DNA of 64,000 nucleotides, from the IMG/VR virus record IMGVR_UViG_3300019458_000002, positions 1-64,000 of that record. One strand, given 5' to 3'. Below, piece after piece: positions 1 to 64,000 of this stretch. This DNA is from a virus. The position numbers and the translations under genes were made by a program. The notes beneath the pieces were generated by a model. The model saw only the letters and a program-made list of their open reading frames with translations, did not search any database and was not told the DNA's origin. Position 1 is the first letter of the stretch; each line of letters begins with the position of its first letter.

Positions 1-2303
1 CCAAGGGGTCCAGTACCAGTTCCTTCCAGGTCTTTGAAGTCACCCCTATTTGCTCTGCCAAGTCTAATAAGACCAAGACCAGCCTCCATGCCAACGCCTC
101 TGCCTGCTCTAATACTTGCTCCACCACCGAGAGCACCAGCCATGCTAGCTTTATTTTCAAAGCCAAGTTCTTTCCAACTTTCTAGGGAATCATATCCTCT
201 TTCTTTGAAAGCCTCTATTGCCTTTCCCATAGGAGTTGCTTTCGCAGATGGTGTCATTGCTAGGCCATGGAAAATTCCACCAGCAATTTTGTTGGTAGCT
301 TGCCTAAATGACTCCTTAGTGATTCCTGCTTTTGCAAATCTTGCGGGCAATATATATTCGGGATTTTCGTCCATTGCCCTCATAATTGCCATCTTCTCTG
401 CTTCAGAGGTTTTTGCGTATGCAGAGATTGCAAGGTTGTTATCTCCGAATGCGCTGACCATCGCCGCCTGATTAAGGGCGTCGTTTAGGTTATCCATTTT
501 GCCGCCAGCATAAACGTCAGCAAGCATCATTCCCTTGCCTAGCTGTCTAGCAATGGTTAGGTCAGTGGCTGCGTTTCCGGTAGCAGATGCTCCTGCCATG
601 GTTCTGGTAAATCCACCCCACACCTCAGCACCAGCTGCTCCTAAGTTTGGAGCAGCTTCAATTTGCATTGAAATCTGGTTACTAAGTGCATTTGCAGCTG
701 CTGTTCCTAATCCACCTCTTCCTGTAATAGACTTTGCAATCCCATACATTGTACCGGGGTCTCCACCGGCTCCCATAAAGGCCTGCATCAAACCAGGTGT
801 ACCAGTAAATCCACCCGCCGCCCTATCAGATAGGCCTTCTGCAAATTTAGCATATCGACCGCCCATGCTCTGAATCAACGAAGCTCTACCTGACATCAAT
901 TCACTTATAGACATGCCTTTTGCTTCAAGACGTCCAGCTAATGCAGTCCCTGCTTCCATCTGCCTTCCGCTTATAGTTACGGTTCTGCCAAAACCCCCAT
1001 AACCTCCCGCGCGTGCCATGGCTGCTCTTCCAGCAGCTTCAGCGCTTGTTCTCTGAAATGCCTCAACCATTCTAGGGCTGGTTGCCATCTGAGCTTCCAT
1101 AGCCTTTGCATTTGCAGCTTGCTGGTCTTCGGCCATTTTTTGATTAAGGGCTGCTCTACTTGTTTTGTAAATTCTTTCTTTTTCTGTTTCAGTTATTCCT
1201 GCCGCAGCATTTTCACCACCTACAGCTTCACGAGCTTGAAGAATTGCATGTTTCGTCTCTTCTGAGACGGTACTCCAGATATCCCCAAACTTTCCTGTTT
1301 CTGAAGCATAGCCCGCCTTCATCTTCAGAATGCGGTCCATGTCTGCTACATTTTTTTCACTGTATAGCGCTTGAATGGGCTTTAGTAATTCTTGCTGGCC
1401 TTGGATGGCATAGGCTAGAGCATAGTTACCTTTTTGAATTGAGCGACCCTGCTGAGTCAATCCAGCGAAGGAGGCTCTTTGATTCATTGCAAACCAAGCG
1501 GACTTTTGTCTAAAGTCATTGCCCTGCATTTCTTCTGAGTTAACCCATCCCGTAAACTTATCAGCCATTGCAAGGCCACCTACAACTGCACCACCATAAC
1601 CCGCCCCCGGAACACCAGCCCTCATTGCTCTGCCTATAATACCCTGGCCAAGATATTGGCCAAGCATGTCACCGCCAATCTGATTTATCATGCCTCTGAG
1701 TGGTGACATAGCTGGTGCTGGTGCAATTGGAGGCATCGTAGGTGTCGCAGGCGATGGCATACCTGGAGAAGCGGTTTGCATTTGAGGACCCATACCTAAT
1801 AAAGTTCCGGTTGGCCCTCTTCCTCCAAACCCACCTCCACCACCGAATCCACCTCCACCTAAATTTATCCCGCCTATATTACCTGCAGCACCACGTAGAG
1901 AAGTAAGGGCTGTGTTTAGTTTTTGTACGCTATCTGTCAGCGTATTTATACTTACAGTTCCCTGGTCACTAAATGTCTTTAGACCATCAGAGATGTCTTT
2001 AAAAATTTGCTTGCTACCAAAAATAGCGCCTTTGATACTAGTAATGCCACTGGCAATGCCACCGAAAATTCCACCAATACCTCTAGAGACGGCTCCCTGT
2101 GGACCACCCAGACCTGGAATGCTGATATTGTTGTTTGCGACTTTAACACCACCACCACCTACTCCACCCAATACCTGGGTTGCTCGCTGAGCATTCTCTA
2201 TGAGTTTAGTGACTTCAGAGTTAATGCCCTCAATTAGTCGCTTTGCATTAGCAGCTGAATTTTGGTCAACTATAATGCTGATTTTAATATTTTTATCAGC
2301 CAT
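1..2303 (-). CDS. Large Gly/Ala/Met-rich virion protein, tape-measure-like (N-terminal part only; C-terminus lies left of the window)
   Basis: Absent from the ORF track because no stop is in-window. ATG at 2303-2301 (MADKNIKISIIVDQ...) stays open to base 3 (about 767 codons; frame hand-checked at 1500-1550 and 3-56). Contains poly-Gly runs (GGGGFGGGGGFGG). Follows two small genes, as in chaperone-TMP layouts. Confidence 0.6.
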   Translation of the reverse strand, partial: MADKNIKISIIVDQNSAANAKRLIEGINSEVTKLIENAQRATQVLGGVGGGGVKVANNNISIPGLGGPQGAVSRGIGGIFGGIASGITSIKGAIFGSKQIFKDISDGLKTFSDQGTVSINTLTDSVQKLNTALTSLRGAAGNIGGINLGGGGFGGGGGFGGRGPTGTLLGMGPQMQTASPGMPSPATPTMPPIAPAPAMSPLRGMINQIGGDMLGQYLGQGIIGRAMRAGVPGAGYGGAVVGGLAMADKFTGWVNSEEMQGNDFRQKSAWFAMNQRASFAGLTQQGRSIQKGNYALAYAIQGQQELLKPIQALYSEKNVADMDRILKMKAGYASETGKFGDIWSTVSEETKHAILQAREAVGGENAAAGITETEKERIYKTSRAALNQKMAEDQQAANAKAMEAQMATSPRMVEAFQRTSAEAAGRAAMARAGGYGGFGRTVTISGRQMEAGTALAGRLEAKGMSISELMSGRASLIQSMGGRYAKFAEGLSDRAAGGFTGTPGLMQAFMGAGGDPGTMYGIAKSITGRGGLGTAAANALSNQISMQIEAAPNLGAAGAEVWGGFTRTMAGASATGNAATDLTIARQLGKGMMLADVYAGGKMDNLNDALNQAAMVSAFGDNNLAISAYAKTSEAEKMAIMRAMDENPEYILPARFAKAGITKESFRQATNKIAGGIFHGLAMTPSAKATPMGKAIEAFKERGYDSLESWKELGFENKASMAGALGGGASIRAGRGVGMEAGLGLIRLGRANRGDFKDLEGTGTGPL

Positions 2304-2312
2304 CTTACTGAG

Positions 2313-2930
2313 TTATAGATTGCTGTCAGGGTCCGACTTTTTCAACATGCTAAATAGCATTGGGTCCATATCTAAAGGCAGTTCCTCGTCATCAGATAGA
2401 AACTGCATACTGATTTCTGGTTCTACATTGGGCGAGGGCAGGATAGGTTCTCGCATTTTAAATGGTCTTTCTAGAGGAAGTATGGTTGAACCTTTTTTGT
2501 CCCCAGATACAACAGAAGACAAATCAATAAGCTGTTCAGAAAGCTGTTCAGTTACCTGACCCAGACCTGGGAGCTTGCTAATGTGTTTCTTTTCTGTCTT
2601 GAAAAGATTCTCCATCATCTCCTTCTTACTCATGAGGTCTGCTTGAACCGCAGCTTCTTCATCTTCTTGGCGCAAACGAGAAGCTTTCTCTTCTTCTGTT
2701 TCCAGGAGAGAGGCTTTTTCCATGTCAAGCTCAGGCTCCTTCATCTCCTCGTACTTAGATTCATAGTACGCAGTGAGAACATCCTCTAGAGGTAATTCCT
2801 CTACTAGGTGTAGGGGCGTAGCGAAGGTCTTTGAATACCAACGAAAGATATACCGGAGAATATATTCTGTATCGTCTCCGCTGAGAACATCGCTTAACGC
2901 ATTTAAGCGTATAGCGGTATATAGGTCCAT
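2313..2930 (-). CDS. Acidic protein, possible tail assembly chaperone
   Basis: 205-aa Glu/Asp-rich ORF. ATG overlaps the stop of 2930..3316 (TAATG) and the ORF ends 10 nt before the TMP-like gene. The chaperone idea rests on position only. Confidence 0.5.
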   Translation of the reverse strand: MDLYTAIRLNALSDVLSGDDTEYILRYIFRWYSKTFATPLHLVEELPLEDVLTAYYESKYEEMKEPELDMEKASLLETEEEKASRLRQEDEEAAVQADLMSKKEMMENLFKTEKKHISKLPGLGQVTEQLSEQLIDLSSVVSGDKKGSTILPLERPFKMREPILPSPNVEPEISMQFLSDDEELPLDMDPMLFSMLKKSDPDSNL

Positions 2931-3316
2931 TACTCTTTCTTGAGTTTTTCCGTGGCCTTTTCTGCTTTGCCCTTCAGTTCTTCCTTAGCGGCTTTTTCAG
3001 CTTCCATGGCCTTACTGTAAATGTCTACGACTACATCAAGGTCTTCAAGGTCTAGGCCACCATTACTAGAAACCCACCATGAAGGTGGTTCACCAACAAT
3101 ACGGACCCCTAGCTCTGAAAAAATGGTTGCAAGCTGGCTAACGTACTTGCTAGGCTCGCCTGGTTGCTTGCCGATGAAGTCACGATACAGCTGGTCCCTG
3201 ATTAATGCGTCGCGATGGGAAAACCGTGTTTTAACTTTAAATGCACCGCTCCATTTTTCACCCGTAGTTTCTCCCACTACCGATATAGTAAAGCTTGACT
3301 CGTACTTGTTCGCCAT
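2930..3316 (-). CDS. Hypothetical protein, possible tail assembly chaperone
   Basis: 128-aa ORF and first gene of the leftward block. Lys/Glu-rich C-terminal helix (EAEKAAKEELKGKAEKATEKLKKE). Function inferred from position only. Confidence 0.5.
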   Translation of the reverse strand: MANKYESSFTISVVGETTGEKWSGAFKVKTRFSHRDALIRDQLYRDFIGKQPGEPSKYVSQLATIFSELGVRIVGEPPSWWVSSNGGLDLEDLDVVVDIYSKAMEAEKAAKEELKGKAEKATEKLKKE

Positions 3317-3346
3317 GATATAATCCTCTATCCCTTATAGCCTAAA

Positions 3347-3357
3347 TGATTGTTGCT
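3347..3357 (-). promoter_or_regulatory. AACAATC motif upstream of a structural gene (candidate late-promoter element)
   Basis: Plus strand TGATTGTTGCT (minus AGCAACAATCA), 31-41 nt upstream of the start at 3316. One of four near-identical copies (see 29186, 31100, 37638). Confidence 0.3.
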
Positions 3358-3377
3358 CTGTTTCACTCTTTTGTCCC

Positions 3378-3405
3378 TTGACTTAAGATTCAAGGCTGTT
3401 ATCAT
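3378..3405 (+). promoter_or_regulatory. Sigma70-like promoter abutting the ATG of 3412..3870 (leaderless layout)
   Basis: TTGACT (3378-3383), 16-nt spacer, TATCAT (3400-3405), then 6 nt before ATG at 3412. No Shine-Dalgarno site. Confidence 0.5.
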
Positions 3406-3411
3406 TAGTTC

Positions 3412-3870
3412 ATGATGAACTTCTGTCCATACTGTGGAGACCGAATGAAGTTGGTTCAAATGGTCTACGAAAAATCTAATGTCGCTGGTATGGTTGTGGG
3501 TATGACCACTGAGGGCGTGGGTGGTGGCATTACAATGCAAATGAATGCAGTTGGGCATGCTTGTAGACCACCCAACATCATTGCTCAGGATTTTCCATTT
3601 TTGTGTGTAGCCATTGGTATGTTTGGAGTTTCCGCTCTCTCGCTTGCTCTAGGAGGACAACTAAGTCAGGCCAGCACCGTTTTGATGATGGGCCTCGGAT
3701 TTGTGTCTCTTGCACTTTATATCAAGGTTCCAAAGTATTCTAAAAAGGCCCTTGCAAGATATGAAGCTTGGGCCAGGCTTTCTTTGTGTGAAAGCTGTGG
3801 AGCAGTCGGAACCCCCGACAAAAAGACCCTTCATGTTTCCAACATTCAAGACTACCTGAGGAGCCTATGA
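3412..3870 (+). CDS. Membrane protein with N-terminal zinc ribbon
   Basis: 152 aa. CPYCGDRM near the N-terminus, followed by hydrophobic segments (FLCVAIGMFGVSALSLALGG; LMMGLGFVSLALYI) and a C-terminal CESCG. Confidence 0.6.
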   Translation: MMNFCPYCGDRMKLVQMVYEKSNVAGMVVGMTTEGVGGGITMQMNAVGHACRPPNIIAQDFPFLCVAIGMFGVSALSLALGGQLSQASTVLMMGLGFVSLALYIKVPKYSKKALARYEAWARLSLCESCGAVGTPDKKTLHVSNIQDYLRSL

Positions 3871-4061
3871 CCGATATAAACAAGCTCATTGACGGAATCG
3901 TAAATTCTATGGACGAAGAAGACCTAGAGTATCTTGCTATCAGGGTGAATGCTCGACTCTCTTTATCAACAGAGAAAGAATGCGTTGATTATGAAATTTT
4001 TTGTACATGCGGGCACTCATGGTGTCCCGCCTGCAAATTCTTTGGCCTAAAAGTCTATTGA
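3867..4061 (+). CDS. Small Cys-rich hypothetical protein
   Basis: 64 aa. ATGA overlap with the upstream stop. Contains CTCGHSWCPAC. Confidence 0.5.
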   Translation: MTDINKLIDGIVNSMDEEDLEYLAIRVNARLSLSTEKECVDYEIFCTCGHSWCPACKFFGLKVY

Positions 4062-4086
4062 CTTTCTTACTAAACTTAGTTATAGT
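4058..4086 (+). promoter_or_regulatory. Sigma70-like promoter
   Basis: TTGACT (4058-4063), 17-nt spacer, TATAGT (4081-4086). A hairpin AGCCCG-N9-CGGGCT lies in the leader. Confidence 0.55.
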
Positions 4087-4167
4087 TGAGGCTAGGACGT
4101 AGTGTCCAGCCCGTCGTGGTTTCGGGCTTATTACAAATCACGAAGTTCGTCGAAAGGAACGCTCGAA

Positions 4168-4770
4168 ATGGTAAATATACCTAAGATTGCAAAATTCAAA
4201 ACAGTTAAAACCTCTACAGGAAGCGATAGAGTAAAGATTTATCTTCCATATATGCCATGGAATTTTGGCAAAATATTCCCAGATGCTGTCTGGAACAAAG
4301 CCCCAGAAAAGTCTTGGGATGTAGACCTTAACATGAAGCCAGTTGTTGAAAAATTCCTAAAGGACCAGGGTTTCCATATTCTCCAGGACGAGGCACCGCT
4401 TGTCAAGAGTCCTGCTAAGGTTTCTACACCCATTGCGCCTGTCTCTGTTGTTGTCCCACCAAAAACAGTTCGTTTTTCATGGAAAAATAACCCTACAGCT
4501 AATTCCTTTCTAACAAAGGTAGCCCAGAATCTTGTTCCGCTATTTGACTACACCCCATCAGAAGAATTGGGTAAGGCCTTTTTAATTAGCTTCAATACAG
4601 AAACAAAAATGTCAGTACGACCAGGCCCGATTGCATCTGAACTTCATCGTCTTGCGAAGGAACTTGAAGAGGACCATAAGGGATGGAATAAAAACAAAGA
4701 TAACCTTGTCCTTGCAAGGCTTTTTAGAGTTTCTGCACAGGCATTGGCTTTACACAAAGACTCTGTCTAA
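4168..4770 (+). CDS. Hypothetical protein
   Basis: The ORF track starts at GTG 4102. I prefer the in-frame ATG at 4168 (MVNIPKIAKF...), preceded by AAGGAA. Confidence 0.55.
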   Translation: MVNIPKIAKFKTVKTSTGSDRVKIYLPYMPWNFGKIFPDAVWNKAPEKSWDVDLNMKPVVEKFLKDQGFHILQDEAPLVKSPAKVSTPIAPVSVVVPPKTVRFSWKNNPTANSFLTKVAQNLVPLFDYTPSEELGKAFLISFNTETKMSVRPGPIASELHRLAKELEEDHKGWNKNKDNLVLARLFRVSAQALALHKDSV

Positions 4771-4772
4771 TT

Positions 4773-5210
4773 ATGATATACGCTGAAGTTGGGACCTGGG
4801 AAGAGATGGCAATGGATGTGTGTGCCACCCTTACAAAAGGTGAAACAATCATAGGTCCCAACTTCAGCGTGTGCGCCTTTGATAAACCTAAAGACAGTAT
4901 TATAACACGAGGCACAGTAGACCTGGAGGACGGGCTCTACTGGATTGTTATTGACAATACAAATACAGTAACAGTATACATTGCCCATGACGCATGGAAT
5001 GCAGCAAATTTCTGGCACAAATTTGAAACCGGGGAAATGAAAGCCTTCGAGCAGACAATGGTTTGTCCTACCGACAAGCAACTTGCCGAAATAGACACGC
5101 ATTACTCAATGCAATATTACAAGCCAATGCTTGACAAGTGGTTGCTACAGGTGAGAAAGAAAGAACGGTTCCGCAGAGAAGCTAAAGCTAAAGAAGTCAA
5201 GAAAATTTAG
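4773..5210 (+). CDS. Hypothetical protein
   Basis: 145 aa, 2-nt gap from the upstream gene. Basic C-terminal tail (RKKERFRREAKAKEVKKI). Confidence 0.55.
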   Translation: MIYAEVGTWEEMAMDVCATLTKGETIIGPNFSVCAFDKPKDSIITRGTVDLEDGLYWIVIDNTNTVTVYIAHDAWNAANFWHKFETGEMKAFEQTMVCPTDKQLAEIDTHYSMQYYKPMLDKWLLQVRKKERFRREAKAKEVKKI

Positions 5211-5239
5211 CTATTACTCTGTAAAGGAATCCGAACTTT

Positions 5240-5425
5240 ATGAAAGTATTCAACCCTGAATTCAAGGCACCGTTTTGTTTTCTGCCCAATTGGGCGCTTC
5301 GCACAGCTATCATTGTTTTTGCTCCGGTAACGGCAGTGGTCTACGCTGGCTTCTATGCAGTCATGGGACTGGTGGAGCTTGCGGAAGAATATAAGGCAAT
5401 CTGGAAGACCACATCGAAGGAGTAA
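5240..5425 (+). CDS. Small membrane protein
   Basis: 61 aa with a hydrophobic core (ALRTAIIVFAPVTAVVYAGFYAVMGLV). Confidence 0.5.
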   Translation: MKVFNPEFKAPFCFLPNWALRTAIIVFAPVTAVVYAGFYAVMGLVELAEEYKAIWKTTSKE

Positions 5426-5428
5426 CCA

Positions 5429-6421
5429 ATGACAAAAGACGAACTAATTAAGAAGCTAACTGATTGGAAGGTAACAAACACCAAGGCCTACGACATTCTA
5501 GTCTCTGGAGTAGAGGACGCAAAGGTCCAAATCCTAAACGATGTCGTAAACCTTAGGAATACACTTATAGATGAGTGCGATAGTCTAGAGGTCAACGTCA
5601 AGACAGATACAGATGGCCTAAAGAATGCCATTCTGACTCAGAAGAATCTTTCGACTTCATCTCTAGAAACCCTAATTGCAGCTGCATCGGTCCCTGACCC
5701 CGTTGTAATTCCTCCTCCACCTCCCGTTGTTCAGGACAAGGCAGGAATCCTAGTTCCCGCTTACTTCTATCCAGGAGGTACAGGACTTACATATTGGAAT
5801 CAGGTTATTGCTGCTGCAAGCAAGGTGCCAATTTTTGCTGTTGCAAACCCTGGAAATGGACCAGGCACAAGTGTCAATGCTCAGTACACAGACGTTATCA
5901 AGCGAACAATTGCAGCTGGCGGCAAGATTCTAGGATATGTTTCAACAGTTTATGGAACTCGCCCATTAGCCGACATTCAAGCCGACATACTCAAGTGGAA
6001 GTCGTATTACGGAGTAATTAATATTTTCCTTGATGAACAGTCAAACAAGCTTGAACACGTTGCGTTTTACAGGGACCTAATCAAGTGGATTAAGACTCAG
6101 AGCCCTGGTGCGTATGTCGTTACAAACCCTGGCACAATTTGCCCTCAGGAGTATTATACGCAGGCTGCCCCAGACTCCATTCTTATCTCTGAAATGGCTG
6201 GGAATATTCTGGCTTTGCCCACATGGGCCAAGGATGCCCCCGACAAGTACTTTACAGGCATCTGCTATGCAACAGATGTTACTAAGGCGCTATCCCTTGC
6301 AAGTAGCATGAGAGCTATGGGAATCGGTCTCATCTATGTTACTGGAGACACCCTTTCAAACCCATGGGATACTCTTCCAACTTATTGGTTGCAATTGGTC
6401 GATGCAGTTGCTAAAGTATAA
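5429..6421 (+). CDS. Spherulin-4 / GH135-like putative glycoside hydrolase with N-terminal helical region
   Basis: AGGAG lies before the ATG. After a PPPPP linker, the C-terminal 230 aa reads LVPAYFYPGG...W..V...VANPGNGPG...GYVSTVYGTR...GVINIFLDEQ. I recognise this as the spherulation-specific family 4 pattern. Confidence 0.5.
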   Translation: MTKDELIKKLTDWKVTNTKAYDILVSGVEDAKVQILNDVVNLRNTLIDECDSLEVNVKTDTDGLKNAILTQKNLSTSSLETLIAAASVPDPVVIPPPPPVVQDKAGILVPAYFYPGGTGLTYWNQVIAAASKVPIFAVANPGNGPGTSVNAQYTDVIKRTIAAGGKILGYVSTVYGTRPLADIQADILKWKSYYGVINIFLDEQSNKLEHVAFYRDLIKWIKTQSPGAYVVTNPGTICPQEYYTQAAPDSILISEMAGNILALPTWAKDAPDKYFTGICYATDVTKALSLASSMRAMGIGLIYVTGDTLSNPWDTLPTYWLQLVDAVAKV

Positions 6422-6437
6422 ACCATAGGAGGCTGCT

Positions 6438-6845
6438 ATGGAACTGGACAAGGAGACTGAGAAGTTTTACCGGGAATCTCTTGGAAATGCCGCAAAGCGC
6501 ATTTCTAAGTACCTCAAGAAGAACGGGGACCTGCGACGATTTAAGCCGTTCACCGTGTTCACAAACATTTATTCTTCTTTGCCCGTGGAGCCTTCTGACA
6601 TCGTTGGACACCTCTTTGTTGAGGCCTTCGAAGATGTCAATGTGGCATTGTATGCTTATGTGGAAATTGAAAAGCATATGGTCCTTGGAAAGCTTCCTCA
6701 GTCCATCCTGGACGACCTGTCTGGATTGAATGATGCCAAGTTCGTTAAGAATCGGCGTAGGTCTTACATCAAGCTGTTGCGTGAGTTTTCGGATTGGGCT
6801 CTTGAAGAGGGTCAGTTTGACCCGAAGCACTATGTAGAGGAATGA
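6438..6845 (+). CDS. Hypothetical protein
   Basis: 135 aa. GGAGG lies 7 nt before the ATG. Confidence 0.55.
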   Translation: MELDKETEKFYRESLGNAAKRISKYLKKNGDLRRFKPFTVFTNIYSSLPVEPSDIVGHLFVEAFEDVNVALYAYVEIEKHMVLGKLPQSILDDLSGLNDAKFVKNRRRSYIKLLREFSDWALEEGQFDPKHYVEE

Positions 6846-6848
6846 TTA

Positions 6849-7055
6849 ATGAGGGTTACTATTTGGGACTGGGCATACGAAGCTAAAGAAACGCTAAGAG
6901 CACTTGGGTATGAACATGGCCAGCAAATTGAAGACTGCAACCCATTTGATGTTGCTGAGAACATTTTTAGTGCTGGCTTAAATGTAATGGTCTTTCACAC
7001 ACCTGAAGATGTGGTTGTAGCGGCTGACACAAAACGGTTTGGTTCAAGGGGTTGA
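6849..7055 (+). CDS. Hypothetical protein
   Basis: 68 aa, tightly packed after 6845. Confidence 0.5.
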   Translation: MRVTIWDWAYEAKETLRALGYEHGQQIEDCNPFDVAENIFSAGLNVMVFHTPEDVVVAADTKRFGSRG

Positions 7056-7236
7056 CTAGGGTCTATAATAGAATAGCGGCAGCGTAACTATCGCTGCTCC
7101 AGTATAGCTAAGCTGGGACCAAACATAGTTAGAGGTACGTCAGTGGGCCGGTTGAGTATCGGGCGCCTCAAAATGGCGTGAAACTTGGTGCGAATCCATC
7201 CTCTAAAATTAAAGCACTGACACCAGAAGAAATACA

Positions 7237-8340
7237 ATGGCACTTAAAGTACAAGAATTCCTCCGTAATGGAGGAACTTTAGAGCAGCTGGAGTCCCAGT
7301 ATGGGATTGTTGCCAAACGAGGCAAGTATCTGTGGCTTGTACTTCTAAAGTACGACATTGGCTCGCCCATGGGCGAAGAGATTGTACAGGAGTGTCGGGG
7401 GCTCATCCTTGATTCTGTCCGTAACTGGGACATCGTTTCATTCCCCTATAAGAAGTTCTTCAATCATGGGGAAGGGCATGCTGCTAAAATTGACTGGAAC
7501 ACTGCCAAAGTCTTTGAAAAGCTGGACGGAAGCCTATGTACGCTGTACTGGCACCAAAATGAATGGCATGTTTCGACCTCAGGAACTCCTGATGCCAACT
7601 GTCTAATTAACTACACAGAAAAGACATTTGCCATGCTTTTTTGGGAAGCCTGGGAGAAGATGGGTTACTGCAATCCAGACAACCTTCTTCGTGACCACTG
7701 CTATATGTTTGAGCTTTGTGCCAAAGAGAATCAGGTTGTAGTTCAGCACGATGAACTGCGTCTAGTTCTACATGGCATTAGAGAAATAGGACCAGAAAGC
7801 TGTTACTTAGAGATACCTATCGAAGGGTATTCTAACGTTTTTGAGCTAGCACAGACTTACTCTCTTACTTCCATGAAAGAGTGCCTTGATGCTGCAGAGC
7901 AATTTAATCCGATTCAGCATGAAGGGTTTGTTGTAGTCGATGGGAATTTCAACAGAGTTAAGGTGAAGGGCCTTAAATATGTGGCCCTGCACCACTTACG
8001 CTCTGACTTTAGTGAGCGTCGCATATTGGACCTTGTCCGCTTGGGCGAAGTTCCTGAAGTAGTGTCTTATTTCCCTGAAATGGGAGATAAGATTCAGGAA
8101 ATCAAAGGTAAGTACGAGCGAATCATTGAGGAGTGCGCATCTGAGTTTGAGCGTGCTTCAAAGGAAGCTGCATTCTCTATCACGGACGACTACAAAGTGC
8201 GCCGAAAGAAGTTTGCTGCAATTGCTGGGAAAAGCAAGTACCGCAGTGTACTCTTTGCAAAATACGATAACAGGGATATCAAGGATTTTGTTGACAACTT
8301 GCAAGTTGATGGTATACTGAACTGGATAAGGGATATGTAA
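7237..8340 (+). CDS. ATP-dependent RNA ligase (Rnl1/tRNA-ligase-like adenylyltransferase)
   Basis: 367 aa. Covalent nucleotidyltransferase motifs: I FEKLDGSL, IV HEGFVVVD, V RVKVKG. Confidence 0.7.
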   Translation: MALKVQEFLRNGGTLEQLESQYGIVAKRGKYLWLVLLKYDIGSPMGEEIVQECRGLILDSVRNWDIVSFPYKKFFNHGEGHAAKIDWNTAKVFEKLDGSLCTLYWHQNEWHVSTSGTPDANCLINYTEKTFAMLFWEAWEKMGYCNPDNLLRDHCYMFELCAKENQVVVQHDELRLVLHGIREIGPESCYLEIPIEGYSNVFELAQTYSLTSMKECLDAAEQFNPIQHEGFVVVDGNFNRVKVKGLKYVALHHLRSDFSERRILDLVRLGEVPEVVSYFPEMGDKIQEIKGKYERIIEECASEFERASKEAAFSITDDYKVRRKKFAAIAGKSKYRSVLFAKYDNRDIKDFVDNLQVDGILNWIRDM

Positions 8341-8343
8341 ATT

Positions 8344-8625
8344 ATGACCTCTAAAGATTTTTGTTACTGGTTACAGGGTTTCTTTGAATTGAGCGGAGGA
8401 GAAAAGCCGCTGACAGCACCACAGGTTAAGCAAATCAAGGCTCACCTCAACATGGTCTTCAAGCATGAAATTGACCCGTCATATGGAGATAAAGTCCATC
8501 AGGCCACTCTTCAAGAAATTCACGATGCCATTACAAAGAAAATAGAAGAGGCTCCAAAGCCCCCTAAGAAAGACCAGCCAGATTTTAAACATCCGTTTGA
8601 CCACGATATTCTAATTAGATGCTAA
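8344..8625 (+). CDS. Hypothetical protein
   Basis: 93 aa (FCYWLQGFFELSGG...), same-strand packing. Confidence 0.55.
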   Translation: MTSKDFCYWLQGFFELSGGEKPLTAPQVKQIKAHLNMVFKHEIDPSYGDKVHQATLQEIHDAITKKIEEAPKPPKKDQPDFKHPFDHDILIRC

Positions 8626-8636
8626 AGGAGAAACTA

Positions 8637-8864
8637 ATGGAAAAGAAAACTGCCGCAGAGGCCGCTGGTTCATTGCTAGGACTTATTTTTATGTCTCTTA
8701 TTTGGGCATTAGCTTTCAAGCTGGACGTAGAATTCTGGACTAATCATCTTGGACACTTCAGGCACGTCTCTATCCTTCCTGCGCTTCTAGCTGGTTTCCT
8801 TTTGCCTGGCAAGGTAATGTACTCGGCCTCAGCATTTACGCTGTGCTATTGGCTACTGACGTAG
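8637..8864 (+). CDS. Small membrane protein
   Basis: I prefer ATG 8637 (AAGGAG 7 nt upstream) over the track start at 8619. Two hydrophobic segments. Confidence 0.5.
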   Translation: MEKKTAAEAAGSLLGLIFMSLIWALAFKLDVEFWTNHLGHFRHVSILPALLAGFLLPGKVMYSASAFTLCYWLLT

Positions 8865-8871
8865 GTCTGCT

Positions 8872-9276
8872 ATGCCAGATAAATATAGTGCCCTGTCCTT
8901 CCGAATGAAGGGCAGATATGGGAAGGCTGTAGGTTGTGGAGCCTCACGTCGAGCCTTCAGGCACAAGAACATAATCATAAAGGTTCCTGTAAATGAAGCA
9001 GGAGTTTGGGATAACCAAAAAGAGGCGAGGGTCTATAGGGATTTTAAAAAGGGCTTAAAGCCATTTTATGTCCCTGCAGCATGCAAACTCATAGTTGACA
9101 AACAGTCTGGATTGCCCATATTATTCATGGAAAGACTTATTCCATTCAGGAGAACCTGGAACATAAGTAGGCTACCAGAATGGGTTAACGACCTTTGTGA
9201 TGCAGGACTCGATTTCTTTCAAGTAGGAAAGTCCTTAACTGGCGAAATTAAGTGCTACGATTACGCAATGGAATAG
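8872..9276 (+). CDS. Hypothetical protein (weak resemblance to a protein-kinase N-lobe)
   Basis: 134 aa. GCGASRRAF, IIIKV, QKEARVY and LFMERL are spaced like the G-loop, VAIK, helix-C Glu and hinge. No HRD/DFG motif, so the function is left open. Confidence 0.45.
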   Translation: MPDKYSALSFRMKGRYGKAVGCGASRRAFRHKNIIIKVPVNEAGVWDNQKEARVYRDFKKGLKPFYVPAACKLIVDKQSGLPILFMERLIPFRRTWNISRLPEWVNDLCDAGLDFFQVGKSLTGEIKCYDYAME

Positions 9277-9277
9277 T

Positions 9278-9928
9278 ATGAGATACAAATATCCAAGAAC
9301 CTTTCATTTCCCTACGTCGCCAGGTGCAGACAAAAGCGACAAGATTATGGAGGACACATCTGCCTTTGAGCCAAAGAAGGATGTCGTAGTTACTCTCAAG
9401 ATGGATGGAGAGAACACAACCCTTTATCATGACTATTGGCATGCCAGAAGCATGAACCAAAACCAGCATCTGTCCAGGAACTGGTTGGCTGCCTTTCATG
9501 CTTCCTGGCAACACCTTATCCCGCCTGAAGTGCGTATATGCGGAGAAAACCTATATGCTAAGCACTCAATCCACTACAAGAATCTTGCCTCGTATTTCCA
9601 AGTCTTTGGAATCTGGGAAGGCGATAAATGCTGGTCTTGGGAAGACACAAAGCAGTTCTGTCAAGACCTTAAACTAGAAACTGTACCAGTCGTTTCAGTG
9701 CAAAAATGGCAAGGGGAAACAGCAATGTATTGGCTATTTAAGGGTTTAGTTGAGACAGGATATTGCGAGGATGAGGTAGAGGGTCTGGTTGTTAGGTTGG
9801 CTGAGGAAATTCCTGTTGACAAATGGACCGCAAATGTGGGAAAATTCGTGAGGGAAAATCATGTCTCCACTGACCAACATTGGATGACAAAACCTGTAGT
9901 AAAAAACGGCCTGAAAATCAAGGAGTAG
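9278..9928 (+). CDS. RNA ligase family protein (minimal Rnl2/Rnl5-like nucleotidyltransferase)
   Basis: 216 aa. N-terminal YPRTFHFPTSPG, motif I LKMDGEN, motif IV VEGLVVRL, motif V GKFVRENH. Confidence 0.65.
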   Translation: MRYKYPRTFHFPTSPGADKSDKIMEDTSAFEPKKDVVVTLKMDGENTTLYHDYWHARSMNQNQHLSRNWLAAFHASWQHLIPPEVRICGENLYAKHSIHYKNLASYFQVFGIWEGDKCWSWEDTKQFCQDLKLETVPVVSVQKWQGETAMYWLFKGLVETGYCEDEVEGLVVRLAEEIPVDKWTANVGKFVRENHVSTDQHWMTKPVVKNGLKIKE

Positions 9929-9932
9929 GAAT

Positions 9933-10193
9933 ATGAGCAAAAAGCAAATCACCGTATGCATCACCGACAAAGACATTGACACCGGCAAGCCCCGCAGCCA
10001 GCGAGCCTGCCCAATCGCTAAGGCAGCAAAGCGCCATTCCAAGAATGGCAATGTTCGTGTTACGAATGACACTATTCTACTGAATGGCGTTCGTCATCCG
10101 CTGCCCCCAAAGGCTCAGGACTTTGTTGTCGATTTCGACAGCTATCGCTTCGTTTACCCATTCAAGTTCCACTTGCTCGTCAGCAAGAAGTAA
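9933..10193 (+). CDS. Small CP[IV]A-motif protein, paralog 1 of 4
   Basis: 86 aa: ITVCITDKDIDTGKPRSQRACPIAKAAKRH...PPKAQDFVVDFD...YPFKFHL. Confidence 0.6.
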   Translation: MSKKQITVCITDKDIDTGKPRSQRACPIAKAAKRHSKNGNVRVTNDTILLNGVRHPLPPKAQDFVVDFDSYRFVYPFKFHLLVSKK

Positions 10194-10195
10194 TT

Positions 10196-10456
10196 ATGAA
10201 GAAGCAAATTACTATCTGTGTGACTGCCAAAGACATCAGTTCTGGAAAGCAGGGTAGCTACACCAAGTGTCCTATTGCTTTGGCTGCTAAGCGCCATTCA
10301 AATGGAGGTAAGATACGAGTAGGATACAAGTTCCTGACACTCAATGGTCAGCAGGTTCAGCTTCCACCACTTGCTCAGGACTTTGTTACTTGGTTTGATA
10401 CAGGATATAACTACCTTGTACATCCTTTCAAGTTTCACGTAAGAATCGAGAAGTAA
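10196..10456 (+). CDS. Small CP[IV]A-motif protein, paralog 2 of 4
   Basis: 86 aa: ITICVTAKDISSGKQGSYTKCPIALAAKRH...PPLAQDFVTWFD...HPFKFHV. Confidence 0.6.
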   Translation: MKKQITICVTAKDISSGKQGSYTKCPIALAAKRHSNGGKIRVGYKFLTLNGQQVQLPPLAQDFVTWFDTGYNYLVHPFKFHVRIEK

Positions 10457-10458
10457 AC

Positions 10459-10722
10459 ATGTCAAAGAAAATTACCGTTACAGTAACGGCAAATGACATC
10501 AAGGCCTCTAAAAAGGCACTGAAGTCTGGTGAATGGCGCACCACCTGTTGCCCCGTAGCTCAGGCTCTACGGAGGCGATGGCCTGATGCTGGGGTGGGAA
10601 CTACTAACTTCACAAAGGGCTCTGGGCTCTATCAAAGCCTGCCAAAGAAGGCTATGGATTTCATCTATGATTATGACCAAGGGGTAGCAGTAAAACCATT
10701 CCGATTTACACTATGGGTCTAA
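10459..10722 (+). CDS. Small CP[IV]A-motif protein, paralog 3 of 4
   Basis: 87 aa: ITVTVTANDIKASK...CCPVAQALRRR...PKKAMDFIYDYD...KPFRFTL. Confidence 0.6.
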   Translation: MSKKITVTVTANDIKASKKALKSGEWRTTCCPVAQALRRRWPDAGVGTTNFTKGSGLYQSLPKKAMDFIYDYDQGVAVKPFRFTLWV

Positions 10723-11006
10723 TGTCTGAGAACACAACATATCAAAATGTAAAGCTCAACCCAATGGATTGGCACATTGGGTTGACTCCTACACAAATCT
10801 CTGTTAAGAGTGTACGTAGAAGTGATGGTCGTACAGTTACCAAGACCGTTGATTTCAAGGACACTGGTGTTTCTGATGCAACGGCAAATATGTGGTTACT
10901 TTTAGAAGAACTAGCTTCCACACTTTTGATGCCCTTTGACACAGTTACAATGCCTGATGGCAGAATGTATATGGCGCTCGTCCTGTTCCCGCATCCTGAG
11001 GCTTAA
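10722..11006 (+). CDS. Hypothetical protein
   Basis: ATG 10722 overlaps the upstream TAA (TAATG); the track start is 10713. Unrelated to the flanking paralogs. Confidence 0.5.
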   Translation: MSENTTYQNVKLNPMDWHIGLTPTQISVKSVRRSDGRTVTKTVDFKDTGVSDATANMWLLLEELASTLLMPFDTVTMPDGRMYMALVLFPHPEA

Positions 11007-11254
11007 TGAAAATTCAGGTCACACAAGAAGACATTGAAAAAGGAGTACGAAATGTATGCGCCTGGTGTCCTGTTGCGCGTGCAGCAACCAGGGCCTTTGG
11101 AAAGCCAATGAAAGCCATGCGCTGGCGCCTAGAAGATGTGGCTACTGGTGAGTGCATTGAAACTCCGAAAGAGGTTAGTCGCTGGATGTTTAAGTTCGAT
11201 GACCATCAGCCTGTGGAGCCTTTTGAATTTGAGGTGTCTGATGGACTGGTATAA
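11006..11254 (+). CDS. Small CP[IV]A-motif protein, paralog 4 of 4 (divergent)
   Basis: 82 aa: IQVTQEDIEKGVRNVCAWCPVARAATRA...PKEVSRWMFKFD...EPFEFEV. Confidence 0.55.
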   Translation: MKIQVTQEDIEKGVRNVCAWCPVARAATRAFGKPMKAMRWRLEDVATGECIETPKEVSRWMFKFDDHQPVEPFEFEVSDGLV

Positions 11255-12281
11255 AGGAAATTTGCTTTGGCTTCCAGAGCGTACAATATTTCTGACCAAG
11301 GCAGGTTCCCATGCCTATGGCACCAACATTGAAACCTCAGATATTGACTTACGAGGTGTTGCTATTCCACCCCGTGAATACTTCTTGGGTTTCCTAAAGC
11401 AATTTGAGCAAGCAGAAAGCAAAGACCCTTACGATGCCGTAGTCTACGACATCAGGAAGTTCTTCAAGCTCGCGTCTGCATGCAATCCAAACATCATAGA
11501 GCTTTTGTACTGTGACCCAATGGACTGGATGGTTCCAAATCCATTTAGTAGTGCATTGTCTCCATGGATTCTCATTCTTCAGCACCGAGACCTGTTTCTA
11601 TCTAAGAAGGCCAGATATACCTTCAGTGGATACGCAATGGCTCAGTTGAAGCGTATCAAGACCCATCGTAGATGGTTGCTTAATCCTCCAGCCAAAAAGC
11701 CAGACCGTTCTGACTTCGGACTTAGTCCACACAATGCCACTCTAAACAAAGAGGACATGGCATTGATTGAAAGTCAAATCAGGCGAGTTGAAGACACGCT
11801 AGGTGGCGAAGGTTTCACTAAGGACCGCGTTCAAGAGAACGATGACGAGATAGTGGTTCAGGTCGCAACCAAGCTGAACCTAGCCAAAGACCTTTTCCCT
11901 TTGATTATTGCAGAGCGTAAGTATAGGGCTGCCAGTCATGAGTGGGACCAGTACACAAAATGGAAAGAAGAACGTAACCCTGTCCGCTCTGCCCTAGAAG
12001 CAAAATATGGATATGACACAAAGCATGCTTCTCACCTTGTTCGGCTAATGCGTATGTGTACTGAAATCATGGAAAGTGGTGTCGTCCATGTTAAGCGGCC
12101 AGATGCAGAAGAACTAAAGGCTATTAGAGGGGGTAGCTGGACTTACGACCAGCTTATGGAATGGGCCACTGAGCAAGACACAAAGCTCAATGACACATAT
12201 CAAAAAAGCAGCTTGCGAAATAGTCCTGACCTTGATAAGATAGACGTACTACTAGTTTCAGTTGTTGAAAGATTTTTATGA
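11241..12281 (+). CDS. RlaP-like (RNA-repair-associated) Pol-beta superfamily nucleotidyltransferase
   Basis: I prefer ATG 11241 (MDWYKGNLLWLPERTIF); the track start at 11136 overlaps the upstream gene. Motif AGSHAYGTNIETSDIDLRGV gives the GS...DxD signature. Confidence 0.6.
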   Translation: MDWYKGNLLWLPERTIFLTKAGSHAYGTNIETSDIDLRGVAIPPREYFLGFLKQFEQAESKDPYDAVVYDIRKFFKLASACNPNIIELLYCDPMDWMVPNPFSSALSPWILILQHRDLFLSKKARYTFSGYAMAQLKRIKTHRRWLLNPPAKKPDRSDFGLSPHNATLNKEDMALIESQIRRVEDTLGGEGFTKDRVQENDDEIVVQVATKLNLAKDLFPLIIAERKYRAASHEWDQYTKWKEERNPVRSALEAKYGYDTKHASHLVRLMRMCTEIMESGVVHVKRPDAEELKAIRGGSWTYDQLMEWATEQDTKLNDTYQKSSLRNSPDLDKIDVLLVSVVERFL

Positions 12282-12460
12282 CCTGTAAAAGGTGTGGTCA
12301 AAAATACAAATCTTCTAAAGAAAAATGGAAGGACGATTTGAAGGATGTTTCAATTAGCACTCGAAGGACTATCAATTCTATAATAGATTTATTAGATGCA
12401 TTAGAAAAAGGTGGCCCACAAATGTGTGAAACATGCCACAATTTTGTGTTTTCAGAATAA
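12278..12460 (+). CDS. Small zinc-ribbon protein
   Basis: 60 aa. CKRCGQ ... CETCHNF. ATGA overlap with the upstream stop. Confidence 0.5.
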   Translation: MTCKRCGQKYKSSKEKWKDDLKDVSISTRRTINSIIDLLDALEKGGPQMCETCHNFVFSE

Positions 12461-12472
12461 GAAAGGGTACCA

Positions 12473-13618
12473 ATGCAAGACAATAAGTGGTGGAATAACA
12501 TCAATGCGCCAGCATACCACTCTGAAGGTGGATATCTGGACCAGGCATTTTCTGAAATGGCCCTCTCCTACGGGACATTGAAGGACGAAAACCTAACTCT
12601 TTACTCTCGTTCGTGTGAGGGTCCTCTAAAGGAAGAATTTATCAAGACCTTCTTGGCTTCCTTCGAAGCAAAGATGGCTGAGAAGGGCGGTCGTTTGTTG
12701 TATGATACGGTGTGGGGACGCAAAGTCGAAGGCAATAGCCGCGTCTACCTCATCAAAGACGGAATCTGCAATTTTCGTTTCGAAGACAATGCCTTTGATG
12801 TTCGTTTTTCTTCCTACGACAAGGACTGGATTGAGGAATTTTGCGCTTGGCTGAAGCCCCTTGTTGGAGCTAAGGTCAGTCATGGCAAGGCTTACGTGAT
12901 TGTGTCGGGTGTTGAAGGGCCTTCTCTGACTTCCATTGGTGTGGCATCCGTGAATTTTGAACCAGGCAACTACACAAAGGACGTAACAGATGGCTTTCGC
13001 CATGTCATCACAGACCTGAAGACCGTGACCCCTAGTGGACGAGTGGCCATTCTCGATGGAGAACCAGGAACAGGCAAGACCTTCCTTATTCGGTCTCTAC
13101 TCAAGGAAGTTCCTGATGCTATTTTCATCATGGTGGCTGCAGGAGCAATTGAAATGCTCACTTCTCCAAACTTGGTTCCTCTGTTGATTCGTACAAAGCG
13201 TGAGTCAACGGTCCCCATTGTCTTCGTAATTGAAGACGCCGATGCCTGTCTGGTGCCACGCGCAGCTGACAATGTCAACGCAATCAGTACGCTACTGAAC
13301 TTCTCTGACGGTATCCTGGGTTCGCTTCTGGATATTCGTATCATTGCCACCACCAATGCCAAAATCACAGAGATTGATAAGGCAATACTACGGCCAGGCC
13401 GCCTTAGCCGTCGCATCGATGTGTCTCGCCTGAATCCATCTCATGCAGTCGAAGTCTTCAAGCGTCTGACCGGCAAGGACCCTGAAGCTGGCCAGCTTGA
13501 TGCTAAGCGTGGGAATACTTTGGCTGAGATTTACTCTATGGCTCGCGATAACGGATACGTGCCTCCTGCGGCTAACAACAAAATCGGCTTCCACAACGAC
13601 TTCCCTGACTTCGACTAA
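12473..13618 (+). CDS. AAA+ ATPase
   Basis: 381 aa. Walker A GEPGTGKT, Walker B VFVIEDAD, sensor/Arg region RPGRLSRRIDV. Unassigned N-terminal domain of about 190 aa. Confidence 0.8.
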   Translation: MQDNKWWNNINAPAYHSEGGYLDQAFSEMALSYGTLKDENLTLYSRSCEGPLKEEFIKTFLASFEAKMAEKGGRLLYDTVWGRKVEGNSRVYLIKDGICNFRFEDNAFDVRFSSYDKDWIEEFCAWLKPLVGAKVSHGKAYVIVSGVEGPSLTSIGVASVNFEPGNYTKDVTDGFRHVITDLKTVTPSGRVAILDGEPGTGKTFLIRSLLKEVPDAIFIMVAAGAIEMLTSPNLVPLLIRTKRESTVPIVFVIEDADACLVPRAADNVNAISTLLNFSDGILGSLLDIRIIATTNAKITEIDKAILRPGRLSRRIDVSRLNPSHAVEVFKRLTGKDPEAGQLDAKRGNTLAEIYSMARDNGYVPPAANNKIGFHNDFPDFD

Positions 13619-13806
13619 TGGCAAGGGACCTTGTCCGCATTAGGAATGTCTGTCCAAAATGCGGAGCCCAGAGATTCCTACTCCACAAAAACTATGGAGA
13701 CACTTTAGAAGAGTGGAATGCTTACGTAAAAAGACAGAAGGAAAAGGAGCCTACACGTTACGCCTGCGACAGATGTACGAAGGTTCCGACTTATGATGAC
13801 GAATAA
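13618..13806 (+). CDS. Small zinc-ribbon protein
   Basis: 62 aa. CPKCGAQ ... CDRCTK. TAATG overlap. Confidence 0.5.
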   Translation: MARDLVRIRNVCPKCGAQRFLLHKNYGDTLEEWNAYVKRQKEKEPTRYACDRCTKVPTYDDE

Positions 13807-14191
13807 ACGCAAAATAGCTATTGTAGGCAGTCGTGACTTCGCCAAACTAGAACTGGTGGATGCGCTCATTTACAAACTGAACAAAGACGAGCACGAAATA
13901 GTGTCTGGAGGCGCAGTAGGAGTAGATACTCAGGCTCAGAACACAGCTATTCTAAATGGCTTTGAAGTTCAGATATTCTACCCAGACTGGAGCCAGGGCA
14001 AGGGTGCAGGTATTGCCCGAAATAGCGACATTGTGGCTTACGCTGACGATGTTTACGCCTTCTATGATGGCAAAAGCAGGGGCACGCTAGATAGCATGAG
14101 AAAGGCTGTAGCAGCAGGCAAGCTACGCCGGGTCTTCAACGAACATGAAGAAGCTAAAGATATTATTCCTAGCCCTGACCCTGTCGTGTGA
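13793..14191 (+). CDS. SLOG-superfamily (DUF2493/DprA-like Rossmann) protein
   Basis: 132 aa: IAIVGSRDF...IVSGGAVGVDTQAQ...GAGIARNSDIV. Confidence 0.55.
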   Translation: MMTNKRKIAIVGSRDFAKLELVDALIYKLNKDEHEIVSGGAVGVDTQAQNTAILNGFEVQIFYPDWSQGKGAGIARNSDIVAYADDVYAFYDGKSRGTLDSMRKAVAAGKLRRVFNEHEEAKDIIPSPDPVV

Positions 14192-14384
14192 TGGCGACAT
14201 ACCTTGTCCTACGGCTGAAGAAGTTGTAGAACAGGATGCTAAAACGCCTACAATAGCATTCCAGTGCGACCTCCTAATTCAAGGAATTAGATTTTGCTTA
14301 ACTCTAAGCAAGAACAAAGAGGGTAAGCCTATTTTCGGACTTACTCCAGTTCTTAGACCGTTCTGTGAAGTGCCTCATGAATGA
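14145..14384 (+). CDS. Putative lipoprotein
   Basis: 79 aa. Signal peptide MKKLKILFLALTLSC with a lipobox-like LTLSC. The 47-nt overlap with the upstream gene lowers confidence. Confidence 0.4.
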   Translation: MKKLKILFLALTLSCDGDIPCPTAEEVVEQDAKTPTIAFQCDLLIQGIRFCLTLSKNKEGKPIFGLTPVLRPFCEVPHE

Positions 14385-14664
14385 GGTTTGGATGTGCTTC
14401 TACACAAAGCATGGACCAAAACTAATCATAGCCCATGATGACAAGGTCCACTATGCCATTGCCGAGGGCCTTCTTGAGTTATACAGAGAAACTGGACTTG
14501 ATGCAGATTACGTAGAAATTACAGAAAAAGACTACAAAACCCTTTTTGCGGAATTCAAAGAAGCACGCATCTTCCCTTCTACCTTTGAAGAAAAATGCTT
14601 AATGAAAATTGTTGGACCCCTAGGCTATACAGCCGTTAAGTGCTTTAAGGATTCACCCTCTTAG
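14377..14664 (+). CDS. Hypothetical protein
   Basis: I prefer ATG 14377 (ATGAATGA overlap); the track start is 14365. Last gene of the rightward block, converging on 14645..15427. Confidence 0.5.
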   Translation: MNEVWMCFYTKHGPKLIIAHDDKVHYAIAEGLLELYRETGLDADYVEITEKDYKTLFAEFKEARIFPSTFEEKCLMKIVGPLGYTAVKCFKDSPS

Positions 14665-15427
14665 GTGCCTTACCTGCTTTAATGGACTTGAGGTAGTCGT
14701 AGACAGTTGGAACAATGAAGTCGATGGCGTTGGCTTCAGTAGCCTGCCGGTAATTTAGTTCCCAGTTGCCGTGTTCAATTTTAGCATTGTATTCTTTTGC
14801 TGAAATCCCGAGTCTGTCAGAAATGACCCTGGACATGATTTCAGATATCACTGAAATGCTCTTGTGAAGTTCTAGAAGGGTTTCTGGGTTTAGTTGCGTA
14901 CCCTCCTCAACTACAAAACTTGGATTGTGGGCAAGTAGAACCGAGGTAAGTGTCATTGTGCGGACATCGCATGCTTGCAACATAAAGAAGGCCATGCTGG
15001 CTCCATATCCATTTACAGTGCAATGAACCTTAACGCCCTTCTCAGCCTTGAATTCGTTCAGTGACTGATACATAGAGAATCCTGAAAATACAGAACCTCC
15101 TGGGCTGTTGATTTCAATGAAAAGGTTTTTGAGATTCTTTGCGTCCTTCCAGGATTCCAGCCAATTCTGGAAAGCAATTCTCTGGGAGCTATCAATGATT
15201 CCATGAATCTTGTGGTAGGCAGTACATTTCTTGCCGTCGCTAGCTTTGCACTTTTGTGCATCTGGCTTTTCTGGCATACCAAGAAGTATGTTAAATGTTT
15301 GCCCTGTCTTTGGAATAGAATCGGCGGCTACTGAGGAGGTAGGTTTTTGAACAATGTTATGAACTTTACCGGCACATCCTGCAAAGACCATAAAGAATGA
15401 TAGAACAACGCATACCAACCCCTTCAT
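14645..15427 (-). CDS. ClpP/SppA (S14/S49)-type serine protease with lipoprotein signal peptide
   Basis: 260 aa. N-terminal MKGLVCVVLSFFMVFAGCAG contains the lipobox FAGC. Also INSPGGSVFSG and NGYGASMAFFML (Ser nucleophile context). Confidence 0.65.
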   Translation of the reverse strand: MKGLVCVVLSFFMVFAGCAGKVHNIVQKPTSSVAADSIPKTGQTFNILLGMPEKPDAQKCKASDGKKCTAYHKIHGIIDSSQRIAFQNWLESWKDAKNLKNLFIEINSPGGSVFSGFSMYQSLNEFKAEKGVKVHCTVNGYGASMAFFMLQACDVRTMTLTSVLLAHNPSFVVEEGTQLNPETLLELHKSISVISEIMSRVISDRLGISAKEYNAKIEHGNWELNYRQATEANAIDFIVPTVYDYLKSIKAGKAPKRVNP

Positions 15428-16015
15428 TTATTCTCCTTTGCCCATTAGGGCCTTGATGTCATTTAGATAGGGGTCTTTGAATGCTTCCCCTGACTTTAGT
15501 TTATCATGAAACCCTTTGAAAGCCCTCTTGACAAGTCTCTTAAAGGGAAACATCCAAGCGTACTCGGGTCCAGTGAAATACGGAACAAGTTGATTTTCGA
15601 TGTACCAGTCATTGACATCGCTTGGGTTCTTAAGGTATGCTACCGTCATTGTGACGCAGTATGCCTGAAACTCAAACCAAGCTCGAAAAATTGCTGGCAA
15701 TGGTAGAAATGGAAGTAGGTACAGAAGCCCCATTAGCGCAGGAGTGAACTTCTTTGCCTGGATAGCGTGTCTACCCTCATGAAGTAGTGTTTCCCACTCC
15801 CAAGGCTCTCCTGCTGCGCCTATTGGCCTATAGGTAGTATACCCAAAGGTCGTGTAGAAGTTGGTCATGTAGCCTTTATTAAAAAACATAAGTTTTCCAA
15901 TTAGGCGCTGCAGCTTATTGTCGGCCTTGTTTTCGACGGTAAAGGCTGGAGCGTACTTACGAATCAGTTCAATAGCTTTGGCGTTCTTATCTACTACGGG
16001 CTTTGGCATTACCAT
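15428..16015 (-). CDS. Putative HExxH metallopeptidase-like protein
   Basis: 195 aa. LLHEGRHAIQ followed by a hydrophobic stretch (LMGLLYLLPFLPLPAIF). Confidence 0.5.
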   Translation of the reverse strand: MVMPKPVVDKNAKAIELIRKYAPAFTVENKADNKLQRLIGKLMFFNKGYMTNFYTTFGYTTYRPIGAAGEPWEWETLLHEGRHAIQAKKFTPALMGLLYLLPFLPLPAIFRAWFEFQAYCVTMTVAYLKNPSDVNDWYIENQLVPYFTGPEYAWMFPFKRLVKRAFKGFHDKLKSGEAFKDPYLNDIKALMGKGE

Positions 16016-16272
16016 TACTCACCCAGGTATTCTTCGCCCCTTTTGCCCTTCTTTTTTGAAGGTGCAGGAGCAGGCGTGCGAGTTAGGTGCCGAGTAGCTA
16101 CCCACTTAGTCGCGGCATTGCCTCCGACATAGATTGCGCATACGGAAATGAGGCCCATTACGACTTCGCTAAAGATAGCGGCAGGAATGAAAAGGCCTGA
16201 CAGAATTACAGAAAGACTGGTTCCTACACAGAACCACATTTTACGGCTAGTTACGCCACCATCGCTCATCAT
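16015..16272 (-). CDS. Small two-TM membrane protein
   Basis: 85 aa. Two hydrophobic helices and a Lys-rich tail (PSKKKGKRGEE). Confidence 0.55.
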   Translation of the reverse strand: MMSDGGVTSRKMWFCVGTSLSVILSGLFIPAAIFSEVVMGLISVCAIYVGGNAATKWVATRHLTRTPAPAPSKKKGKRGEEYLGE

Positions 16273-16298
16273 ACCCTAAAGATTAGGGCTTGGCGCTG

Positions 16299-16664
16299 TT
16301 ATGGGAACAGAGTCCAGATTAGGGTGAGAACCTTTTGTCCCAATATGGCTAATGCGCCTGCTGCCATTAGCCATAAACCCTTCTTTAGGTTTGCGCTAAA
16401 CCTGCTTCTACGTTCTTCTACGACTTCAAGGGCGGCAACTCGTTTGTTTGCTGCCTCAAGTTCAGTATCTGTCTTTTCTAGCTTCTCAGTAAGAGGCTTA
16501 ATAAGGCCTTCGATTTTATCGCTTATTTGGGCAAATCCCTCAGATACCTGAATCGTTAAATGCTGAAGCTGTACACCTTGCTTAGCGATTTCGGCGGCGT
16601 CTTCTTCTAGACGCTGCAGCCGCTCTTCGTGAGCCTGTACTTGGTCGTTATTGCTACCAGACAT
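16299..16664 (-). CDS. Coiled-coil protein with C-terminal membrane anchor
   Basis: I prefer ATG 16664 (MSGSNNDQVQ...); the track start at 16712 is TTG. C-terminal GLWLMAAGALAILGQKVLTLIWTLF. Confidence 0.5.
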   Translation of the reverse strand: MSGSNNDQVQAHEERLQRLEEDAAEIAKQGVQLQHLTIQVSEGFAQISDKIEGLIKPLTEKLEKTDTELEAANKRVAALEVVEERRSRFSANLKKGLWLMAAGALAILGQKVLTLIWTLFP

Positions 16665-16701
16665 TGTTGTAACAATAAGATTATTTTCCTTCACGGGACA
16701 A

Positions 16702-17715
16702 TTACTCGTCAACTTTGTTTAGGTCATTTGCACAGTTGATATGGCAAGGAAACTTGTCGTTCACGCTTCTAGCGTACATATGCTCGGTATATTTCCCGCA
16801 CATATAGCAATTAAGTTTGGATGACCTACCATTGACTAGTGGAGCATCTTCCATTCTAGGATAGTCCTTTGGTGTTTCTTCTAAGTCAAAGTTAAAGTCA
16901 ATGTCGTGCTTGTGGTCTGCACGGCTGATTCTATCAAGGTCAGACCCATATGTTGGGTGGTTGTAAGGCTTTTGATGTTCTGAGAAGCGGTCAATCTCCT
17001 CAGGGGATGCAGTTTCTCGTTTGGCTCCAGGTAGAGACATTTCGTTCCAACCATCGGTAACAGGAATTGGAACATCTCCAATTCCAGGAGAAGCATTAAC
17101 TTCTGGTGCCTTGCAACAAGCGCAGGGTATGACAATGTCGGACCTATATAGTTTTTCAATATCGGACTTATACAGTTTTATGTGGCTATTATCATAAACC
17201 ACATTACGCATGACAGGAGATAAGTCTTCAATGTAGAGTCCTGCTCCCTGTGTTAGCTTACCTGGAGGCACATTGTAGTTACCGGCTTCTAGAGCCTTAA
17301 CTAGTTGCTGGATTCTGTGTTCTAAAGAAATAGCTGCATAGTCCTGAGGCGAAAGAACTAGTTGCTCGGGCTCTCCAAAGCTCTCTTCCATAATCTTCTT
17401 AGCTTCATCGAAAGCCTTCTTATCAAGCTCCATGGAGCAGCTGAAGTCAAATGAAGTTCCTTGATTGTGAGAGGATAGAGAAGGCTCCCAAATGTCATAC
17501 CAGCTATCTGTATCTTCTAAAATTTCCTCACGCAACTTCCACCCTTGAAGCTCATAAACGCCATTCTTCTCGTCCTCTTTACCAAAGTTCATAATGAGCT
17601 TTTGTCCAGGACCCGTTGGCGGTGGCGCTATACAGAATTCTCCAGAGTGACCGCGAGTCTCGCAGTCCTTCGTCTTTTCATGTGGACATACTTCCCAGAG
17701 GTAGTTTATTCCCAT
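16702..17715 (-). CDS. Cys-rich hypothetical protein carrying one fibre-type RADHKHD motif
   Basis: 337 aa. ISRADHKHDIDF matches the repeat unit of fibre 32337..34268. Several CxxC-like pairs (CACC, CYMCG, CHINC). Confidence 0.55.
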   Translation of the reverse strand: MGINYLWEVCPHEKTKDCETRGHSGEFCIAPPPTGPGQKLIMNFGKEDEKNGVYELQGWKLREEILEDTDSWYDIWEPSLSSHNQGTSFDFSCSMELDKKAFDEAKKIMEESFGEPEQLVLSPQDYAAISLEHRIQQLVKALEAGNYNVPPGKLTQGAGLYIEDLSPVMRNVVYDNSHIKLYKSDIEKLYRSDIVIPCACCKAPEVNASPGIGDVPIPVTDGWNEMSLPGAKRETASPEEIDRFSEHQKPYNHPTYGSDLDRISRADHKHDIDFNFDLEETPKDYPRMEDAPLVNGRSSKLNCYMCGKYTEHMYARSVNDKFPCHINCANDLNKVDE

Positions 17716-17721
17716 GATTAC

Positions 17722-18183
17722 TTATAGCCCGCTTTCCCTTAAGCGCTTATCTGCCTCGTACAAGATTCCTTTCTTGTTAGTCCACTCTTGGGATTCATGC
17801 TTCACATCAGCCTTACCTGTTTTTACGAAAAAGTAGGCGTGCAGGAGTTCATGGCTAAAGGCCGTACGACTAAAATTAGCTTTCTTTGGCCACGCTATCA
17901 TTGTCGCAAAGGGCCAAAACAAACCATTCACGCAATGGTCTTTTTCCTTGCTAAGCGGATTCCAGAAGCTGTTGCAGTCATTGCAAGTTAAATCAGGGGC
18001 TTCAACCCAAATAATCTTTGGTGGCAAGCCCTGCATGCCATAGACCTCGTTCCAGACTATTTTGATAGCGTCTTCTTGTCCAGGCTTAACGCTATCATGA
18101 AGGCCCTTGCCTCTAGGTGAAGTCCTGCCTATGACAAATCCAAGGTATAAACAAAAAGCGGCTAACAGTGCTATAGCAATCAT
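17722..18183 (-). CDS. Membrane-anchored HExxH metallopeptidase-like protein
   Basis: 153 aa. N-terminal TM segment MIAIALLAAFCLYLGFVIG. Motif FSHELLHAYF. Resembles 47133..47735. Confidence 0.6.
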   Translation of the reverse strand: MIAIALLAAFCLYLGFVIGRTSPRGKGLHDSVKPGQEDAIKIVWNEVYGMQGLPPKIIWVEAPDLTCNDCNSFWNPLSKEKDHCVNGLFWPFATMIAWPKKANFSRTAFSHELLHAYFFVKTGKADVKHESQEWTNKKGILYEADKRLRESGL

Positions 18184-18201
18184 CTACAGCTAAGATTGGA
18201 G

Positions 18202-18315
18202 TTGACCCGGAAGGAATCGAACCTTCAACCGCTAGAGTGTTTAATCTTGCTGTTGATATTCCATACGGAATACCGTTGGTTTATGTCTAATGCTCTACCA
18301 TTGAGCTACAGGTCA
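18202..18315 (-). tRNA. tRNA-scaffold gene (114 nt) with about 42 extra nt in the anticodon loop; anticodon unresolved
   Basis: TGACCTG-TA-GCTC-AATGGTA-GAGC-A-TTAGA-[49 nt, including hairpin GGTATTCC-GTAT-GGAATATC]-TCTAG-CGGTT-GAAGG-TTCGATT-CCTTC-CGGGTCA-A. Parsed by hand. Confidence 0.55.
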
Positions 18316-18324
18316 ATAAAATTG

Positions 18325-18394
18325 AGCCCCAGGCAGGAGTTGAACACTGCGACCTCCGGTTTATTTCCGGTGCTCTACGCTGAGCTACTGAGGC
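18325..18394 (-). tRNA. Compact tRNA-scaffold gene (70 nt) with non-canonical anticodon loop AAAUAAA
   Basis: GCCTCAG-TA-GCTC-AGCGTA-GAGC-ACCGG-AAATAAA-CCGGA-GGTC-GCAG(T)G-TTCAACT-CCTGC-CTGGGGC-T. No U33, and the D loop is only 6 nt. Confidence 0.5.
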
Positions 18395-18413
18395 TTAAGC
18401 TAGATTAGGATTG

Positions 18414-18519
18414 AGTCCTAGGTTGGATTCGAACCAACGCCCTTCAGCTAAAGGCTGACGCTCTACCTTTGTGGTTTTCATTAATCTAGAATCTTTGCCA
18501 CGGCCTGAGCTACTAGGAC
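18414..18519 (-). tRNA. tRNA-scaffold gene (106 nt) with about 35 extra nt in the D loop; anticodon unresolved (loop CUUUA)
   Basis: GTCCTAG-TA-GCTC-[43-nt D loop with GTGG...CCAC helix]-GAGC-G-TCAGC-CTTTA-GCTGA-AGGGC-GTTGG-TTCGAAT-CCAAC-CTAGGAC-T. Confidence 0.55.
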
Positions 18520-18523
18520 ATTG

Positions 18524-18644
18524 GCGGGGCAGAGAGACTTGCACTCTCGCATGGCGGCACCATTAGCATTATTTTGCTGGATGTATTCGTTAAACGGAAT
18601 ACAGTTTTTGCAAGCCGCTGCCGTACTATCTTGGCTATGCCCCG
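18524..18644 (-). tRNA. tRNA-Cys(GCA)-like gene (121 nt) with a 48-nt insertion directly 3' of the anticodon loop
   Basis: CGGGGCA-TA-GCCA-AGATAGTA-CGGC-A-GCGGC-TTGCAAA-[48 nt]-GCCGC-CATGC-GAGAG-TGCAAGT-CTCTC-TGCCCCG-C. The TTGCAAA loop is canonical for Cys. Confidence 0.6.
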
Positions 18645-18650
18645 CGTATT

Positions 18651-18923
18651 TTAATTTTCTCTACACTCTATTCGCCACTCATTTGACCAACGCTTGAATT
18701 TTGCACCTGAATCCAGGCAGTTATCGAGGTAATTGAATTCACCTACGACAGTCTTTTTACCTGAGGCTGTTGTAACGATAAGCTTCCATGGAGGCTCTGG
18801 AACTGCTATTCCAAAATCTCCTCTGAGATAAGGGGTTGCGCAACCCGCAAACATGCTACCTACCAAGAAGATAAAGAACAATAGCAAAAACAGCCAGAAG
18901 GCCCTTATGACTTTATTTGCCAT
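18651..18923 (-). CDS. Putative lipoprotein
   Basis: 90 aa. Signal peptide ending in the lipobox FAGC (LVGSMFAGCA). Confidence 0.6.
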   Translation of the reverse strand: MANKVIRAFWLFLLLFFIFLVGSMFAGCATPYLRGDFGIAVPEPPWKLIVTTASGKKTVVGEFNYLDNCLDSGAKFKRWSNEWRIECREN

Positions 18924-19164
18924 ATTGCCCGCAATGCCTCTTAAAGACTGTGTGCCACTTTTCTTCCCAGTTGCAGTCGCTACTAGTGCAAATCATTCTA
19001 CCAATCAGACACTCAGTAACGGTTTCACCTGCATACTTTGTATTGTTCTTTCGGCACTCCAAAACTAGCCCACGGTTTGCCATAACCGTCTCTGGTGTCT
19101 GGCATGGTCCAGATGCACACCCTGCGATGGTCATTGCAGAAAGTAGAATAATTAGTTTTACCAT
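18913..19164 (-). CDS. Putative Cys-rich lipoprotein
   Basis: I prefer the internal ATG at 19164 (MVKLIILLSAMTIAGCASGP, lipobox IAGC). The 140-aa track ORF has an implausible N-terminus. Confidence 0.5.
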   Translation of the reverse strand: MVKLIILLSAMTIAGCASGPCQTPETVMANRGLVLECRKNNTKYAGETVTECLIGRMICTSSDCNWEEKWHTVFKRHCGQYGK

Positions 19165-19174
19165 GAGTAAAATT

Positions 19175-19375
19175 CTATACCTCAAAACAAAAATCGTCAA
19201 TAATTCCATCAGTAAAGTAGGTGAAGCACATATCTGTTTCTGGGTCATAATCAATGCACCATCCATCAGGCGATGTACTATGTGCAGAGGCAATGAAATT
19301 AGCTCCAGCAGCAGTTCCAAGAGTGACACATCCACTTATTGTGTATCCATCATTCTTATATTTCTTTTTACTCAT
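19175..19375 (-). CDS. Small hypothetical protein
   Basis: 66 aa. Fills the gap downstream of the promoter at 19475-19503. Confidence 0.4.
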   Translation of the reverse strand: MSKKKYKNDGYTISGCVTLGTAAGANFIASAHSTSPDGWCIDYDPETDMCFTYFTDGIIDDFCFEV

Positions 19376-19474
19376 GATGTTTCCAAAATTCGTGTAACCA
19401 GGCGGTACGGCGGCTCCGCGACATGGGCGCTACCCATCACATCTCCGATTCCTGATGCTACAGGCTACAGACAA

Positions 19475-19503
19475 AGAATAGCAAATTAAGCTTACTCTGT
19501 CAA
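19475..19503 (-). promoter_or_regulatory. Sigma70-like promoter (leftward)
   Basis: Minus strand TTGACA (19503-19498), 17-nt spacer, TATTCT (19480-19475). Followed by a GC-rich leader of about 95 nt. Confidence 0.45.
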
Positions 19504-19797
19504 CTAGATATCAGAGGCTTTTCTTTGACGCAGATGGTCTCTAGACTTAAGCTCCAGATATGACCACTCTTTCTTAGAACCTACACTATCTACAATCCAG
19601 CCCTTACTCGGGGTCCTGGTCTCCGCAGCTGGTGAATCAGAGGGCCATTGCAGCTTTGCGTGAGTCACAAATGTAATGTCAATAATGTGCCCAGGCTTAG
19701 CAAACTCATTAGGAATCCAAGCTACGTGGCGTTGAATACTGCCATCGCTCAATGTCCTGCTCATTGAGCATTGGGCGTAAACGTCCTTCTTTGCCAT
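19504..19797 (-). CDS. Hypothetical protein
   Basis: 97 aa. TAATG-type overlap with the upstream gene. Confidence 0.55.
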   Translation of the reverse strand: MAKKDVYAQCSMSRTLSDGSIQRHVAWIPNEFAKPGHIIDITFVTHAKLQWPSDSPAAETRTPSKGWIVDSVGSKKEWSYLELKSRDHLRQRKASDI

Positions 19798-20099
19798 TAC
19801 TGTGGCTTGCTAGTGGTTACAATAATGAAGTCGGGACCGTCAGCAAATACCTCAACTAGTAGACGTGTGTCAACACCCTGAACAGTAGCAATTACATAAG
19901 CAGAACCTACGGCTAGTGCTGTAATTGTAACCTGAGTCGAAACTGGATTGGTGGCGCTAATGATTAGGGCGTTGCTGACTGTCCAAATTGGGTCTGGATA
20001 AGTGTCTGCAGGAAACGAGGTAGCGTTAGCTATGGTTGTTTGACCAACCCTCATTTTGAGTCTGGGGTATTCGAAGGGAATTTTAGCGTTTCCTAGCAT
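19797..20099 (-). CDS. Ig-like (Big_2-like) domain protein
   Basis: I prefer ATG 20099, 11 nt after the upstream stop. Beta-rich TVSNALIISATNPVSTQVTITALAVGSAYVIATVQG. Confidence 0.45.
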   Translation of the reverse strand: MLGNAKIPFEYPRLKMRVGQTTIANATSFPADTYPDPIWTVSNALIISATNPVSTQVTITALAVGSAYVIATVQGVDTRLLVEVFADGPDFIIVTTSKPQ

Positions 20100-20109
20100 G
20101 AGTTTAAGA

Positions 20110-20640
20110 TTACTTCCGTTCTTTCCTGCATTTCTCGCAAAGCGTTGATATCCAGCCATCATCATTCGGCTTACCTGGTTGCCCGCAATCCTCGCAGGTT
20201 TTATAGCTCAGTGCCTCGGCTTCGCTAATGAGGTTGTCCATTTCGTCTGTGGAAGTGGTCATGTAAAATCTAAGGCCTCCAAACTTTTCCTTGACTTGAG
20301 AAGCCCTTGGTCTAACAGATTGAAATCTTGAGCAAACTTCACGAGGATATTGTTTACCATGAAACTCATAAAATGGCCTTTTAGCAATATCTTCAGAGCA
20401 CAGCTTGCATTCTCCCTCATGACGGGGATGTGTTGGACCTTCTCCCCAGCCACATTCACAATCATCGGGAAGAGCCGCAATAAGTGGCTCAAGTTTTGCA
20501 CTCAATTCATCAATAATTTTAAACCAGCCGGGACCAGTGTCAAAGCCCCAACACATACACGTAACCTGCATGGAAGCACCACGGTCTGCGTAAAGCAGTG
20601 GGTACTTTCTACATAGCTCTTCATCTAGCTCTTTTTTCAT
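20110..20640 (-). CDS. Conserved Cys-rich phage protein of unknown function
   Basis: 176 aa. GFDTGPGWFKIIDEL ... QVKEKFGGLRFY ... TCEDCGQPG. I have seen this pattern in many phage hypotheticals. Confidence 0.6.
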   Translation of the reverse strand: MKKELDEELCRKYPLLYADRGASMQVTCMCWGFDTGPGWFKIIDELSAKLEPLIAALPDDCECGWGEGPTHPRHEGECKLCSEDIAKRPFYEFHGKQYPREVCSRFQSVRPRASQVKEKFGGLRFYMTTSTDEMDNLISEAEALSYKTCEDCGQPGKPNDDGWISTLCEKCRKERK

Positions 20641-20679
20641 ATTGATATCCTATCACATTATAATAGCCTATGTAAAGGC

Positions 20680-20708
20680 TTGACAGAAACTTTTATTTCC
20701 TGTAAAGT
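20680..20708 (+). promoter_or_regulatory. Sigma70-like promoter abutting the ATG of 20715..20981 (leaderless layout)
   Basis: TTGACA (20680-20685), 17-nt spacer, TAAAGT (20703-20708), then 6 nt before ATG at 20715. No SD site. Confidence 0.55.
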
Positions 20709-20714
20709 CATAGC

Positions 20715-20981
20715 ATGGCAAAAAAGTACACAGACGAGCAGCTTTCTAGGATTCTAGGCGAGCATGATTGCGGACACCTCAGAATATATGGTGCAGAGAA
20801 TTGGGCTAGGGGTGGGGAATACCCTAAGGGTTGTATCAATCAAGCTGCATACAACTCACATGACATTAACGCAGACTACCTAAACGTGTGGCCTGCTCGT
20901 AAGTTTGACTTCTACTATGAACCATTTTCTTCTCCAGAAGAGCTATTAGAGCTTATTGAAGGCGCAAATGAAGAACAGTAA
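20715..20981 (+). CDS. Hypothetical protein
   Basis: 88 aa, first gene of the rightward block. Confidence 0.55.
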   Translation: MAKKYTDEQLSRILGEHDCGHLRIYGAENWARGGEYPKGCINQAAYNSHDINADYLNVWPARKFDFYYEPFSSPEELLELIEGANEEQ

Positions 20982-21318
20982 GCTGGGTTGGACGGGCTTT
21001 GACCTTGATGGAACACTTGCCGAGTATCATGGCTGGACTGGAAACCCATACCACATTGGTAAGCCTATTCCAGCAATTGTAGATATTGCTAAGGATTTGC
21101 TCGCAAAAGGACAACCAATCAAAATTCTGACTGCACGAGCATGTATTTATGACCCAAATACGCTTGTAGCCATTGAAGAGTGGTGTGAAGAGCATTTAGG
21201 TCAGGTTGTGCCAATTACCTGCCAGAAGGATTATAATATGGAGCGACTTTACGACGACAGAGCAGTCCAGGTTGAAACAAATACCGGAAGAATTATCCAG
21301 GATGCCAAGACAGATTAG
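20956..21318 (+). CDS. HAD-superfamily phosphatase (T4 Pnkp-phosphatase-like DxDxT)
   Basis: 120 aa. Motif I GFDLDGTLAEY, motif II KILTAR, acidic motif YDDR. The start could instead be ATG 20968. Confidence 0.6.
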   Translation: MKAQMKNSKLGWTGFDLDGTLAEYHGWTGNPYHIGKPIPAIVDIAKDLLAKGQPIKILTARACIYDPNTLVAIEEWCEEHLGQVVPITCQKDYNMERLYDDRAVQVETNTGRIIQDAKTD

Positions 21319-21715
21319 AACTGCCGAATGTCATCCAGAGCGTAAACACTTTGGAAAGAATAAGTGCAAAAACTGCTATGACAAAGAATACGCAAAGAAT
21401 AATAGAGCTAGAATAAACGCAACTTCCAGAAAATGGGCCAAAAACAATCATAAAAAAGTTCTTGCAATATCTAGAAAGTATCTTTACGGGATAGACGACA
21501 TCCATGTGAGGGCTTTATTGAGAGCCCAAGATGGGGTTTGTAAAATCTGCATGAAAGAACCAGCGAGTCATCTAGACCATGACCATAAGAACGGAATGCC
21601 AAGAAGTCTACTGTGCGGACCTTGCAATCAGGGTCTAGGATTCTTTAAAGAGAATGTTCAGTCATTACAAAATGCTGTCAAATATTTAGAATTATGGAAG
21701 GACTGGTACGAATAA
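21302..21715 (+). CDS. Endonuclease VII / HNH-type homing endonuclease
   Basis: I prefer ATG 21302; the track start at 21206 overlaps the upstream gene. Motif HLDHDHKNGMPRSLLCGPCNQGLG. Confidence 0.7.
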   Translation: MPRQIRTAECHPERKHFGKNKCKNCYDKEYAKNNRARINATSRKWAKNNHKKVLAISRKYLYGIDDIHVRALLRAQDGVCKICMKEPASHLDHDHKNGMPRSLLCGPCNQGLGFFKENVQSLQNAVKYLELWKDWYE

Positions 21716-21719
21716 TCCC

Positions 21720-22208
21720 ATGAAGCTCTTATACGCAGGGTCCTTTGACCCACTACACTACGGTCACTGCAGCATCATTGACCGGGCTCGTTTTATGGGT
21801 GATTTGACTGTAGGAATCGCTCGTAATGAGGCCAAGAATCCATTTTTGTCCATTGGAGCCCGACATTACAACTTATCAAATATGTATAAGGGTGCAGCGG
21901 AAGTTGTCATGCTTCCAAGCGGTCAATTTACGGGAGCCTGGGCTAAGGCTCAAAAGTTTGACTATTTAGTTAGGGGAGTTCGGGGTCCAAGGGATGTCGA
22001 GGATGAGCTAGCTCTTGTTCACTTTAACAAAGAGAACTTCTATATGGAGACAATTCTGCTACCATGCGAAGAAGCATGTCGTCAAATTTCTTCAACGGCC
22101 ATCAAGGCTATTATTCAGAACGAAGGCTGGGAACGAATCATTATGGACTATGTTCCAGACTCAGTCGCTACCCTTATAAAAGAAAAGATTGAAAGAGAAA
22201 GACCATGA
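21720..22208 (+). CDS. Phosphopantetheine adenylyltransferase (CoaD)-like nucleotidyltransferase
   Basis: 162 aa. YAGSFDPLHYGH, DYLVRGVRG..D.E.E and ISSTAIK are collinear with bacterial PPAT as I remember it. Confidence 0.65.
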   Translation: MKLLYAGSFDPLHYGHCSIIDRARFMGDLTVGIARNEAKNPFLSIGARHYNLSNMYKGAAEVVMLPSGQFTGAWAKAQKFDYLVRGVRGPRDVEDELALVHFNKENFYMETILLPCEEACRQISSTAIKAIIQNEGWERIIMDYVPDSVATLIKEKIERERP

Positions 22209-22720
22209 ACGAAATCCTTCACCAACTATCCCATCACCCGCATGCAGGGATTGTATTTGCACTCCTGCTTATCTATCAACTAAAGCACTTTTTAGCTGAT
22301 TACCCACTTCAGGGAGCATACATGCTCGGCAAGTTTAAGGACCATGGTTGGGTTCTTCCACTCGCTGCACATTGTGCGGTACATGGCTGGTTTACATTTG
22401 CAATTGCAATGGCATTTGGAATGAAACCACTGCAATGTTTAGGTCTTGCTGCTTTTGACTTTGTGGTCCACTTTACAATGGACAGAATCAAAGCCAGTCC
22501 TAAACTTATGGGGCGTTGGAAGGCTCTATCTGGCAGAGAATATGTTACGGTAAAAGAAAACCTGGCCTGGTATAGTCCATTCAGGGACCAAACAACTGCA
22601 AATGAGTGTAGAGCGGCTTTACGAAACAACAAGCTATTCTGGTGGGCATTGGGATTTGACCAAATGGTCCATCACCTCACTCACTACGCAATCATCGCTT
22701 ACATCGCCTGCAACCGATAG
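22205..22720 (+). CDS. DUF3307-like polytopic membrane protein
   Basis: 171 aa. KHFLADYPLQG and several His-containing hydrophobic segments. ATGA overlap with the PPAT-like gene. Confidence 0.5.
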   Translation: MNEILHQLSHHPHAGIVFALLLIYQLKHFLADYPLQGAYMLGKFKDHGWVLPLAAHCAVHGWFTFAIAMAFGMKPLQCLGLAAFDFVVHFTMDRIKASPKLMGRWKALSGREYVTVKENLAWYSPFRDQTTANECRAALRNNKLFWWALGFDQMVHHLTHYAIIAYIACNR

Positions 22721-22727
22721 GATATCC

Positions 22728-23198
22728 ATGAACAAAGACCATCAGAAAGTCCTAGCGGAAGTAAAGAAGATTCAAGACGAAGCTCAGGCTCGTATTGACA
22801 AGGTGCTGAAGGAACTTAATCAAGAGCCTCAGCCTATTAATGAAAGTCAAGAGCTTGTGTTCAGGCTTATGGAATTGTCTTCCTTCAATAGCTTCGATGG
22901 CCACCAGGTTGTAAAAGACCTAAAGAAACACCGAAGTCTTTGGAGGGGTGTCATTCATGACCGCATTGGAAGCTTAATCAAGCTCCGAGACATTGACAGT
23001 GGACAAGGATTGAATGTGGACACAGTCTTTATTTTGCCCACATACGGTCTAGAAGATAAGCTCCATGAAGTGGCTCGGGGCTGGGATGCTGATTCAATTA
23101 TCTGGCTTGGAGAAGAAGAAGCCTGCATTCTCCTGGGTTCTTCGTCACCCAATGGAGAAGATGACAAGAAGGTTATTCTACGAGTCTGGTGGGATTAA
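22728..23198 (+). CDS. Hypothetical protein
   Basis: I prefer ATG 22728 (MNKDHQKVLAEV...); the track start at 22602 overlaps the upstream gene. Confidence 0.55.
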   Translation: MNKDHQKVLAEVKKIQDEAQARIDKVLKELNQEPQPINESQELVFRLMELSSFNSFDGHQVVKDLKKHRSLWRGVIHDRIGSLIKLRDIDSGQGLNVDTVFILPTYGLEDKLHEVARGWDADSIIWLGEEEACILLGSSSPNGEDDKKVILRVWWD

Positions 23199-23384
23199 GT
23201 GATAGTCAACAAACACGGATTAAGCTTCTACAAACGCATAGTCCGATGTCCTAAGTGCAATCGTAGATATGAAATCACCCGGATTCTACTGCCTGGGAAT
23301 CCTAGACAAAGGGTCTTTAGAGAAGTCCGAGAGACCAGTAAGAGGCCCTGCGACGAATGTTATCTAAAGGATGTCGGGAACTAA
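23199..23384 (+). CDS. Small zinc-ribbon protein
   Basis: 61 aa, GTG start. CPKCNRR ... CDEC. Confidence 0.45.
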   Translation: MIVNKHGLSFYKRIVRCPKCNRRYEITRILLPGNPRQRVFREVRETSKRPCDECYLKDVGN

Positions 23385-24601
23385 ACGTCTCTTTCAAACG
23401 TTAATGTAATTCCTCGCACAGTCAATGTAACGGGCGCACCAGAAAGTGACCCTGCTTGCATTGATAAAGAAAAGGTACCAAAAACACTGGCCAAAGGAAA
23501 TACAACAGGAGCATTGTTTGGTACTAAGGGGTCTCCCTGGAGAACATTGCCAGGAGGTGAATCTGAACCGGCCAGAACAGCTATTTTGCTGCCACCACCC
23601 TCTGTTTCTCCAATAATGCTCCACAAAATAGTTCCATCTAATGCACCAAGAACTGAAGGTTGCATTCTTAGTTGAATAAACCCTGGCGTATCTGGTGAAC
23701 CACTTTGGTCATAAATCAACATGGCCTTAGTAAGTATATTTTGTCCAGGGGCTGAAAGACTACTGAAGTCAACACCCCATTCAGCTTTCCCTTCTTCTGT
23801 TAGGGAATTGCACACAAACTCTGCTCCAGTTTCCTGAGCAAACTGAAACGTAAGAACCTTGCCTAATGGCCTAGCAGCTGTAATAGCAGTATCAATAGCT
23901 GTAGTAACATCAGCACTAGATATTGGGACACCGCTAATTTGAAGCGTGCCAGTGCTAAACTCAGAAATTCCTTCAGACCAGTAAAAAATTATGTCGCCAG
24001 CTGCTCTTTGAATCTCAAGAACCGCATATTGATTAGCGGTCATACCGCGAATCTCGGAAGTTACATTTACTGCCGGTCCACGAGTACCATCTACCGCACT
24101 AGCTGGAAGTACTATTTCGAACGATGTAATTTCAGTGAACTCTATAGCGTCTGTATCGACAACCGCTGGCACACCAGTAACTTTATATACCTTCCCAATA
24201 TTAGTTGTTCCACTTTGAACGTAAATACGTTTCCCAAGTGTTATCTCAGAAAGCTGGTCGAAGTCCGTAGCCCGTCTAAGATAGTCTGTGTTTGGTCCTC
24301 CAATCGCATTGCCAGTATAAACACCGGCATCACTAGGGAGAGCCGTATGCTCAGGTAAGAGCAAATATCTCTGGCTTGGACTTTGACTGGTCCCATCAAT
24401 AGTAAACTTTCCACCATGAAGTGGTGGTGGTGCGGGGATGGCTGGGTTCTTCGCTATGATTTTTCCAATACCCGCTCCAGAAGTGGTGTAAGCGGGTAAA
24501 ACTGCCGCTGTAGCTCCTGTAACTAACAAATAGTCTAGGGGTGCATTACCGGACTTAAGCGGGGTAGGCGTGGTTCTCAGATTGTATACATGAAGTGCCA
24601 T
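23381..24601 (-). CDS. Virion structural protein (tail/baseplate region)
   Basis: 406 aa, last gene of the long leftward structural block. Beta-rich and Gly/Thr/Ala-rich. Confidence 0.55.
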   Translation of the reverse strand: MALHVYNLRTTPTPLKSGNAPLDYLLVTGATAAVLPAYTTSGAGIGKIIAKNPAIPAPPPLHGGKFTIDGTSQSPSQRYLLLPEHTALPSDAGVYTGNAIGGPNTDYLRRATDFDQLSEITLGKRIYVQSGTTNIGKVYKVTGVPAVVDTDAIEFTEITSFEIVLPASAVDGTRGPAVNVTSEIRGMTANQYAVLEIQRAAGDIIFYWSEGISEFSTGTLQISGVPISSADVTTAIDTAITAARPLGKVLTFQFAQETGAEFVCNSLTEEGKAEWGVDFSSLSAPGQNILTKAMLIYDQSGSPDTPGFIQLRMQPSVLGALDGTILWSIIGETEGGGSKIAVLAGSDSPPGNVLQGDPLVPNNAPVVFPLASVFGTFSLSMQAGSLSGAPVTLTVRGITLTFERDV

Positions 24602-24602
24602 A

Positions 24603-24818
24603 TTAGGTTAAGTTCCCATTGGCATCATACCAGTTGTTGTCGTTTGGTCCGCCTGAGTATTGAGGGGCTTTATCGTCTGTATTCCAGATTTCAAAGCCTA
24701 CCGGGAACTGATTGGCTAATGGACGTGACGTATTAGAGTATTTTGGAGGAGAAAGTATTGCATACCCCTCACTGTCTACAGGAACATTGTCCCTAACCCT
24801 TATTTCTTTACCGGGCAT
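24603..24818 (-). CDS. Small structural-region protein with VDSEGY N-terminal motif
   Basis: 71 aa: VRDNVPVDSEGYAILS. Confidence 0.5.
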   Translation of the reverse strand: MPGKEIRVRDNVPVDSEGYAILSPPKYSNTSRPLANQFPVGFEIWNTDDKAPQYSGGPNDNNWYDANGNLT

Positions 24819-25609
24819 TATTCTTCCCAGACCATTAAGGTTCTAGACCACAGCATCTCAGGAGCATTAACGCCAAAGTGATGCAGTACCACGCTTACGT
24901 GGGTTGCTACGTTTGGTAGCTTTGCAATTCCGGTTGACTTCTTGACTGCGCCGCCATCTCCACGGCCATAAAAGTCTACGCCATCAGTCCAGGCTTCTAG
25001 GTCATGCCAATTTGAGTCAATGGCAACTCCTAAGTCTAGAATTTGAGGTGCTGCTGCGCCCAATGAGGCTACAGCTACGAAGTTTGTATTTGAGCCACCA
25101 GCATTCTGGGTTGTCCCAACTACGCCCACGCTCATATGCTTGTTAGTAGCAAACTCAGGAATGGTGCTGCCACCAGAATCCGAATCCATGCCACCAGCAG
25201 AAATCCAGGTATTTGTAATGGATGGAATTGCCGTTACTTTAATGCGAGAAGCAGTATATCGCTTCTTAGAAGCTCCAAAAGCATCCCAGAGATTTGGAAC
25301 GGCATAAAGGAGAATTGCACTATCACTAGACGTATCTGGTACAAGCAATTGAGGAGCACCAGGCAAGTCCTGAGGAGCGCCTGTGGTTCCGCTTGGGAAA
25401 GCCACGCCTGACATAATATTAGTGAACTTTGAAGGAGAGTCATACAGGAAGTACCCAACCTTTTTGTCATTTGCAATACCAAGCTTTCGCTTGGCCTCAT
25501 TCAAATGGTACTCTAACCAGCCTACGCTTCCAGGAATGACTGCATAGCCTTCGCTGTCAACAGGCAAATCTTCTCTAACCTTTAAAACTCTACCGTATCC
25601 TTCACTCAT
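24818..25609 (-). CDS. Structural-region protein with VDSEGY N-terminal motif
   Basis: 263 aa: VREDLPVDSEGYAVIPG. Confidence 0.55.
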   Translation of the reverse strand: MSEGYGRVLKVREDLPVDSEGYAVIPGSVGWLEYHLNEAKRKLGIANDKKVGYFLYDSPSKFTNIMSGVAFPSGTTGAPQDLPGAPQLLVPDTSSDSAILLYAVPNLWDAFGASKKRYTASRIKVTAIPSITNTWISAGGMDSDSGGSTIPEFATNKHMSVGVVGTTQNAGGSNTNFVAVASLGAAAPQILDLGVAIDSNWHDLEAWTDGVDFYGRGDGGAVKKSTGIAKLPNVATHVSVVLHHFGVNAPEMLWSRTLMVWEE

Positions 25610-25652
25610 CGTAATCCTTTAATCTAAAGTTTGTGTTTGTTAACGAAACAAA

Positions 25653-25665
25653 AGGACTTAGTCCT
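25653..25665 (-). terminator. Weak hairpin + U-tract (possible intrinsic terminator)
   Basis: Minus strand AGGAC-UAA-GUCCU followed by UUUGUUUCGUU, just after the stop of 25678..26112. The stem is only 5 bp. Confidence 0.25.
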
Positions 25666-25677
25666 GCTCAAGCAACC

Positions 25678-26112
25678 TTAGGTTGCTAAAGATGACCAGC
25701 GTACAAAAAAGTGGAGTGTTACAACGTTTTCGGTAGGGCTAGGACCATCTCCAAAAAAGAAGCCGCTTAATTTATCGTTCTTATTAAATGGAATGGGAGT
25801 TGTAAACTCTACTGCAGTATCAACTGGACCACCTTCAATAATGCGCATTTCTGGGCCAATCGGATTCCCGTTCAAGGTCATTCCGCCGACAATATCACGT
25901 AAACCTTGTGGTTCACGAAGATGCGCTACTGCTCCTAGAATTTCTCCTGTTCCCAGAACCATAATAGGAATAGTTGGTGGAGACCCTCCACCCTCAATAG
26001 AGAACCAAACTGGCCCTATCTGAGATAGGTTTTTTAGAACCGTATAACCCTCAGAATCTACAGAAAAATCTGTTCCCCTAAGAATGGGAGATATAGACCT
26101 TGAATTAGCCAT
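25678..26112 (-). CDS. Structural-region protein with VDSEGY N-terminal motif
   Basis: 144 aa: LRGTDFSVDSEGYTVLKN. Immediately downstream of the tube gene. Confidence 0.55.
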   Translation of the reverse strand: MANSRSISPILRGTDFSVDSEGYTVLKNLSQIGPVWFSIEGGGSPPTIPIMVLGTGEILGAVAHLREPQGLRDIVGGMTLNGNPIGPEMRIIEGGPVDTAVEFTTPIPFNKNDKLSGFFFGDGPSPTENVVTLHFFVRWSSLAT

Positions 26113-26121
26113 ATAAGTTCT

Positions 26122-26592
26122 TTATGGTAGCTGAGTAGAACCAGCTGTTTCGAAGTTCTCAGTGCTTTCGTCGTCTACGAAGATGCCAATGAAAGTGATT
26201 GTAACCTCTTCCAATGTTCGACTTGAAATGGTCGTTGCATATGATGTAGGACGAACCTCTTTGAACGTAGCAACACGTTTATTAGTCTGTCGGTCTAGGA
26301 CCGCCATCTGTAGATATTCGTGCGTAAGCAATTGGCTCAGGGCTGGTACTCGGCCTTCTACGTGAGGACCATGGTCAATAACTCTCCAACCAGAGGCTGT
26401 GATAGTCACTGGCTCCTGGGCAGTATAGTCAATTTCGGCAGGCGAGTACCGACCTAGAATATATACAGGCTGAGCATCATAGGTCAGCCCATAACTAACA
26501 TTGTTAAAGATACCGACTGGAAGAGTCTGGTCTTTGTTTGGGTCATAGAATCCGAGAATCGCTCGGGCGCCAGACATTACTTTCGGGGGCAT
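26122..26592 (-). CDS. Tail tube protein (putative)
   Basis: 156 aa, directly downstream of the sheath gene. Beta-rich. Size and position are typical of a myovirus tube. Confidence 0.55.
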   Translation of the reverse strand: MPPKVMSGARAILGFYDPNKDQTLPVGIFNNVSYGLTYDAQPVYILGRYSPAEIDYTAQEPVTITASGWRVIDHGPHVEGRVPALSQLLTHEYLQMAVLDRQTNKRVATFKEVRPTSYATTISSRTLEEVTITFIGIFVDDESTENFETAGSTQLP

Positions 26593-26618
26593 TTATTTAT
26601 CTCCTGTTTCCTTGAATA

Positions 26619-29147
26619 TTAACCAGCGCTTTGCTGAACCTGTGTAACTAGGAAGCTGATTGGCACGAAGTAGATTGCGCCAGCGAGCTTGACTTCTAGG
26701 CTTACTATCATTGTTGGACCCTTGATACGGATAAGGGCATTTCGGAAACCCCTTGGAGCATCAATGCTAGAAGCAATGAGCTTCAACCGGAACAAGTCTG
26801 CCATGATGGATTCGAGGGTAGTTAGGGCAAGCTGTGCGCTTACATCTGCTACGCTCTGACCAACGAATGCATTCTCCATACGTCGAGCAGTTGTCAAAGC
26901 AATTACGTCTGCTACGTAGGTTGCCTGGATACTATTAAAGACGAAGTTATCGTCCTTAGTGTATGTAGTCTGGTCCGATACCCAAAAGAAGCCGCCAGTT
27001 TCAGACCGCTTGATGGGGAGTAGACCATTTAGCAGGGCATCTTCCAAATTCGAGTCATTTTGGTCACTAAAGTCTCCTGCCTTTTGCAAAGCTCCAGAGA
27101 TATTGATGAACTTGTGAACGATTGGACGATAGAAACCTGCTGCCTGCATACCGGCTGCCTTGACGGCGCCCATCCATGGCTGGAACTGAACAATAGTTCC
27201 AACGGAGTTGCTGTCTTTGACATCCTGGAATGTCATTGAGCAACGGCTAGATGCAATGTTAGAAGCTGCGAGCTTGTTGTTTAGGAAACTTGCCTGCTTA
27301 GACAAGAATGCCTGTCGATTTCGTCTACGCTTAAATGTAGACATCTTGAGTACGTGGGTTCGGCAATACGCATTGAGGTCATCAATGAGGTATGTCGAGC
27401 TTGGGTCAGTAATACCATCTGCAATGTCTAGAGATGCATCGCGGGAGAAACAAGGAACTACGAAGTTACCTTGTACACTCTCTAGAGCATCAATGGCAGC
27501 AGTTAGGTCTGCTTGAAGTGTGGCTCCCTTAGCTCCACCCGATAGGAAGGCGAGGGCGGACACGTTTGGAAGGCCTGCATCTGGTTCAGTTGGAAGTTCA
27601 ACTAGAACTGCATTGTCTCGCATAAATGTAAAGAGACTGTTTGCGTCCTGCTTAATTCTTCCATTCTTGGCTCCCCAGGTGCTAGCAATACCATATGTAC
27701 CTGAGTCCAGGTTAGAGGTTGCTTGCTGAGCTAGGCTTGTTGTTGCCGCAGCCGCAGTATATCCACCAAGAGAATTGATATAAGTAACTAGGTCACCAAC
27801 GGTTGGGTAGTCGGTCATCTGAAGAACGATAGTTCCTGGATTTGCACCACCAACTGCAGTCAGTGTCAATGTCCGAGGAGCAGCGGATTTGCTGGCAATT
27901 GCCGCAGTTGCGGTTGTACCGGCATAACCTAAAGTTAGTACCACTACTCCACCAGCGAACAAGTCTTCAGTTACAGAATCTAGCGACCTAGAAGCATTGA
28001 TATTGGCAATGTACTCAGAGCTAGAAGCTAGGTTTGTGGGGGTTCCGCTCTTAGATACCCAAGCTGCTAGTGTTGCCACTAGAGTCGTGGTATTGAGAGT
28101 GAATGCCATATCTGATAGCAAACCACCAGACGAGTTGTTACCGATTTCCAGGGACTTGCCTAAGCCATCAACAACAATTCCTGCTTCCAGGGTTATGGTG
28201 ATTGCAGAGAAGTCACGAAGATGGTCAACGGTTGCAACAGTAATTGCTCCACCAGCATCATTGACTGGTGCAGTAAGTGTGGCTCCTGCGCCAGTTAGGT
28301 CACGAAGCTTAATTGCAAAGATTTGAGTTGTAGAAGCAGAGGTAACTACGTAAGAACCAACGTTCTCAGCGCCCGCCCCTTCAATAACTGAAGCAGCAGG
28401 AATTACCATGATATCACCAACAGATGGGGTTGTATCCCAGGTTCCACCAGTTAGGTCTACTCGTACGCTATTTCCAGAAATGACAACAAGCGCAAGACTC
28501 TTACCTGCAATGACAGCTGCTAATGTGCGTTCAACGCCACCAGTTGCTGCTACGTCTGATACGGCGTCAATGGCTGTCTTCATGGTGTCAGGAGTGTCAC
28601 CAGCAGTTAGAAGGGCAGATAGCTCTGCTCCACCATTAACTCGGAACTTGACGGTTGTATTCACCTGTGGAACAGTTAGTACAGTTGCACCCGTTGAAGG
28701 TACAATTTCAGACTGCTTTGCTGTAACAGCATAAGCAATTAGATTTCCAAGTTTTCCGTATGTACGGTCCTGGATAACTGAATAGGTGCCACCACCAAAC
28801 TTCGAAAGAATATTGGAAGCTCGCAAGCTCTTGTTGGGCTTAACGAGAATTGCTCGAAAAAATGTACCGGCAATGTTTGGGTCATTGGCTGCCGCAATCA
28901 TGTCACGGAAACCATCGACAAGAGGTCCACTCTTATACTTGGCAGTTACATCGGCTGCCTGGTCTGGCCCGAAGCTATTGAGAGAAAGGTCTTCTTCTAG
29001 TGTAAAGTCAGGACCCGCGTCAGCTTCTCCAACTAGCATGATGACGCCAGTAGTGGAAAGGCCAGAGTTTGAGGTTTCGACTTTGATTGTCGAATAAGCT
29101 CCGGGGATGATTAGGACTCCTGCGTCCGTTACGAATTGCTGTGCCAC
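26619..29147 (-). CDS. Contractile tail sheath protein
   Basis: 842 aa, GTG start with AGGAGA upstream. N-terminal IIPGAYSTIKVETSNSGLSTTGVIMLVGEADAGP and a C-terminal ...ALIRIKGPTMIVSLEVKLAGAIYFVPISF pattern, both typical of sheaths. Confidence 0.75.
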   Translation of the reverse strand: MAQQFVTDAGVLIIPGAYSTIKVETSNSGLSTTGVIMLVGEADAGPDFTLEEDLSLNSFGPDQAADVTAKYKSGPLVDGFRDMIAAANDPNIAGTFFRAILVKPNKSLRASNILSKFGGGTYSVIQDRTYGKLGNLIAYAVTAKQSEIVPSTGATVLTVPQVNTTVKFRVNGGAELSALLTAGDTPDTMKTAIDAVSDVAATGGVERTLAAVIAGKSLALVVISGNSVRVDLTGGTWDTTPSVGDIMVIPAASVIEGAGAENVGSYVVTSASTTQIFAIKLRDLTGAGATLTAPVNDAGGAITVATVDHLRDFSAITITLEAGIVVDGLGKSLEIGNNSSGGLLSDMAFTLNTTTLVATLAAWVSKSGTPTNLASSSEYIANINASRSLDSVTEDLFAGGVVVLTLGYAGTTATAAIASKSAAPRTLTLTAVGGANPGTIVLQMTDYPTVGDLVTYINSLGGYTAAAATTSLAQQATSNLDSGTYGIASTWGAKNGRIKQDANSLFTFMRDNAVLVELPTEPDAGLPNVSALAFLSGGAKGATLQADLTAAIDALESVQGNFVVPCFSRDASLDIADGITDPSSTYLIDDLNAYCRTHVLKMSTFKRRRNRQAFLSKQASFLNNKLAASNIASSRCSMTFQDVKDSNSVGTIVQFQPWMGAVKAAGMQAAGFYRPIVHKFINISGALQKAGDFSDQNDSNLEDALLNGLLPIKRSETGGFFWVSDQTTYTKDDNFVFNSIQATYVADVIALTTARRMENAFVGQSVADVSAQLALTTLESIMADLFRLKLIASSIDAPRGFRNALIRIKGPTMIVSLEVKLAGAIYFVPISFLVTQVQQSAG

Positions 29148-29185
29148 GTTATTGTCTCCTGTATAAAACCTTTATCTAGTTTCTA

Positions 29186-29196
29186 GATTGTTGTTT
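29186..29196 (-). promoter_or_regulatory. AACAATC motif upstream of the sheath gene (candidate late-promoter element)
   Basis: Plus strand AGATTGTTGTT (minus AACAACAATCT), 39-49 nt upstream of the start at 29147. Confidence 0.3.
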
Positions 29197-29219
29197 ACTT
29201 TGTTCAAATTTTTGTTGCT

Positions 29220-31064
29220 TTACTCTTGTTTCAATGGCGTAAGCGGCGCCTTTGCTTGACCAGGAGGAGCTTTTACACCACCTAGTCTGCTAACTGCTCC
29301 ATGAAGCTCTTTTATTTTCTTCTGAGCTTCTGGTGTCATTGCTGATGCATGCCCAGACTTTGCAGACAACCAGTTAAGGGTGTGCGCAACTGCATGTGCA
29401 GATGGCTTCTGACCATTGATAAGGGCTGCTTTGACAGTTGCGTGTGCAAGTCTGTCGGCTCCATTCTCTGGGTCAGCTGCTTCTGTCATCCAATTCAGGT
29501 GTGCCTGATAGGGATGTGGCTTAGGCTGGGGTTGTCCTGGAATGGTATCAGCCTTGTACATTGACTTGGCTGGTTCTCCTGGATGTGGGGCAGTGTCTGG
29601 AGCAGTCATGGCTGTTTTGTTGCCAAATGCCTTCTCACTGACTGTAGGTTTACGACCTACCTCAGGCTTATCTGCCTTAGTCATTTCACTGCGAGCCAAT
29701 GCACCCATACCAGCCGCTAATCGACTGCCAGTCTTTGCCTTAGATGGTGCGGTTGCGACTTGCTGCCAATTCGCATTACCTGTACCTCGGAACTTAGAAA
29801 TGAGGCTATTTAAGAAGCCTACGCCTCCTGCTCTCTTGTCTGCTGCCAATTCATTAGCAGCTGGACGTCCAGGAATCTTCATTGTGGTATCGCCTATGGG
29901 AGCCTGTGCAGGCATGACCTTAGGAGTTGGATTACCGGCTGCTCGTGCAGCTAGAATTTCATCGGCACCAATTTTTCTTTCAAATGCTGGCATAGCAGGC
30001 ACTGCTCCAGCGGCTGGAACTGCAGGCAATGTAGGTGCTGTACCTAGTGCTGCCTTTGCATTTCCCATTGCTCGAATATCTTGTAGAGAAGTAATTGTGC
30101 TTTGGTGTGGTTTCAAAGAAGGAACTGCGCCCCGAATACCTGCGGTGCTACGACCAGGAATCCTTGGTGTGGCTCCCCGAATGCCTGCGGCTGAACGACC
30201 TTTGCCAGGGATAACTGGAGTCTTGCCCTTTGTGGACATTGTAATTGGGCCTTCAGTAGACATCTGCTTTGCAAGGCTGTCAGATTTGCTGAGCCCTTTG
30301 TTTTCTTTAATTTGCCCACCAGAACCTTCAGCTTCGACCTTTTTAGAGGCTTTGGTGCCAGGAAGTGTGCCTTCCTTACCAATGGTCTTTGTACGAGCCT
30401 TAGGATTTGCTGAGTCTTTGCGATTGATATAGTCTTCAGATTTCTTAGACTGACCCTTAAGTGGGTAACCAGCTACACCCTCTGCCTTAGCCGTAGCATT
30501 TGGTGCTTTAGGCATAGTGGGCTTGGGAGTTGATGGGACACCAGCTGCTCTTAGAGCATGAGTTGAACCTATAACTGCTTTGTCCATAGGAACTTCAGGC
30601 TTAATTTCATCTGTCGAGCATTTGCCCATAGTTTCTTTGTGGGTCTTTCCACATTTAGAACAAGCTTCTGCTTTAGAGTAATCGCACATGGCATTTTTAT
30701 TCATGCCAACGCCAGTCTGCTGAAGGCCAGGGACTCCAGAACCGCTCATTGCTGAGCTTGCTCCATAACCTTCCACTGCATTCTTATTTAGGCGCTTTGA
30801 TTTCTGCTCATTGTGAATCTTCCAAGCAGTTGCATAAGCCTTTTCTTTGTCACCACCATATTCTCGCTTGAGCTTGTGCATCAGTTCTTCTGATACTCCA
30901 GGTGGTGTAGTTTTCTTTAATGGTTCAAGAGCTTTTTGCGCTGACTCTTCTTTCTTAGAAAGCTGCTCCAAATTCTTCTCGAATTTAGTGAGCTTTTCTT
31001 TAAGCGCTGTAGCTAGGCCTTCTCGAATCTCACCAGTTGTTAAATCTTTTTCTTTTTCAGACAC
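29220..31064 (-). CDS. Low-complexity Lys/Ala/Gly/Pro-rich protein (scaffold or internal virion protein?)
   Basis: 614 aa, GTG start with AAGGAGA upstream. Tandem RSAAGIRGATPRIPGRSTAGIRGAVP. Cys cluster CDYSKAEACSKCGKTHKETMGKC. Confidence 0.6.
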   Translation of the reverse strand: MSEKEKDLTTGEIREGLATALKEKLTKFEKNLEQLSKKEESAQKALEPLKKTTPPGVSEELMHKLKREYGGDKEKAYATAWKIHNEQKSKRLNKNAVEGYGASSAMSGSGVPGLQQTGVGMNKNAMCDYSKAEACSKCGKTHKETMGKCSTDEIKPEVPMDKAVIGSTHALRAAGVPSTPKPTMPKAPNATAKAEGVAGYPLKGQSKKSEDYINRKDSANPKARTKTIGKEGTLPGTKASKKVEAEGSGGQIKENKGLSKSDSLAKQMSTEGPITMSTKGKTPVIPGKGRSAAGIRGATPRIPGRSTAGIRGAVPSLKPHQSTITSLQDIRAMGNAKAALGTAPTLPAVPAAGAVPAMPAFERKIGADEILAARAAGNPTPKVMPAQAPIGDTTMKIPGRPAANELAADKRAGGVGFLNSLISKFRGTGNANWQQVATAPSKAKTGSRLAAGMGALARSEMTKADKPEVGRKPTVSEKAFGNKTAMTAPDTAPHPGEPAKSMYKADTIPGQPQPKPHPYQAHLNWMTEAADPENGADRLAHATVKAALINGQKPSAHAVAHTLNWLSAKSGHASAMTPEAQKKIKELHGAVSRLGGVKAPPGQAKAPLTPLKQE

Positions 31065-31099
31065 TGCTTAGTCTCCTTGATAGGCTAATGACATTAATT

Positions 31100-31110
31100 A
31101 GATTGTTGTT
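31100..31110 (-). promoter_or_regulatory. AACAATC motif (candidate late-promoter element)
   Basis: Plus strand AGATTGTTGTT, 36-46 nt upstream of the start at 31064. Identical 11-mer to 29186-29196. Confidence 0.3.
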
Positions 31111-31128
31111 GTATCGCGGAACAAATAT

Positions 31129-31728
31129 TTAGAACTTGCGCTCCAAGTCTCTAGTCATTTGCACATAATTTTCAGCACGCCGCGCCTTCCGGTGCTCGGC
31201 AATACCCTGAAGTATCCGGTGCTCAGATTCTTTGTATCCACCCAAGGTAGGGTCTTGTTCAACCGTAAATTCCGATGGATTCAGTTTGTTCCAGTCAAAA
31301 TGGAGGCTTAAAAACCCCTTTGATGGGACAGCCGTATACAAATCCTTAGGAGGTTCTGTTCCAAAATCAAATGCCCCTGTTGAAGAATGATACATTCCCT
31401 CATTTGGGCCATTGGTATAAAGCAATTGATGCTTGCCGTCTTCTCCATGAATTACGGACTCCTGGCCAAACTCCTTGCCCAATTGAAACATTTCTTTGCG
31501 AGTTGGATTTCGAACAATAAAGCTTTTCTCTGGATGTTCATACTTACCATGAGTCTCTTCGTATTTGAGTCCCATTTCATTGAGCCTTGACTTGAGACCT
31601 GTGTGTCCACCCTCATTCACCTTGGGATAAGATGGTCTCTCTCCAGAGATAAGACCTACTGAATGACCCTCTCTAAATAGAGGATGGTCCTTAAGGGGAT
31701 GAATATCGTGAATGGAAAACTTAGGCAT
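31129..31728 (-). CDS. Hypothetical protein
   Basis: 199 aa, His-rich, within the structural block. Confidence 0.55.
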   Translation of the reverse strand: MPKFSIHDIHPLKDHPLFREGHSVGLISGERPSYPKVNEGGHTGLKSRLNEMGLKYEETHGKYEHPEKSFIVRNPTRKEMFQLGKEFGQESVIHGEDGKHQLLYTNGPNEGMYHSSTGAFDFGTEPPKDLYTAVPSKGFLSLHFDWNKLNPSEFTVEQDPTLGGYKESEHRILQGIAEHRKARRAENYVQMTRDLERKF

Positions 31729-32337
31729 TTAGGATACGTAGTCTAGTTCAAGCATAATTAAGTGACCAGAACGCAATGACATTGAGTCTGCATCGCCTTT
31801 CATAACCTGAACCTTATATTCATGATTGCCAGTAGGTGGAGGTATGTCTGTATCGATATCAAACATCTTCCATTCGCCTTCTGTATCTGGAAATTCATAC
31901 GGCGCAGACATCATGTCAACGACAGTTCCATTTAGGTCATCACAAATCAGTTTAAGTGCTGCTCCAGTACCTTCAGTTTTTACACAGCAATTGAGACGAC
32001 CTCGAATTTTAGTTACATCATAAGCAAAGAATGCTGGATTAGTTACGATTCCACTGCTTTCGACATCTATCCAAGTTTCACTTGTTACAATAAGTTCTTT
32101 GCCCATAAATCTAGAACTGGCTCTGAATTGCACACGAAGATTTGGGTCATAATAGAACCCCTTCTGAGCCATCGCTTCATCTAAAGACTCTAGAACTCCA
32201 TCTATGTTGTCATTGACTTGAATATCAATGTAATCCTTTGTAGTAACAATTACATTTGTGTCTTGTGATACCAAGTTCTTTAGCATTGCTTCGTTGAAAG
32301 CAATGCCCGGTCTATATCGTCTTTTTACATTTGCCAT
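31729..32337 (-). CDS. Hypothetical structural-region protein
   Basis: 202 aa, abuts both neighbouring genes. Confidence 0.55.
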   Translation of the reverse strand: MANVKRRYRPGIAFNEAMLKNLVSQDTNVIVTTKDYIDIQVNDNIDGVLESLDEAMAQKGFYYDPNLRVQFRASSRFMGKELIVTSETWIDVESSGIVTNPAFFAYDVTKIRGRLNCCVKTEGTGAALKLICDDLNGTVVDMMSAPYEFPDTEGEWKMFDIDTDIPPPTGNHEYKVQVMKGDADSMSLRSGHLIMLELDYVS

Positions 32338-34268
32338 TATGCGAATTCCGCTGTTACTGTTATAGATAAGGAACCGTTAGCAATTGAAGATGCTTTTGCT
32401 GCAGTTAATTCAATAAGGTCGCCTGCTGCTGTTGTTACGTTGTGTCCTGCATTGGTATCGGAGGCATCACCAATTACGCCTGTTGCTAAGGTACAAGTTA
32501 GGGTTGTTGGTGTACCATTTTTTACAACGGTATAGACAACGCTGTTTCCATTACCGTTTCCTGTATTGTGACGAGCGCGCAAGTTTTTGATAGTGCCTGC
32601 TCTAACTCTCATTCCAATGGCTGCTGTTCCGGTTGTACTAGCATAGTAACCTGGAGTTAAATATCGCGTATCTGCACCAGCCGCTATAGAATCAGCACCC
32701 CATGTCAAATGAGCCCCTGAAGAAGCTAGCCCATCTAAAATGGCCTTGTCTGCTGCACTCATGAAGCCATGAGAAACACCCGCTACGACTAATGCGTGAT
32801 GAGTTTCTACGGTTTGGTTGCCGTGATTGTGACCGTGGTCAGAACGAGCAATTGTTGAGGCTGAACCTTCTGTATTGGATGTACCAATAACTGTAGCAGC
32901 AGCTGTACTAATATCATGCTTATGGTCTTCACGAGCTACATTTGTACTAGTTCCTGCAGCTGCAGCAGCTTTTGTTATGTTAACGGGTGCTCCAGGAGCA
33001 GGGAATGCGTGTCTATGGTCAGAGCGAGAAAGTGAGGTTGCGGCACCATCTGAAGCAGTATCTCCTATGCTTAGAGTTCCGGCTGCAGCTGTACTGATAT
33101 CATGCTTATGGTCTTCTCTAGCTGCATTCTGGCTTGTGCCAGCAGCAGCAGAAGCTCTAGTCACAGCTACTGGCGCGCCAGGGGCTGGGAATGCGTGCTT
33201 ATGGTCAGAACGAGAAACTGAAGAAGCTATACCTTCAGCAGAAGAATCTCCAACTAGGAGTGAGCCAGCAGCAGCTGTACTAATATCATGCTTGTGGTCT
33301 TGTCTTGCGGCTTCTATTGCTACACCCGCCGATGCAGCGGCTTTTGTTACATCAACTGGAGCAGTAGAACTTAGTGGAGTATTGGTTGCACCCGCTGTAA
33401 TGCCGTCGAGCTTAGTCTTGTCAGCTTTATCAAAGAAACCATGACTTACGCCAGCTACTGCTAGTGCATGTTGATTATCTGCGGTTTGAAGACCGTGTGC
33501 GTGAATATGGTCAGAGCGAGCAATGGTAGTAGCTACACCCTCTGAGTTAGCTGCAGCTACTGAAACTGGTGCAGCTGTAGTGATATCATGCTTGTGGTCG
33601 GCGCGTGCAGCATCTGGTGAGACACCAATAACGGCTGCTGCTCGGGTAACGTCCACAGGAGCCACTGATGCCATTTGGACATTTGTAGCACCCGTTGCAA
33701 TACCATTTAGTTTTGTCTTATCAGCCGCAGACATACTACCTGCAGAAGCAGGAGTTGCTGGACTAATCGCTAAAGTCCTGTCTACAGTTAAGTCGCCGCC
33801 ACCTGTAAGAGGGGCCGTTGTATTGATTTGCCGAGATGTGGGAACACCACCTGATACGAAGCCGTCAAGGTTTTCTTTATCTACAGCGGACAAAAATCCA
33901 TTTGCTCCACCTACTCCACCAACGGAAGGAATGGCAACTGCATGAACAGCTGGGTCGGAATGAAAGCCGTGAGCATGGATGTGGTCTGCTCTTGAAAGGC
34001 TTGCAGATGCACCCGTTAGATTTACCGCACCTACATTTGATGGACCAGCAGTCGAAACCTGGTGCCTATGGTCACTACGTGAGAAGAAGCTTGCAGTACC
34101 TGCTACGCCTACGTTAGCATTTACAATGCTAGGCAGGGTTGTAGTAGTAAAGGAAGAGAAGGTTCCTGCATTCAAATATGAGGACAGGGCTAACTTATCG
34201 GAGTCCGAAAGCGACGTAAGCAGGGTTACGAGATAGTGTTTTACAGCTGCGTTTTGTGTGACTGCCAT
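32337..34268 (-). CDS. Tail fibre protein with DHxH and G.MSAADK.KLDGI repeats
   Basis: 643 aa. Ten [SA]R.DH.H units and four G(F/S)(F/L/M)SA.DK..L(D/N)G units, a motif common in phage tail fibres. Confidence 0.7.
   Translation of the reverse strand: MAVTQNAAVKHYLVTLLTSLSDSDKLALSSYLNAGTFSSFTTTTLPSIVNANVGVAGTASFFSRSDHRHQVSTAGPSNVGAVNLTGASASLSRADHIHAHGFHSDPAVHAVAIPSVGGVGGANGFLSAVDKENLDGFVSGGVPTSRQINTTAPLTGGGDLTVDRTLAISPATPASAGSMSAADKTKLNGIATGATNVQMASVAPVDVTRAAAVIGVSPDAARADHKHDITTAAPVSVAAANSEGVATTIARSDHIHAHGLQTADNQHALAVAGVSHGFFDKADKTKLDGITAGATNTPLSSTAPVDVTKAAASAGVAIEAARQDHKHDISTAAAGSLLVGDSSAEGIASSVSRSDHKHAFPAPGAPVAVTRASAAAGTSQNAAREDHKHDISTAAAGTLSIGDTASDGAATSLSRSDHRHAFPAPGAPVNITKAAAAAGTSTNVAREDHKHDISTAAATVIGTSNTEGSASTIARSDHGHNHGNQTVETHHALVVAGVSHGFMSAADKAILDGLASSGAHLTWGADSIAAGADTRYLTPGYYASTTGTAAIGMRVRAGTIKNLRARHNTGNGNGNSVVYTVVKNGTPTTLTCTLATGVIGDASDTNAGHNVTTAAGDLIELTAAKASSIANGSLSITVTAEFA
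32820..34082 (-). repeat. In-frame coding repeat array (10 x [SA]R.DH.H, period about 30-60 aa)
   Basis: SRSDHRHQ, SRADHIHAHG, ARADHKHD, ARSDHIHAHG, ARQDHKHD, SRSDHKHAF, AREDHKHD, SRSDHRHAF, AREDHKHD, ARSDHGHNHG, spanning aa 63-483. Confidence 0.7.
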
Positions 34269-34271
34269 TGT

Positions 34272-35291
34272 TTAAGCTTTCTTATTTACATCTAGGCCAA
34301 TTGGGTCTAGCTCTGCATACCAAGGATTGTCGTCTGTGTCAGATGGGTCTCCAATGAAAGTATCTGTTGTATGACCTACTGCACTGATATTAAGGGGGTT
34401 AATTTTAGTGCCTTGAATACGGGGTGCAACTATCTTTGGCCAGTAGTTTCTGATGTAGCCAGTAATGGTTATGAAGCGCGAGTACGCTAATTCAACGTCT
34501 AGGTTCTGGTTTCTTACGAAGTCACTGGAGGAAATGACACTTCTTTCAAAACCACGACCCTCTAGTAAAGCTTCCTTGTAGGCTAGAAGAACAAAGACCA
34601 TAATAGAATGTAGGTAAGTCAGATTGACGGGCTCTCCTAATGAGTGGCAACCAATACGATAAGTCTCTTTAAATGACAAACTTTCTAAGCTCGTAATTAG
34701 CACAGGACGATGGCTACGAATGGTTACTTGGCTGAAGTCGGCAAGTGTTGATGGATTAACTTTGACTGTATTATAATCAACAACTTCTTGGACCGCGAAT
34801 GAGTTGCCTACACGGTCTACAATAAACATATTGGTATTGAAATCGACTATTCCGGCAATCGAGTCAGGCACAATCATGACCCCAGTTTGTAAGTTGTATG
34901 AAACTGGGTCAAAGGGTCCAAAGAGAACTGGCCAAGTGGCTTCAGTTTCTTCATATGGGACATAATGAGTGTCAGCAAGCGTGTTCTCAGCTTCTGAAGA
35001 TTCCACTAGCTGTATTGAAATGCATGGGAGCTTGGATTCGCCTGGACGATAATCCATGAACACAGGAATGTCTGTGGACAGAAACCATTCCTTAGCTCTC
35101 TTGACTTCCTGTTCACCGTAAGCAGATGCAGTCAATGTGTCTTGAGGCAATGATGCAAACACCTGGTTTAGTAGCCATGGAGACTCCCGAAGACTGGCAA
35201 TGCCCGTGAGCAAAGCCGTCCGAATCAGGATGTCGGATTGGTGTATTCCGAGTATCTCTGAGTTACTGCTTGGGGCTGGAGTTTCTAGCAT
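34272..35291 (-). CDS. Baseplate-region structural protein
   Basis: 339 aa. Call rests on position between the fibre and the lysin genes only. Confidence 0.5.
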   Translation of the reverse strand: MLETPAPSSNSEILGIHQSDILIRTALLTGIASLRESPWLLNQVFASLPQDTLTASAYGEQEVKRAKEWFLSTDIPVFMDYRPGESKLPCISIQLVESSEAENTLADTHYVPYEETEATWPVLFGPFDPVSYNLQTGVMIVPDSIAGIVDFNTNMFIVDRVGNSFAVQEVVDYNTVKVNPSTLADFSQVTIRSHRPVLITSLESLSFKETYRIGCHSLGEPVNLTYLHSIMVFVLLAYKEALLEGRGFERSVISSSDFVRNQNLDVELAYSRFITITGYIRNYWPKIVAPRIQGTKINPLNISAVGHTTDTFIGDPSDTDDNPWYAELDPIGLDVNKKA

Positions 35292-35751
35292 TTAGGAACC
35301 GTAATAAAGATTGTGGGTCAGTGTTTTCAGGAATTAGTATCTCGCTTCCTGGATACTTAATGGCTTGCAATAAGCTGACGGCTATTTCGGAACAAAAGAA
35401 TGCCTTCTTGCTGGCAAATGGGTTACGTATACGCCGCCTGAATATTCTGGCAATTTGAACAAATGCTTGTCCCAATAGCCCCCCATAGTCATACGGTGTA
35501 TCTAGCCAACTGGAAAGCACCACAAGCACCTCTTCCTCTTGAGGAAGGTCGAATGACTCAACTATGACGCAGTCTTCTAACATGCGCTCTAAAGTCCTAA
35601 TATGAAAGCCTGTACTGATAGCTTCCAATACCATTTCCTTCTTGAAGGCCTTGTCGTAATAGACAAAGGCTACGTGACTGACCTTGGACCTGGTTATAAA
35701 GCGTATGGTTCGTGATAACCAGCTATTGCTAGCGGTGAACACAATCCTCAT
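35263..35751 (-). CDS. Permuted papain-fold (YiiX/C92, NlpC/P60-like) peptidase, probable tail-associated lysin
   Basis: 162 aa. His context SKVSHVAFVYYD lies upstream of Cys context KAFFCSEIAVSLL. Confidence 0.5.
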   Translation of the reverse strand: MRIVFTASNSWLSRTIRFITRSKVSHVAFVYYDKAFKKEMVLEAISTGFHIRTLERMLEDCVIVESFDLPQEEEVLVVLSSWLDTPYDYGGLLGQAFVQIARIFRRRIRNPFASKKAFFCSEIAVSLLQAIKYPGSEILIPENTDPQSLLRFLNARNSSPKQ

Positions 35752-35754
35752 GGC

Positions 35755-36270
35755 TTATACAGGAATTCTAGTAAATGGATTTGTTGTAGTAGCTGAGCCT
35801 GCAGCGTCTTTAAGGTCGAACTTAACTAGGGGTGTAATATCGTCATCGTCAAAAACAACTAGGCGATTGGCATCAGGGCCTGAAGTAAAGATTTGCCACT
35901 TATTAGTAGAAATCTTTCTGACTAGGTCTGAGTCAACGCTAAGAGTTTCAACTTGGCCTGTAATGACAGTAGGCAAGAATTGGCCTCCGTCTGGCATCGC
36001 ACTCAATTGAAGAGTCCCAACTACGTTGGTAGCAGTTAAAGGCACTAGTACGTGATACAGTCCTGGAGCCGCAGATGAAGAAATTTCAAAGAAGTTTACG
36101 CCAGCTACAAGAATAATGGTTGCAAGAGTTCCATTGCCTTTTACAACGGTTACATTACCTTGAGTTGTACCATCATTGAAATCGGTAGGCACAAGACCAG
36201 CTACACCACTGCCTGCAACGTCGATACATCTTACGGGAAGGCGGATTGCAGTGTCTTTTCTGATTATCAT
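35755..36270 (-). CDS. Structural-region protein
   Basis: 171 aa, beta-rich. C-terminal NRLVVFDDDDITPLVKFDLKDAAG. Confidence 0.55.
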   Translation of the reverse strand: MIIRKDTAIRLPVRCIDVAGSGVAGLVPTDFNDGTTQGNVTVVKGNGTLATIILVAGVNFFEISSSAAPGLYHVLVPLTATNVVGTLQLSAMPDGGQFLPTVITGQVETLSVDSDLVRKISTNKWQIFTSGPDANRLVVFDDDDITPLVKFDLKDAAGSATTTNPFTRIPV

Positions 36271-36632
36271 TAAACCTTCTCCATACCTTTATTGAAACGC
36301 TTGGGGTCATTGCCAACAGGGCTTCCTTCTATAGTAAAGAAGGTAACCTCTGAACCTCTGGGGTCGGCGGCTCTTCGTGAATTAGCCCCCATAACAGATT
36401 GGTCAAATGCATCTTCTCCTAACTGCCCAGGATTGGTTCTTTGTGAATTATATTGCATATCTCCAGGCTCAAAGGCTTCATCTGCAAAATGGGCCGGATT
36501 TGTTCTTAGTGAATTGTATTGTAGGTCTGATGGTTTAAATGCCTCAGCAGCAGCATGTTCTGCTGGAGTGCTGGCAGAGCTATATTGTAAGTCTGCGGGA
36601 GAAAACGCTACTGAACCATCTGCTTCAGCCAT
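36270..36632 (-). CDS. Small protein with three tandem AF.P.D(L/M)QYNS.RTNP repeats
   Basis: I prefer ATG 36632 (TAATG overlap) over the track start at 36662. Repeats: AFSPADLQYSSASTP, AFKPSDLQYNSLRTNP, AFEPGDMQYNSQRTNP. Confidence 0.5.
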   Translation of the reverse strand: MAEADGSVAFSPADLQYSSASTPAEHAAAEAFKPSDLQYNSLRTNPAHFADEAFEPGDMQYNSQRTNPGQLGEDAFDQSVMGANSRRAADPRGSEVTFFTIEGSPVGNDPKRFNKGMEKV

Positions 36633-37612
36633 TAAGCGGTCTCTATAATGGAGCCATTCCAAGGCAGGACCATGTTGCAGGAACTGCCCTTCAACATGAC
36701 AAACTGTCTAGTGGCATTATTAGGAAATGTCGTTACATCACCCAAAGTCTGAGAAGTTACCCACGCATCTACAAAGCTACCAAAACGCCCATGCTCAGAG
36801 TTGCCGCCACCAGCTAGAATTTGAAATCCAACTGGAGACAATATATACGAATTGTCTAGTGTGCTTAATTGTCCACCTGTATCAGTATAAAGAAGTGGGC
36901 CACCAAAAATTCGGGCTTCCGTAGTGCATGCCCCATTTTGACGGAGATTGCTTACATGCGCATAGACTTCACTGCTAGATATCAAGTTTCCTAGTCCTGC
37001 ATCATAACGAACAGCAGCAATATGCGGATTTGTCCAACCACCTGTAGGCAAGAGTGGGAGCATGATGGCTCCACCGTGCTCAGCAACATCGGCCTGATAG
37101 TATTGCCAATACGTTGCTGAACCATCAGTTGCTTGCCAAACATGAAGACGATGCTGAACAGCTATTGTCGAGAACCAGTTAAAGCATTGATTTGGGAAAG
37201 CCTGATGTATTGCTCCTAATGCAAATTCATCTGTAGCTGTTGGACGTGTAGAGGCGGTTCCTCCCGAAAAGCCCGTATAAGAGGCCAGGATATAAGCTCG
37301 CGTATCTAGGGCTGTGGTATTGTCCATACCAATAACAATTTCAAAGGCTGCAGCAATTCCTGTTTGTCGTAGCTGAATCCAAGAACCTGACCCACCTGAA
37401 CCTGGAACAAGGTCGGCTATCGTTGACCAGGTATCACCGCCTGAAGCGGTAGTATTGCCTGAATCCTGGACCGTCCAAGGAGAAAGAGCAAAGCCCTTTA
37501 AACTGTTTTTTAGAGCTAAAATAGCTCCACGAGTTAAGATGCTTGCGTCAACGCCGGTAATAGTTTGATTTACGTCAAATTGCCAGGTTTTGGCCAATGT
37601 AGGTAGTGCCAT
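36632..37612 (-). CDS. Structural-region protein (beta-rich, lectin-like composition)
   Basis: 326 aa. AAGGAAA lies before the ATG, preceded by an AACAATC motif. Confidence 0.55.
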   Translation of the reverse strand: MALPTLAKTWQFDVNQTITGVDASILTRGAILALKNSLKGFALSPWTVQDSGNTTASGGDTWSTIADLVPGSGGSGSWIQLRQTGIAAAFEIVIGMDNTTALDTRAYILASYTGFSGGTASTRPTATDEFALGAIHQAFPNQCFNWFSTIAVQHRLHVWQATDGSATYWQYYQADVAEHGGAIMLPLLPTGGWTNPHIAAVRYDAGLGNLISSSEVYAHVSNLRQNGACTTEARIFGGPLLYTDTGGQLSTLDNSYILSPVGFQILAGGGNSEHGRFGSFVDAWVTSQTLGDVTTFPNNATRQFVMLKGSSCNMVLPWNGSIIETA

Positions 37613-37637
37613 TATGTTTCCTTATTTCCTAAACTGA

Positions 37638-37648
37638 AGATTGTTACT
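37638..37648 (-). promoter_or_regulatory. AACAATC motif (candidate late-promoter element)
   Basis: Plus strand AGATTGTTACT, 26-36 nt upstream of the start at 37612. Confidence 0.3.
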
Positions 37649-37655
37649 TAGACCT

Positions 37656-38015
37656 TTATTCTTCGATTTCTTCTACATACACTGGAGGTAAAACACCTAC
37701 AGTAACCAAATACTCTTCAGCGACTGTGTCCGAGGGCTCTGAGCCAGTGCCCAAAGTTGTTTGTGCGCTATCGAAGTAAGTTAGGTTTTCCGTGTCATAA
37801 GCTTCTACTACGGCAGCATCAGGAGTACGCCCTTGAGCATAGTCTTCCTTAATTCGGAGCGCCTTTGACACTCCGTTTCTAAGTTCGACGTAGTCGGTGC
37901 CTTCCCAATGCGTGTTTTCATTTACGATGTAAACGTGGAAAACGACGATTTCTTGGGTTTCGTCATAAACCCGACGAGTAACTTGCAATTTATGATTGGC
38001 TGTGATTTGGTACAT
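37656..38015 (-). CDS. Hypothetical structural-region protein
   Basis: 119 aa, downstream of the three fibre paralogs. Confidence 0.55.
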   Translation of the reverse strand: MYQITANHKLQVTRRVYDETQEIVVFHVYIVNENTHWEGTDYVELRNGVSKALRIKEDYAQGRTPDAAVVEAYDTENLTYFDSAQTTLGTGSEPSDTVAEEYLVTVGVLPPVYVEEIEE

Positions 38016-38024
38016 GTGATTTCC

Positions 38025-40259
38025 TTATGGAAGATTGTCAGCGGGAACAGAGAGCATTTCTGGTTCAAAGCTCGTTAAAATGTAATTGACTCCACCTGTT
38101 GTTCTCCAGGTCATTGCGTGACCTAACCTTCGCTTTTGGTTTGTTCCAGACAAAGTTGGAACTGCAACCTGAGCATTTCCAGGTGTAGAAGTCGATAGGT
38201 AAACTATGTCTCCTGTGGCAGCAGGTAAGTCGTCACTTCTAACCCATTGAACACCCTCTGTCTGGCCTCTGAATCCAGCACTTAATTCACCATTAACTGT
38301 TCCGTCATCGCATCGGCTAGTAGCCAAAACCAAAGTTCCCGATGCATTTGCAGCAGTAGAAGCATCAGCCAAAGCACAATCAACAATGCGCGGTTGAAAG
38401 GCTCCAGTTCCAGTAGCCCTTGCTATCTGAAATCTCTCTATGAAGGGCGCAGTTGTGTCATTAAAGTAAATGTTTGGTGTAGGAATCGCTACTACATATG
38501 TGGAAGAAGTATTGAAGTTTTCTTCAGCTGTTGGATAAAATACGTTATTTGCTTCATCACGAATTTCTCCATAAAGAGAATCAAAGGTATTCCACGATGG
38601 GGTCGCTGAACCGTTATTATCAACAACTACCCCCCCGCCTCCAACAAAACTAGTGCTATCTCCCCTGAGATATGTGCTAGGTGGACCAAAGGCAGAAAGA
38701 TTAACTATATTGTTCCTTCCCACTATATAAAATCCGGTTTGTGAAAAAGACCTAGTATCATGAAAATTATGGAGCAAAAATTTACCGTTGTCACAGTATG
38801 CCCTAATCGCTTCGGAGTTGCCTCCATCCATAAAAGAGTCATTTAGCTCTATGGAGATTGGGATTCTTGCTGTAAATCCCAAGTCAACGCTAATTTGATT
38901 TCGGAATCTAGAGTTGCTTACGGTTAAAAACAGAGGTCTTTTAATTGTAAAGAATGAAATGGTACTTAAAATGGAATCTAAAAACGTAATATTTCTAACG
39001 TCTTCAAGCACAGTATGCTGCGCAGAAACGAAGGATGTTGCTGTAAAATTTTCTAAGTCAGTAAGAAGGAGGCTTCCTCCTAGGTTTTTGTATCCTATAC
39101 CAATAGAACGAGCAACGGGTGATGTATCTATGGTTATCCAAGTAGGAGAAACTTGTAGTGCCGCGCATCTCTGCCATCGAGGGCTTCTGCCCTGACATCC
39201 CACAATAGAAGTAACCTGTCCTACTCCCAAAAAGTTGAATAGCTGGGTTCCAGATGCAGTTACCCTTATTCCACCAACCTGACCTAAATTTAATGGATTG
39301 GCTGCCTCATTAATAGAGGTAGATACGACTACGTTGCTAAATCCAACACCAGGCTCCTCTATGTACCAGAAGTCATTTGTAGGGTCCACAATAGATGGAC
39401 CAGGTACAATTGTGCTAGTTGTTAGTTTTTGTGGAAGAAACACAGTATTTCTATTTGCAACAGTTGTGTTTGCAATATCCCCTCTCCAACGCCATCCAAA
39501 GGATGTAGTTTCAGTAGGAATTGCTGCCGCTGAGCCGTCTGCTTTTACGACCTTCCAAATAGTTACAGTCCCACCACAAGCTGACATGTCGGGAAAGGCT
39601 GTACCATCAGAACTTGTGTTAGTCCCGTCTAACTCAAAGTGAGTTGAGTCTATTACAGTGATAGTCCAAGTGGTGTTGATGTAGCAAAACAGACCTAAGG
39701 CATCTAATGCCCCCGATATTTGAACTGCCTGACCAGAAGTAAACGTTACAGTTCCATCATGCTCAACTTCTACGGGTGCCGCATTTGTAGCGCCTACAAT
39801 GGTTGCGGTCTCTTTAGTGATTCTATAGCCAGCTGTATTTGTACCAGTTGAACGCCTAAACCCCATCATAATGTGGTCATTAGCATCACCAGCAAATGCT
39901 ACGGAGCTAGCTGTAGTGTCTGTGACAGTACCTCTGATACCCCAGCGGGAATATCCAGAAAAGTCCGTGTAATCAAGGACGGCATCAGCTGTATTTGCTG
40001 CATTTCTATATGCTACACCACCAGCGCGTTGCTTAATGGCTACCTCAAACATGCGGCCATTACCTTCTTTGGGCAATATATCTAATAGACCTTCCCAAGT
40101 TTTCTTTGCTACGGCTCCCGCAGTAGCTAGGTCTACGTCAGAGTAACCTAGGTTTGCATCGTTACCGCTGTCATAATCGACAGCAAATCTACGAACGGTA
40201 GTTGTGGGCCAATTTGCTCCACGAACCTTATTTATTTCTAGTCTAGTTAGCTCGGCCAT
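38025..40259 (-). CDS. Receptor-binding tail fibre/spike, paralog A
   Basis: 744 aa. N-terminal RRFAVDYDSGNDANLGYSDVDLATAGAVAKKTWEGLLDILP. C-terminal GDIVYLSTSTPGNAQ...SGTNQKRRLG. Confidence 0.65.
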   Translation of the reverse strand: MAELTRLEINKVRGANWPTTTVRRFAVDYDSGNDANLGYSDVDLATAGAVAKKTWEGLLDILPKEGNGRMFEVAIKQRAGGVAYRNAANTADAVLDYTDFSGYSRWGIRGTVTDTTASSVAFAGDANDHIMMGFRRSTGTNTAGYRITKETATIVGATNAAPVEVEHDGTVTFTSGQAVQISGALDALGLFCYINTTWTITVIDSTHFELDGTNTSSDGTAFPDMSACGGTVTIWKVVKADGSAAAIPTETTSFGWRWRGDIANTTVANRNTVFLPQKLTTSTIVPGPSIVDPTNDFWYIEEPGVGFSNVVVSTSINEAANPLNLGQVGGIRVTASGTQLFNFLGVGQVTSIVGCQGRSPRWQRCAALQVSPTWITIDTSPVARSIGIGYKNLGGSLLLTDLENFTATSFVSAQHTVLEDVRNITFLDSILSTISFFTIKRPLFLTVSNSRFRNQISVDLGFTARIPISIELNDSFMDGGNSEAIRAYCDNGKFLLHNFHDTRSFSQTGFYIVGRNNIVNLSAFGPPSTYLRGDSTSFVGGGGVVVDNNGSATPSWNTFDSLYGEIRDEANNVFYPTAEENFNTSSTYVVAIPTPNIYFNDTTAPFIERFQIARATGTGAFQPRIVDCALADASTAANASGTLVLATSRCDDGTVNGELSAGFRGQTEGVQWVRSDDLPAATGDIVYLSTSTPGNAQVAVPTLSGTNQKRRLGHAMTWRTTGGVNYILTSFEPEMLSVPADNLP

Positions 40260-40261
40260 GG

Positions 40262-42484
40262 TTATGGATTCCCGTCTGCATCAGCGGATAGTATTTCTGG
40301 AGCCCAACGTAAGAGCACCATGTTTGAACCTGTTGTTGTATCGACTCGTATTGCCTGACCTAACCTTCGCTTTTGATTCGTTCCTGAAACCACAGGAATT
40401 GTCTTTTGAGCATTGCCTGCAGTTGCGGTAGATAAATACATCATATCGCCAATTACAGGGACATCGTCTGAAATTACCCAGACGTAGCCTGAACCAACGG
40501 CTACTATGTAACCCAAGGCTGTCGTAGAGGCGTGGCTCATCGCTACCATTAGGTTTCCCAATGCATTAGCAACTGTATCTGCTCTTGCAAGCCCTACGTC
40601 TTCAACAATACCAGTTCCTGTGGCCTTTACGATTGAGTAGCGAGGCACAGCTGCTACGCCATTATTTCTGAACAAGGCAGGGCCATCTGTAGTAACTCCT
40701 TGGCTTATTCTGGGGGTGCTTAGGGTATTTGTATCAGAAGTCAGTATAGAAACTCGATTGCCATTTAGGTCACGAGCATCAGCAAGGAACAAATCTACAG
40801 AACGAAATCCAATGGTTAGGGCTCCAGAATTCCCCATAGCAATTTGGCCAGGTGTACCTAAGCTACCTAAATTAGTTCCTCCACGGAAGTAGACGCCACG
40901 CTTACCGAAATTAAGTACGTTGTCATTACCAGTAATTCGAATGCCCGCTCGTGTAGTAGAGGCTTCTGTTGTAGAAGGCCTTTGGTCGTTGATTTTGTTG
41001 AAGAACCAAGCTTGGTTTCTTCCGTTGATAATTATGGCAGGAACTGGTCCTTCAAACTGACAAACATCAAGAGCGCCATTAGATGCACTCACATTGATTG
41101 TGCGCGTAAACCTACACTTTGAAAAGATAGAGTTGGAGTCACCGCAGTTAACAAGGGAAAGGAGTGCGTGTTCTGTGCTGCATACAGCTGGAGAAAAGGC
41201 ATATGTGTCACACTGTACAAAGTCGCACTCTTCTCCGAAAACAACACCCTGTAAGTTCAATAGGCGCACACGATTAGCTGACAAGAAACCGCCACTAAGA
41301 AATCCACCAACCGAAATATTCACCCCTGGCTTATTTCTCCACGTCTGGGACGCATTTGCCGAAAATATGTTCGCAAATGCTGTACCCCCACCAGTATCTC
41401 TACATCCAATTAATGAGACTGAGCCCAATACACCATTTGCCTCAATGCTAGATGCGCTAATGCCACCCATTTGTATGCCAGTAAGCACACCTAAGCCTGC
41501 ACCAGTTACGCTATTGCCCAGCTGAACGGAGCCAAATAGAACGCCTGGTTCCTCTAGGTACCAGATGTCTCCAGCTGCAGAAATAAACACACCTCCATCA
41601 GGAACTGGGACAAGGGTATCTACGCCATTAGCGTATAGTGAAGATGTCTTGTTTCTGTTTGCAACCGTAACCGTGGCTACATCTCCACGAATACGCCACC
41701 CCAGAGAAGTGAATGATTCAGATGGTAACGTGGCAGGGCTTGAATCTGCATTCGTAACCTTATATCTTGTTATAGTTCCACCGCATGCAGTCAAAGAGGG
41801 GAATGTAATTGCGTCTGAATTGGTCAGAGAAATATGTGTGCCATCAACTGCAGCTAAAACTGTCCAGACGTTAGCATTGATGTAGGCATTAGCATCCCCA
41901 GCTGTAGAGGCTGCATCCTTTGCTCCTGATATAACAATTCTTTCACCAGCTACGAACGTAAGAACTCCGTCATGTTCAACAACAACAGGAGTTGCGTTAG
42001 TCGCACCAACAATGGCAGCAGTTGCCTTCGTAATTTTGTAGCCAGCTACATTTGAGCCTGTGCCAGGCTGATGGCCCATGCAAATCTCGTCATTTACATC
42101 GCCAGCAAAGGCCACAGACCCCGCCGAAGCAACAGTCTTTGTGCCTCTGATGAGGATACGAACATAGTTATTAAAACCACGAATATCAAGCATTGCGTCT
42201 TCTGTATCAGCAGCGTTACGGTACACAGCACCAGCTGCGCGAGCTTTGACAATAATCTCAACCTGACGTCCTGCACCCGCTTGCGGCAAAATTGCCTGTA
42301 AACCCTCCCAGGTTTTCTTAGCAACCGCTCCAGCAGTAGGCACATCAACATCTGAGTAACCTAGGTTGGTATCGCTACCTGCATCGTAGTCAACAGCGTA
42401 ATAACGAAAATCGGCAACTGGCCAGGAAGCGCTTTGAACTGCGCCCTGTATCTTTGCTTTTTGAGCTTGAGTAATCTCAGCCAT
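40262..42484 (-). CDS. Receptor-binding tail fibre/spike, paralog B
   Basis: 740 aa. N-terminal RYYAVDYDAGSDTNLGYSDVDVPTAGAVAKKTWEGLQAILP. C-terminal GDMMYLSTATAGNAQ...SGTNQKRRLG. Confidence 0.65.
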   Translation of the reverse strand: MAEITQAQKAKIQGAVQSASWPVADFRYYAVDYDAGSDTNLGYSDVDVPTAGAVAKKTWEGLQAILPQAGAGRQVEIIVKARAAGAVYRNAADTEDAMLDIRGFNNYVRILIRGTKTVASAGSVAFAGDVNDEICMGHQPGTGSNVAGYKITKATAAIVGATNATPVVVEHDGVLTFVAGERIVISGAKDAASTAGDANAYINANVWTVLAAVDGTHISLTNSDAITFPSLTACGGTITRYKVTNADSSPATLPSESFTSLGWRIRGDVATVTVANRNKTSSLYANGVDTLVPVPDGGVFISAAGDIWYLEEPGVLFGSVQLGNSVTGAGLGVLTGIQMGGISASSIEANGVLGSVSLIGCRDTGGGTAFANIFSANASQTWRNKPGVNISVGGFLSGGFLSANRVRLLNLQGVVFGEECDFVQCDTYAFSPAVCSTEHALLSLVNCGDSNSIFSKCRFTRTINVSASNGALDVCQFEGPVPAIIINGRNQAWFFNKINDQRPSTTEASTTRAGIRITGNDNVLNFGKRGVYFRGGTNLGSLGTPGQIAMGNSGALTIGFRSVDLFLADARDLNGNRVSILTSDTNTLSTPRISQGVTTDGPALFRNNGVAAVPRYSIVKATGTGIVEDVGLARADTVANALGNLMVAMSHASTTALGYIVAVGSGYVWVISDDVPVIGDMMYLSTATAGNAQKTIPVVSGTNQKRRLGQAIRVDTTTGSNMVLLRWAPEILSADADGNP

Positions 42485-44952
42485 TATGGTTCTCCGTCCG
42501 CATCTACTGGAATTAGCTCCATCTGAGAAAGATTGATAAGGGCATAGTCTCTTCCCTGGTGACTTACGACCTTTTGAGCGAACCCAAGTCTAAGCTTTTG
42601 ATTGGTTCCTGATAATGTAGGAATCGTATTCATTGCCTGACCAGCATTGACTGTAGACAAATACATCATGTCGCCCTTTGTAGCTAAGGTATCGGTCACA
42701 ATCCAGCATGCTCCAGACCCTACAGCTGGAATTAAGTCTCCATTTATTTGAGTTGTAAGACAAACTCCTACAATTCCAGCGGCATTTGCATAGCTATCTG
42801 CTTGAGCAGGAATTGTCATGTTATTGTCGTCAATGGGAAAGCCAGTAATAGTTGTGGATAGCCTTATTAAGGAAAACAGCAATGGAACCGTAATAGTAGA
42901 ATCATTTCTATAGAAAGATGGGGTTTCCAAAGAAACTCCCCATAGATTTTCTGAAAGAAAAAATCCGGTACTCGCAATTTCAGAGCCTGTACTTGTTTGA
43001 TAAATTAGCAAACCATTTGGGTCTCTAAATGCAGCTAAATCAAAGTCAGTAGAATAGTGTTGATATCCCGTGCTTCCGTCGATTACAGTTCCAGAATTTT
43101 TTTGTTCAATCCAAATTTCTGCATCGGCACCGCCATTAGGTGCCTGAAATTCGACTGTCTTATTTCTGAAGTTAATGACTCCAGCCCCACCTCTTTGAAT
43201 TCTTAATCCAACTAGGGGGCTGTTTCTTTGGTCTCCAATCATTTCTAACATCATGGTGCTACCTAAGCCCGCAATGGTTATTGCCGACCTAAAGCTTCCA
43301 CCATTTTCAAACTGTACATTGGCCACGTATCCATGACTAGTTGTCCAAATGACAGAATCAGATGTATTAGCTCTAACGATTCTTATTGGTTTTCTCGTTG
43401 CAGTATCTGGAGATGACCCAATATTTGGAGATTTCGTTTGTTGAGCAGCTAATCCCTCGGATGTTCCTGCAGTTCCACAGCTGTTAATATTTAATCCAGC
43501 ACCAATGTAGCCAGGGCCAATAATTGCGTAGCTTATAAGTCTATTTAAAGCTACTAATCCCCCGGTATTGTAAAAGCTGCTTAAACTAGTAAATAAACAA
43601 TCTGAAACAGTTGTCCCGCTGCTAGACCTAAAACCTATACCTGTTGTTCTAGAGACTCCAGAAATACCCTGATATGAATTTAAAGCTCTTATAGACCCTA
43701 TGTGGTTTATGGTAAATGAAGTGCCTTCACAAAAAGAAAAGAACAATCCTATTGGAGCATCTGTAGCAGTAACAGCCCCTAAAGAGCGAATGCCCGCAAT
43801 TATTAGTGAATTATTATTTGTGTTATGTAGAGTGGATGCCTCTCCTGTACCTACGGTAACGCTGGTAAAGGCAACTCCTGGTTCCTCTATATACCAGATA
43901 TCAGCGGGGTCAATAGCTGCTGGGTCCAAATCCAAAACTATGGTATTTGTACTATTGGCCAAAATGGTTCTAGTAAGGTTCCTGTTTGCAACAGTTGTAG
44001 TTGCTGAATCACCTCGTACACGCTTTCCCAATAATGCTACTTCTGCAGTCAATACTGGAGCAGAATCATCAGCTTTAACAACTTTTATTCTTTCTATATT
44101 ACCGCCCACTGTCCAGGGTCTAAAGGTAGCTGCATTGGACCTTGTTAATGTAAAATGAGTAGCATCATTTATAGATTGAATAGTCCATACTTGCCTAATA
44201 TGAGATAGACCACCATCAAACCCATCTTCGGTACCTGAAATAAATATTTTTTCACCAGCCACAAATGTCTGAGAGCCATCATGCTCTATTTCTACTGGAT
44301 TCGTATTTGTCGCTCCTAAGACCGGAGTAGAGATTTTGGTAAATTTATAACCAGCAGTATTTGTACCGGCAGCTACTATGCCTCCTGCTGCTATTTCATC
44401 ATTAGCATCACCCGCAAATGCAGTGCAGCTTGCTGTAGCAATGGTATCGGTTCCTCGAATTATGTGTCTTGCATATCCAAAGCGCCCAGTGATATCTAGA
44501 GATTCTCCGTAGCTTGCACCAGCCGCTCGTGTTCTAACTGCCACTTCAAACTGTTTATTGTTACCAAAGGTTGGAAGAATGGCTAGAAAGCCCAACCAAG
44601 TCTTTTTCGCTACGGCTCCAGCTAAAGCAAGAGAAGTGTCAGAAAATCCTGCATTTGCATCATTTCCATTGTCAAAGTCTACAGCAAAGAATCGCGTAGT
44701 TGCCCAGGTTGCTACCGATGAGCCCCCGCCTCCCGTAAACTCAGTCCAAGTATTTGGAAGTGCAGTCAGTTGCCAAAGCTTGTTGTCAGTCTGTGTGACC
44801 GCGAACATGCCAACCTTTTTACGGGATGTAATAATGGCATCGCGTGCAGTTACGTCAGCAACTACATGTAGGCCGCCCTTATTGTCCGTATCCTCTGTAA
44901 AAGGAAAGGGTCCACCTGGTCTGAATGTTCCACCGACGAAAATATCAGCCAT
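42484..44952 (-). CDS. Receptor-binding tail fibre/spike, paralog C (extra N-terminal extension of about 85 aa)
   Basis: 822 aa. RFFAVDFDNGNDANAGFSDTSLALAGAVAKKTWLGFLAILP. C-terminal GDMMYLSTVNAGQAM...SGTNQKLRLG. Confidence 0.65.
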   Translation of the reverse strand: MADIFVGGTFRPGGPFPFTEDTDNKGGLHVVADVTARDAIITSRKKVGMFAVTQTDNKLWQLTALPNTWTEFTGGGGSSVATWATTRFFAVDFDNGNDANAGFSDTSLALAGAVAKKTWLGFLAILPTFGNNKQFEVAVRTRAAGASYGESLDITGRFGYARHIIRGTDTIATASCTAFAGDANDEIAAGGIVAAGTNTAGYKFTKISTPVLGATNTNPVEIEHDGSQTFVAGEKIFISGTEDGFDGGLSHIRQVWTIQSINDATHFTLTRSNAATFRPWTVGGNIERIKVVKADDSAPVLTAEVALLGKRVRGDSATTTVANRNLTRTILANSTNTIVLDLDPAAIDPADIWYIEEPGVAFTSVTVGTGEASTLHNTNNNSLIIAGIRSLGAVTATDAPIGLFFSFCEGTSFTINHIGSIRALNSYQGISGVSRTTGIGFRSSSGTTVSDCLFTSLSSFYNTGGLVALNRLISYAIIGPGYIGAGLNINSCGTAGTSEGLAAQQTKSPNIGSSPDTATRKPIRIVRANTSDSVIWTTSHGYVANVQFENGGSFRSAITIAGLGSTMMLEMIGDQRNSPLVGLRIQRGGAGVINFRNKTVEFQAPNGGADAEIWIEQKNSGTVIDGSTGYQHYSTDFDLAAFRDPNGLLIYQTSTGSEIASTGFFLSENLWGVSLETPSFYRNDSTITVPLLFSLIRLSTTITGFPIDDNNMTIPAQADSYANAAGIVGVCLTTQINGDLIPAVGSGACWIVTDTLATKGDMMYLSTVNAGQAMNTIPTLSGTNQKLRLGFAQKVVSHQGRDYALINLSQMELIPVDADGEP

Positions 44953-45929
44953 TAGGTCACTGTCAGCGTGAACGCCGCCGTAATAAAGTTGTCAGACTCA
45001 AGCACTGTGTAACCTCCTGCTACAAGCACCGCAAACGCATTTGTAACTGCTACTCCCGTCGCGACTGCAGTCATAGGGAAATCGAAGCCGTTCTGGTCCT
45101 TAATGCTGGCAGGGGAACCAAAGGCAGTCGGATAGCAAATATAGATTTTGGTAGTGGGTGTACCAGCCGCAAATACATAGACTCCACCTCTTCCAGACTG
45201 AAGACGACTTGAAACTAGGCCTTCAATGAAGGCTTCATCGTATGCACCTGGAACAGTTGTGATTCCGTAGAAAACTCGTGGCTGCCATTGGTCAACTATT
45301 GCAGCAGTTTTAATTGGTCCAGAAGGAGACTTCTTGGCACTCAATGTATGTGTAACAGTTCCATTAATTGTGGAGCTAACATATGAACGGGCAGGAAGGC
45401 CTGAACCATTGAAGTTGTTGTAGCCAAAGGAAGTGCTGGCGGCAAGATTGATTGGGTCAGTATTGGTTCCGTCCAATAGATTGAGCGGAGTAGTTAAGGT
45501 TGCGTTATAGCTGGCTGTATATCGTGGGTCTACAATAGAGTCCCCAAGCTCCTTAGGAGAAGAGTAACCGCTACGTGCAAAAGATGTGATTGCAAAGGCA
45601 GGGTCAATGTCGTCCTGAGTTAATCTGCGATTTACCAAGCTACCTAGTCCTGTGTCTACAGGAACTGCACCGTCTGTTGCAGTAAGCATGGGCACAACAC
45701 CAGAATTAGCATTAGAGGCTGGGTCTGCATCTATTGAAACTATTCCAATGCCAGTTGGAGGGCTGACGGTCGTATTAGTTCCATCAATTACCTGGTCTAC
45801 TGCTCCTCCACCACCTCCACCTGTAGAGTTAACCTCCACCTCACCACGCCCAGTAGCGGGGTTCAGAATAATATTTAGGCCCGCAAGTAGTCTTGTGACG
45901 CCCTTGCGGAAGAAGCTACTGGTAATCAT
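44952..45929 (-). CDS. Fibre-like structural protein
   Basis: 325 aa. Poly-Gly (STGGGGGGAV), Thr/Ser/Asn-rich. TAATG-type overlap with paralog C. Confidence 0.55.
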   Translation of the reverse strand: MITSSFFRKGVTRLLAGLNIILNPATGRGEVEVNSTGGGGGGAVDQVIDGTNTTVSPPTGIGIVSIDADPASNANSGVVPMLTATDGAVPVDTGLGSLVNRRLTQDDIDPAFAITSFARSGYSSPKELGDSIVDPRYTASYNATLTTPLNLLDGTNTDPINLAASTSFGYNNFNGSGLPARSYVSSTINGTVTHTLSAKKSPSGPIKTAAIVDQWQPRVFYGITTVPGAYDEAFIEGLVSSRLQSGRGGVYVFAAGTPTTKIYICYPTAFGSPASIKDQNGFDFPMTAVATGVAVTNAFAVLVAGGYTVLESDNFITAAFTLTVT

Positions 45930-45976
45930 ATCTCTACACCAAGATTGGTGTTGTTGCCGATACGAATCTTCTGAAT

Positions 45977-46282
45977 ATGGAACCAGAAGAACAGATACTC
46001 TTCATCAAGAAAGTCTTCGGATGTATGCTTAATGACAATGCAAACAAGCTGAAGAATGGGTTGGCTAGACGCGAGGAAATTAGGAAGAAGCTTGAGGCTG
46101 GAGAATCAGTCGTCAATTATCGCACTGCCTGGATAAGAGACAGCGCAAGTAAAATTATTGACGTATTGAAGCAGTCTGCGATTGAATTCAATGCCAAACA
46201 CGAGGATGACAAGGTTAGCGCCCTAGACCTTGTTGACGTAGTGGCTACAGTCAATGGCCTATTAAAAGGCACAATAAAATAA
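45977..46282 (+). CDS. Hypothetical protein encoded opposite to the late block
   Basis: The 101-aa ORF exactly fills the 354-nt gap between two leftward structural genes. No clear promoter or SD site seen. Confidence 0.4.
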   Translation: MEPEEQILFIKKVFGCMLNDNANKLKNGLARREEIRKKLEAGESVVNYRTAWIRDSASKIIDVLKQSAIEFNAKHEDDKVSALDLVDVVATVNGLLKGTIK

Positions 46283-46283
46283 A

Positions 46284-47132
46284 TTACCCGATTATCGCGT
46301 CAATTTTATCCATTAGACGCGGTGCAATTTTTTCTTCAATCTGTTCTTGAGCCCATTTAACAGAATCTGCAAGGATATTCGTACCTTCGATGCCGGGATG
46401 CTGCCAGCGGTCTTGTCCCCGGTGCTTAGAAGAGGCAATTCTGAAGGTCATGATTGACTTTTGAACTTTCCCGCCCTTCTCTTTCTGATATACACCTACA
46501 CCCTGTAGAAATGGCGTGCCGCCACCTCCTGGGCCTCCACCAGCTGCCTGGCGTGCATTAGGCCCCTGTCGGACATCTCCAATGGGTCCTCTGCCCTGGC
46601 CAGGGCCATGATGGGACTTGATGGGCGCATTCATTACATCGAAGCTATGGAGCTTGCCTAGCTTGGGTTTGCCGTTTTCATCCTTCTCAATTTTTGCCCA
46701 AGGTATATTCTTTTTCTTCATCTCGGTTTTGAGAGTAGAGATGAGGTCTTGTTGGGCCTGAGTCGTGCTTCCTTTGCCCTTGCCTGGTCCATGATGGAAG
46801 GGTATGGTTACATAGGTTGAGCCATCGGCAGCTGTCTTGGCTTTTGGTGAGGAAAGTAGGTCGTCGAGCATGTTGTGCTCAGGCATACCATCTTCTATCC
46901 AGCCTACTGATGCATCTAAGTGCAATACCCAGACTCCATCTTCCTCATAAGTAGACAGGCCATCAATAAACATTTGCCGCCTAGAATGTAGGCGTTCGCT
47001 GGCAAGCTCTACGGCTTTGCCATAGGTCATTTGAGCTAGGTCTCTGTTTACTTGCTTAGCAGCATCATTCAGAGTCTTCTCAAGCTCCTTCAGAAAGTTC
47101 AGGTCTGAAGTATCGACATTAACTAGGAACAC
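46284..47132 (-). CDS. Virion-morphogenesis-region protein
   Basis: 282 aa. Gly-rich central part (HHGPGKGKG, HHGPGQGRGP, GGGPGGGG). Confidence 0.55.
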   Translation of the reverse strand: MFLVNVDTSDLNFLKELEKTLNDAAKQVNRDLAQMTYGKAVELASERLHSRRQMFIDGLSTYEEDGVWVLHLDASVGWIEDGMPEHNMLDDLLSSPKAKTAADGSTYVTIPFHHGPGKGKGSTTQAQQDLISTLKTEMKKKNIPWAKIEKDENGKPKLGKLHSFDVMNAPIKSHHGPGQGRGPIGDVRQGPNARQAAGGGPGGGGTPFLQGVGVYQKEKGGKVQKSIMTFRIASSKHRGQDRWQHPGIEGTNILADSVKWAQEQIEEKIAPRLMDKIDAIIG

Positions 47133-47735
47133 TTATTTCATGCCGAACTTTACTTCGGTCATCTTTTTGTGATGGTCATCGACATAGTTTGCGCCATTAA
47201 GGGCTACGTGGCTGAATTCATGCTCAATCAGAGCTTCTACACGCGACCACGGGTCTGATTTGCGCCAAGTCACTGTCACCATTTGTCCCTGTGTAAGACC
47301 AACGGCTTTCTGGGTAGACCAGCCTGTAGTTGAGGGAGCCTGATATTCTACGAATTCTGCATCGACAAAGGTTAGCGAGCTTCCTTCAAAATACTTCTTA
47401 ATGTCATCTGCTTTATCTGGAAACTTAGCAATCCAAAATCCCCTAGTTCTAGCAATTGCATCGCAGATGTCACCATTGTGTTCGCCATGACCTCCGTCCA
47501 TAACCATGACGCCTTCAATGGTTGTAAAGGAAATCTTGCTGGCCCACTTCCATCGTAGATAAAATAGGATTCCAGCAATAGCGGCCATGCAAAGAGGAAC
47601 TACCACAAGTAATGCAGATGCAATAAATGGAAGTGCTGCATTGAAAGTAAAGGCCTTGATAGAAGCTAGAGTTGTAGCCAATACCATGCCCCCGTAAATT
47701 GCTAATCTATCCCATGTAAATACTTTGAATCTCAT
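47133..47735 (-). CDS. Membrane-anchored HExxH metallopeptidase-like protein
   Basis: 200 aa with three N-terminal hydrophobic segments. Motif LIEHEFSHVAL. Resembles 17722..18183. Confidence 0.55.
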   Translation of the reverse strand: MRFKVFTWDRLAIYGGMVLATTLASIKAFTFNAALPFIASALLVVVPLCMAAIAGILFYLRWKWASKISFTTIEGVMVMDGGHGEHNGDICDAIARTRGFWIAKFPDKADDIKKYFEGSSLTFVDAEFVEYQAPSTTGWSTQKAVGLTQGQMVTVTWRKSDPWSRVEALIEHEFSHVALNGANYVDDHHKKMTEVKFGMK

Positions 47736-48397
47736 TATCGTGCCTCCTCGTCTATGTACCTAAAAGTATGGCCCTTGCACCTTCGCAACAGACCCCATAA
47801 AACCTTGCTAAGGTGTGAAGAGTCTACACCCAATTTTTCTTGAGCTTCCCCTAGGCACCCATAAACATGCCCAGATTCATCTACAAACGGTCTCCCTCCC
47901 ATAATTGCAGACCGTTCCCTTCTGGATTCGGGTTTTCTTATGGATTTTTTGAATTTTTCTTTTTGTGCTTCAGAAGCAACAAATCCTCTATGGGACTTGG
48001 AGGACTTCAATTTGGATTCTTCTGTCCAAATTCGTCCTTTATTAGCAGCACCTATTTTTGCCTTACCTGATTCGGTATGTTTATATCCAAGCATTCCTTC
48101 ACCGCCGTTCGTTCCATTTGTAATTCTATGTCCCAGAATTTTATATAGACGTATATAGTAAATCTCAGCTTCATTTAAAGAATTTTCTTCTTCAAATCCA
48201 TTTTCAATAACCTCAATCGCTGGAGACAATCCCAAACTCTTAAGTTTCTTAATCCAGTTATTTTTGAGTGTATTGGGCTTAAGATTAGAATTTTGAAGGT
48301 GTTTTAATAGCCTGTTTTTGGGCGTTAATACCATGCTTTTGCCAACATATTTTATATGAGCATTTCTTGGGTCAACTAAACAATAAACAAATCCCAT
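47735..48397 (-). CDS. GIY-YIG homing endonuclease (free-standing)
   Basis: 220 aa. GFVYCLVD...IKYVGKS, and NUMOD-like GYKHTESGKAKIGAANKGR / SKSHRGFVASEAQKEK. Confidence 0.7.
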   Translation of the reverse strand: MGFVYCLVDPRNAHIKYVGKSMVLTPKNRLLKHLQNSNLKPNTLKNNWIKKLKSLGLSPAIEVIENGFEEENSLNEAEIYYIRLYKILGHRITNGTNGGEGMLGYKHTESGKAKIGAANKGRIWTEESKLKSSKSHRGFVASEAQKEKFKKSIRKPESRRERSAIMGGRPFVDESGHVYGCLGEAQEKLGVDSSHLSKVLWGLLRRCKGHTFRYIDEEAR

Positions 48398-50644
48398 TTA
48401 CCTGGCCCCTGGCTCTCTTGAGGATGTTGCGTGTATGGCAGGGTCTTGGCTCAAGATTTTACCGGCTCTCATTTGCTTAAATGACGAACTACCATCAATA
48501 TGCGCAACTTTAATTTTCCCATTTAATTCTGTTCCTACTGGCAGATTGAGGTTGCGGTGTGCAGACTTTGTTTCTTTTTCTAGTACTCCAGGAGGCTTGG
48601 CATCAGGATTTTCTGATGGGTCTAGCTCTGAATGACCCTCCATCTCAGCCTTGAGCGTGTATCTGTACGCACCAAAGGCCTCATCAAATGAACGTGGGTC
48701 ATTATCGTCATCAAGGCCTCCTCCTGGAGCAGGCTCCTGAGCTTCAGCCACGTATTCCATGCCATGCTTAGCCGCAAGCTTTGAATGAACTTTGTGGGCT
48801 AGTGTTGAATGGTCATCTCCCTGGACCTCGTTAGCATGATGCTTATTCTTGGCATGAGCCATGAGAGCTTCATATGCAGCTAACCCAAGGCCCTTGCCTC
48901 TGTGTTCAGGGTCTAATTGAGAAAAAGTTGTATGTAAGTACTTGCCATCGTTGTCGCTATGGACTCTACCCGATACATAACCAATATCATTGTCTTGAGA
49001 TGGCTTCTCTCCATTTGGAGTATGGTGGAGTCTGGCTCGTAAAATATTGGTTGCACCCATATGGGTGTCATGAAGTACCATTTTGTATTTTTTCTTATCA
49101 GGAAGAACGTGGGAATAGTCGTACATTGCCTTTGGGTTTCCGCCAGCAGAACGAGCACCAGATACCTTCAAACCAATTGGAATATCCTTGAGCGCCATCT
49201 TCACAAGCTCAGACTTCAACTGGTAGTTATAGGGACTGTAAGCACTATCAAAATCCTTCTGAGGCCCAAAATGCTCTCGTGCAGCCTGATACTGCATACC
49301 GTGTTTTTGTGCAAGTTTCTCATGGACGGCATGTGCAGCAGTCGAATGTCTACCGCCTTCAACCGTAGTAGCTTCTAAGAAATTTTTACCATGAGCAAAC
49401 AATGCCTCATACATGGCTGTACCAAGACCCTTACCTCGGTACTCTGGGTCCATCTCACTCATACCAGGGCTAATACTACGATTTTCCTTGCGGTAGTCTC
49501 CTGAAATATGGCCTACTTCAGCTTTACCATGATGAACTGTTGCAAATACATGTCCTCCAAAATCATTGGTAACATCGTCGTGCGCAATATAGACTTTGTA
49601 GCCCTTGTTCTTCAGTTCCTTAGGAAGCACATGAGAATAATCAAAGTGCTCTGTTCCTTCTGGAGAACGCACACGCTTTCCAATAGGTATATCACTTACA
49701 GCCATCTTCTCAAATGGCTCTTCGGACTTACTGACTTTTGGGTTTGTGTCTTCGCTGCCTCCATCATTCCCAGGCACACGGGCTGTGCTAGCCGATAATT
49801 CACGGGCCATAGCAATGACACCTTGTACAAGCCGCATAATGGAACCATAGGTATCTGGGGCAGTCTGTTTAATTTGAGCTAATATGGGGGCTTGCTGCTT
49901 TACGGATTGTAGAATTTGGGCTACTTGGTTGCGAAGGTCATCATGGTTTTTAGCTTTGTTACTTTGCTCATCCATGTCCTGCTTACCTTGAGCCTGAGCA
50001 AGCTTATGAAAGTGCTTCTCAGCATCAGCTTCAGCGTGAGTCATCTCAGGTTGTGGAGGAGGCCGGTTTTCATCAATCATCTGATACAGGCTCTGGGCCT
50101 CAGAATGTTCACCGCTCATCTTGGGCTGTTGCTTACTGGGCTCTGAACGATATGCGCCCTTACCTAAATACTCGGACACAATTTTCTTCTGACTGGGTTC
50201 AGGGTTCTGCTTAGCAGACTCAATTTCTTTGTCAAATTCAGGGGACCAGAAAATAATGCGGTCTTTACCACGAAGCTTAGCAACAAGCAAGGCTTTTGCG
50301 CTTTCAGACAATTTTAGGCCCACACCTACAGAAACTGTAGCGCCTACAGCCGTTGCATACTGCTCTCTGAACTTAGGAATTTGGTCAATTGCGGAAGCAG
50401 GTATTTCTAGCCGCACCTCATCACCACCGGCCTCGATGACCGACCCCCCACAATTCTCTGCAAAGCTCTTCCAGATTTCATTTCCTCGGTTTATGTCCTG
50501 GTTAATCTTACGGATTTTCTCTACATCGTCTTCCAAAGTAGCTAGTCCTACTACTCTTCCAATGTCATCACCATCGATTGAGACAAACAAATTCATAGCT
50601 CTAAGATTGTGTTGACCGCCTGTAGGTTTTTTTGCTATATTCAC
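48398..50644 (-). CDS. Multidomain protein: N-terminal mCpol/GGDEF-like palm domain + two GNAT acetyltransferase-like domains
   Basis: 748 aa. FVSIDGDDIGRVV ... GGSVIEAGGDEVRLEI ... VSVGVGL ... AKLRGKDRI, then a duplicated module with YRGKGLGTAMYEAL and HRGKGLGLAAYEAL. Confidence 0.55.
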   Translation of the reverse strand: MNIAKKPTGGQHNLRAMNLFVSIDGDDIGRVVGLATLEDDVEKIRKINQDINRGNEIWKSFAENCGGSVIEAGGDEVRLEIPASAIDQIPKFREQYATAVGATVSVGVGLKLSESAKALLVAKLRGKDRIIFWSPEFDKEIESAKQNPEPSQKKIVSEYLGKGAYRSEPSKQQPKMSGEHSEAQSLYQMIDENRPPPQPEMTHAEADAEKHFHKLAQAQGKQDMDEQSNKAKNHDDLRNQVAQILQSVKQQAPILAQIKQTAPDTYGSIMRLVQGVIAMARELSASTARVPGNDGGSEDTNPKVSKSEEPFEKMAVSDIPIGKRVRSPEGTEHFDYSHVLPKELKNKGYKVYIAHDDVTNDFGGHVFATVHHGKAEVGHISGDYRKENRSISPGMSEMDPEYRGKGLGTAMYEALFAHGKNFLEATTVEGGRHSTAAHAVHEKLAQKHGMQYQAAREHFGPQKDFDSAYSPYNYQLKSELVKMALKDIPIGLKVSGARSAGGNPKAMYDYSHVLPDKKKYKMVLHDTHMGATNILRARLHHTPNGEKPSQDNDIGYVSGRVHSDNDGKYLHTTFSQLDPEHRGKGLGLAAYEALMAHAKNKHHANEVQGDDHSTLAHKVHSKLAAKHGMEYVAEAQEPAPGGGLDDDNDPRSFDEAFGAYRYTLKAEMEGHSELDPSENPDAKPPGVLEKETKSAHRNLNLPVGTELNGKIKVAHIDGSSSFKQMRAGKILSQDPAIHATSSREPGAR

Positions 50645-50647
50645 AGC

Positions 50648-51163
50648 ATGGCTATTCCATCAAATTTCCTTACCAAAGGACCAATTGCTCCTAAGCCCAT
50701 TGAAGCCAAACCTCTTGCCGCTCAGGAGTTTGCGGAAAAATATCCGGGGCAATGGGTCAAGCTGGATATTTACAAAAACCGCGATATTTCAATGGGCAAA
50801 ATTCCAGATGAACTGGAGTTGACAATTCATGGCATTGGCAGGGCTTTTGTTCTTGGATACTACACTCAAGTGAGTGGTAGTCAAATGGTGGTTGTTCATG
50901 TTGACCCCAGCCAAGGTTGGCGTTGGAAGGATGTGCCCACGGAAATTAAGCGAAGTATCTGGATGGTTGTTCCAATGATTGAAGAAGAACTAACTATTAT
51001 GGCAATTTCCCCAACTATCCTGATTGCTCCTACGCCTCCCGTGGATATCAGAATCCAATTCCCTCACGACTGCTATTGTGGAAGCCCTTGCTTCAAGATG
51101 TACTCGTCCGTGGAATGCTCTAATGCATCATGTCGACATTACACAAAAATTGGCAATTGTTAG
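50648..51163 (+). CDS. Hypothetical protein with Cys-rich C-terminus
   Basis: I prefer ATG 50648 (MAIPSNFL...); the track start is GTG 50609. C-terminal HDCYCGSPC...CSNASCRH. Confidence 0.5.
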   Translation: MAIPSNFLTKGPIAPKPIEAKPLAAQEFAEKYPGQWVKLDIYKNRDISMGKIPDELELTIHGIGRAFVLGYYTQVSGSQMVVVHVDPSQGWRWKDVPTEIKRSIWMVVPMIEEELTIMAISPTILIAPTPPVDIRIQFPHDCYCGSPCFKMYSSVECSNASCRHYTKIGNC

Positions 51164-51192
51164 TTGACAAAGAACTCATTATAAGGTAGTCT
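51164..51192 (+). promoter_or_regulatory. Possible sigma70-like promoter
   Basis: TTGACA (51164-51169), 17-nt spacer, TAGTCT (51187-51192). The -10 element is weak. Confidence 0.35.
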
Positions 51193-51237
51193 ATAAACAG
51201 GTAGCAATAACGCTACTCAAACAAAAAGGAAAAACAC

Positions 51238-51402
51238 ATGCGAGACCGAATTGTGAATGCACTGCGAAACGTGATGCCCGTTGACGAAATTGAGGCCTAC
51301 AAGAATGGCCGTCCTGCCACCGCTGGCCTCGTGAAGCTGGTGCTGGTTTCTACCGTTGTCGACGTCCTGGTTGGCGTTGTCATCGGCGCCCTGGTGTTCT
51401 AA
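51238..51402 (+). CDS. 54-aa tail-anchored membrane peptide (not in the ORF track, below its size cut-off)
   Basis: AAAAGGAAAAACAC precedes the ATG. MRDRIVNALRNVMPVDEIEAYKNGRPATAGLVKLVLVSTVVDVLVGVVIGALVF. About 56% G+C by hand count, against 19/60 in the upstream 60 nt. Confidence 0.45.
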   Translation: MRDRIVNALRNVMPVDEIEAYKNGRPATAGLVKLVLVSTVVDVLVGVVIGALVF

Positions 51403-51619
51403 TAATTTGTGGCCGTGTACAAGAACGGCTGGTAAGTGCAGCTAAGAGAATAGACGTAGCCGGGAACCTCAAAGCTGCCGCCACAAGCGACTCTGTCCGC
51501 AGTTGTACAGAAATTGACACAAGGCCGATAAGTAGTGGTTATCCCACTTACACCGTCTTATATAACCCAATGCCACCCGGTCATTGGTGTCGAAACTGGG
51601 TACCTTTAGAAAGGAAGAC

Positions 51620-51871
51620 ATGGCCGAAGAAGTAATTAGCACCCGTAAGGGTGGAGGTCGCCTATTGAAGGCGGTTGTAGAGGCTCGCGAAAGCGAAGCC
51701 ATTATCATGTTTCGTAGTGGAAGCTCTGCAAAGACCGTACAAGAGTATCTGAAGACCAAGTATGGTAAGCAGATGCGAGCCAAGAGGCTATACGAACTTA
51801 AGAAATTGGCTCAGGCCAAAGATGCGGAAGCAGCAGTTACACTGCCCGTAACCGCAGAACTTGTAGTTTAA
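51620..51871 (+). CDS. Small basic protein (possible DNA binding)
   Basis: I prefer ATG 51620 (AAGGAAG upstream) over the track start at 51584. Lys/Arg-rich. Confidence 0.5.
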   Translation: MAEEVISTRKGGGRLLKAVVEARESEAIIMFRSGSSAKTVQEYLKTKYGKQMRAKRLYELKKLAQAKDAEAAVTLPVTAELVV

Positions 51872-52015
51872 GATATTGCCAAGCAAGCCCAGAAGTGGAA
51901 GGCAAAGCCCAGTCGAAGTCATAACGACGGTTATGTTCGCGTCAACCTGCGACAGATTGGGGTAAAGGGACAGGTATCCTAGGGCACCAGGGATATTGCT
52001 GGGTAGGTGTCATTT

Positions 52016-52102
52016 TCCCTGGTCATCTAGCGGAACAAGACCAAGTTCGGATACTAAATCCGTTTCCTTGGAACGTTGGTTCGAATCCAACCTAGGGAGC
52101 CA
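52016..52102 (+). tRNA. tRNA-scaffold gene (87 nt, CCA encoded) with an extended or interrupted anticodon arm; anticodon unresolved
   Basis: TCCCTGG-TCA-TCT-AGCGGAACA-AGA-CCAAG-TT-CGGAT-ACTAA-ATCCG-TTTC-CTTGG-AAC-GTTGG-TTCGAAT-CCAAC-CTAGGGA-G-CCA. Confidence 0.55.
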
Positions 52103-52103
52103 A

Positions 52104-52487
52104 ATGAAACCATTCCAACACTGCAAAAACAGTGCCCGTAAGTACGGAGGAGTTGCTGAGGACTACATTCCTGTCCACAACTTCTTTGACGAGACGAAAG
52201 CCCATATGCCTGATGTAAGGCATCGCACAATTCTGCACAACAGCTATGGAATCTGGCTAGCTGAACGTCTATTTGGAACCACAATAACCAATAGCGAAGG
52301 CAAGAAGGTTTCTGTAAGGGATTTGGGTGAGGACCATGTAATAGAAGACCTTGGATTTATACCAACTCTTCAAGATGTCTTGAAAGATTTACCAATCAAT
52401 GATATAGTAGGAGCAAGGCTTCGTAAACGAACGAAGTATGATTTGCAGGGCAACAAAGTAGAAACTAAAGAACTGGAGGATGATTAG
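52104..52487 (+). CDS. Hypothetical protein
   Basis: I prefer ATG 52104 (MKPFQHCKNS...), directly after the tRNA. The track ORF start at 51996 runs through the tRNA. Confidence 0.6.
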   Translation: MKPFQHCKNSARKYGGVAEDYIPVHNFFDETKAHMPDVRHRTILHNSYGIWLAERLFGTTITNSEGKKVSVRDLGEDHVIEDLGFIPTLQDVLKDLPINDIVGARLRKRTKYDLQGNKVETKELEDD

Positions 52488-52934
52488 ATGGGCGCACTAG
52501 ATAAGGTTAAGGAAATTGAGCAGATGAAGAAGGATTACCAGGCTCGCTTAGAGAAAGAAGCAAAGGCAGTCGTTGGCGAAGTATTTGCGGAGTTTTTTGC
52601 AGCGAATCCAACTGTCAAAGTAGTTCACTGGGCTCAGTATACGCCCTATTTCAATGACGGGGACGTCTGTGAATTTGGTGTAGGCGACTTCTACTACAAC
52701 CTAGAGACAGATGAATTTGACGGTGAAGGAGATGGTGACGATGATGGAGGTGATGGCAAGACTGGGTATCGCTATGCCAGCGACTGGCGTGATGACGTGA
52801 GCCCCGTAGAGAAGGCCGTTGCAAACCTCAGAAAGGTTCTTCCAGAAGATGTTCTGGAGGTTGCTTTCGGTGACCATACCAGTGTCAATGCAACCAAAGA
52901 TGGTTTTGAGGTAGAATCATACGACCATGACTAA
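52488..52934 (+). CDS. Highly acidic hypothetical protein
   Basis: 148 aa with an Asp/Gly-rich tract (DEFDGEGDGDDDGGDG). Confidence 0.6.
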   Translation: MGALDKVKEIEQMKKDYQARLEKEAKAVVGEVFAEFFAANPTVKVVHWAQYTPYFNDGDVCEFGVGDFYYNLETDEFDGEGDGDDDGGDGKTGYRYASDWRDDVSPVEKAVANLRKVLPEDVLEVAFGDHTSVNATKDGFEVESYDHD

Positions 52935-53124
52935 GAACTTGGCATTTGTTTTGCTATTTCTGTCAATCTGCGGCCTAGGTACCAGGCTGTTCTATGTTCA
53001 GAAACATCTTGACGAATCAAGGGCTTCCATGGGAAAGTGTATAAAGGTTGGCTGGGAGTGTGCTCACATGCTCCGAGCCTGTTATAACAACAAATCAAAT
53101 CTCATTGATGCGGAGCTACAATAA
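52927..53124 (+). CDS. Small membrane protein
   Basis: 65 aa. N-terminal hydrophobic LAFVLLFLSICGLG. Confidence 0.5.
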   Translation: MTKNLAFVLLFLSICGLGTRLFYVQKHLDESRASMGKCIKVGWECAHMLRACYNNKSNLIDAELQ

Positions 53125-53513
53125 TGCCTGGATATTGGAGAAAATACGTACCTGAGGAGCTTCCTAAAACCCGATATTCCTTTTTTAAGGAAAACGGAAA
53201 ACTAAGGGCCGTAATTGCAGCCATTGAATGGGAAGGAAGCATCTACACAGCGGTTGCTATGTGTCATGCTGACGACCAATTCAATAGAATCATTGGCAAA
53301 AGAATTGCTGAAGGCCGCGTCCACAAGCTAATGGCCATGGGGTTTTCATGCCATGGAGAAAAAGCGGTTATTTTGCCTGTAGAGGACTTCGTTCAACATC
53401 TTAGGGTCTTGCGAGTCTTGGAGGAACAGTCTACACTCAGTGCTATTCCTGGTAATTCATTTGTTGCCGCAAGTGTTGTTTCGAAAATTGTTGACATCTT
53501 TGGATATGAATAA
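53124..53513 (+). CDS. Hypothetical protein
   Basis: 129 aa. TAATG overlaps on both sides. Confidence 0.55.
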   Translation: MPGYWRKYVPEELPKTRYSFFKENGKLRAVIAAIEWEGSIYTAVAMCHADDQFNRIIGKRIAEGRVHKLMAMGFSCHGEKAVILPVEDFVQHLRVLRVLEEQSTLSAIPGNSFVAASVVSKIVDIFGYE

Positions 53514-54361
53514 TGAAAAACCCAATCATTCTCCTGGTAGGCGATGCTGGCTCTGGCAAGGATACTATTGGCAAGACTATTGCCGATAACTACAACGGAA
53601 TCACAATTGGCCAAGCTGACCCAATGAAAAGATTCGCAAAGAAGGTCTTTGGGTTCTCTGATGAGCAGCTGTGGGGGTCTTCGGAAGAAAGAAACATCCC
53701 ATCTGAATTCACAATCTCCTCAACCCATGAGAAATTGGAGCTTCACGGACCAGATTGGGTGGATAGCATCCTTGAACCCGTAAACAAGACTAACCTTCAC
53801 AGAGAAACCGTTAAGGAACTTGAAAATTGGTACTGGAAACACGTAGTCCATCGTGGAGATATTTCCAGCAAAGCTCCAGAAGTTCAGTTGATTACCCCAA
53901 GATATGTCCTCATGACTCTGGGGACCGAGTTTGTTCGTGAGTCAATCGACAAAGACCTGTGGGTAGATGACGCACTTTACTACTCAAGGCAATTACTTGG
54001 TGGTGGCTTCGGATATACCAGAGACAAGGGTTTGTGTCGTGATGGCAAGCAAGCAGGTTACGATTACGTTGTGATTACAGATGGTCGCTTCCGCAATGAA
54101 GTAGTTGCAGTTAGGTTTGTGGGAGGAGCTACTGTCAGAGTTATTCGGGCAGGTAGTGCATCACAGGCTGCCCAGAAGGCTGGGATACAAGGCCATTCCT
54201 CAGAAACAGAGCAATGGCAAATTCCACACCATTTCTTTGACGAAGAAATTGGAAATGTAGGTACACTGCAAGACCTGGAAAGAAAGACCCACGCCTTCAT
54301 GAGCCTGGGATTCGATGACTCAAGGAGCTATAATGCTCTAAAGAGCTTTCCTTCTTTCTAA
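53513..54361 (+). CDS. P-loop kinase, dNMP-kinase (T4 gp1)-like
   Basis: 282 aa. N-terminal IILLVGDAGSGKDTIGK. Confidence 0.55.
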   Translation: MKNPIILLVGDAGSGKDTIGKTIADNYNGITIGQADPMKRFAKKVFGFSDEQLWGSSEERNIPSEFTISSTHEKLELHGPDWVDSILEPVNKTNLHRETVKELENWYWKHVVHRGDISSKAPEVQLITPRYVLMTLGTEFVRESIDKDLWVDDALYYSRQLLGGGFGYTRDKGLCRDGKQAGYDYVVITDGRFRNEVVAVRFVGGATVRVIRAGSASQAAQKAGIQGHSSETEQWQIPHHFFDEEIGNVGTLQDLERKTHAFMSLGFDDSRSYNALKSFPSF

Positions 54362-54381
54362 CTCTGTGGCATAGTAAACCT

Positions 54382-54702
54382 ATGGACCGATTTTACCGAA
54401 TGGCTAGAAAGCTCTCTTTTAAGAGCAAGTACCATGAGTCTAATAAACGCATGGCAGCAGTCGTGGTTAAAGGTGGGTCCATTATCAGTGCAGAAGTTAA
54501 TAGACTTCAGAAGCATGCAGAGCGTAGAGCCCTAAGGCCCCATGCGGACCTTGAGGGTGCATCCGTCTATGTCGCAAGGTCTAATGGCTTGATTTCTAGG
54601 CCTTGCAAGGAGTGTATGGACGTTATCATAGCCTCAGGCATTAGCAAAATTGTTTACGTCAACAAAGACGGCAACTTGGTAAAGGAGTACATTAGACGAT
54701 GA
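54382..54702 (+). CDS. Small cytidine/deoxycytidylate-deaminase-fold zinc enzyme
   Basis: 106 aa. KHAERRAL (HxE) and RPCKECMDVI (PCxxC). Confidence 0.65.
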   Translation: MDRFYRMARKLSFKSKYHESNKRMAAVVVKGGSIISAEVNRLQKHAERRALRPHADLEGASVYVARSNGLISRPCKECMDVIIASGISKIVYVNKDGNLVKEYIRR

Positions 54703-54917
54703 CTTACCTGCTATACGCATACCTAGCTTTACTTGTGTTTTTCTTGGGCTTGTCACGGGAAAGCCTTTTTCTTCCTTCTACCTCAAAGAAGGAGGCCGTT
54801 GTTATGCTGCTTGTGGTTTTGTTTTGGCCGCTTAGTATTTTGTTTGCAGTGTACGAAAACTACATGTCGAATCGGGCCTGGAAGAAGTTTATGGAAGAAA
54901 GAGGCCACAGCAAGTGA
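54699..54917 (+). CDS. Small membrane protein
   Basis: 72 aa with two hydrophobic segments. ATGA overlap. Confidence 0.5.
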   Translation: MTYLLYAYLALLVFFLGLSRESLFLPSTSKKEAVVMLLVVLFWPLSILFAVYENYMSNRAWKKFMEERGHSK

Positions 54918-54922
54918 AGTAA

Positions 54923-55225
54923 ATGGACTACCTAATTTCAAACTACATTGTAGACAAGTGGAGCTTAGTCCATGTATTTGTGTGGTTTGTTTGCTCCCTG
55001 TACTTCATCAAGAAAGAATACCTCTGTTTCTCAGACGTTATCACATATGGGCTGGTCAGCGCATTTGCTTGGGAGGCCTTAGAAATGCTACTGTTTGCTG
55101 CTTACGGAGTGAAGCACGACGAACCTGCATTAAATCGCTGGCTAGCTGACCCGATTTTTGATATGATTGGTGTACTGGGTGCTTACTGGACTTATCTTTG
55201 GTGTCATTACGACCCCGATAACTAA
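54923..55225 (+). CDS. Membrane protein
   Basis: 100 aa with three hydrophobic segments. Confidence 0.5.
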   Translation: MDYLISNYIVDKWSLVHVFVWFVCSLYFIKKEYLCFSDVITYGLVSAFAWEALEMLLFAAYGVKHDEPALNRWLADPIFDMIGVLGAYWTYLWCHYDPDN

Positions 55226-55227
55226 GG

Positions 55228-55303
55228 GCTTGCATACGCTCAGTTGGTAGAGCATCTGGAGTGATGATTCAGAAGGTCGCGGGTTCGAGTCCCGCTGCGA
55301 GCA
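55228..55303 (+). tRNA. tRNA-Ile(GAU)-like gene with atypical geometry
   Basis: GCTTGCA-TAC-GCTC-AGTTGGTA-GAGC-A-TCTGGA-GTGATGA-TTCAGA-AGGTC-GCGGG-TTCGAGT-CCCGC-TGCGAGC-A. The connector is 3 nt and the anticodon stem 6 bp. Confidence 0.6.
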
Positions 55304-55315
55304 CAAGGGATAAAT

Positions 55316-55591
55316 ATGGAAGAAAAACATACAAAAGTAGTCAACATTCATTTTCCTCTTACACCAACAGAACTAGCTATTGGTATCTCAGAGCTTCGGT
55401 ATGATGGGCTACAGAAATTTCTAGAGGTGTTAGCAGATAAAATCAGTGATGATGCCGCCCAAGATTTAAGCAAAGGACGGGTAAAGCTTTCCTCCTCTCT
55501 TAAAGAAGCATCTACTTGCTTAAGTGATGCTGCGGCACGCATTGCTGATGCCTGGGAAATTTGCGAACCTTACGAGACAAAAAATGACTGA
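55316..55591 (+). CDS. Hypothetical protein
   Basis: 91 aa, between the tRNA and the Nudix gene. Confidence 0.5.
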   Translation: MEEKHTKVVNIHFPLTPTELAIGISELRYDGLQKFLEVLADKISDDAAQDLSKGRVKLSSSLKEASTCLSDAAARIADAWEICEPYETKND

Positions 55592-56093
55592 CCAAGAAGA
55601 ATGGCCTAAGGCTGCACTTAGCGTAGATATTGTTTGTTTGAAGCTTACAGCTGGTCCAGGCTCACAACCCGAGGTTCTACTAGTAAAAAGGCGGAATAAG
55701 CCATATAAAAACATGTGGGCACTGCCTGGTGGATTCGTGGACATTGCAACAGGCGAAACAACAGAGCATGCCGCCGTCAGAGAGTTAGGTGAGGAAACTG
55801 GGGTTTGGGGAATTCATGAATCTGAAATGAAGCTCTTTGGAGTTTACTCTGAACTCAATAGAGACCCTAGGCATCGCACAATTTCAGTTGGTTATTATTT
55901 GACTGTATCAAGCGCCCTTGGTATCGTGGCTGGTGATGATGCAGCGGAGGCAAGCTTCTTCCCTTTATCTTTACCCACGATAAGGAAAGCTATGCCTCTA
56001 GCCTTTGACCATAACAAGATTTTAAATGATGCAGTTCAGACGCGGCTATATATGAATTGTAACGGTGTCTGGCAAATGAAGGAGCTACCATGA
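55584..56093 (+). CDS. Nudix hydrolase (ADP-ribose pyrophosphatase-like)
   Basis: I prefer ATG 55584 (MTDQEEWPK...). Nudix box GGFVDIATGETTEHAAVRELGEETGV. Confidence 0.75.
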   Translation: MTDQEEWPKAALSVDIVCLKLTAGPGSQPEVLLVKRRNKPYKNMWALPGGFVDIATGETTEHAAVRELGEETGVWGIHESEMKLFGVYSELNRDPRHRTISVGYYLTVSSALGIVAGDDAAEASFFPLSLPTIRKAMPLAFDHNKILNDAVQTRLYMNCNGVWQMKELP

Positions 56094-57487
56094 AGGACAA
56101 TCTGATTATTGACACAGATAGCTATAAGGCAGGACACTTCCTACAGTGGCCGCCTGGCACAACTAAAGCTGTTGCGTATCTGGAAGCCAGGGCTGGCTCC
56201 ATGTACGACTACACGCTGTTTGGGGGCCTCCAGATTCTGCTTATGAGAGACCTGGCTGGTGCCGTAGTCACTGAAGCTGATGTTGATGAAGCCCGCCTGT
56301 TCTTTGAACAGCATGGCGAGCCATTCCCGAGGGATGGCTGGATGAAGATTGTAGACAAGTGCGGGGGCCGTCTGCCTGTTCGAATTCGCGCGGTTCCTGA
56401 AGGAACTGTAGTGCCCATTAACAATGTGCTAATGACTGTGGAGTCACTAGACCCTGAACTGTACTGGCTGCCTGGTTGGCTTGAGACCAAGCTTATGCGC
56501 CTTTGGTATCCTATCACGGTTGCAACCCGTAGCTTTGCCTGCAAAAAGGTCATCAAGTCTTTCTTGGATAAGACCGCCGATAACACTGACGCGGAAATTA
56601 ATTTTAAGCTCCATGACTTTGGTGGAAGAGGAGTGTCCAGCCGAGAAAGTGCTGGCTATGGGGGCTGCGCACATCTTTTCAACTTCATGGGTAGCGATAC
56701 CTGTGAAGGAGTTCACTATGCCAACACCTACTACAACAACCACAAGATGTCAGGCTATTCCATTCCCGCAATGGAACACTCCACAGTTATCTCCTGGGGT
56801 CCAGAGCATGAAAGAGATGCATTCGAGAACATGGTTCGTACATCGAAGGGCCATAACCTGATTGCTTGCGTATCCGACAGCTACGACATCTATAATGCGG
56901 TAGCCAATATCTGGGGAGACCCCAATATGGTTGAGTTTTTGAAACTCCATAAGAAGACTGTGGTCATTCGTCCAGACAGTGGAGACCCACAGGTTGTCAA
57001 CTTTAATATTCTAAGGATTCTGGAAGAGAAGGTTGGTATGACCCTTAACACAAAGGGCTACAAGGTTCTGCCTGATTGCTACCGCCTGATTCAGGGCGAT
57101 GGTAATAACACAGAAAAGGACATTGCAGATGTTCTAGGCTATCTCGAAAGGGCTGGATACAGCGCTTCCAATATTGCCTTTGGCATGGGTGGAGGACTTC
57201 TGCAGAAGCTTGATAGGGACACACAGCGCTTTGCCTTCAAGACCAGTCAACTGGTTGTGGACGAAGAACGCAGGGATGTCTGTAAGACACCCGCTACCGA
57301 CCCTTCCAAGGCCAGCAAGAAAGGCTACCTGGATTTGGTAAAGATGGATGGACAGTATTACACTGTCAAGGTGCTTGAGAACAAGCCCCACAATGAATCT
57401 CAACTTGTGACAGTCTTTGAAAACGGCAAAATCATGAAGGAGTACAGCCTTGAAGAAGTCCGTAAAACAGCTGCCTCCAGTCTGTAG
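56090..57487 (+). CDS. nadV: Nicotinamide phosphoribosyltransferase (Nampt)
   Basis: 465 aa. NLIIDTDSYKAGHF at the N-terminus, with length and layout typical of NadV. ATGA overlap with the Nudix gene. Confidence 0.85.
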   Translation: MKDNLIIDTDSYKAGHFLQWPPGTTKAVAYLEARAGSMYDYTLFGGLQILLMRDLAGAVVTEADVDEARLFFEQHGEPFPRDGWMKIVDKCGGRLPVRIRAVPEGTVVPINNVLMTVESLDPELYWLPGWLETKLMRLWYPITVATRSFACKKVIKSFLDKTADNTDAEINFKLHDFGGRGVSSRESAGYGGCAHLFNFMGSDTCEGVHYANTYYNNHKMSGYSIPAMEHSTVISWGPEHERDAFENMVRTSKGHNLIACVSDSYDIYNAVANIWGDPNMVEFLKLHKKTVVIRPDSGDPQVVNFNILRILEEKVGMTLNTKGYKVLPDCYRLIQGDGNNTEKDIADVLGYLERAGYSASNIAFGMGGGLLQKLDRDTQRFAFKTSQLVVDEERRDVCKTPATDPSKASKKGYLDLVKMDGQYYTVKVLENKPHNESQLVTVFENGKIMKEYSLEEVRKTAASSL

Positions 57488-57674
57488 ATATAACAAAGAG
57501 CACAGGGGTGGCAGCACCCTCTGTTATCTGTATTGTTTTACTGAGGACGAACCCGCATTCTGGTTGGACTGGAAAAAGAATAAGTTTGAAGCAGTTCAAG
57601 TAGACCCACAGACTGGGATAGCATATACTAGAGACTTAAACCATCCAATCGAAGAAGACGAATTTGTTCGATGA
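57450..57674 (+). CDS. Doubtful small ORF between nadV and the NMNAT gene
   Basis: The only in-frame start is TTG 57450, inside nadV. The C-terminal half looks protein-like, and its stop overlaps the next ATG (ATGA). Confidence 0.3.
   Translation: MKKSVKQLPPVCRYNKEHRGGSTLCYLYCFTEDEPAFWLDWKKNKFEAVQVDPQTGIAYTRDLNHPIEEDEFVR
57505..57539 (+). terminator. Hairpin + T-rich tract after nadV (possible intrinsic terminator/attenuator)
   Basis: GGGGTG-GCAG-CACCCT followed by CTGTTATCTGTATTGTTTT. Confidence 0.35.
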
Positions 57675-58900
57675 AGCTACATCCATGGAAGGCGCTTAAA
57701 ATGAAAGCTGGCGGTGCATACAAGTTCTTTTCGGACCTAAGGGATAAAGGTGACACAAACCTCTACATTGCAGCTGCAGGAGGTGCCTCCGACCTACAGG
57801 GCAGCGCACTCCTAGTGCCTGGAGCAAGTTCCTACCTTGTAGGTGCAGAACTTTTGTACTCCACTCACACATTCGACAGATTTATTGGCCATACTCCACG
57901 CAATTACTGCAGCCAGTATGCAGCAATTGAGCTTGCAATTTCAGCTTTCATTAGAGCAAAGATGGATTGTGCATATGACCTCAAAGTCAAGCCCAAGAAG
58001 AGCATTGGCTTAGGTATAGCCTGCGCATTGACCGCATTCAAGCATAGACGCGGAGAAAATAGAGTCCATGCCGCCGTAGTTTCTGACTACGGATGTTACA
58101 TTGTGTCTCTGACTCTTCCAAAGGAAGAAGACCCAAATCTCTCTGTGGATGACCGATTTTACGCAAGAATTGGAGAAAATCACGATTGCGATGACCTTGG
58201 TCTTGAGCTTCTTGATTTTATTGTTAATGGCGGCGACTTCAAGGCTGATAAGATTGAAGACACCGAACTCCTGGAGCACATCATGGACAGGCCCACATTC
58301 GTTTTCGATGGACGCCGTTGTCCTGCTCCAGAAGTTAAGGCTGCTCAGGACAATATTATGCTGTATCCAGGGTCTTTCAATCCTGCGCATGAAGGTCACA
58401 AAAGGACGGCTGAAAGTGTCATTGAGGCTGGGTTTGCTGGTGAAGTCATTCCTTACATTACAATTGACCCACCACATAAGGCCCCCATTAAACCCATTGA
58501 CCTTCTAACCAGAATATCGTATCTTAAAGTTCAGCTACCCACCAATACAGTGCTGGTTAGCAAAGGAGACCCGTTGTTTGTTGATAAAGCCGCACGTTGG
58601 CCAGGAGTTACCATGGTCATGGGCTCTGACACACTTAACAATGTCATGGACCCTAAGTACGGTCTGTCTCCAGAAGAAGTTTGTAGGCAGTTCAATACAC
58701 ACAAGACATTTCTAATTGTGGTCAAGCGTCCGGGGCACGAGTACCGTATAGATTTAAAGCCCCTTGACACGCCTGTTCAGTATTTAACTGGCTACAACAA
58801 TCTCGAAACCTCATCTACGCAGATTAGGAAGGGCTGGGAGCCCTGCGAGGAATGTCACGTAATTGGAAATCACAAAATGGACTGTGGGAGAAATAGATGA
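57671..58900 (+). CDS. Fusion: CinA/PncC-like (NMN deamidase-like) N-domain + NMN/NaMN adenylyltransferase C-domain
   Basis: 409 aa. N-domain IAAAGGASDLQGSALLVPGASSYLVGAELLYS. C-domain YPGSFNPAHEGH and ETSSTQIRKG. Confidence 0.65.
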   Translation: MKLHPWKALKMKAGGAYKFFSDLRDKGDTNLYIAAAGGASDLQGSALLVPGASSYLVGAELLYSTHTFDRFIGHTPRNYCSQYAAIELAISAFIRAKMDCAYDLKVKPKKSIGLGIACALTAFKHRRGENRVHAAVVSDYGCYIVSLTLPKEEDPNLSVDDRFYARIGENHDCDDLGLELLDFIVNGGDFKADKIEDTELLEHIMDRPTFVFDGRRCPAPEVKAAQDNIMLYPGSFNPAHEGHKRTAESVIEAGFAGEVIPYITIDPPHKAPIKPIDLLTRISYLKVQLPTNTVLVSKGDPLFVDKAARWPGVTMVMGSDTLNNVMDPKYGLSPEEVCRQFNTHKTFLIVVKRPGHEYRIDLKPLDTPVQYLTGYNNLETSSTQIRKGWEPCEECHVIGNHKMDCGRNR

Positions 58901-60072
58901 GCGACGTAAAACATCCAGACAGCGCACTGTTGCCTGACTTATTCAAGAAGAATTCAAAGGGCGGCATCCAGTACTGGGCCATCAAGTACAATAAGAACGT
59001 TATCACTGTCACCCATGGCAAGCATGGTGGGAAAATGCAGGTAACAGAAGAGGTTATTGAAAAAGGCAAGAACCTTGGCAAGGCCAATGAGACTACACCC
59101 GCAGAGCAAGCTCGTCTTGAGTCTATCAGCAAGTGGGAGAAACAAGTCAAGAAGGGTTACGTCACCCAGATTGTAGATGCTGAAGAAGGCAAGGTGGATG
59201 AAACCGTTATTGAAGGTGGCATCAACCCCATGCTCGCTCACAAATACACTGAGCACCCAGACAAAATCCAGTGGCCTTGCTATTCACAGCCAAAGCTAGA
59301 TGGAATTCGGTGCATTGCAGTCATTGAAGGTGGAGTATGCACATTGTGGAGCCGCACCCGCAAAGTCATTATTGGTGTACCTCACATCAATGAGTACTTA
59401 GCTAAGAAGTTTGCTGGCTCAAACATCATTTTGGATGGCGAGCTTTACAACCACAAGTACAAGAACGACTTCGAAAAAATCTCACATTTTGTGGGACAGA
59501 AAAAGGCCCCAGAGAAGGGCCACGAAATAGTCCAGTATCACGTTTATGACATCCCCTCATGCAATGGAGGCCTACCTAAGGTAAATGCTGATACCAGCTT
59601 TGAAAAGCGTGCGGAGGCCCTTAATGTTCTGAAGAATTTTGCTGGTAAGGAATCTCCAGTTGTTGTAGTTGAAACAGTCAGTCTTGAGGACGAAGACGCC
59701 ATGAACGACTACTTCGATGCCACTACCAAAAAGGGTTACGAGGGCGTCATGCTTCGTAATGCAGCAAGTAAGTATGAAAACAAGCGCTCCTATAACCTGC
59801 AGAAGGTTAAGGAATTCATTGACGAGGAATTTGAGATTGTAGGTATGGAAGAGGCTCGTGGCAAGCGTGCTGGCCAGGCCATCGTTATTCTCAAGGCTGA
59901 GAACGGTAAGGAATTTGGAGCCGTCCCAATGGGGACAGATGAACACCGCAAAGAAATCCTCCTTAGGAAGGGCGAGCTTATTGGTAAATTGGCCACAGTA
60001 AAGTATCAAAACCTGACTGCTGATGGAATCCCAAGATTCCCGGTCCTAAAGACCATTCGAGACTACGAATAG
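58897..60072 (+). CDS. ATP-dependent DNA ligase
   Basis: 391 aa. Motifs: I PKLDGIR, III ILDGELY, IV EGVMLR, V LQKVKEF. C-terminal OB-like KYQNLTADGIPRFPV. Confidence 0.85.
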   Translation: MSDVKHPDSALLPDLFKKNSKGGIQYWAIKYNKNVITVTHGKHGGKMQVTEEVIEKGKNLGKANETTPAEQARLESISKWEKQVKKGYVTQIVDAEEGKVDETVIEGGINPMLAHKYTEHPDKIQWPCYSQPKLDGIRCIAVIEGGVCTLWSRTRKVIIGVPHINEYLAKKFAGSNIILDGELYNHKYKNDFEKISHFVGQKKAPEKGHEIVQYHVYDIPSCNGGLPKVNADTSFEKRAEALNVLKNFAGKESPVVVVETVSLEDEDAMNDYFDATTKKGYEGVMLRNAASKYENKRSYNLQKVKEFIDEEFEIVGMEEARGKRAGQAIVILKAENGKEFGAVPMGTDEHRKEILLRKGELIGKLATVKYQNLTADGIPRFPVLKTIRDYE

Positions 60073-60100
60073 TGAGAAAGAAAAGACTGGAGAGATTGCC

Positions 60101-60364
60101 GTGGTAAAGAAAAAGTCCGAAACCCAAGTAGTTGAGGTTGTAGAAGACATTCTCTGCAATAAATGCGGGGATTCGTGCATGAAGGCCTTTGATATTGCAG
60201 ACTCATCAATCAGGGGAGATTTTTATGGAACCACAATAGGTTATCAGCCTGGCTATTCATCCACACATTTTTCGGATGACAACTGCACACATCGCGCAGA
60301 CATTTGCGAGAAGTGCATCTTCGAGTTTTTCTCAAGCTTCAAGATTCCAGCAGAGGTGTTTTAA
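60101..60364 (+). CDS. Small Cys-rich hypothetical protein
   Basis: 87 aa. CNKCGDSC ... CEKC. Confidence 0.5.
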   Translation: MVKKKSETQVVEVVEDILCNKCGDSCMKAFDIADSSIRGDFYGTTIGYQPGYSSTHFSDDNCTHRADICEKCIFEFFSSFKIPAEVF

Positions 60365-60657
60365 TGTATGTAAAACCAAAATACATGCACATTCCTGATT
60401 ATGTAGATATCAAGCCACTTAAACCGCTGATTCACTATGACATGGGCACGGTTTATGTAAATTTTGACCTACCCTACATTCCGCAGCTTTTACTGTTCGA
60501 CCTCCAAACCGTTTTGGATAAATATCGACAATATGTAGTTAGCCCAGAACTTATAAGAAACTTGGAATTTGAAGCAATTAATTTTCTGGATGGCGCATAC
60601 CAAAGAGAAGAAATTTGGTGGGAGCCGCACTTGAAGACCTGGAGATATCTTCTTTGA
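60364..60657 (+). CDS. Hypothetical protein
   Basis: I prefer ATG 60364 (TAATG overlap) over the track start at 60304. Confidence 0.5.
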   Translation: MYVKPKYMHIPDYVDIKPLKPLIHYDMGTVYVNFDLPYIPQLLLFDLQTVLDKYRQYVVSPELIRNLEFEAINFLDGAYQREEIWWEPHLKTWRYLL

Positions 60658-60833
60658 AAGACCCTGATTTTCAAGCAAAGAGGGCTTTAAAGAACTTTAT
60701 CTGGTTTAGGTGCGACCATGAACTTGGACCACATGGAACTGGTCTAGTGTGCATTGAATGCACCTTCGCTTGGATAGGCGAAGGGTGTCCTACTCCTTCT
60801 GAGAATCCTCGTGACAAAAACACTCAGGAATAG
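60615..60833 (+). CDS. Doubtful small ORF
   Basis: 72 aa with a non-ATG start. Overlaps its neighbours by 43 nt (5') and 44 nt (3', convergent). Confidence 0.3.
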   Translation: MVGAALEDLEISSLKDPDFQAKRALKNFIWFRCDHELGPHGTGLVCIECTFAWIGEGCPTPSENPRDKNTQE

Positions 60834-60972
60834 GCTGCTCGCAATCATAGCAGTATTCTGGTGCCCCAGCCTTTTCGTAGCAGGCATCATTGCAGTAATG
60901 CCATTCGTAGCCACGTAGACCGCAACTACAACAGGAATGAAAGTGCTTCTTGCAAGTTCTACAGGTTGCCAT
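60790..60972 (-). CDS. Small Cys-rich protein
   Basis: 60 aa with 13 Cys (CRTCKKHFHSCCSCG...CYDCEQPIPECFC). Confidence 0.45.
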   Translation of the reverse strand: MATCRTCKKHFHSCCSCGLRGYEWHYCNDACYEKAGAPEYCYDCEQPIPECFCHEDSQKE

Positions 60973-61529
60973 TACTTGAAAGGTATTCCTTCCACGCCCT
61001 TAGTTTCTAACTCCCTAGCAAACAATGACAAGGCTCTAGCTGGCTTATCTACTGGCTTTGGGGGAGGAGGCAAAGGAAATACCTTTGCCAGTACCTTCTC
61101 ACAAAACTCCTTGTACATTTCAGGGGTCACACCTACGGTCACCATGACTCCATCTCCCTTGTACTCGTGAGTCTTCTTTGTAGAACCATCGTACAACTGA
61201 TACTGGGTTTCAAAAGTCCCTGCAATGCGTGCCCGAGTAATGTGCTGCTTGCCACGCAAATAAGCAATGGCTGCGTATAGGCCGGTTATATAATCAAACT
61301 CAGGGCCACCAAAGGCAACTGGATTAATGCCGCTCATATAGAAGCCTGAGCGATATGGCAGATGCTTCCACTTCTCTCGATATGCATCATACCTAGCTCC
61401 CCTGTAAGGATTTGAAGATTCTCGGCATAAGGCGGTCCACTCTGCATCTTTCTCTTTAAGTGCCTTGGCATTTTGGTGCTCTGTAGCAATCAGCTTTCTA
61501 AGTTCAGTTTTCATTTCTTTCTTTTCCAT
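60972..61529 (-). CDS. Hypothetical protein
   Basis: 185 aa. TAATG-type overlaps on both sides. Confidence 0.55.
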   Translation of the reverse strand: MEKKEMKTELRKLIATEHQNAKALKEKDAEWTALCRESSNPYRGARYDAYREKWKHLPYRSGFYMSGINPVAFGGPEFDYITGLYAAIAYLRGKQHITRARIAGTFETQYQLYDGSTKKTHEYKGDGVMVTVGVTPEMYKEFCEKVLAKVFPLPPPPKPVDKPARALSLFARELETKGVEGIPFK

Positions 61530-61906
61530 TATTCATTTCCTTTCAATAGTCTAAGGTTTCTAACATACGGACGCACTAAATCTCTGTCACATGGAGCAAT
61601 GCCAATAGCCATAAGCTCGTCATTCCTATCTGGCTCACGGATAGCGGACATAGCTATGCTAGCACTTAAAAGCATACTCTCAACCTTTTTAAGGTCATCT
61701 TCGTTTGACACCATCAATGCTACTGCATGAGTGTCTTCAGGAAGTTTGGAGCCTAGGTTATTGGAAGCTCCTGCTGCGTGAATAAGTTGGGCACAAATGG
61801 TCCCAAAAGAAACGTCTGTTCTGACTATGCAGTAATGGTAAAGAGGAGATTTTTCTGATGTGGGCAGTATCCGTGGAATCCTAGAGCCGAGTTGCAATTC
61901 ATGCAT
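61529..61906 (-). CDS. Pth2-like peptidyl-tRNA hydrolase (putative)
   Basis: C-terminal 125 aa of the 232-aa track ORF: YHYCIVRTDVSFGTICAQLIHAAGAS...HAVALMVSNEDDLKKV...IREPDRNDELMAIGIAP. The first in-frame ATG is at 61906. Confidence 0.5.
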   Translation of the reverse strand: MHELQLGSRIPRILPTSEKSPLYHYCIVRTDVSFGTICAQLIHAAGASNNLGSKLPEDTHAVALMVSNEDDLKKVESMLLSASIAMSAIREPDRNDELMAIGIAPCDRDLVRPYVRNLRLLKGNE

Positions 61907-62253
61907 AGAATTCGGTATCCCTGTGGATATTTGTTTTTTCTTAGCCAAAAAGCCATGTCTCTTACAGACTTGGTGGTGTTTCTGTGAATATTTCCTTTGC
62001 CATCTATATGGTCGAAAGTCAAAAACTCTAAACCCGTTTCTCCACAACACTGACAAAAAGGAATTTTGTTTCCACTGTAATGTACTAATGCTTTTAGTTT
62101 TAACTCCTTGTGGTGTTCTCTTGAAGAACGAGCACGACACTCTCGACAATATGCATTTAGTGTATTTTTTGCTTTGGGTCCACGAGTTCCAAAGAATTCG
62201 AACGTAGCCAAGAAGCCTCTCTGGCACTTTGGGCAGACTTTTGTTTTTGTCAT
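61825..62253 (-). CDS. HNH homing endonuclease (free-standing)
   Basis: 142 aa. CPKCQRG, CRECR, FDHIDGKGNIHR ... LCMNCNSALG. TATAAT-like box on the minus strand at 62324-62319. Confidence 0.7.
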   Translation of the reverse strand: MTKTKVCPKCQRGFLATFEFFGTRGPKAKNTLNAYCRECRARSSREHHKELKLKALVHYSGNKIPFCQCCGETGLEFLTFDHIDGKGNIHRNTTKSVRDMAFWLRKNKYPQGYRILCMNCNSALGFHGYCPHQKNLLFTITA

Positions 62254-62326
62254 ACGGCCTAACCGCGTTACTGATGCGAGCTTTGGGTTTCCATTTTCGT
62301 AGATGTCTCCACTGTTATATTATAGC

Positions 62327-62668
62327 TTAAGAACAACTCTTGTAGAATCTTGATACCGAATCTTTTCGGTAAACAGGGGCCTCATTGGTAGTGTAAGCTT
62401 CCTGGTGAGATGAAACTGGAGCCTGGCCATCGTTAGCCAAAATTTCGGTAAAGGTAATGGTAGGCGGTGTGTACGGTGTATTTGGATTGTACCAGGGGTA
62501 TGGGTCCGTATAAGGATACGGAGGAAAGAATGGTGTGGGAATTGAAATCGGTTCAGGCACATATGGAGCCTGTAAGGTATAACCCCAGCCAAGAGCTTCC
62601 CTAATCTCGTAAGCAGTTCCTTCAAACTCGATTACTCTGCCACCTAACTCTTTGATAGTCGCTTTCAT
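62327..62668 (-). CDS. Pro/Tyr-rich hypothetical protein
   Basis: 113 aa (PYVPEPISIPTPFFPPYPYTDPYPWYNPNTPYTPP). Preferred over the overlapping ORF at 62320..62625. Confidence 0.5.
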   Translation of the reverse strand: MKATIKELGGRVIEFEGTAYEIREALGWGYTLQAPYVPEPISIPTPFFPPYPYTDPYPWYNPNTPYTPPTITFTEILANDGQAPVSSHQEAYTTNEAPVYRKDSVSRFYKSCS

Positions 62669-63432
62669 TATATATCCCCAATCTTAGATTGATGCTGTTC
62701 ATAGTGAGCAGATGCTAATTTCTGATGGAACATCTGAGATGGTTTTGACAGGTTTGGGTTTCTGGATGCTTTAATGTGTGCCATATATGCATCATGGTGG
62801 TCTTGGCTTGTAAAATTCTTGAAAGTTCCAACATGACCAACGGCAGCAGCCCGATGCTGCATGGCATCCTTAGGCATAGTGGATGGAGACATTATGGGTT
62901 TGCCAGATTGTGTATTTCCAATAGAAACCCCAGCTGGTTTTGAAGGCGGTACTGGACCGGCAGCCTTAAGTAGCTTCTCGACAATGACCTTAGCTACGGA
63001 CTTAGCCATAGTTGGCTCATTGTCCTTTCTATCTTCTTTGCCACCGGCAAGGAAGCTATCGCTATCGTGGCCCTTGAAACGATAAAGCTTTGGAGGCTGG
63101 TGCTTGAGTCTATTTGTAATGGAAGTAGGTACTTCTCCTACTTCAGGGTGGCCCAGTTGCTTCAGTGCCATCTGATAAAGTGCGCCATGCTGACGAGCAG
63201 CATCCATGTCTCCTGCGCCTTGGGCAGCCCGCATACCTGCTAAGTGGTGAGCAGCTGACTCTTCCGTTCTTTCTTGTATGTAGTCGTCATAGGCCTTCTT
63301 CTCGGCCTCATGACGAGGTAACTTATGATTGAACTCGTGGATTGCGCTCTGGGTTTCCAGGTCACTAACGTGTTCTGGGTCGGCAATGTCATACTTATCT
63401 AGCCACTTGGCCTTAGGTTTATTTTCGTCCAT
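62668..63432 (-). CDS. Hypothetical protein
   Basis: 254 aa, His/Lys-rich. Confidence 0.55.
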   Translation of the reverse strand: MDENKPKAKWLDKYDIADPEHVSDLETQSAIHEFNHKLPRHEAEKKAYDDYIQERTEESAAHHLAGMRAAQGAGDMDAARQHGALYQMALKQLGHPEVGEVPTSITNRLKHQPPKLYRFKGHDSDSFLAGGKEDRKDNEPTMAKSVAKVIVEKLLKAAGPVPPSKPAGVSIGNTQSGKPIMSPSTMPKDAMQHRAAAVGHVGTFKNFTSQDHHDAYMAHIKASRNPNLSKPSQMFHQKLASAHYEQHQSKIGDI

Positions 63433-64000
63433 TTAACGACTCCATAACTGTAATAGCTTCTTCAGGGTCTAGTTTGCTGAGGTCCAAAGTGAATGCCTGT
63501 TCTCTTAGAATCGACTTAACGCTCTTGCAAAGGTCTCTGACACAGATGCAGCCTACAAACCTACTATCTTTGAATGGCTTCGTTCCGCATTCTCCACAGC
63601 TATAACTATTGGCAAATTTTTCACTAAGTTTCATTGTAGTAGCCTTAGGCTTAGCTGAAGTGCCTTTGCTAGCTTGAGGGGTTACATTAGCAATTGGCTT
63701 TATAGTCGCAGACTGCGTAGCTGTTGGTGCAGCAGGGGGTTCTGGAGCAGTTGGCTTTGCAGTCCCTCCTGTACCAGCTGCAGTGTCCTTTGCTTTCTTG
63801 GACATGTCCTGCGCAGCCTTACGTATTGATTGCAGGCTGTGTTTAGCATCAGCGGATTGATGTTCACCCGACTTCTTAATCTTATCTACAACCATCTTGG
63901 CAATCTTCTTAGGAAGACCTTCACTCATGGTCATGCTTACGCCACCTGTAGGGGCAGAAGGTGCTGGTGCTGCTGGAGCAGGGTTTGAAGTTCCTATCAA
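63419..64000 (-). CDS. Hypothetical protein (5' end may lie beyond the window; internal ATG at 63934)
   Basis: The frame is open to the right window edge. C-terminal CGECGTKPFKDSRFVGCIC. Confidence 0.5.
   Translation of the reverse strand: MIGTSNPAPAAPAPSAPTGGVSMTMSEGLPKKIAKMVVDKIKKSGEHQSADAKHSLQSIRKAAQDMSKKAKDTAAGTGGTAKPTAPEPPAAPTATQSATIKPIANVTPQASKGTSAKPKATTMKLSEKFANSYSCGECGTKPFKDSRFVGCICVRDLCKSVKSILREQAFTLDLSKLDPEEAITVMESLNGRK

Follow-up and report, generated by a model that had tools for sequence, protein, structure and literature searches.

An intact minimal CRISPR polymerase domain fused to tandem GNAT domains in a modular late-gene protein family of uncultured phages

The minimal CRISPR polymerase (mCpol) has hitherto been known only as the guard signal synthase of the Panoptes system. 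The papers that describe it, two in Nature (2025) and one in PLoS Biology (2026), present phages solely as destroying or sequestering cyclic nucleotides. The Panoptes enzyme OptS (PF18182; KpOptS, PDB 9mnr/9pd0; type I and type II Panoptes) is a stand-alone protein of about 120 aa encoded in a bacterial defense operon, typically beside CBASS. Among phage proteins, unrelated enzymatic domains are combined in the polyvalent proteins of phages and conjugative elements (Iyer, Burroughs, Anand, de Souza, and Aravind 2017, PMC5512222), whose typical domains include GNAT, ParB, and kinase modules and which in phages typically adjoin late virion genes. The domain list of that study includes GGDEF and RelA/SpoT, the term mCpol has 0 occurrences in it, and phage nucleotide cyclases were proposed there to interfere with host nucleotide signaling. 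A role in host takeover has been discussed for phage GNATs such as Rac of phiKMV (PMC7824862), and two consecutive GNAT folds occur in the Legionella effector VipF (7wx7/6wqc) and in the clavulanate-pathway protein 2wpx.

We analyzed a 64,000-nucleotide stretch of viral DNA (positions 1 to 64,000 of IMG/VR record IMGVR_UViG_3300019458_000002, here called the window) that encodes a protein with the same minimal Cas10-like palm fold as OptS. Unlike the stand-alone OptS, which belongs to a defense operon, the window protein is encoded in a phage late block and is fused to a stalk, two GNAT domains, and a tail. The features of the locus were as follows.

50603..50609, minus strand: CAATCTT 5' element, 6 nt upstream of the ATG at 50596 and preceded by GGTCAAC
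48398..50596, minus strand: gene for the mCpol-helix-GNAT-GNAT-tail protein; the probable ATG gives 732 aa, and homologs begin at query residue 17
50240..50596, minus strand: mCpol palm domain, aa 17-135 (748-aa numbering), from Pfam, NCBIfam, a PDB sequence match, and Foldseek
49784..50035, minus strand: helical (coiled-coil-like) module, aa ~204-287, with disordered linkers on either side, from AlphaFold2 and a module HMM
49217..49699, minus strand: GNAT domain 1, aa ~316-476, with a DYSHVLP signature and the RGKGLGTAMYEAL acetyl-CoA loop, from Acetyltransf_1 and Acetyltransf_7
48647..49135, minus strand: GNAT domain 2, aa ~504-666, a duplicate of domain 1 with DYSHVLP and the RGKGLGLAAYEAL loop, from Acetyltransf_3 and PHROG 1249
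48401..48553, minus strand: C-terminal tail of ~50 aa (aa 698-748), a conserved beta-hairpin and terminal motif, from an alignment of 56 tails
47133..48397, minus strand: 1.27-kb insertion that parts the mCpol gene from its partner gene and holds the next two features
47735-48397, minus strand: GIY-YIG/NUMOD homing endonuclease, from Pfam and PHROG matches
47133-47735, minus strand: 200-aa ORF with N-terminal TM segment(s) and an HEFSH motif
46284..47132, minus strand: partner gene, ~275 aa in the family and 282 aa here, PHROG 16819, no function assigned

The 748-aa frame of the original prediction exists, as the maximal ORF in the ORF list (48398..50644, minus strand, from a GTG at 50644), but its start was probably misplaced. 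The ATG at 50596 (residue 17), which gives 732 aa, is the preferred start because most full-length homologs begin there, because CAATCTT sits 6 nt upstream, and because a divergent plus-strand gene lies close by, beginning at about 50648. The motifs quoted in that prediction (FVSIDGDDIG, GGSVIEAGGDEVRLEI, VSVGVGL, AKLRGKDRI, RGKGLGTAMYEAL, and RGKGLGLAAYEAL) were all present in the translation, and both of the folds it named, palm and GNAT, were recovered by Pfam and by AlphaFold/Foldseek. An identical protein (P0001) is encoded on a 171,731-bp metagenomic contig.

The assignment of the N terminus to an mCpol-type palm domain was upheld by concordant results from Pfam, NCBIfam, and superposition on OptS. 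The Pfam mCpol profile PF18182 matched aa 20-132 over profile positions 1-113 of 114 (E=3.2e-15; 56.9 bits, cut-off 26.4), the NCBIfam mCpol profile NF033576 scored 45.5 bits (cut-off 40), and a PDB sequence search returned OptS (E=3.5e-5). The AlphaFold2 model had a pLDDT of ~95 across the palm domain, which in Foldseek superposed on KpOptS 9mnr_A with a TM of 0.88 and an rmsd of 2.2 A over 122 columns at ~24-27% identity. The metal-binding aspartates and the GGDE loop are intact: D24, D26, G73-G74-D75-E76, S105-x-G107-x-G109, K123, and G126 are all present, and the DGDD, GGDE, SVGVG, and KLRG motifs are undamaged. D24 and D75 align with Asp6 and Asp57 of KpOptS, and N52 aligns with the adenine-contacting Asn34 (OptS residue identities from PMC12657218). 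The full GGDE loop sets the window protein apart from OptS, from which this loop is nearly absent (PMC12657218). Despite the GGDEV loop, PF00990 (GGDEF) was not among the Pfam matches at E<=10, and GGDEF structures were only weaker matches in Foldseek (4zve, E=8e-5). The Cas10-Cmr2_palm2 profile scored 18.2 bits, under its cut-off of 27, and HD, D2, and D4 domains were absent, which places the protein outside Cas10. All four acidic catalytic positions are kept in 114 of 142 family representatives, and in the window protein. Judged from its sequence, the domain would be expected to act as a nucleotide cyclase or oligomerase. Neither OptS nor the window protein has a sensor domain, so constitutive activity would be expected here and is plausible by analogy with OptS.

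The region after the palm had been described as a Gln/Lys-rich linker. This was correct in part, since linker sequence is present, but aa ~204-287 form a conserved helical module, which AlphaFold2 predicted as helices at 188-271 (M17 numbering) with pLDDT 70-84 and whose HMM matched 167 family proteins. This module is probably an oligomerization stalk. At the other end of the protein, the 56 aligned tails contain a beta-hairpin, LPxG(S/T)..GK(I/V)KVxHxDG..W..G, followed by a terminal HP(V/T)SSRxPxx(K/R), and AlphaFold2 placed strands at 694-710. The conserved tail was absent from the earlier description of the protein, as were the modular family to which it belongs, its close coupling to a partner gene, and the loss of catalytic residues in about 20% of relatives. 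An exhaustive HMMER search of 1.84 billion representatives with the tail profile gave 376 matches, and in the 150 best listed of these the match almost always reached the C terminus of the protein. The tail had no PDB match and no similarity to T4 fibritin; it is presumed to be an anchoring or partner-binding module. We rejected the idea that it is a freely portable tag on unrelated cargo, as nearly all tail proteins also carry the mCpol-helix frame; proteins that appeared as "tail only" or "GNAT+tail" were mostly short or started at contig ends.

Between the helix and the tail, the duplicated module that had been predicted proved to consist of two GNAT domains of ~165 aa that share 40% identity (E=5e-31). 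Acetyltransf_1 matched in two stretches (E=2.6e-12; 47.5 bits, cut-off 20.7), Acetyltransf_7 scored 32.2 bits (cut-off 27), and Acetyltransf_3 scored 26.1 (cut-off 25.4). The AlphaFold2 pLDDT was ~85-90 for GNAT 1 and ~90 for GNAT 2, and Foldseek matched the C-terminal half to the tandem-GNAT proteins 2wpx (E=1.6e-7) and VipF (~3e-5) and also to SpeG, with a GNAT probability of 1.00. When the acetyl-CoA pyrophosphate-binding loop was scored as (Q/R)xxGx(G/A), the RGKGLG loop was intact in both copies, and the strict loop was found in 62 of 89 family GNAT modules. The tandem arrangement is shared with 2wpx and VipF, but the window GNATs are only ~10-13% identical to them and belong to a subfamily that has its own signature (DYSHxLP and invariant His residues downstream of the acetyl-CoA loop) and an evolutionarily plastic copy number of 0 to 5. 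When 50,697 phage records were searched at the protein level, the sole match was a GNAT of Myxococcus phage Mx1, so that Mx1 was the only cultured phage matched, over the GNAT domains alone; the GNAT profile aligned with the Mx1 polyvalent protein at E=4.5e-41 and 35% identity. A 6-kb nucleotide query against the same number of phage records, 50,697, returned no match. A scan of GTDB with the GNAT pattern only gave matches on 156-164-kb contigs in MAGs labeled Saccharibacteria and Myxococcales, which are probably binned phage contigs.

The window protein belongs to a large modular family with a constant frame and a hypervariable insert. The family comprises at least 376 clusters with the order mCpol, helix, variable insert, and tail. 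Among 199 proteins, 102 were mCpol-helix-tail without further domains, 36 had one GNAT, and 14 had two; one locus had five. Further inserts in relatives were ParB_N, DUF5661, DUF3293, and YunG. Like the polyvalent proteins, for example the 1479-aa ART-PolyVal+NUDIX+GNAT protein of Mx1, the window protein joins unrelated enzymatic domains in one phage polypeptide, and in both groups domains are gained or swapped between orthologs, with ParB and kinase domains in relatives. At least two unrelated catalytic domains, a late-gene vicinity, a variable architecture, and a shared GNAT were all found here. Unlike polyvalent proteins, the window protein has no MuF, portal, ART, or metallopeptidase domain, and its family keeps a constant frame of its own together with a partner gene dedicated to it. 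Phage palm-domain cyclases near head genes are also known in the form of GGDEF cyclases (the Mx1 "nucleotide cyclase" WNM70324.1 and a polyvalent protein of an Acetonema prophage). The Mx1 GGDEF cyclase (PF00990) was rejected as an ortholog, as it had no helix or tail module, a BLASTP E of 0.01, and HMM scores near zero.

The gene is the first of a minus-strand block that holds neck-like, sheath (26619-29147), tube, and head-protease genes, in agreement with its predicted place at the head of the late block, and the same position was found in six divergent contigs. It occurs on ~170-kb phage contigs and on IMG/VR viral contigs, and these gene orders mark it as a late gene whose position is fixed within an uncultured clade of ~170-kb myoviruses. 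In each of the 26 related loci, the partner gene lay downstream and on the same strand. In 13 of the 21 loci in which both tail and partner were detected, the gap between the two genes was <=24 nt, the partner often beginning 4-14 nt past the stop codon. Homologs of the partner number at least 370, with 47-85% identity among the 120 best listed, and its AlphaFold2 model had a pLDDT of 85. It is a soluble protein without a significant match in Pfam, the PHROG function assignments, NCBIfam, PADLOC, PDB searches by sequence or profile, or Foldseek, and it has no recognizable CARF, SAVED, or S-2TMbeta nucleotide-binding fold. A single weak local match in Foldseek was to a SaPI1 neck component (probability 0.77). 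In relatives the two genes usually adjoin, and the insertion between them in the window lies outside the conserved system.

Taken together, these results favor, at a probability of roughly 45%, a late-made and probably virion-associated effector or carrier of the polyvalent type with an mCpol warhead. The N-terminal mCpol domain would make a (cyclic) oligonucleotide from NTPs. Palm-domain cyclases require two active sites side by side, and the helical stalk would probably dimerize or oligomerize the protein. The disordered, hypervariable cargo slot, here filled by two GNAT acetyltransferases, would supply acetylation of host or defense targets, and the C-terminal tail would most likely dock on the ~275-aa partner or on the head or neck. 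The protein would be made alongside virion proteins and either carried with the virion or produced at a late stage, with the outcome that nucleotide-based immunity or host machinery is subverted. The earlier suggestion that the protein could make or mimic a nucleotide signal, acetylate a target, or do both would be consistent with these data. The analysis establishes what the domains are, that their active sites are intact, how the family is built, the coupling of the two genes, and the common 5' element; we infer enzymatic activity, oligomerization, docking, packaging, and targets. Docking in particular we purely infer, because neither the partner nor the tail resembles any solved structure and neither shows homology to T4 gp13, gp14, or fibritin. 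Against delivery with the virion, the Pfam and PHROG searches found no MuF, portal fusion, or processing metallopeptidase in the protein. Since about a fifth of relatives have lost the catalytic residues, catalysis is not what maintains the family, and a structural or carrier role underlies it.

The same gene might instead encode a phage signaling enzyme that stays in the cytoplasm unpackaged, with its product sensed by a phage protein such as the ~275-aa partner, the GNATs acting as accessory modifiers, and the signal timing or controlling a late process (lysis, superinfection exclusion, or an assembly switch). We consider this unlikely. Intact catalytic residues without a sensor domain would suit such an enzyme, as would the strict coupling to one conserved partner, which resembles that of synthase-receptor pairs, and no virion-anchor domain was found by Pfam or PHROG. 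The partner, however, lacks the CARF, SAVED, and S-2TMbeta folds and has no significant fold match, and its conservation (47-85% identity among listed homologs) is like that of a structural protein. Nor should a signaling pair persist where the synthase has lost its active site, as it has in 20% of lineages, with the partner kept, and the hypervariable cargo slot resembles arms-race effectors more than a regulator.

A late gene that heads a neck/tail module could equally encode an external structural protein. Taken as a full account, namely that the protein is a structural or assembly component of the neck or head-completion region (a collar- or whisker-like fiber or a head-completion factor) whose enzymatic domains are decorative, secondary, or vestigial, this too appears improbable, in spite of the predicted helical stalk and terminal beta-hairpin and of the place of the gene, which in every relative is fixed just ahead of the neck-like, sheath, and tube genes. 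Also in its favor, catalytic residues are absent in 28 of 142 representatives (~20%) that retain the fold, helix, and tail, and the partner has the weak SaPI1 neck match. Conversely, 80% of lineages, including the window protein, keep every catalytic residue of the palm, and both acetyl-CoA loops are kept in the window protein, a retention that would not be expected of decoration. Enzymes that depend on NTPs or acetyl-CoA would have no substrates on the outer face of a virion, and homology to T4 fibritin, gp13, and gp14 was not found. A broader analogy with the T4 gene order (wac-13-14-15...18-19) was rejected, as gene positions alone agree and hhalign probabilities were <1% for the partner versus gp13/gp14 and for the tail versus fibritin.

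A more specific and distinctly doubtful proposal is that the protein is an anti-guard weapon, by which the phage's own Panoptes-type synthase, whether it arrives with the virion or is produced in bulk, would flood the cell with a decoy cyclic nucleotide. The decoy, for example 2',3'-c-di-AMP or cA3, would be the same as that used by host Panoptes-like guards to silence membrane effectors, so that the phage could then counter CBASS or type III CRISPR with sponges or phosphodiesterases without tripping the guard, and the swappable cargo (GNATs, ParB_N, and others) would add host-specific counterdefenses. If true, this would be the first virus known to synthesize an immune second messenger as a means of disarming inhibitory (inverse) signaling. 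Among the 25 families listed of the 37 matched in a PHROG scan of the window, no Acb1-, Acb2-, or sponge-type family was present.

It is very improbable that the locus is a phage-borne toxin-antitoxin or defense module of the Panoptes kind, in which the mCpol nucleotide would restrain the membrane protein encoded at 47133-47735 for superinfection exclusion or addiction. The nearest solved relative of the palm is the Panoptes OptS, and an ORF with N-terminal TM segment(s) does lie two genes downstream. Panoptes systems, however, are OptS-OptE pairs or mCpol with CARF-TM, and no operon with an S-2TMbeta or CARF-TM effector was found here. The TM ORF came in with the homing endonuclease insertion; it has no homolog in the loci of relatives or in Pfam, PHROGs, PADLOC, or PDB, and it is unlike S-2TMbeta, Cap15, and CARF-TM effectors. 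Because this ORF is not conserved, the proposal is largely refuted, and the mCpol gene, a core late gene, sits in a structural block rather than in a defense island. That the motifs are degenerate or arose by chance, with no relation to mCpol or GNAT, is next to impossible, as profile scores exceeded curated cut-offs and structural superpositions were concordant, and no point was found in its favor.

The earlier statement that no phage protein with this mCpol and GNAT combination had been described still holds for the literature covered: no phage mCpol or mCpol-GNAT fusion is mentioned in the papers on Panoptes and mCpol, in the polyvalent-protein study, or in the jumbo-phage survey, and an earlier mention of phage mCpol in Burroughs et al. 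2015, which originally defined mCpol, is possible. An intact mCpol domain as a fixed late gene with rapidly swapping effector domains suggests that phages may make immune-type nucleotides. The analysis also defines a new modular effector/carrier family of at least 376 sequence clusters in a large group of uncultured ~170-kb phages, together with two uncharacterized conserved modules (helix and tail), a conserved partner protein, and a clade-wide 5' regulatory element.

This last element, CAATCTT, preceded the orthologous gene in ~14 of 21 loci, and within the window 6 of its 14 copies lay 6-24 nt upstream of the starts of late-block genes. It is a candidate clade-specific late promoter or transcription-start element common to the structural genes and the mCpol gene. 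Over 490 kb scanned, 44 of 104 CAATCTT copies preceded an ORF start, compared to 6.8% for permuted 7-mers.

The 748-aa open reading frame predicted at 48398..50644 on the minus strand was recovered from its GTG codon, and every motif quoted in the original prediction was found in the translation, whose numbering is used here. Translation probably begins at the ATG at 50596, giving 732 aa, because homologs begin there, a conserved 5' element lies 6 nt upstream, and the divergent neighboring gene begins at about 50648. The proposed mCpol palm was confirmed by Pfam (PF18182, E=3.2e-15, 56.9 bits versus a cut-off of 26.4, residues 20-132), by whose profiles it is neither a GGDEF nor a Cas10 protein, and the NCBIfam mCpol model also scored above its cut-off. 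The sole significant matches in a PDB sequence search were Panoptes mCpol proteins (9mnr_A, E=3.5e-5), with D24 and D75 aligned to KpOptS Asp6 and Asp57, the roles of which are described in PMC12657218. Pfam GNAT families matched two stretches and PHROGs an acetyltransferase family, and the two modules share 40% identity (E=5e-31), so that the predicted pair of duplicated GNATs held as well. An AlphaFold2 model built from an alignment of 31 family sequences had pLDDT values of approximately 95 for the palm and 85-90 for both GNATs; in Foldseek, the palm superposed on KpOptS (TM 0.88, rmsd 2.2 A) and the remainder on the tandem-GNAT proteins, VipF, and SpeG. The mCpol active site and both acetyl-CoA loops are intact. 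The protein thus belongs to the mCpol and GNAT families. It shares its mCpol domain with Panoptes but is phage encoded and has no effector partner, and it is therefore not a Panoptes system. The papers searched, on Panoptes/mCpol, polyvalent proteins, and jumbo phages, contained no phage mCpol or mCpol-GNAT fusion, in agreement with the novelty originally claimed.

Comparison with 73 homologs and local mapping defined three constant parts separated by disordered linkers: the mCpol domain, a conserved helical module (aa ~204-287; AlphaFold2 helices, pLDDT 70-84), and a C-terminal tail of approximately 50 aa, LPxG(S/T)..GK(I/V)KVxHxDG..W..G..HP(V/T)SSRxPxx(K/R). When the tail profile was searched exhaustively with HMMER, 376 representative clusters were obtained, and among the best 150 of these matches the tail almost always formed the end of the protein. 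Mean pairwise identity was 46% in mCpol and 50% in the tail, against 34% in the helix and 38% in GNAT. When module HMMs were applied to 199 proteins, 102 were mCpol-helix-tail, 36 had one GNAT, and 14 had two; one viral contig had five. Other inserts in this cargo slot, between helix and tail, were DUF5661, ParB_N, DUF3293, and YunG, and many had no Pfam match. The window-type GNAT module is also found in proteins that lack mCpol, where it is joined to PI3/4-kinase/HipA, NUDIX, or DUF6496. Among cultured phages it was matched only in Myxococcus phage Mx1, in a 1479-aa polyvalent protein with the architecture ART-PolyVal+NUDIX+GNAT (35% identity, profile E=4.5e-41). The few relatives in UniProt/BFVD are labeled only "uncharacterized protein [uncultured Caudovirales phage]".

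All four acidic positions of the palm were kept in 114 of 142 representatives (80%), the window protein among them, indicating that catalysis is the majority state under selection. The other 28 (20%) had lost acidic positions (e.g., KALD/AGSK) and retained the fold, helix, and tail, which argues that catalysis is not what fixes the family and suggests that it has a more basic role as a carrier or structural protein. MuF proteins with active or inactive PBECR domains are a similar case (PMC5512222).

The mCpol gene heads a minus-strand block that includes the following:
neck-like 339-aa gene, minus strand
26619-29147, minus strand, sheath
26122-26592, minus strand, tube
14645-15427, minus strand, head-maturation protease, further along
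Divergent from it runs a block of DNA-metabolism genes that includes DUF6915, dNMP kinase, NAMPT, and DNA ligase, and the two blocks meet likewise in six divergent contigs. An identical protein is encoded on a 171.7-kb contig, and relatives are on contigs of ~100-176 kb and IMG/VR viral contigs. Most loci have (G)CAATCTT, often after GTCAAG, 6-12 nt before the orthologous start codon; 6 of the 14 CAATCTT copies in the window sit 6-24 nt upstream of late-block starts:
50603-50609, minus strand, CAATCTT
45941-45947, minus strand, CAATCTT
38031-38037, minus strand, CAATCTT
37637-37643, minus strand, CAATCTT
35307-35313, minus strand, CAATCTT
18192-18198, minus strand, CAATCTT
In 490 kb of sequence from the window and relatives, an ORF start follows 44 of 104 copies, whereas the share is 6.8% with 40 permuted 7-mers and 12.5% with the reverse complement. 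Other genes that have the motif in front of them are a tube gene, neck-like genes, and one for a 1507-aa GNAT giant. We read CAATCTT as a candidate clade-specific late promoter, transcription-start, or 5' element.

A conserved partner gene of approximately 275 aa lies downstream on the same strand in all 26 frame-carrying loci, within 24 nt in 13 of the 21 that had a detected tail as well as a detected partner. It has at least 370 homologs (the best 120 listed are 47-85% identical) and a confident predicted fold (pLDDT 85), and sequence, profile, and fold searches gave it no significant match to anything of known function or structure. In the window, the pair is split by two genes:
47735-48397, minus strand, GIY-YIG/NUMOD homing endonuclease
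47133-47735, minus strand, 200-aa ORF with one or more hydrophobic segments near the N terminus (aa ~13-60) and, toward the C terminus, HEFSH, a zincin-like HExxH motif
At one end, the start of the 200-aa ORF overlaps the stop of the endonuclease; at the other, the ORF terminates directly next to the start of the partner gene. It had no homolog in relatives' loci, Pfam, PHROGs, NCBIfam, PADLOC, or PDB. In another phage (L006, 6346-7008), the orthologous gene is directly preceded by a distinct GIY-YIG endonuclease (27% identity), and several relatives have 0.3- to 3-kb insertions at the same junction, so the locus looks like a homing hotspot.

The constant frame, hypervariable cargo slot, late/structural context, and tight partner coupling are the basis of our preferred reading, to which we give a probability of roughly 45%. 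The helical module would oligomerize the palm domains for NTP cyclization, which would be constitutive because the protein has no sensor domain; the tail would dock onto the partner or the virion; and the protein would be an effector of the polyvalent type, directed at the nucleotide-based immunity of the host and at other targets. It has most features of polyvalent proteins but not their known virion anchors, and its packaging is only putative. An unpackaged phage signaling pair, with which the partner coupling would also agree, is unlikely. Equally unlikely is a primarily structural protein of neck or head completion, which the 28 degenerate palms would suit and the intact majority would not. 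Less likely still is that the virus makes the guard nucleotide itself and so disarms Panoptes-type inverse signaling. A phage-borne Panoptes-like module using the adjacent 200-aa TM ORF is very improbable, as that ORF is not conserved.

Several other features of these genomes were observed. Mx1 encodes a stand-alone GGDEF "nucleotide cyclase" (383-1114), three genes upstream of the major capsid gene, whose C terminus (...HGLSFHNPLK) loosely resembles the family end motif HP(V/T)SSRNPxxK; the family HMM scored it ~0, and the likeness has no statistical support. A DUF6915 protein (51996-52487, plus strand; PF21866, E=2.7e-40) is encoded ~1.4 kb away from mCpol in the early block that diverges from it. 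A nicotinamide phosphoribosyltransferase is encoded at 56090-57487 (plus strand; PHROG 448, E=8e-144). A bulk scan gave a MutT/NUDIX match among window ORFs, with no position assigned, and in relatives NAMPT adjoins NUDIX; together these look like an NAD+ salvage module. Such modules are linked to countering NAD-depleting defenses. Matches to RNA ligase PHROG 562, nucleotidyltransferase PHROG 388 (E=1.4e-61), and RNA-ligase family PHROG 24030, at 7237-8340 and 11136-12281 (plus strand) and in one unplaced ORF, suggest an early-region RNA or tRNA repair module. Approximately 11 kb between the partner and the neck-like gene (35263-46282, minus strand; large ORFs of 325, 822, 740, 744, and 326 aa) gave essentially no family matches, except one weak PHROG of unknown function for the 822-aa ORF; missing at that position in relatives such as the L004 locus, it may hold lineage-specific fiber, baseplate, or host-range genes. 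Within a 337-aa ORF (16702-17715, minus strand), a 56-aa segment (nt 17167-17334) is 46% identical to aa 2-57, at the N terminus, of the major capsid protein in Mx1, which the rest of the ORF does not match. The segment may be a propeptide or scaffold-like element that the two have in common. Finally, three contigs of 156-164 kb encoding the GNAT giant protein, one of which (L032) also carries a helix-tail gene and partner, were deposited inside GTDB MAGs labeled Candidatus Saccharibacteria and Myxococcales (L032-L034); the most likely explanation is that phage genomes were binned together with the bacterial ones.
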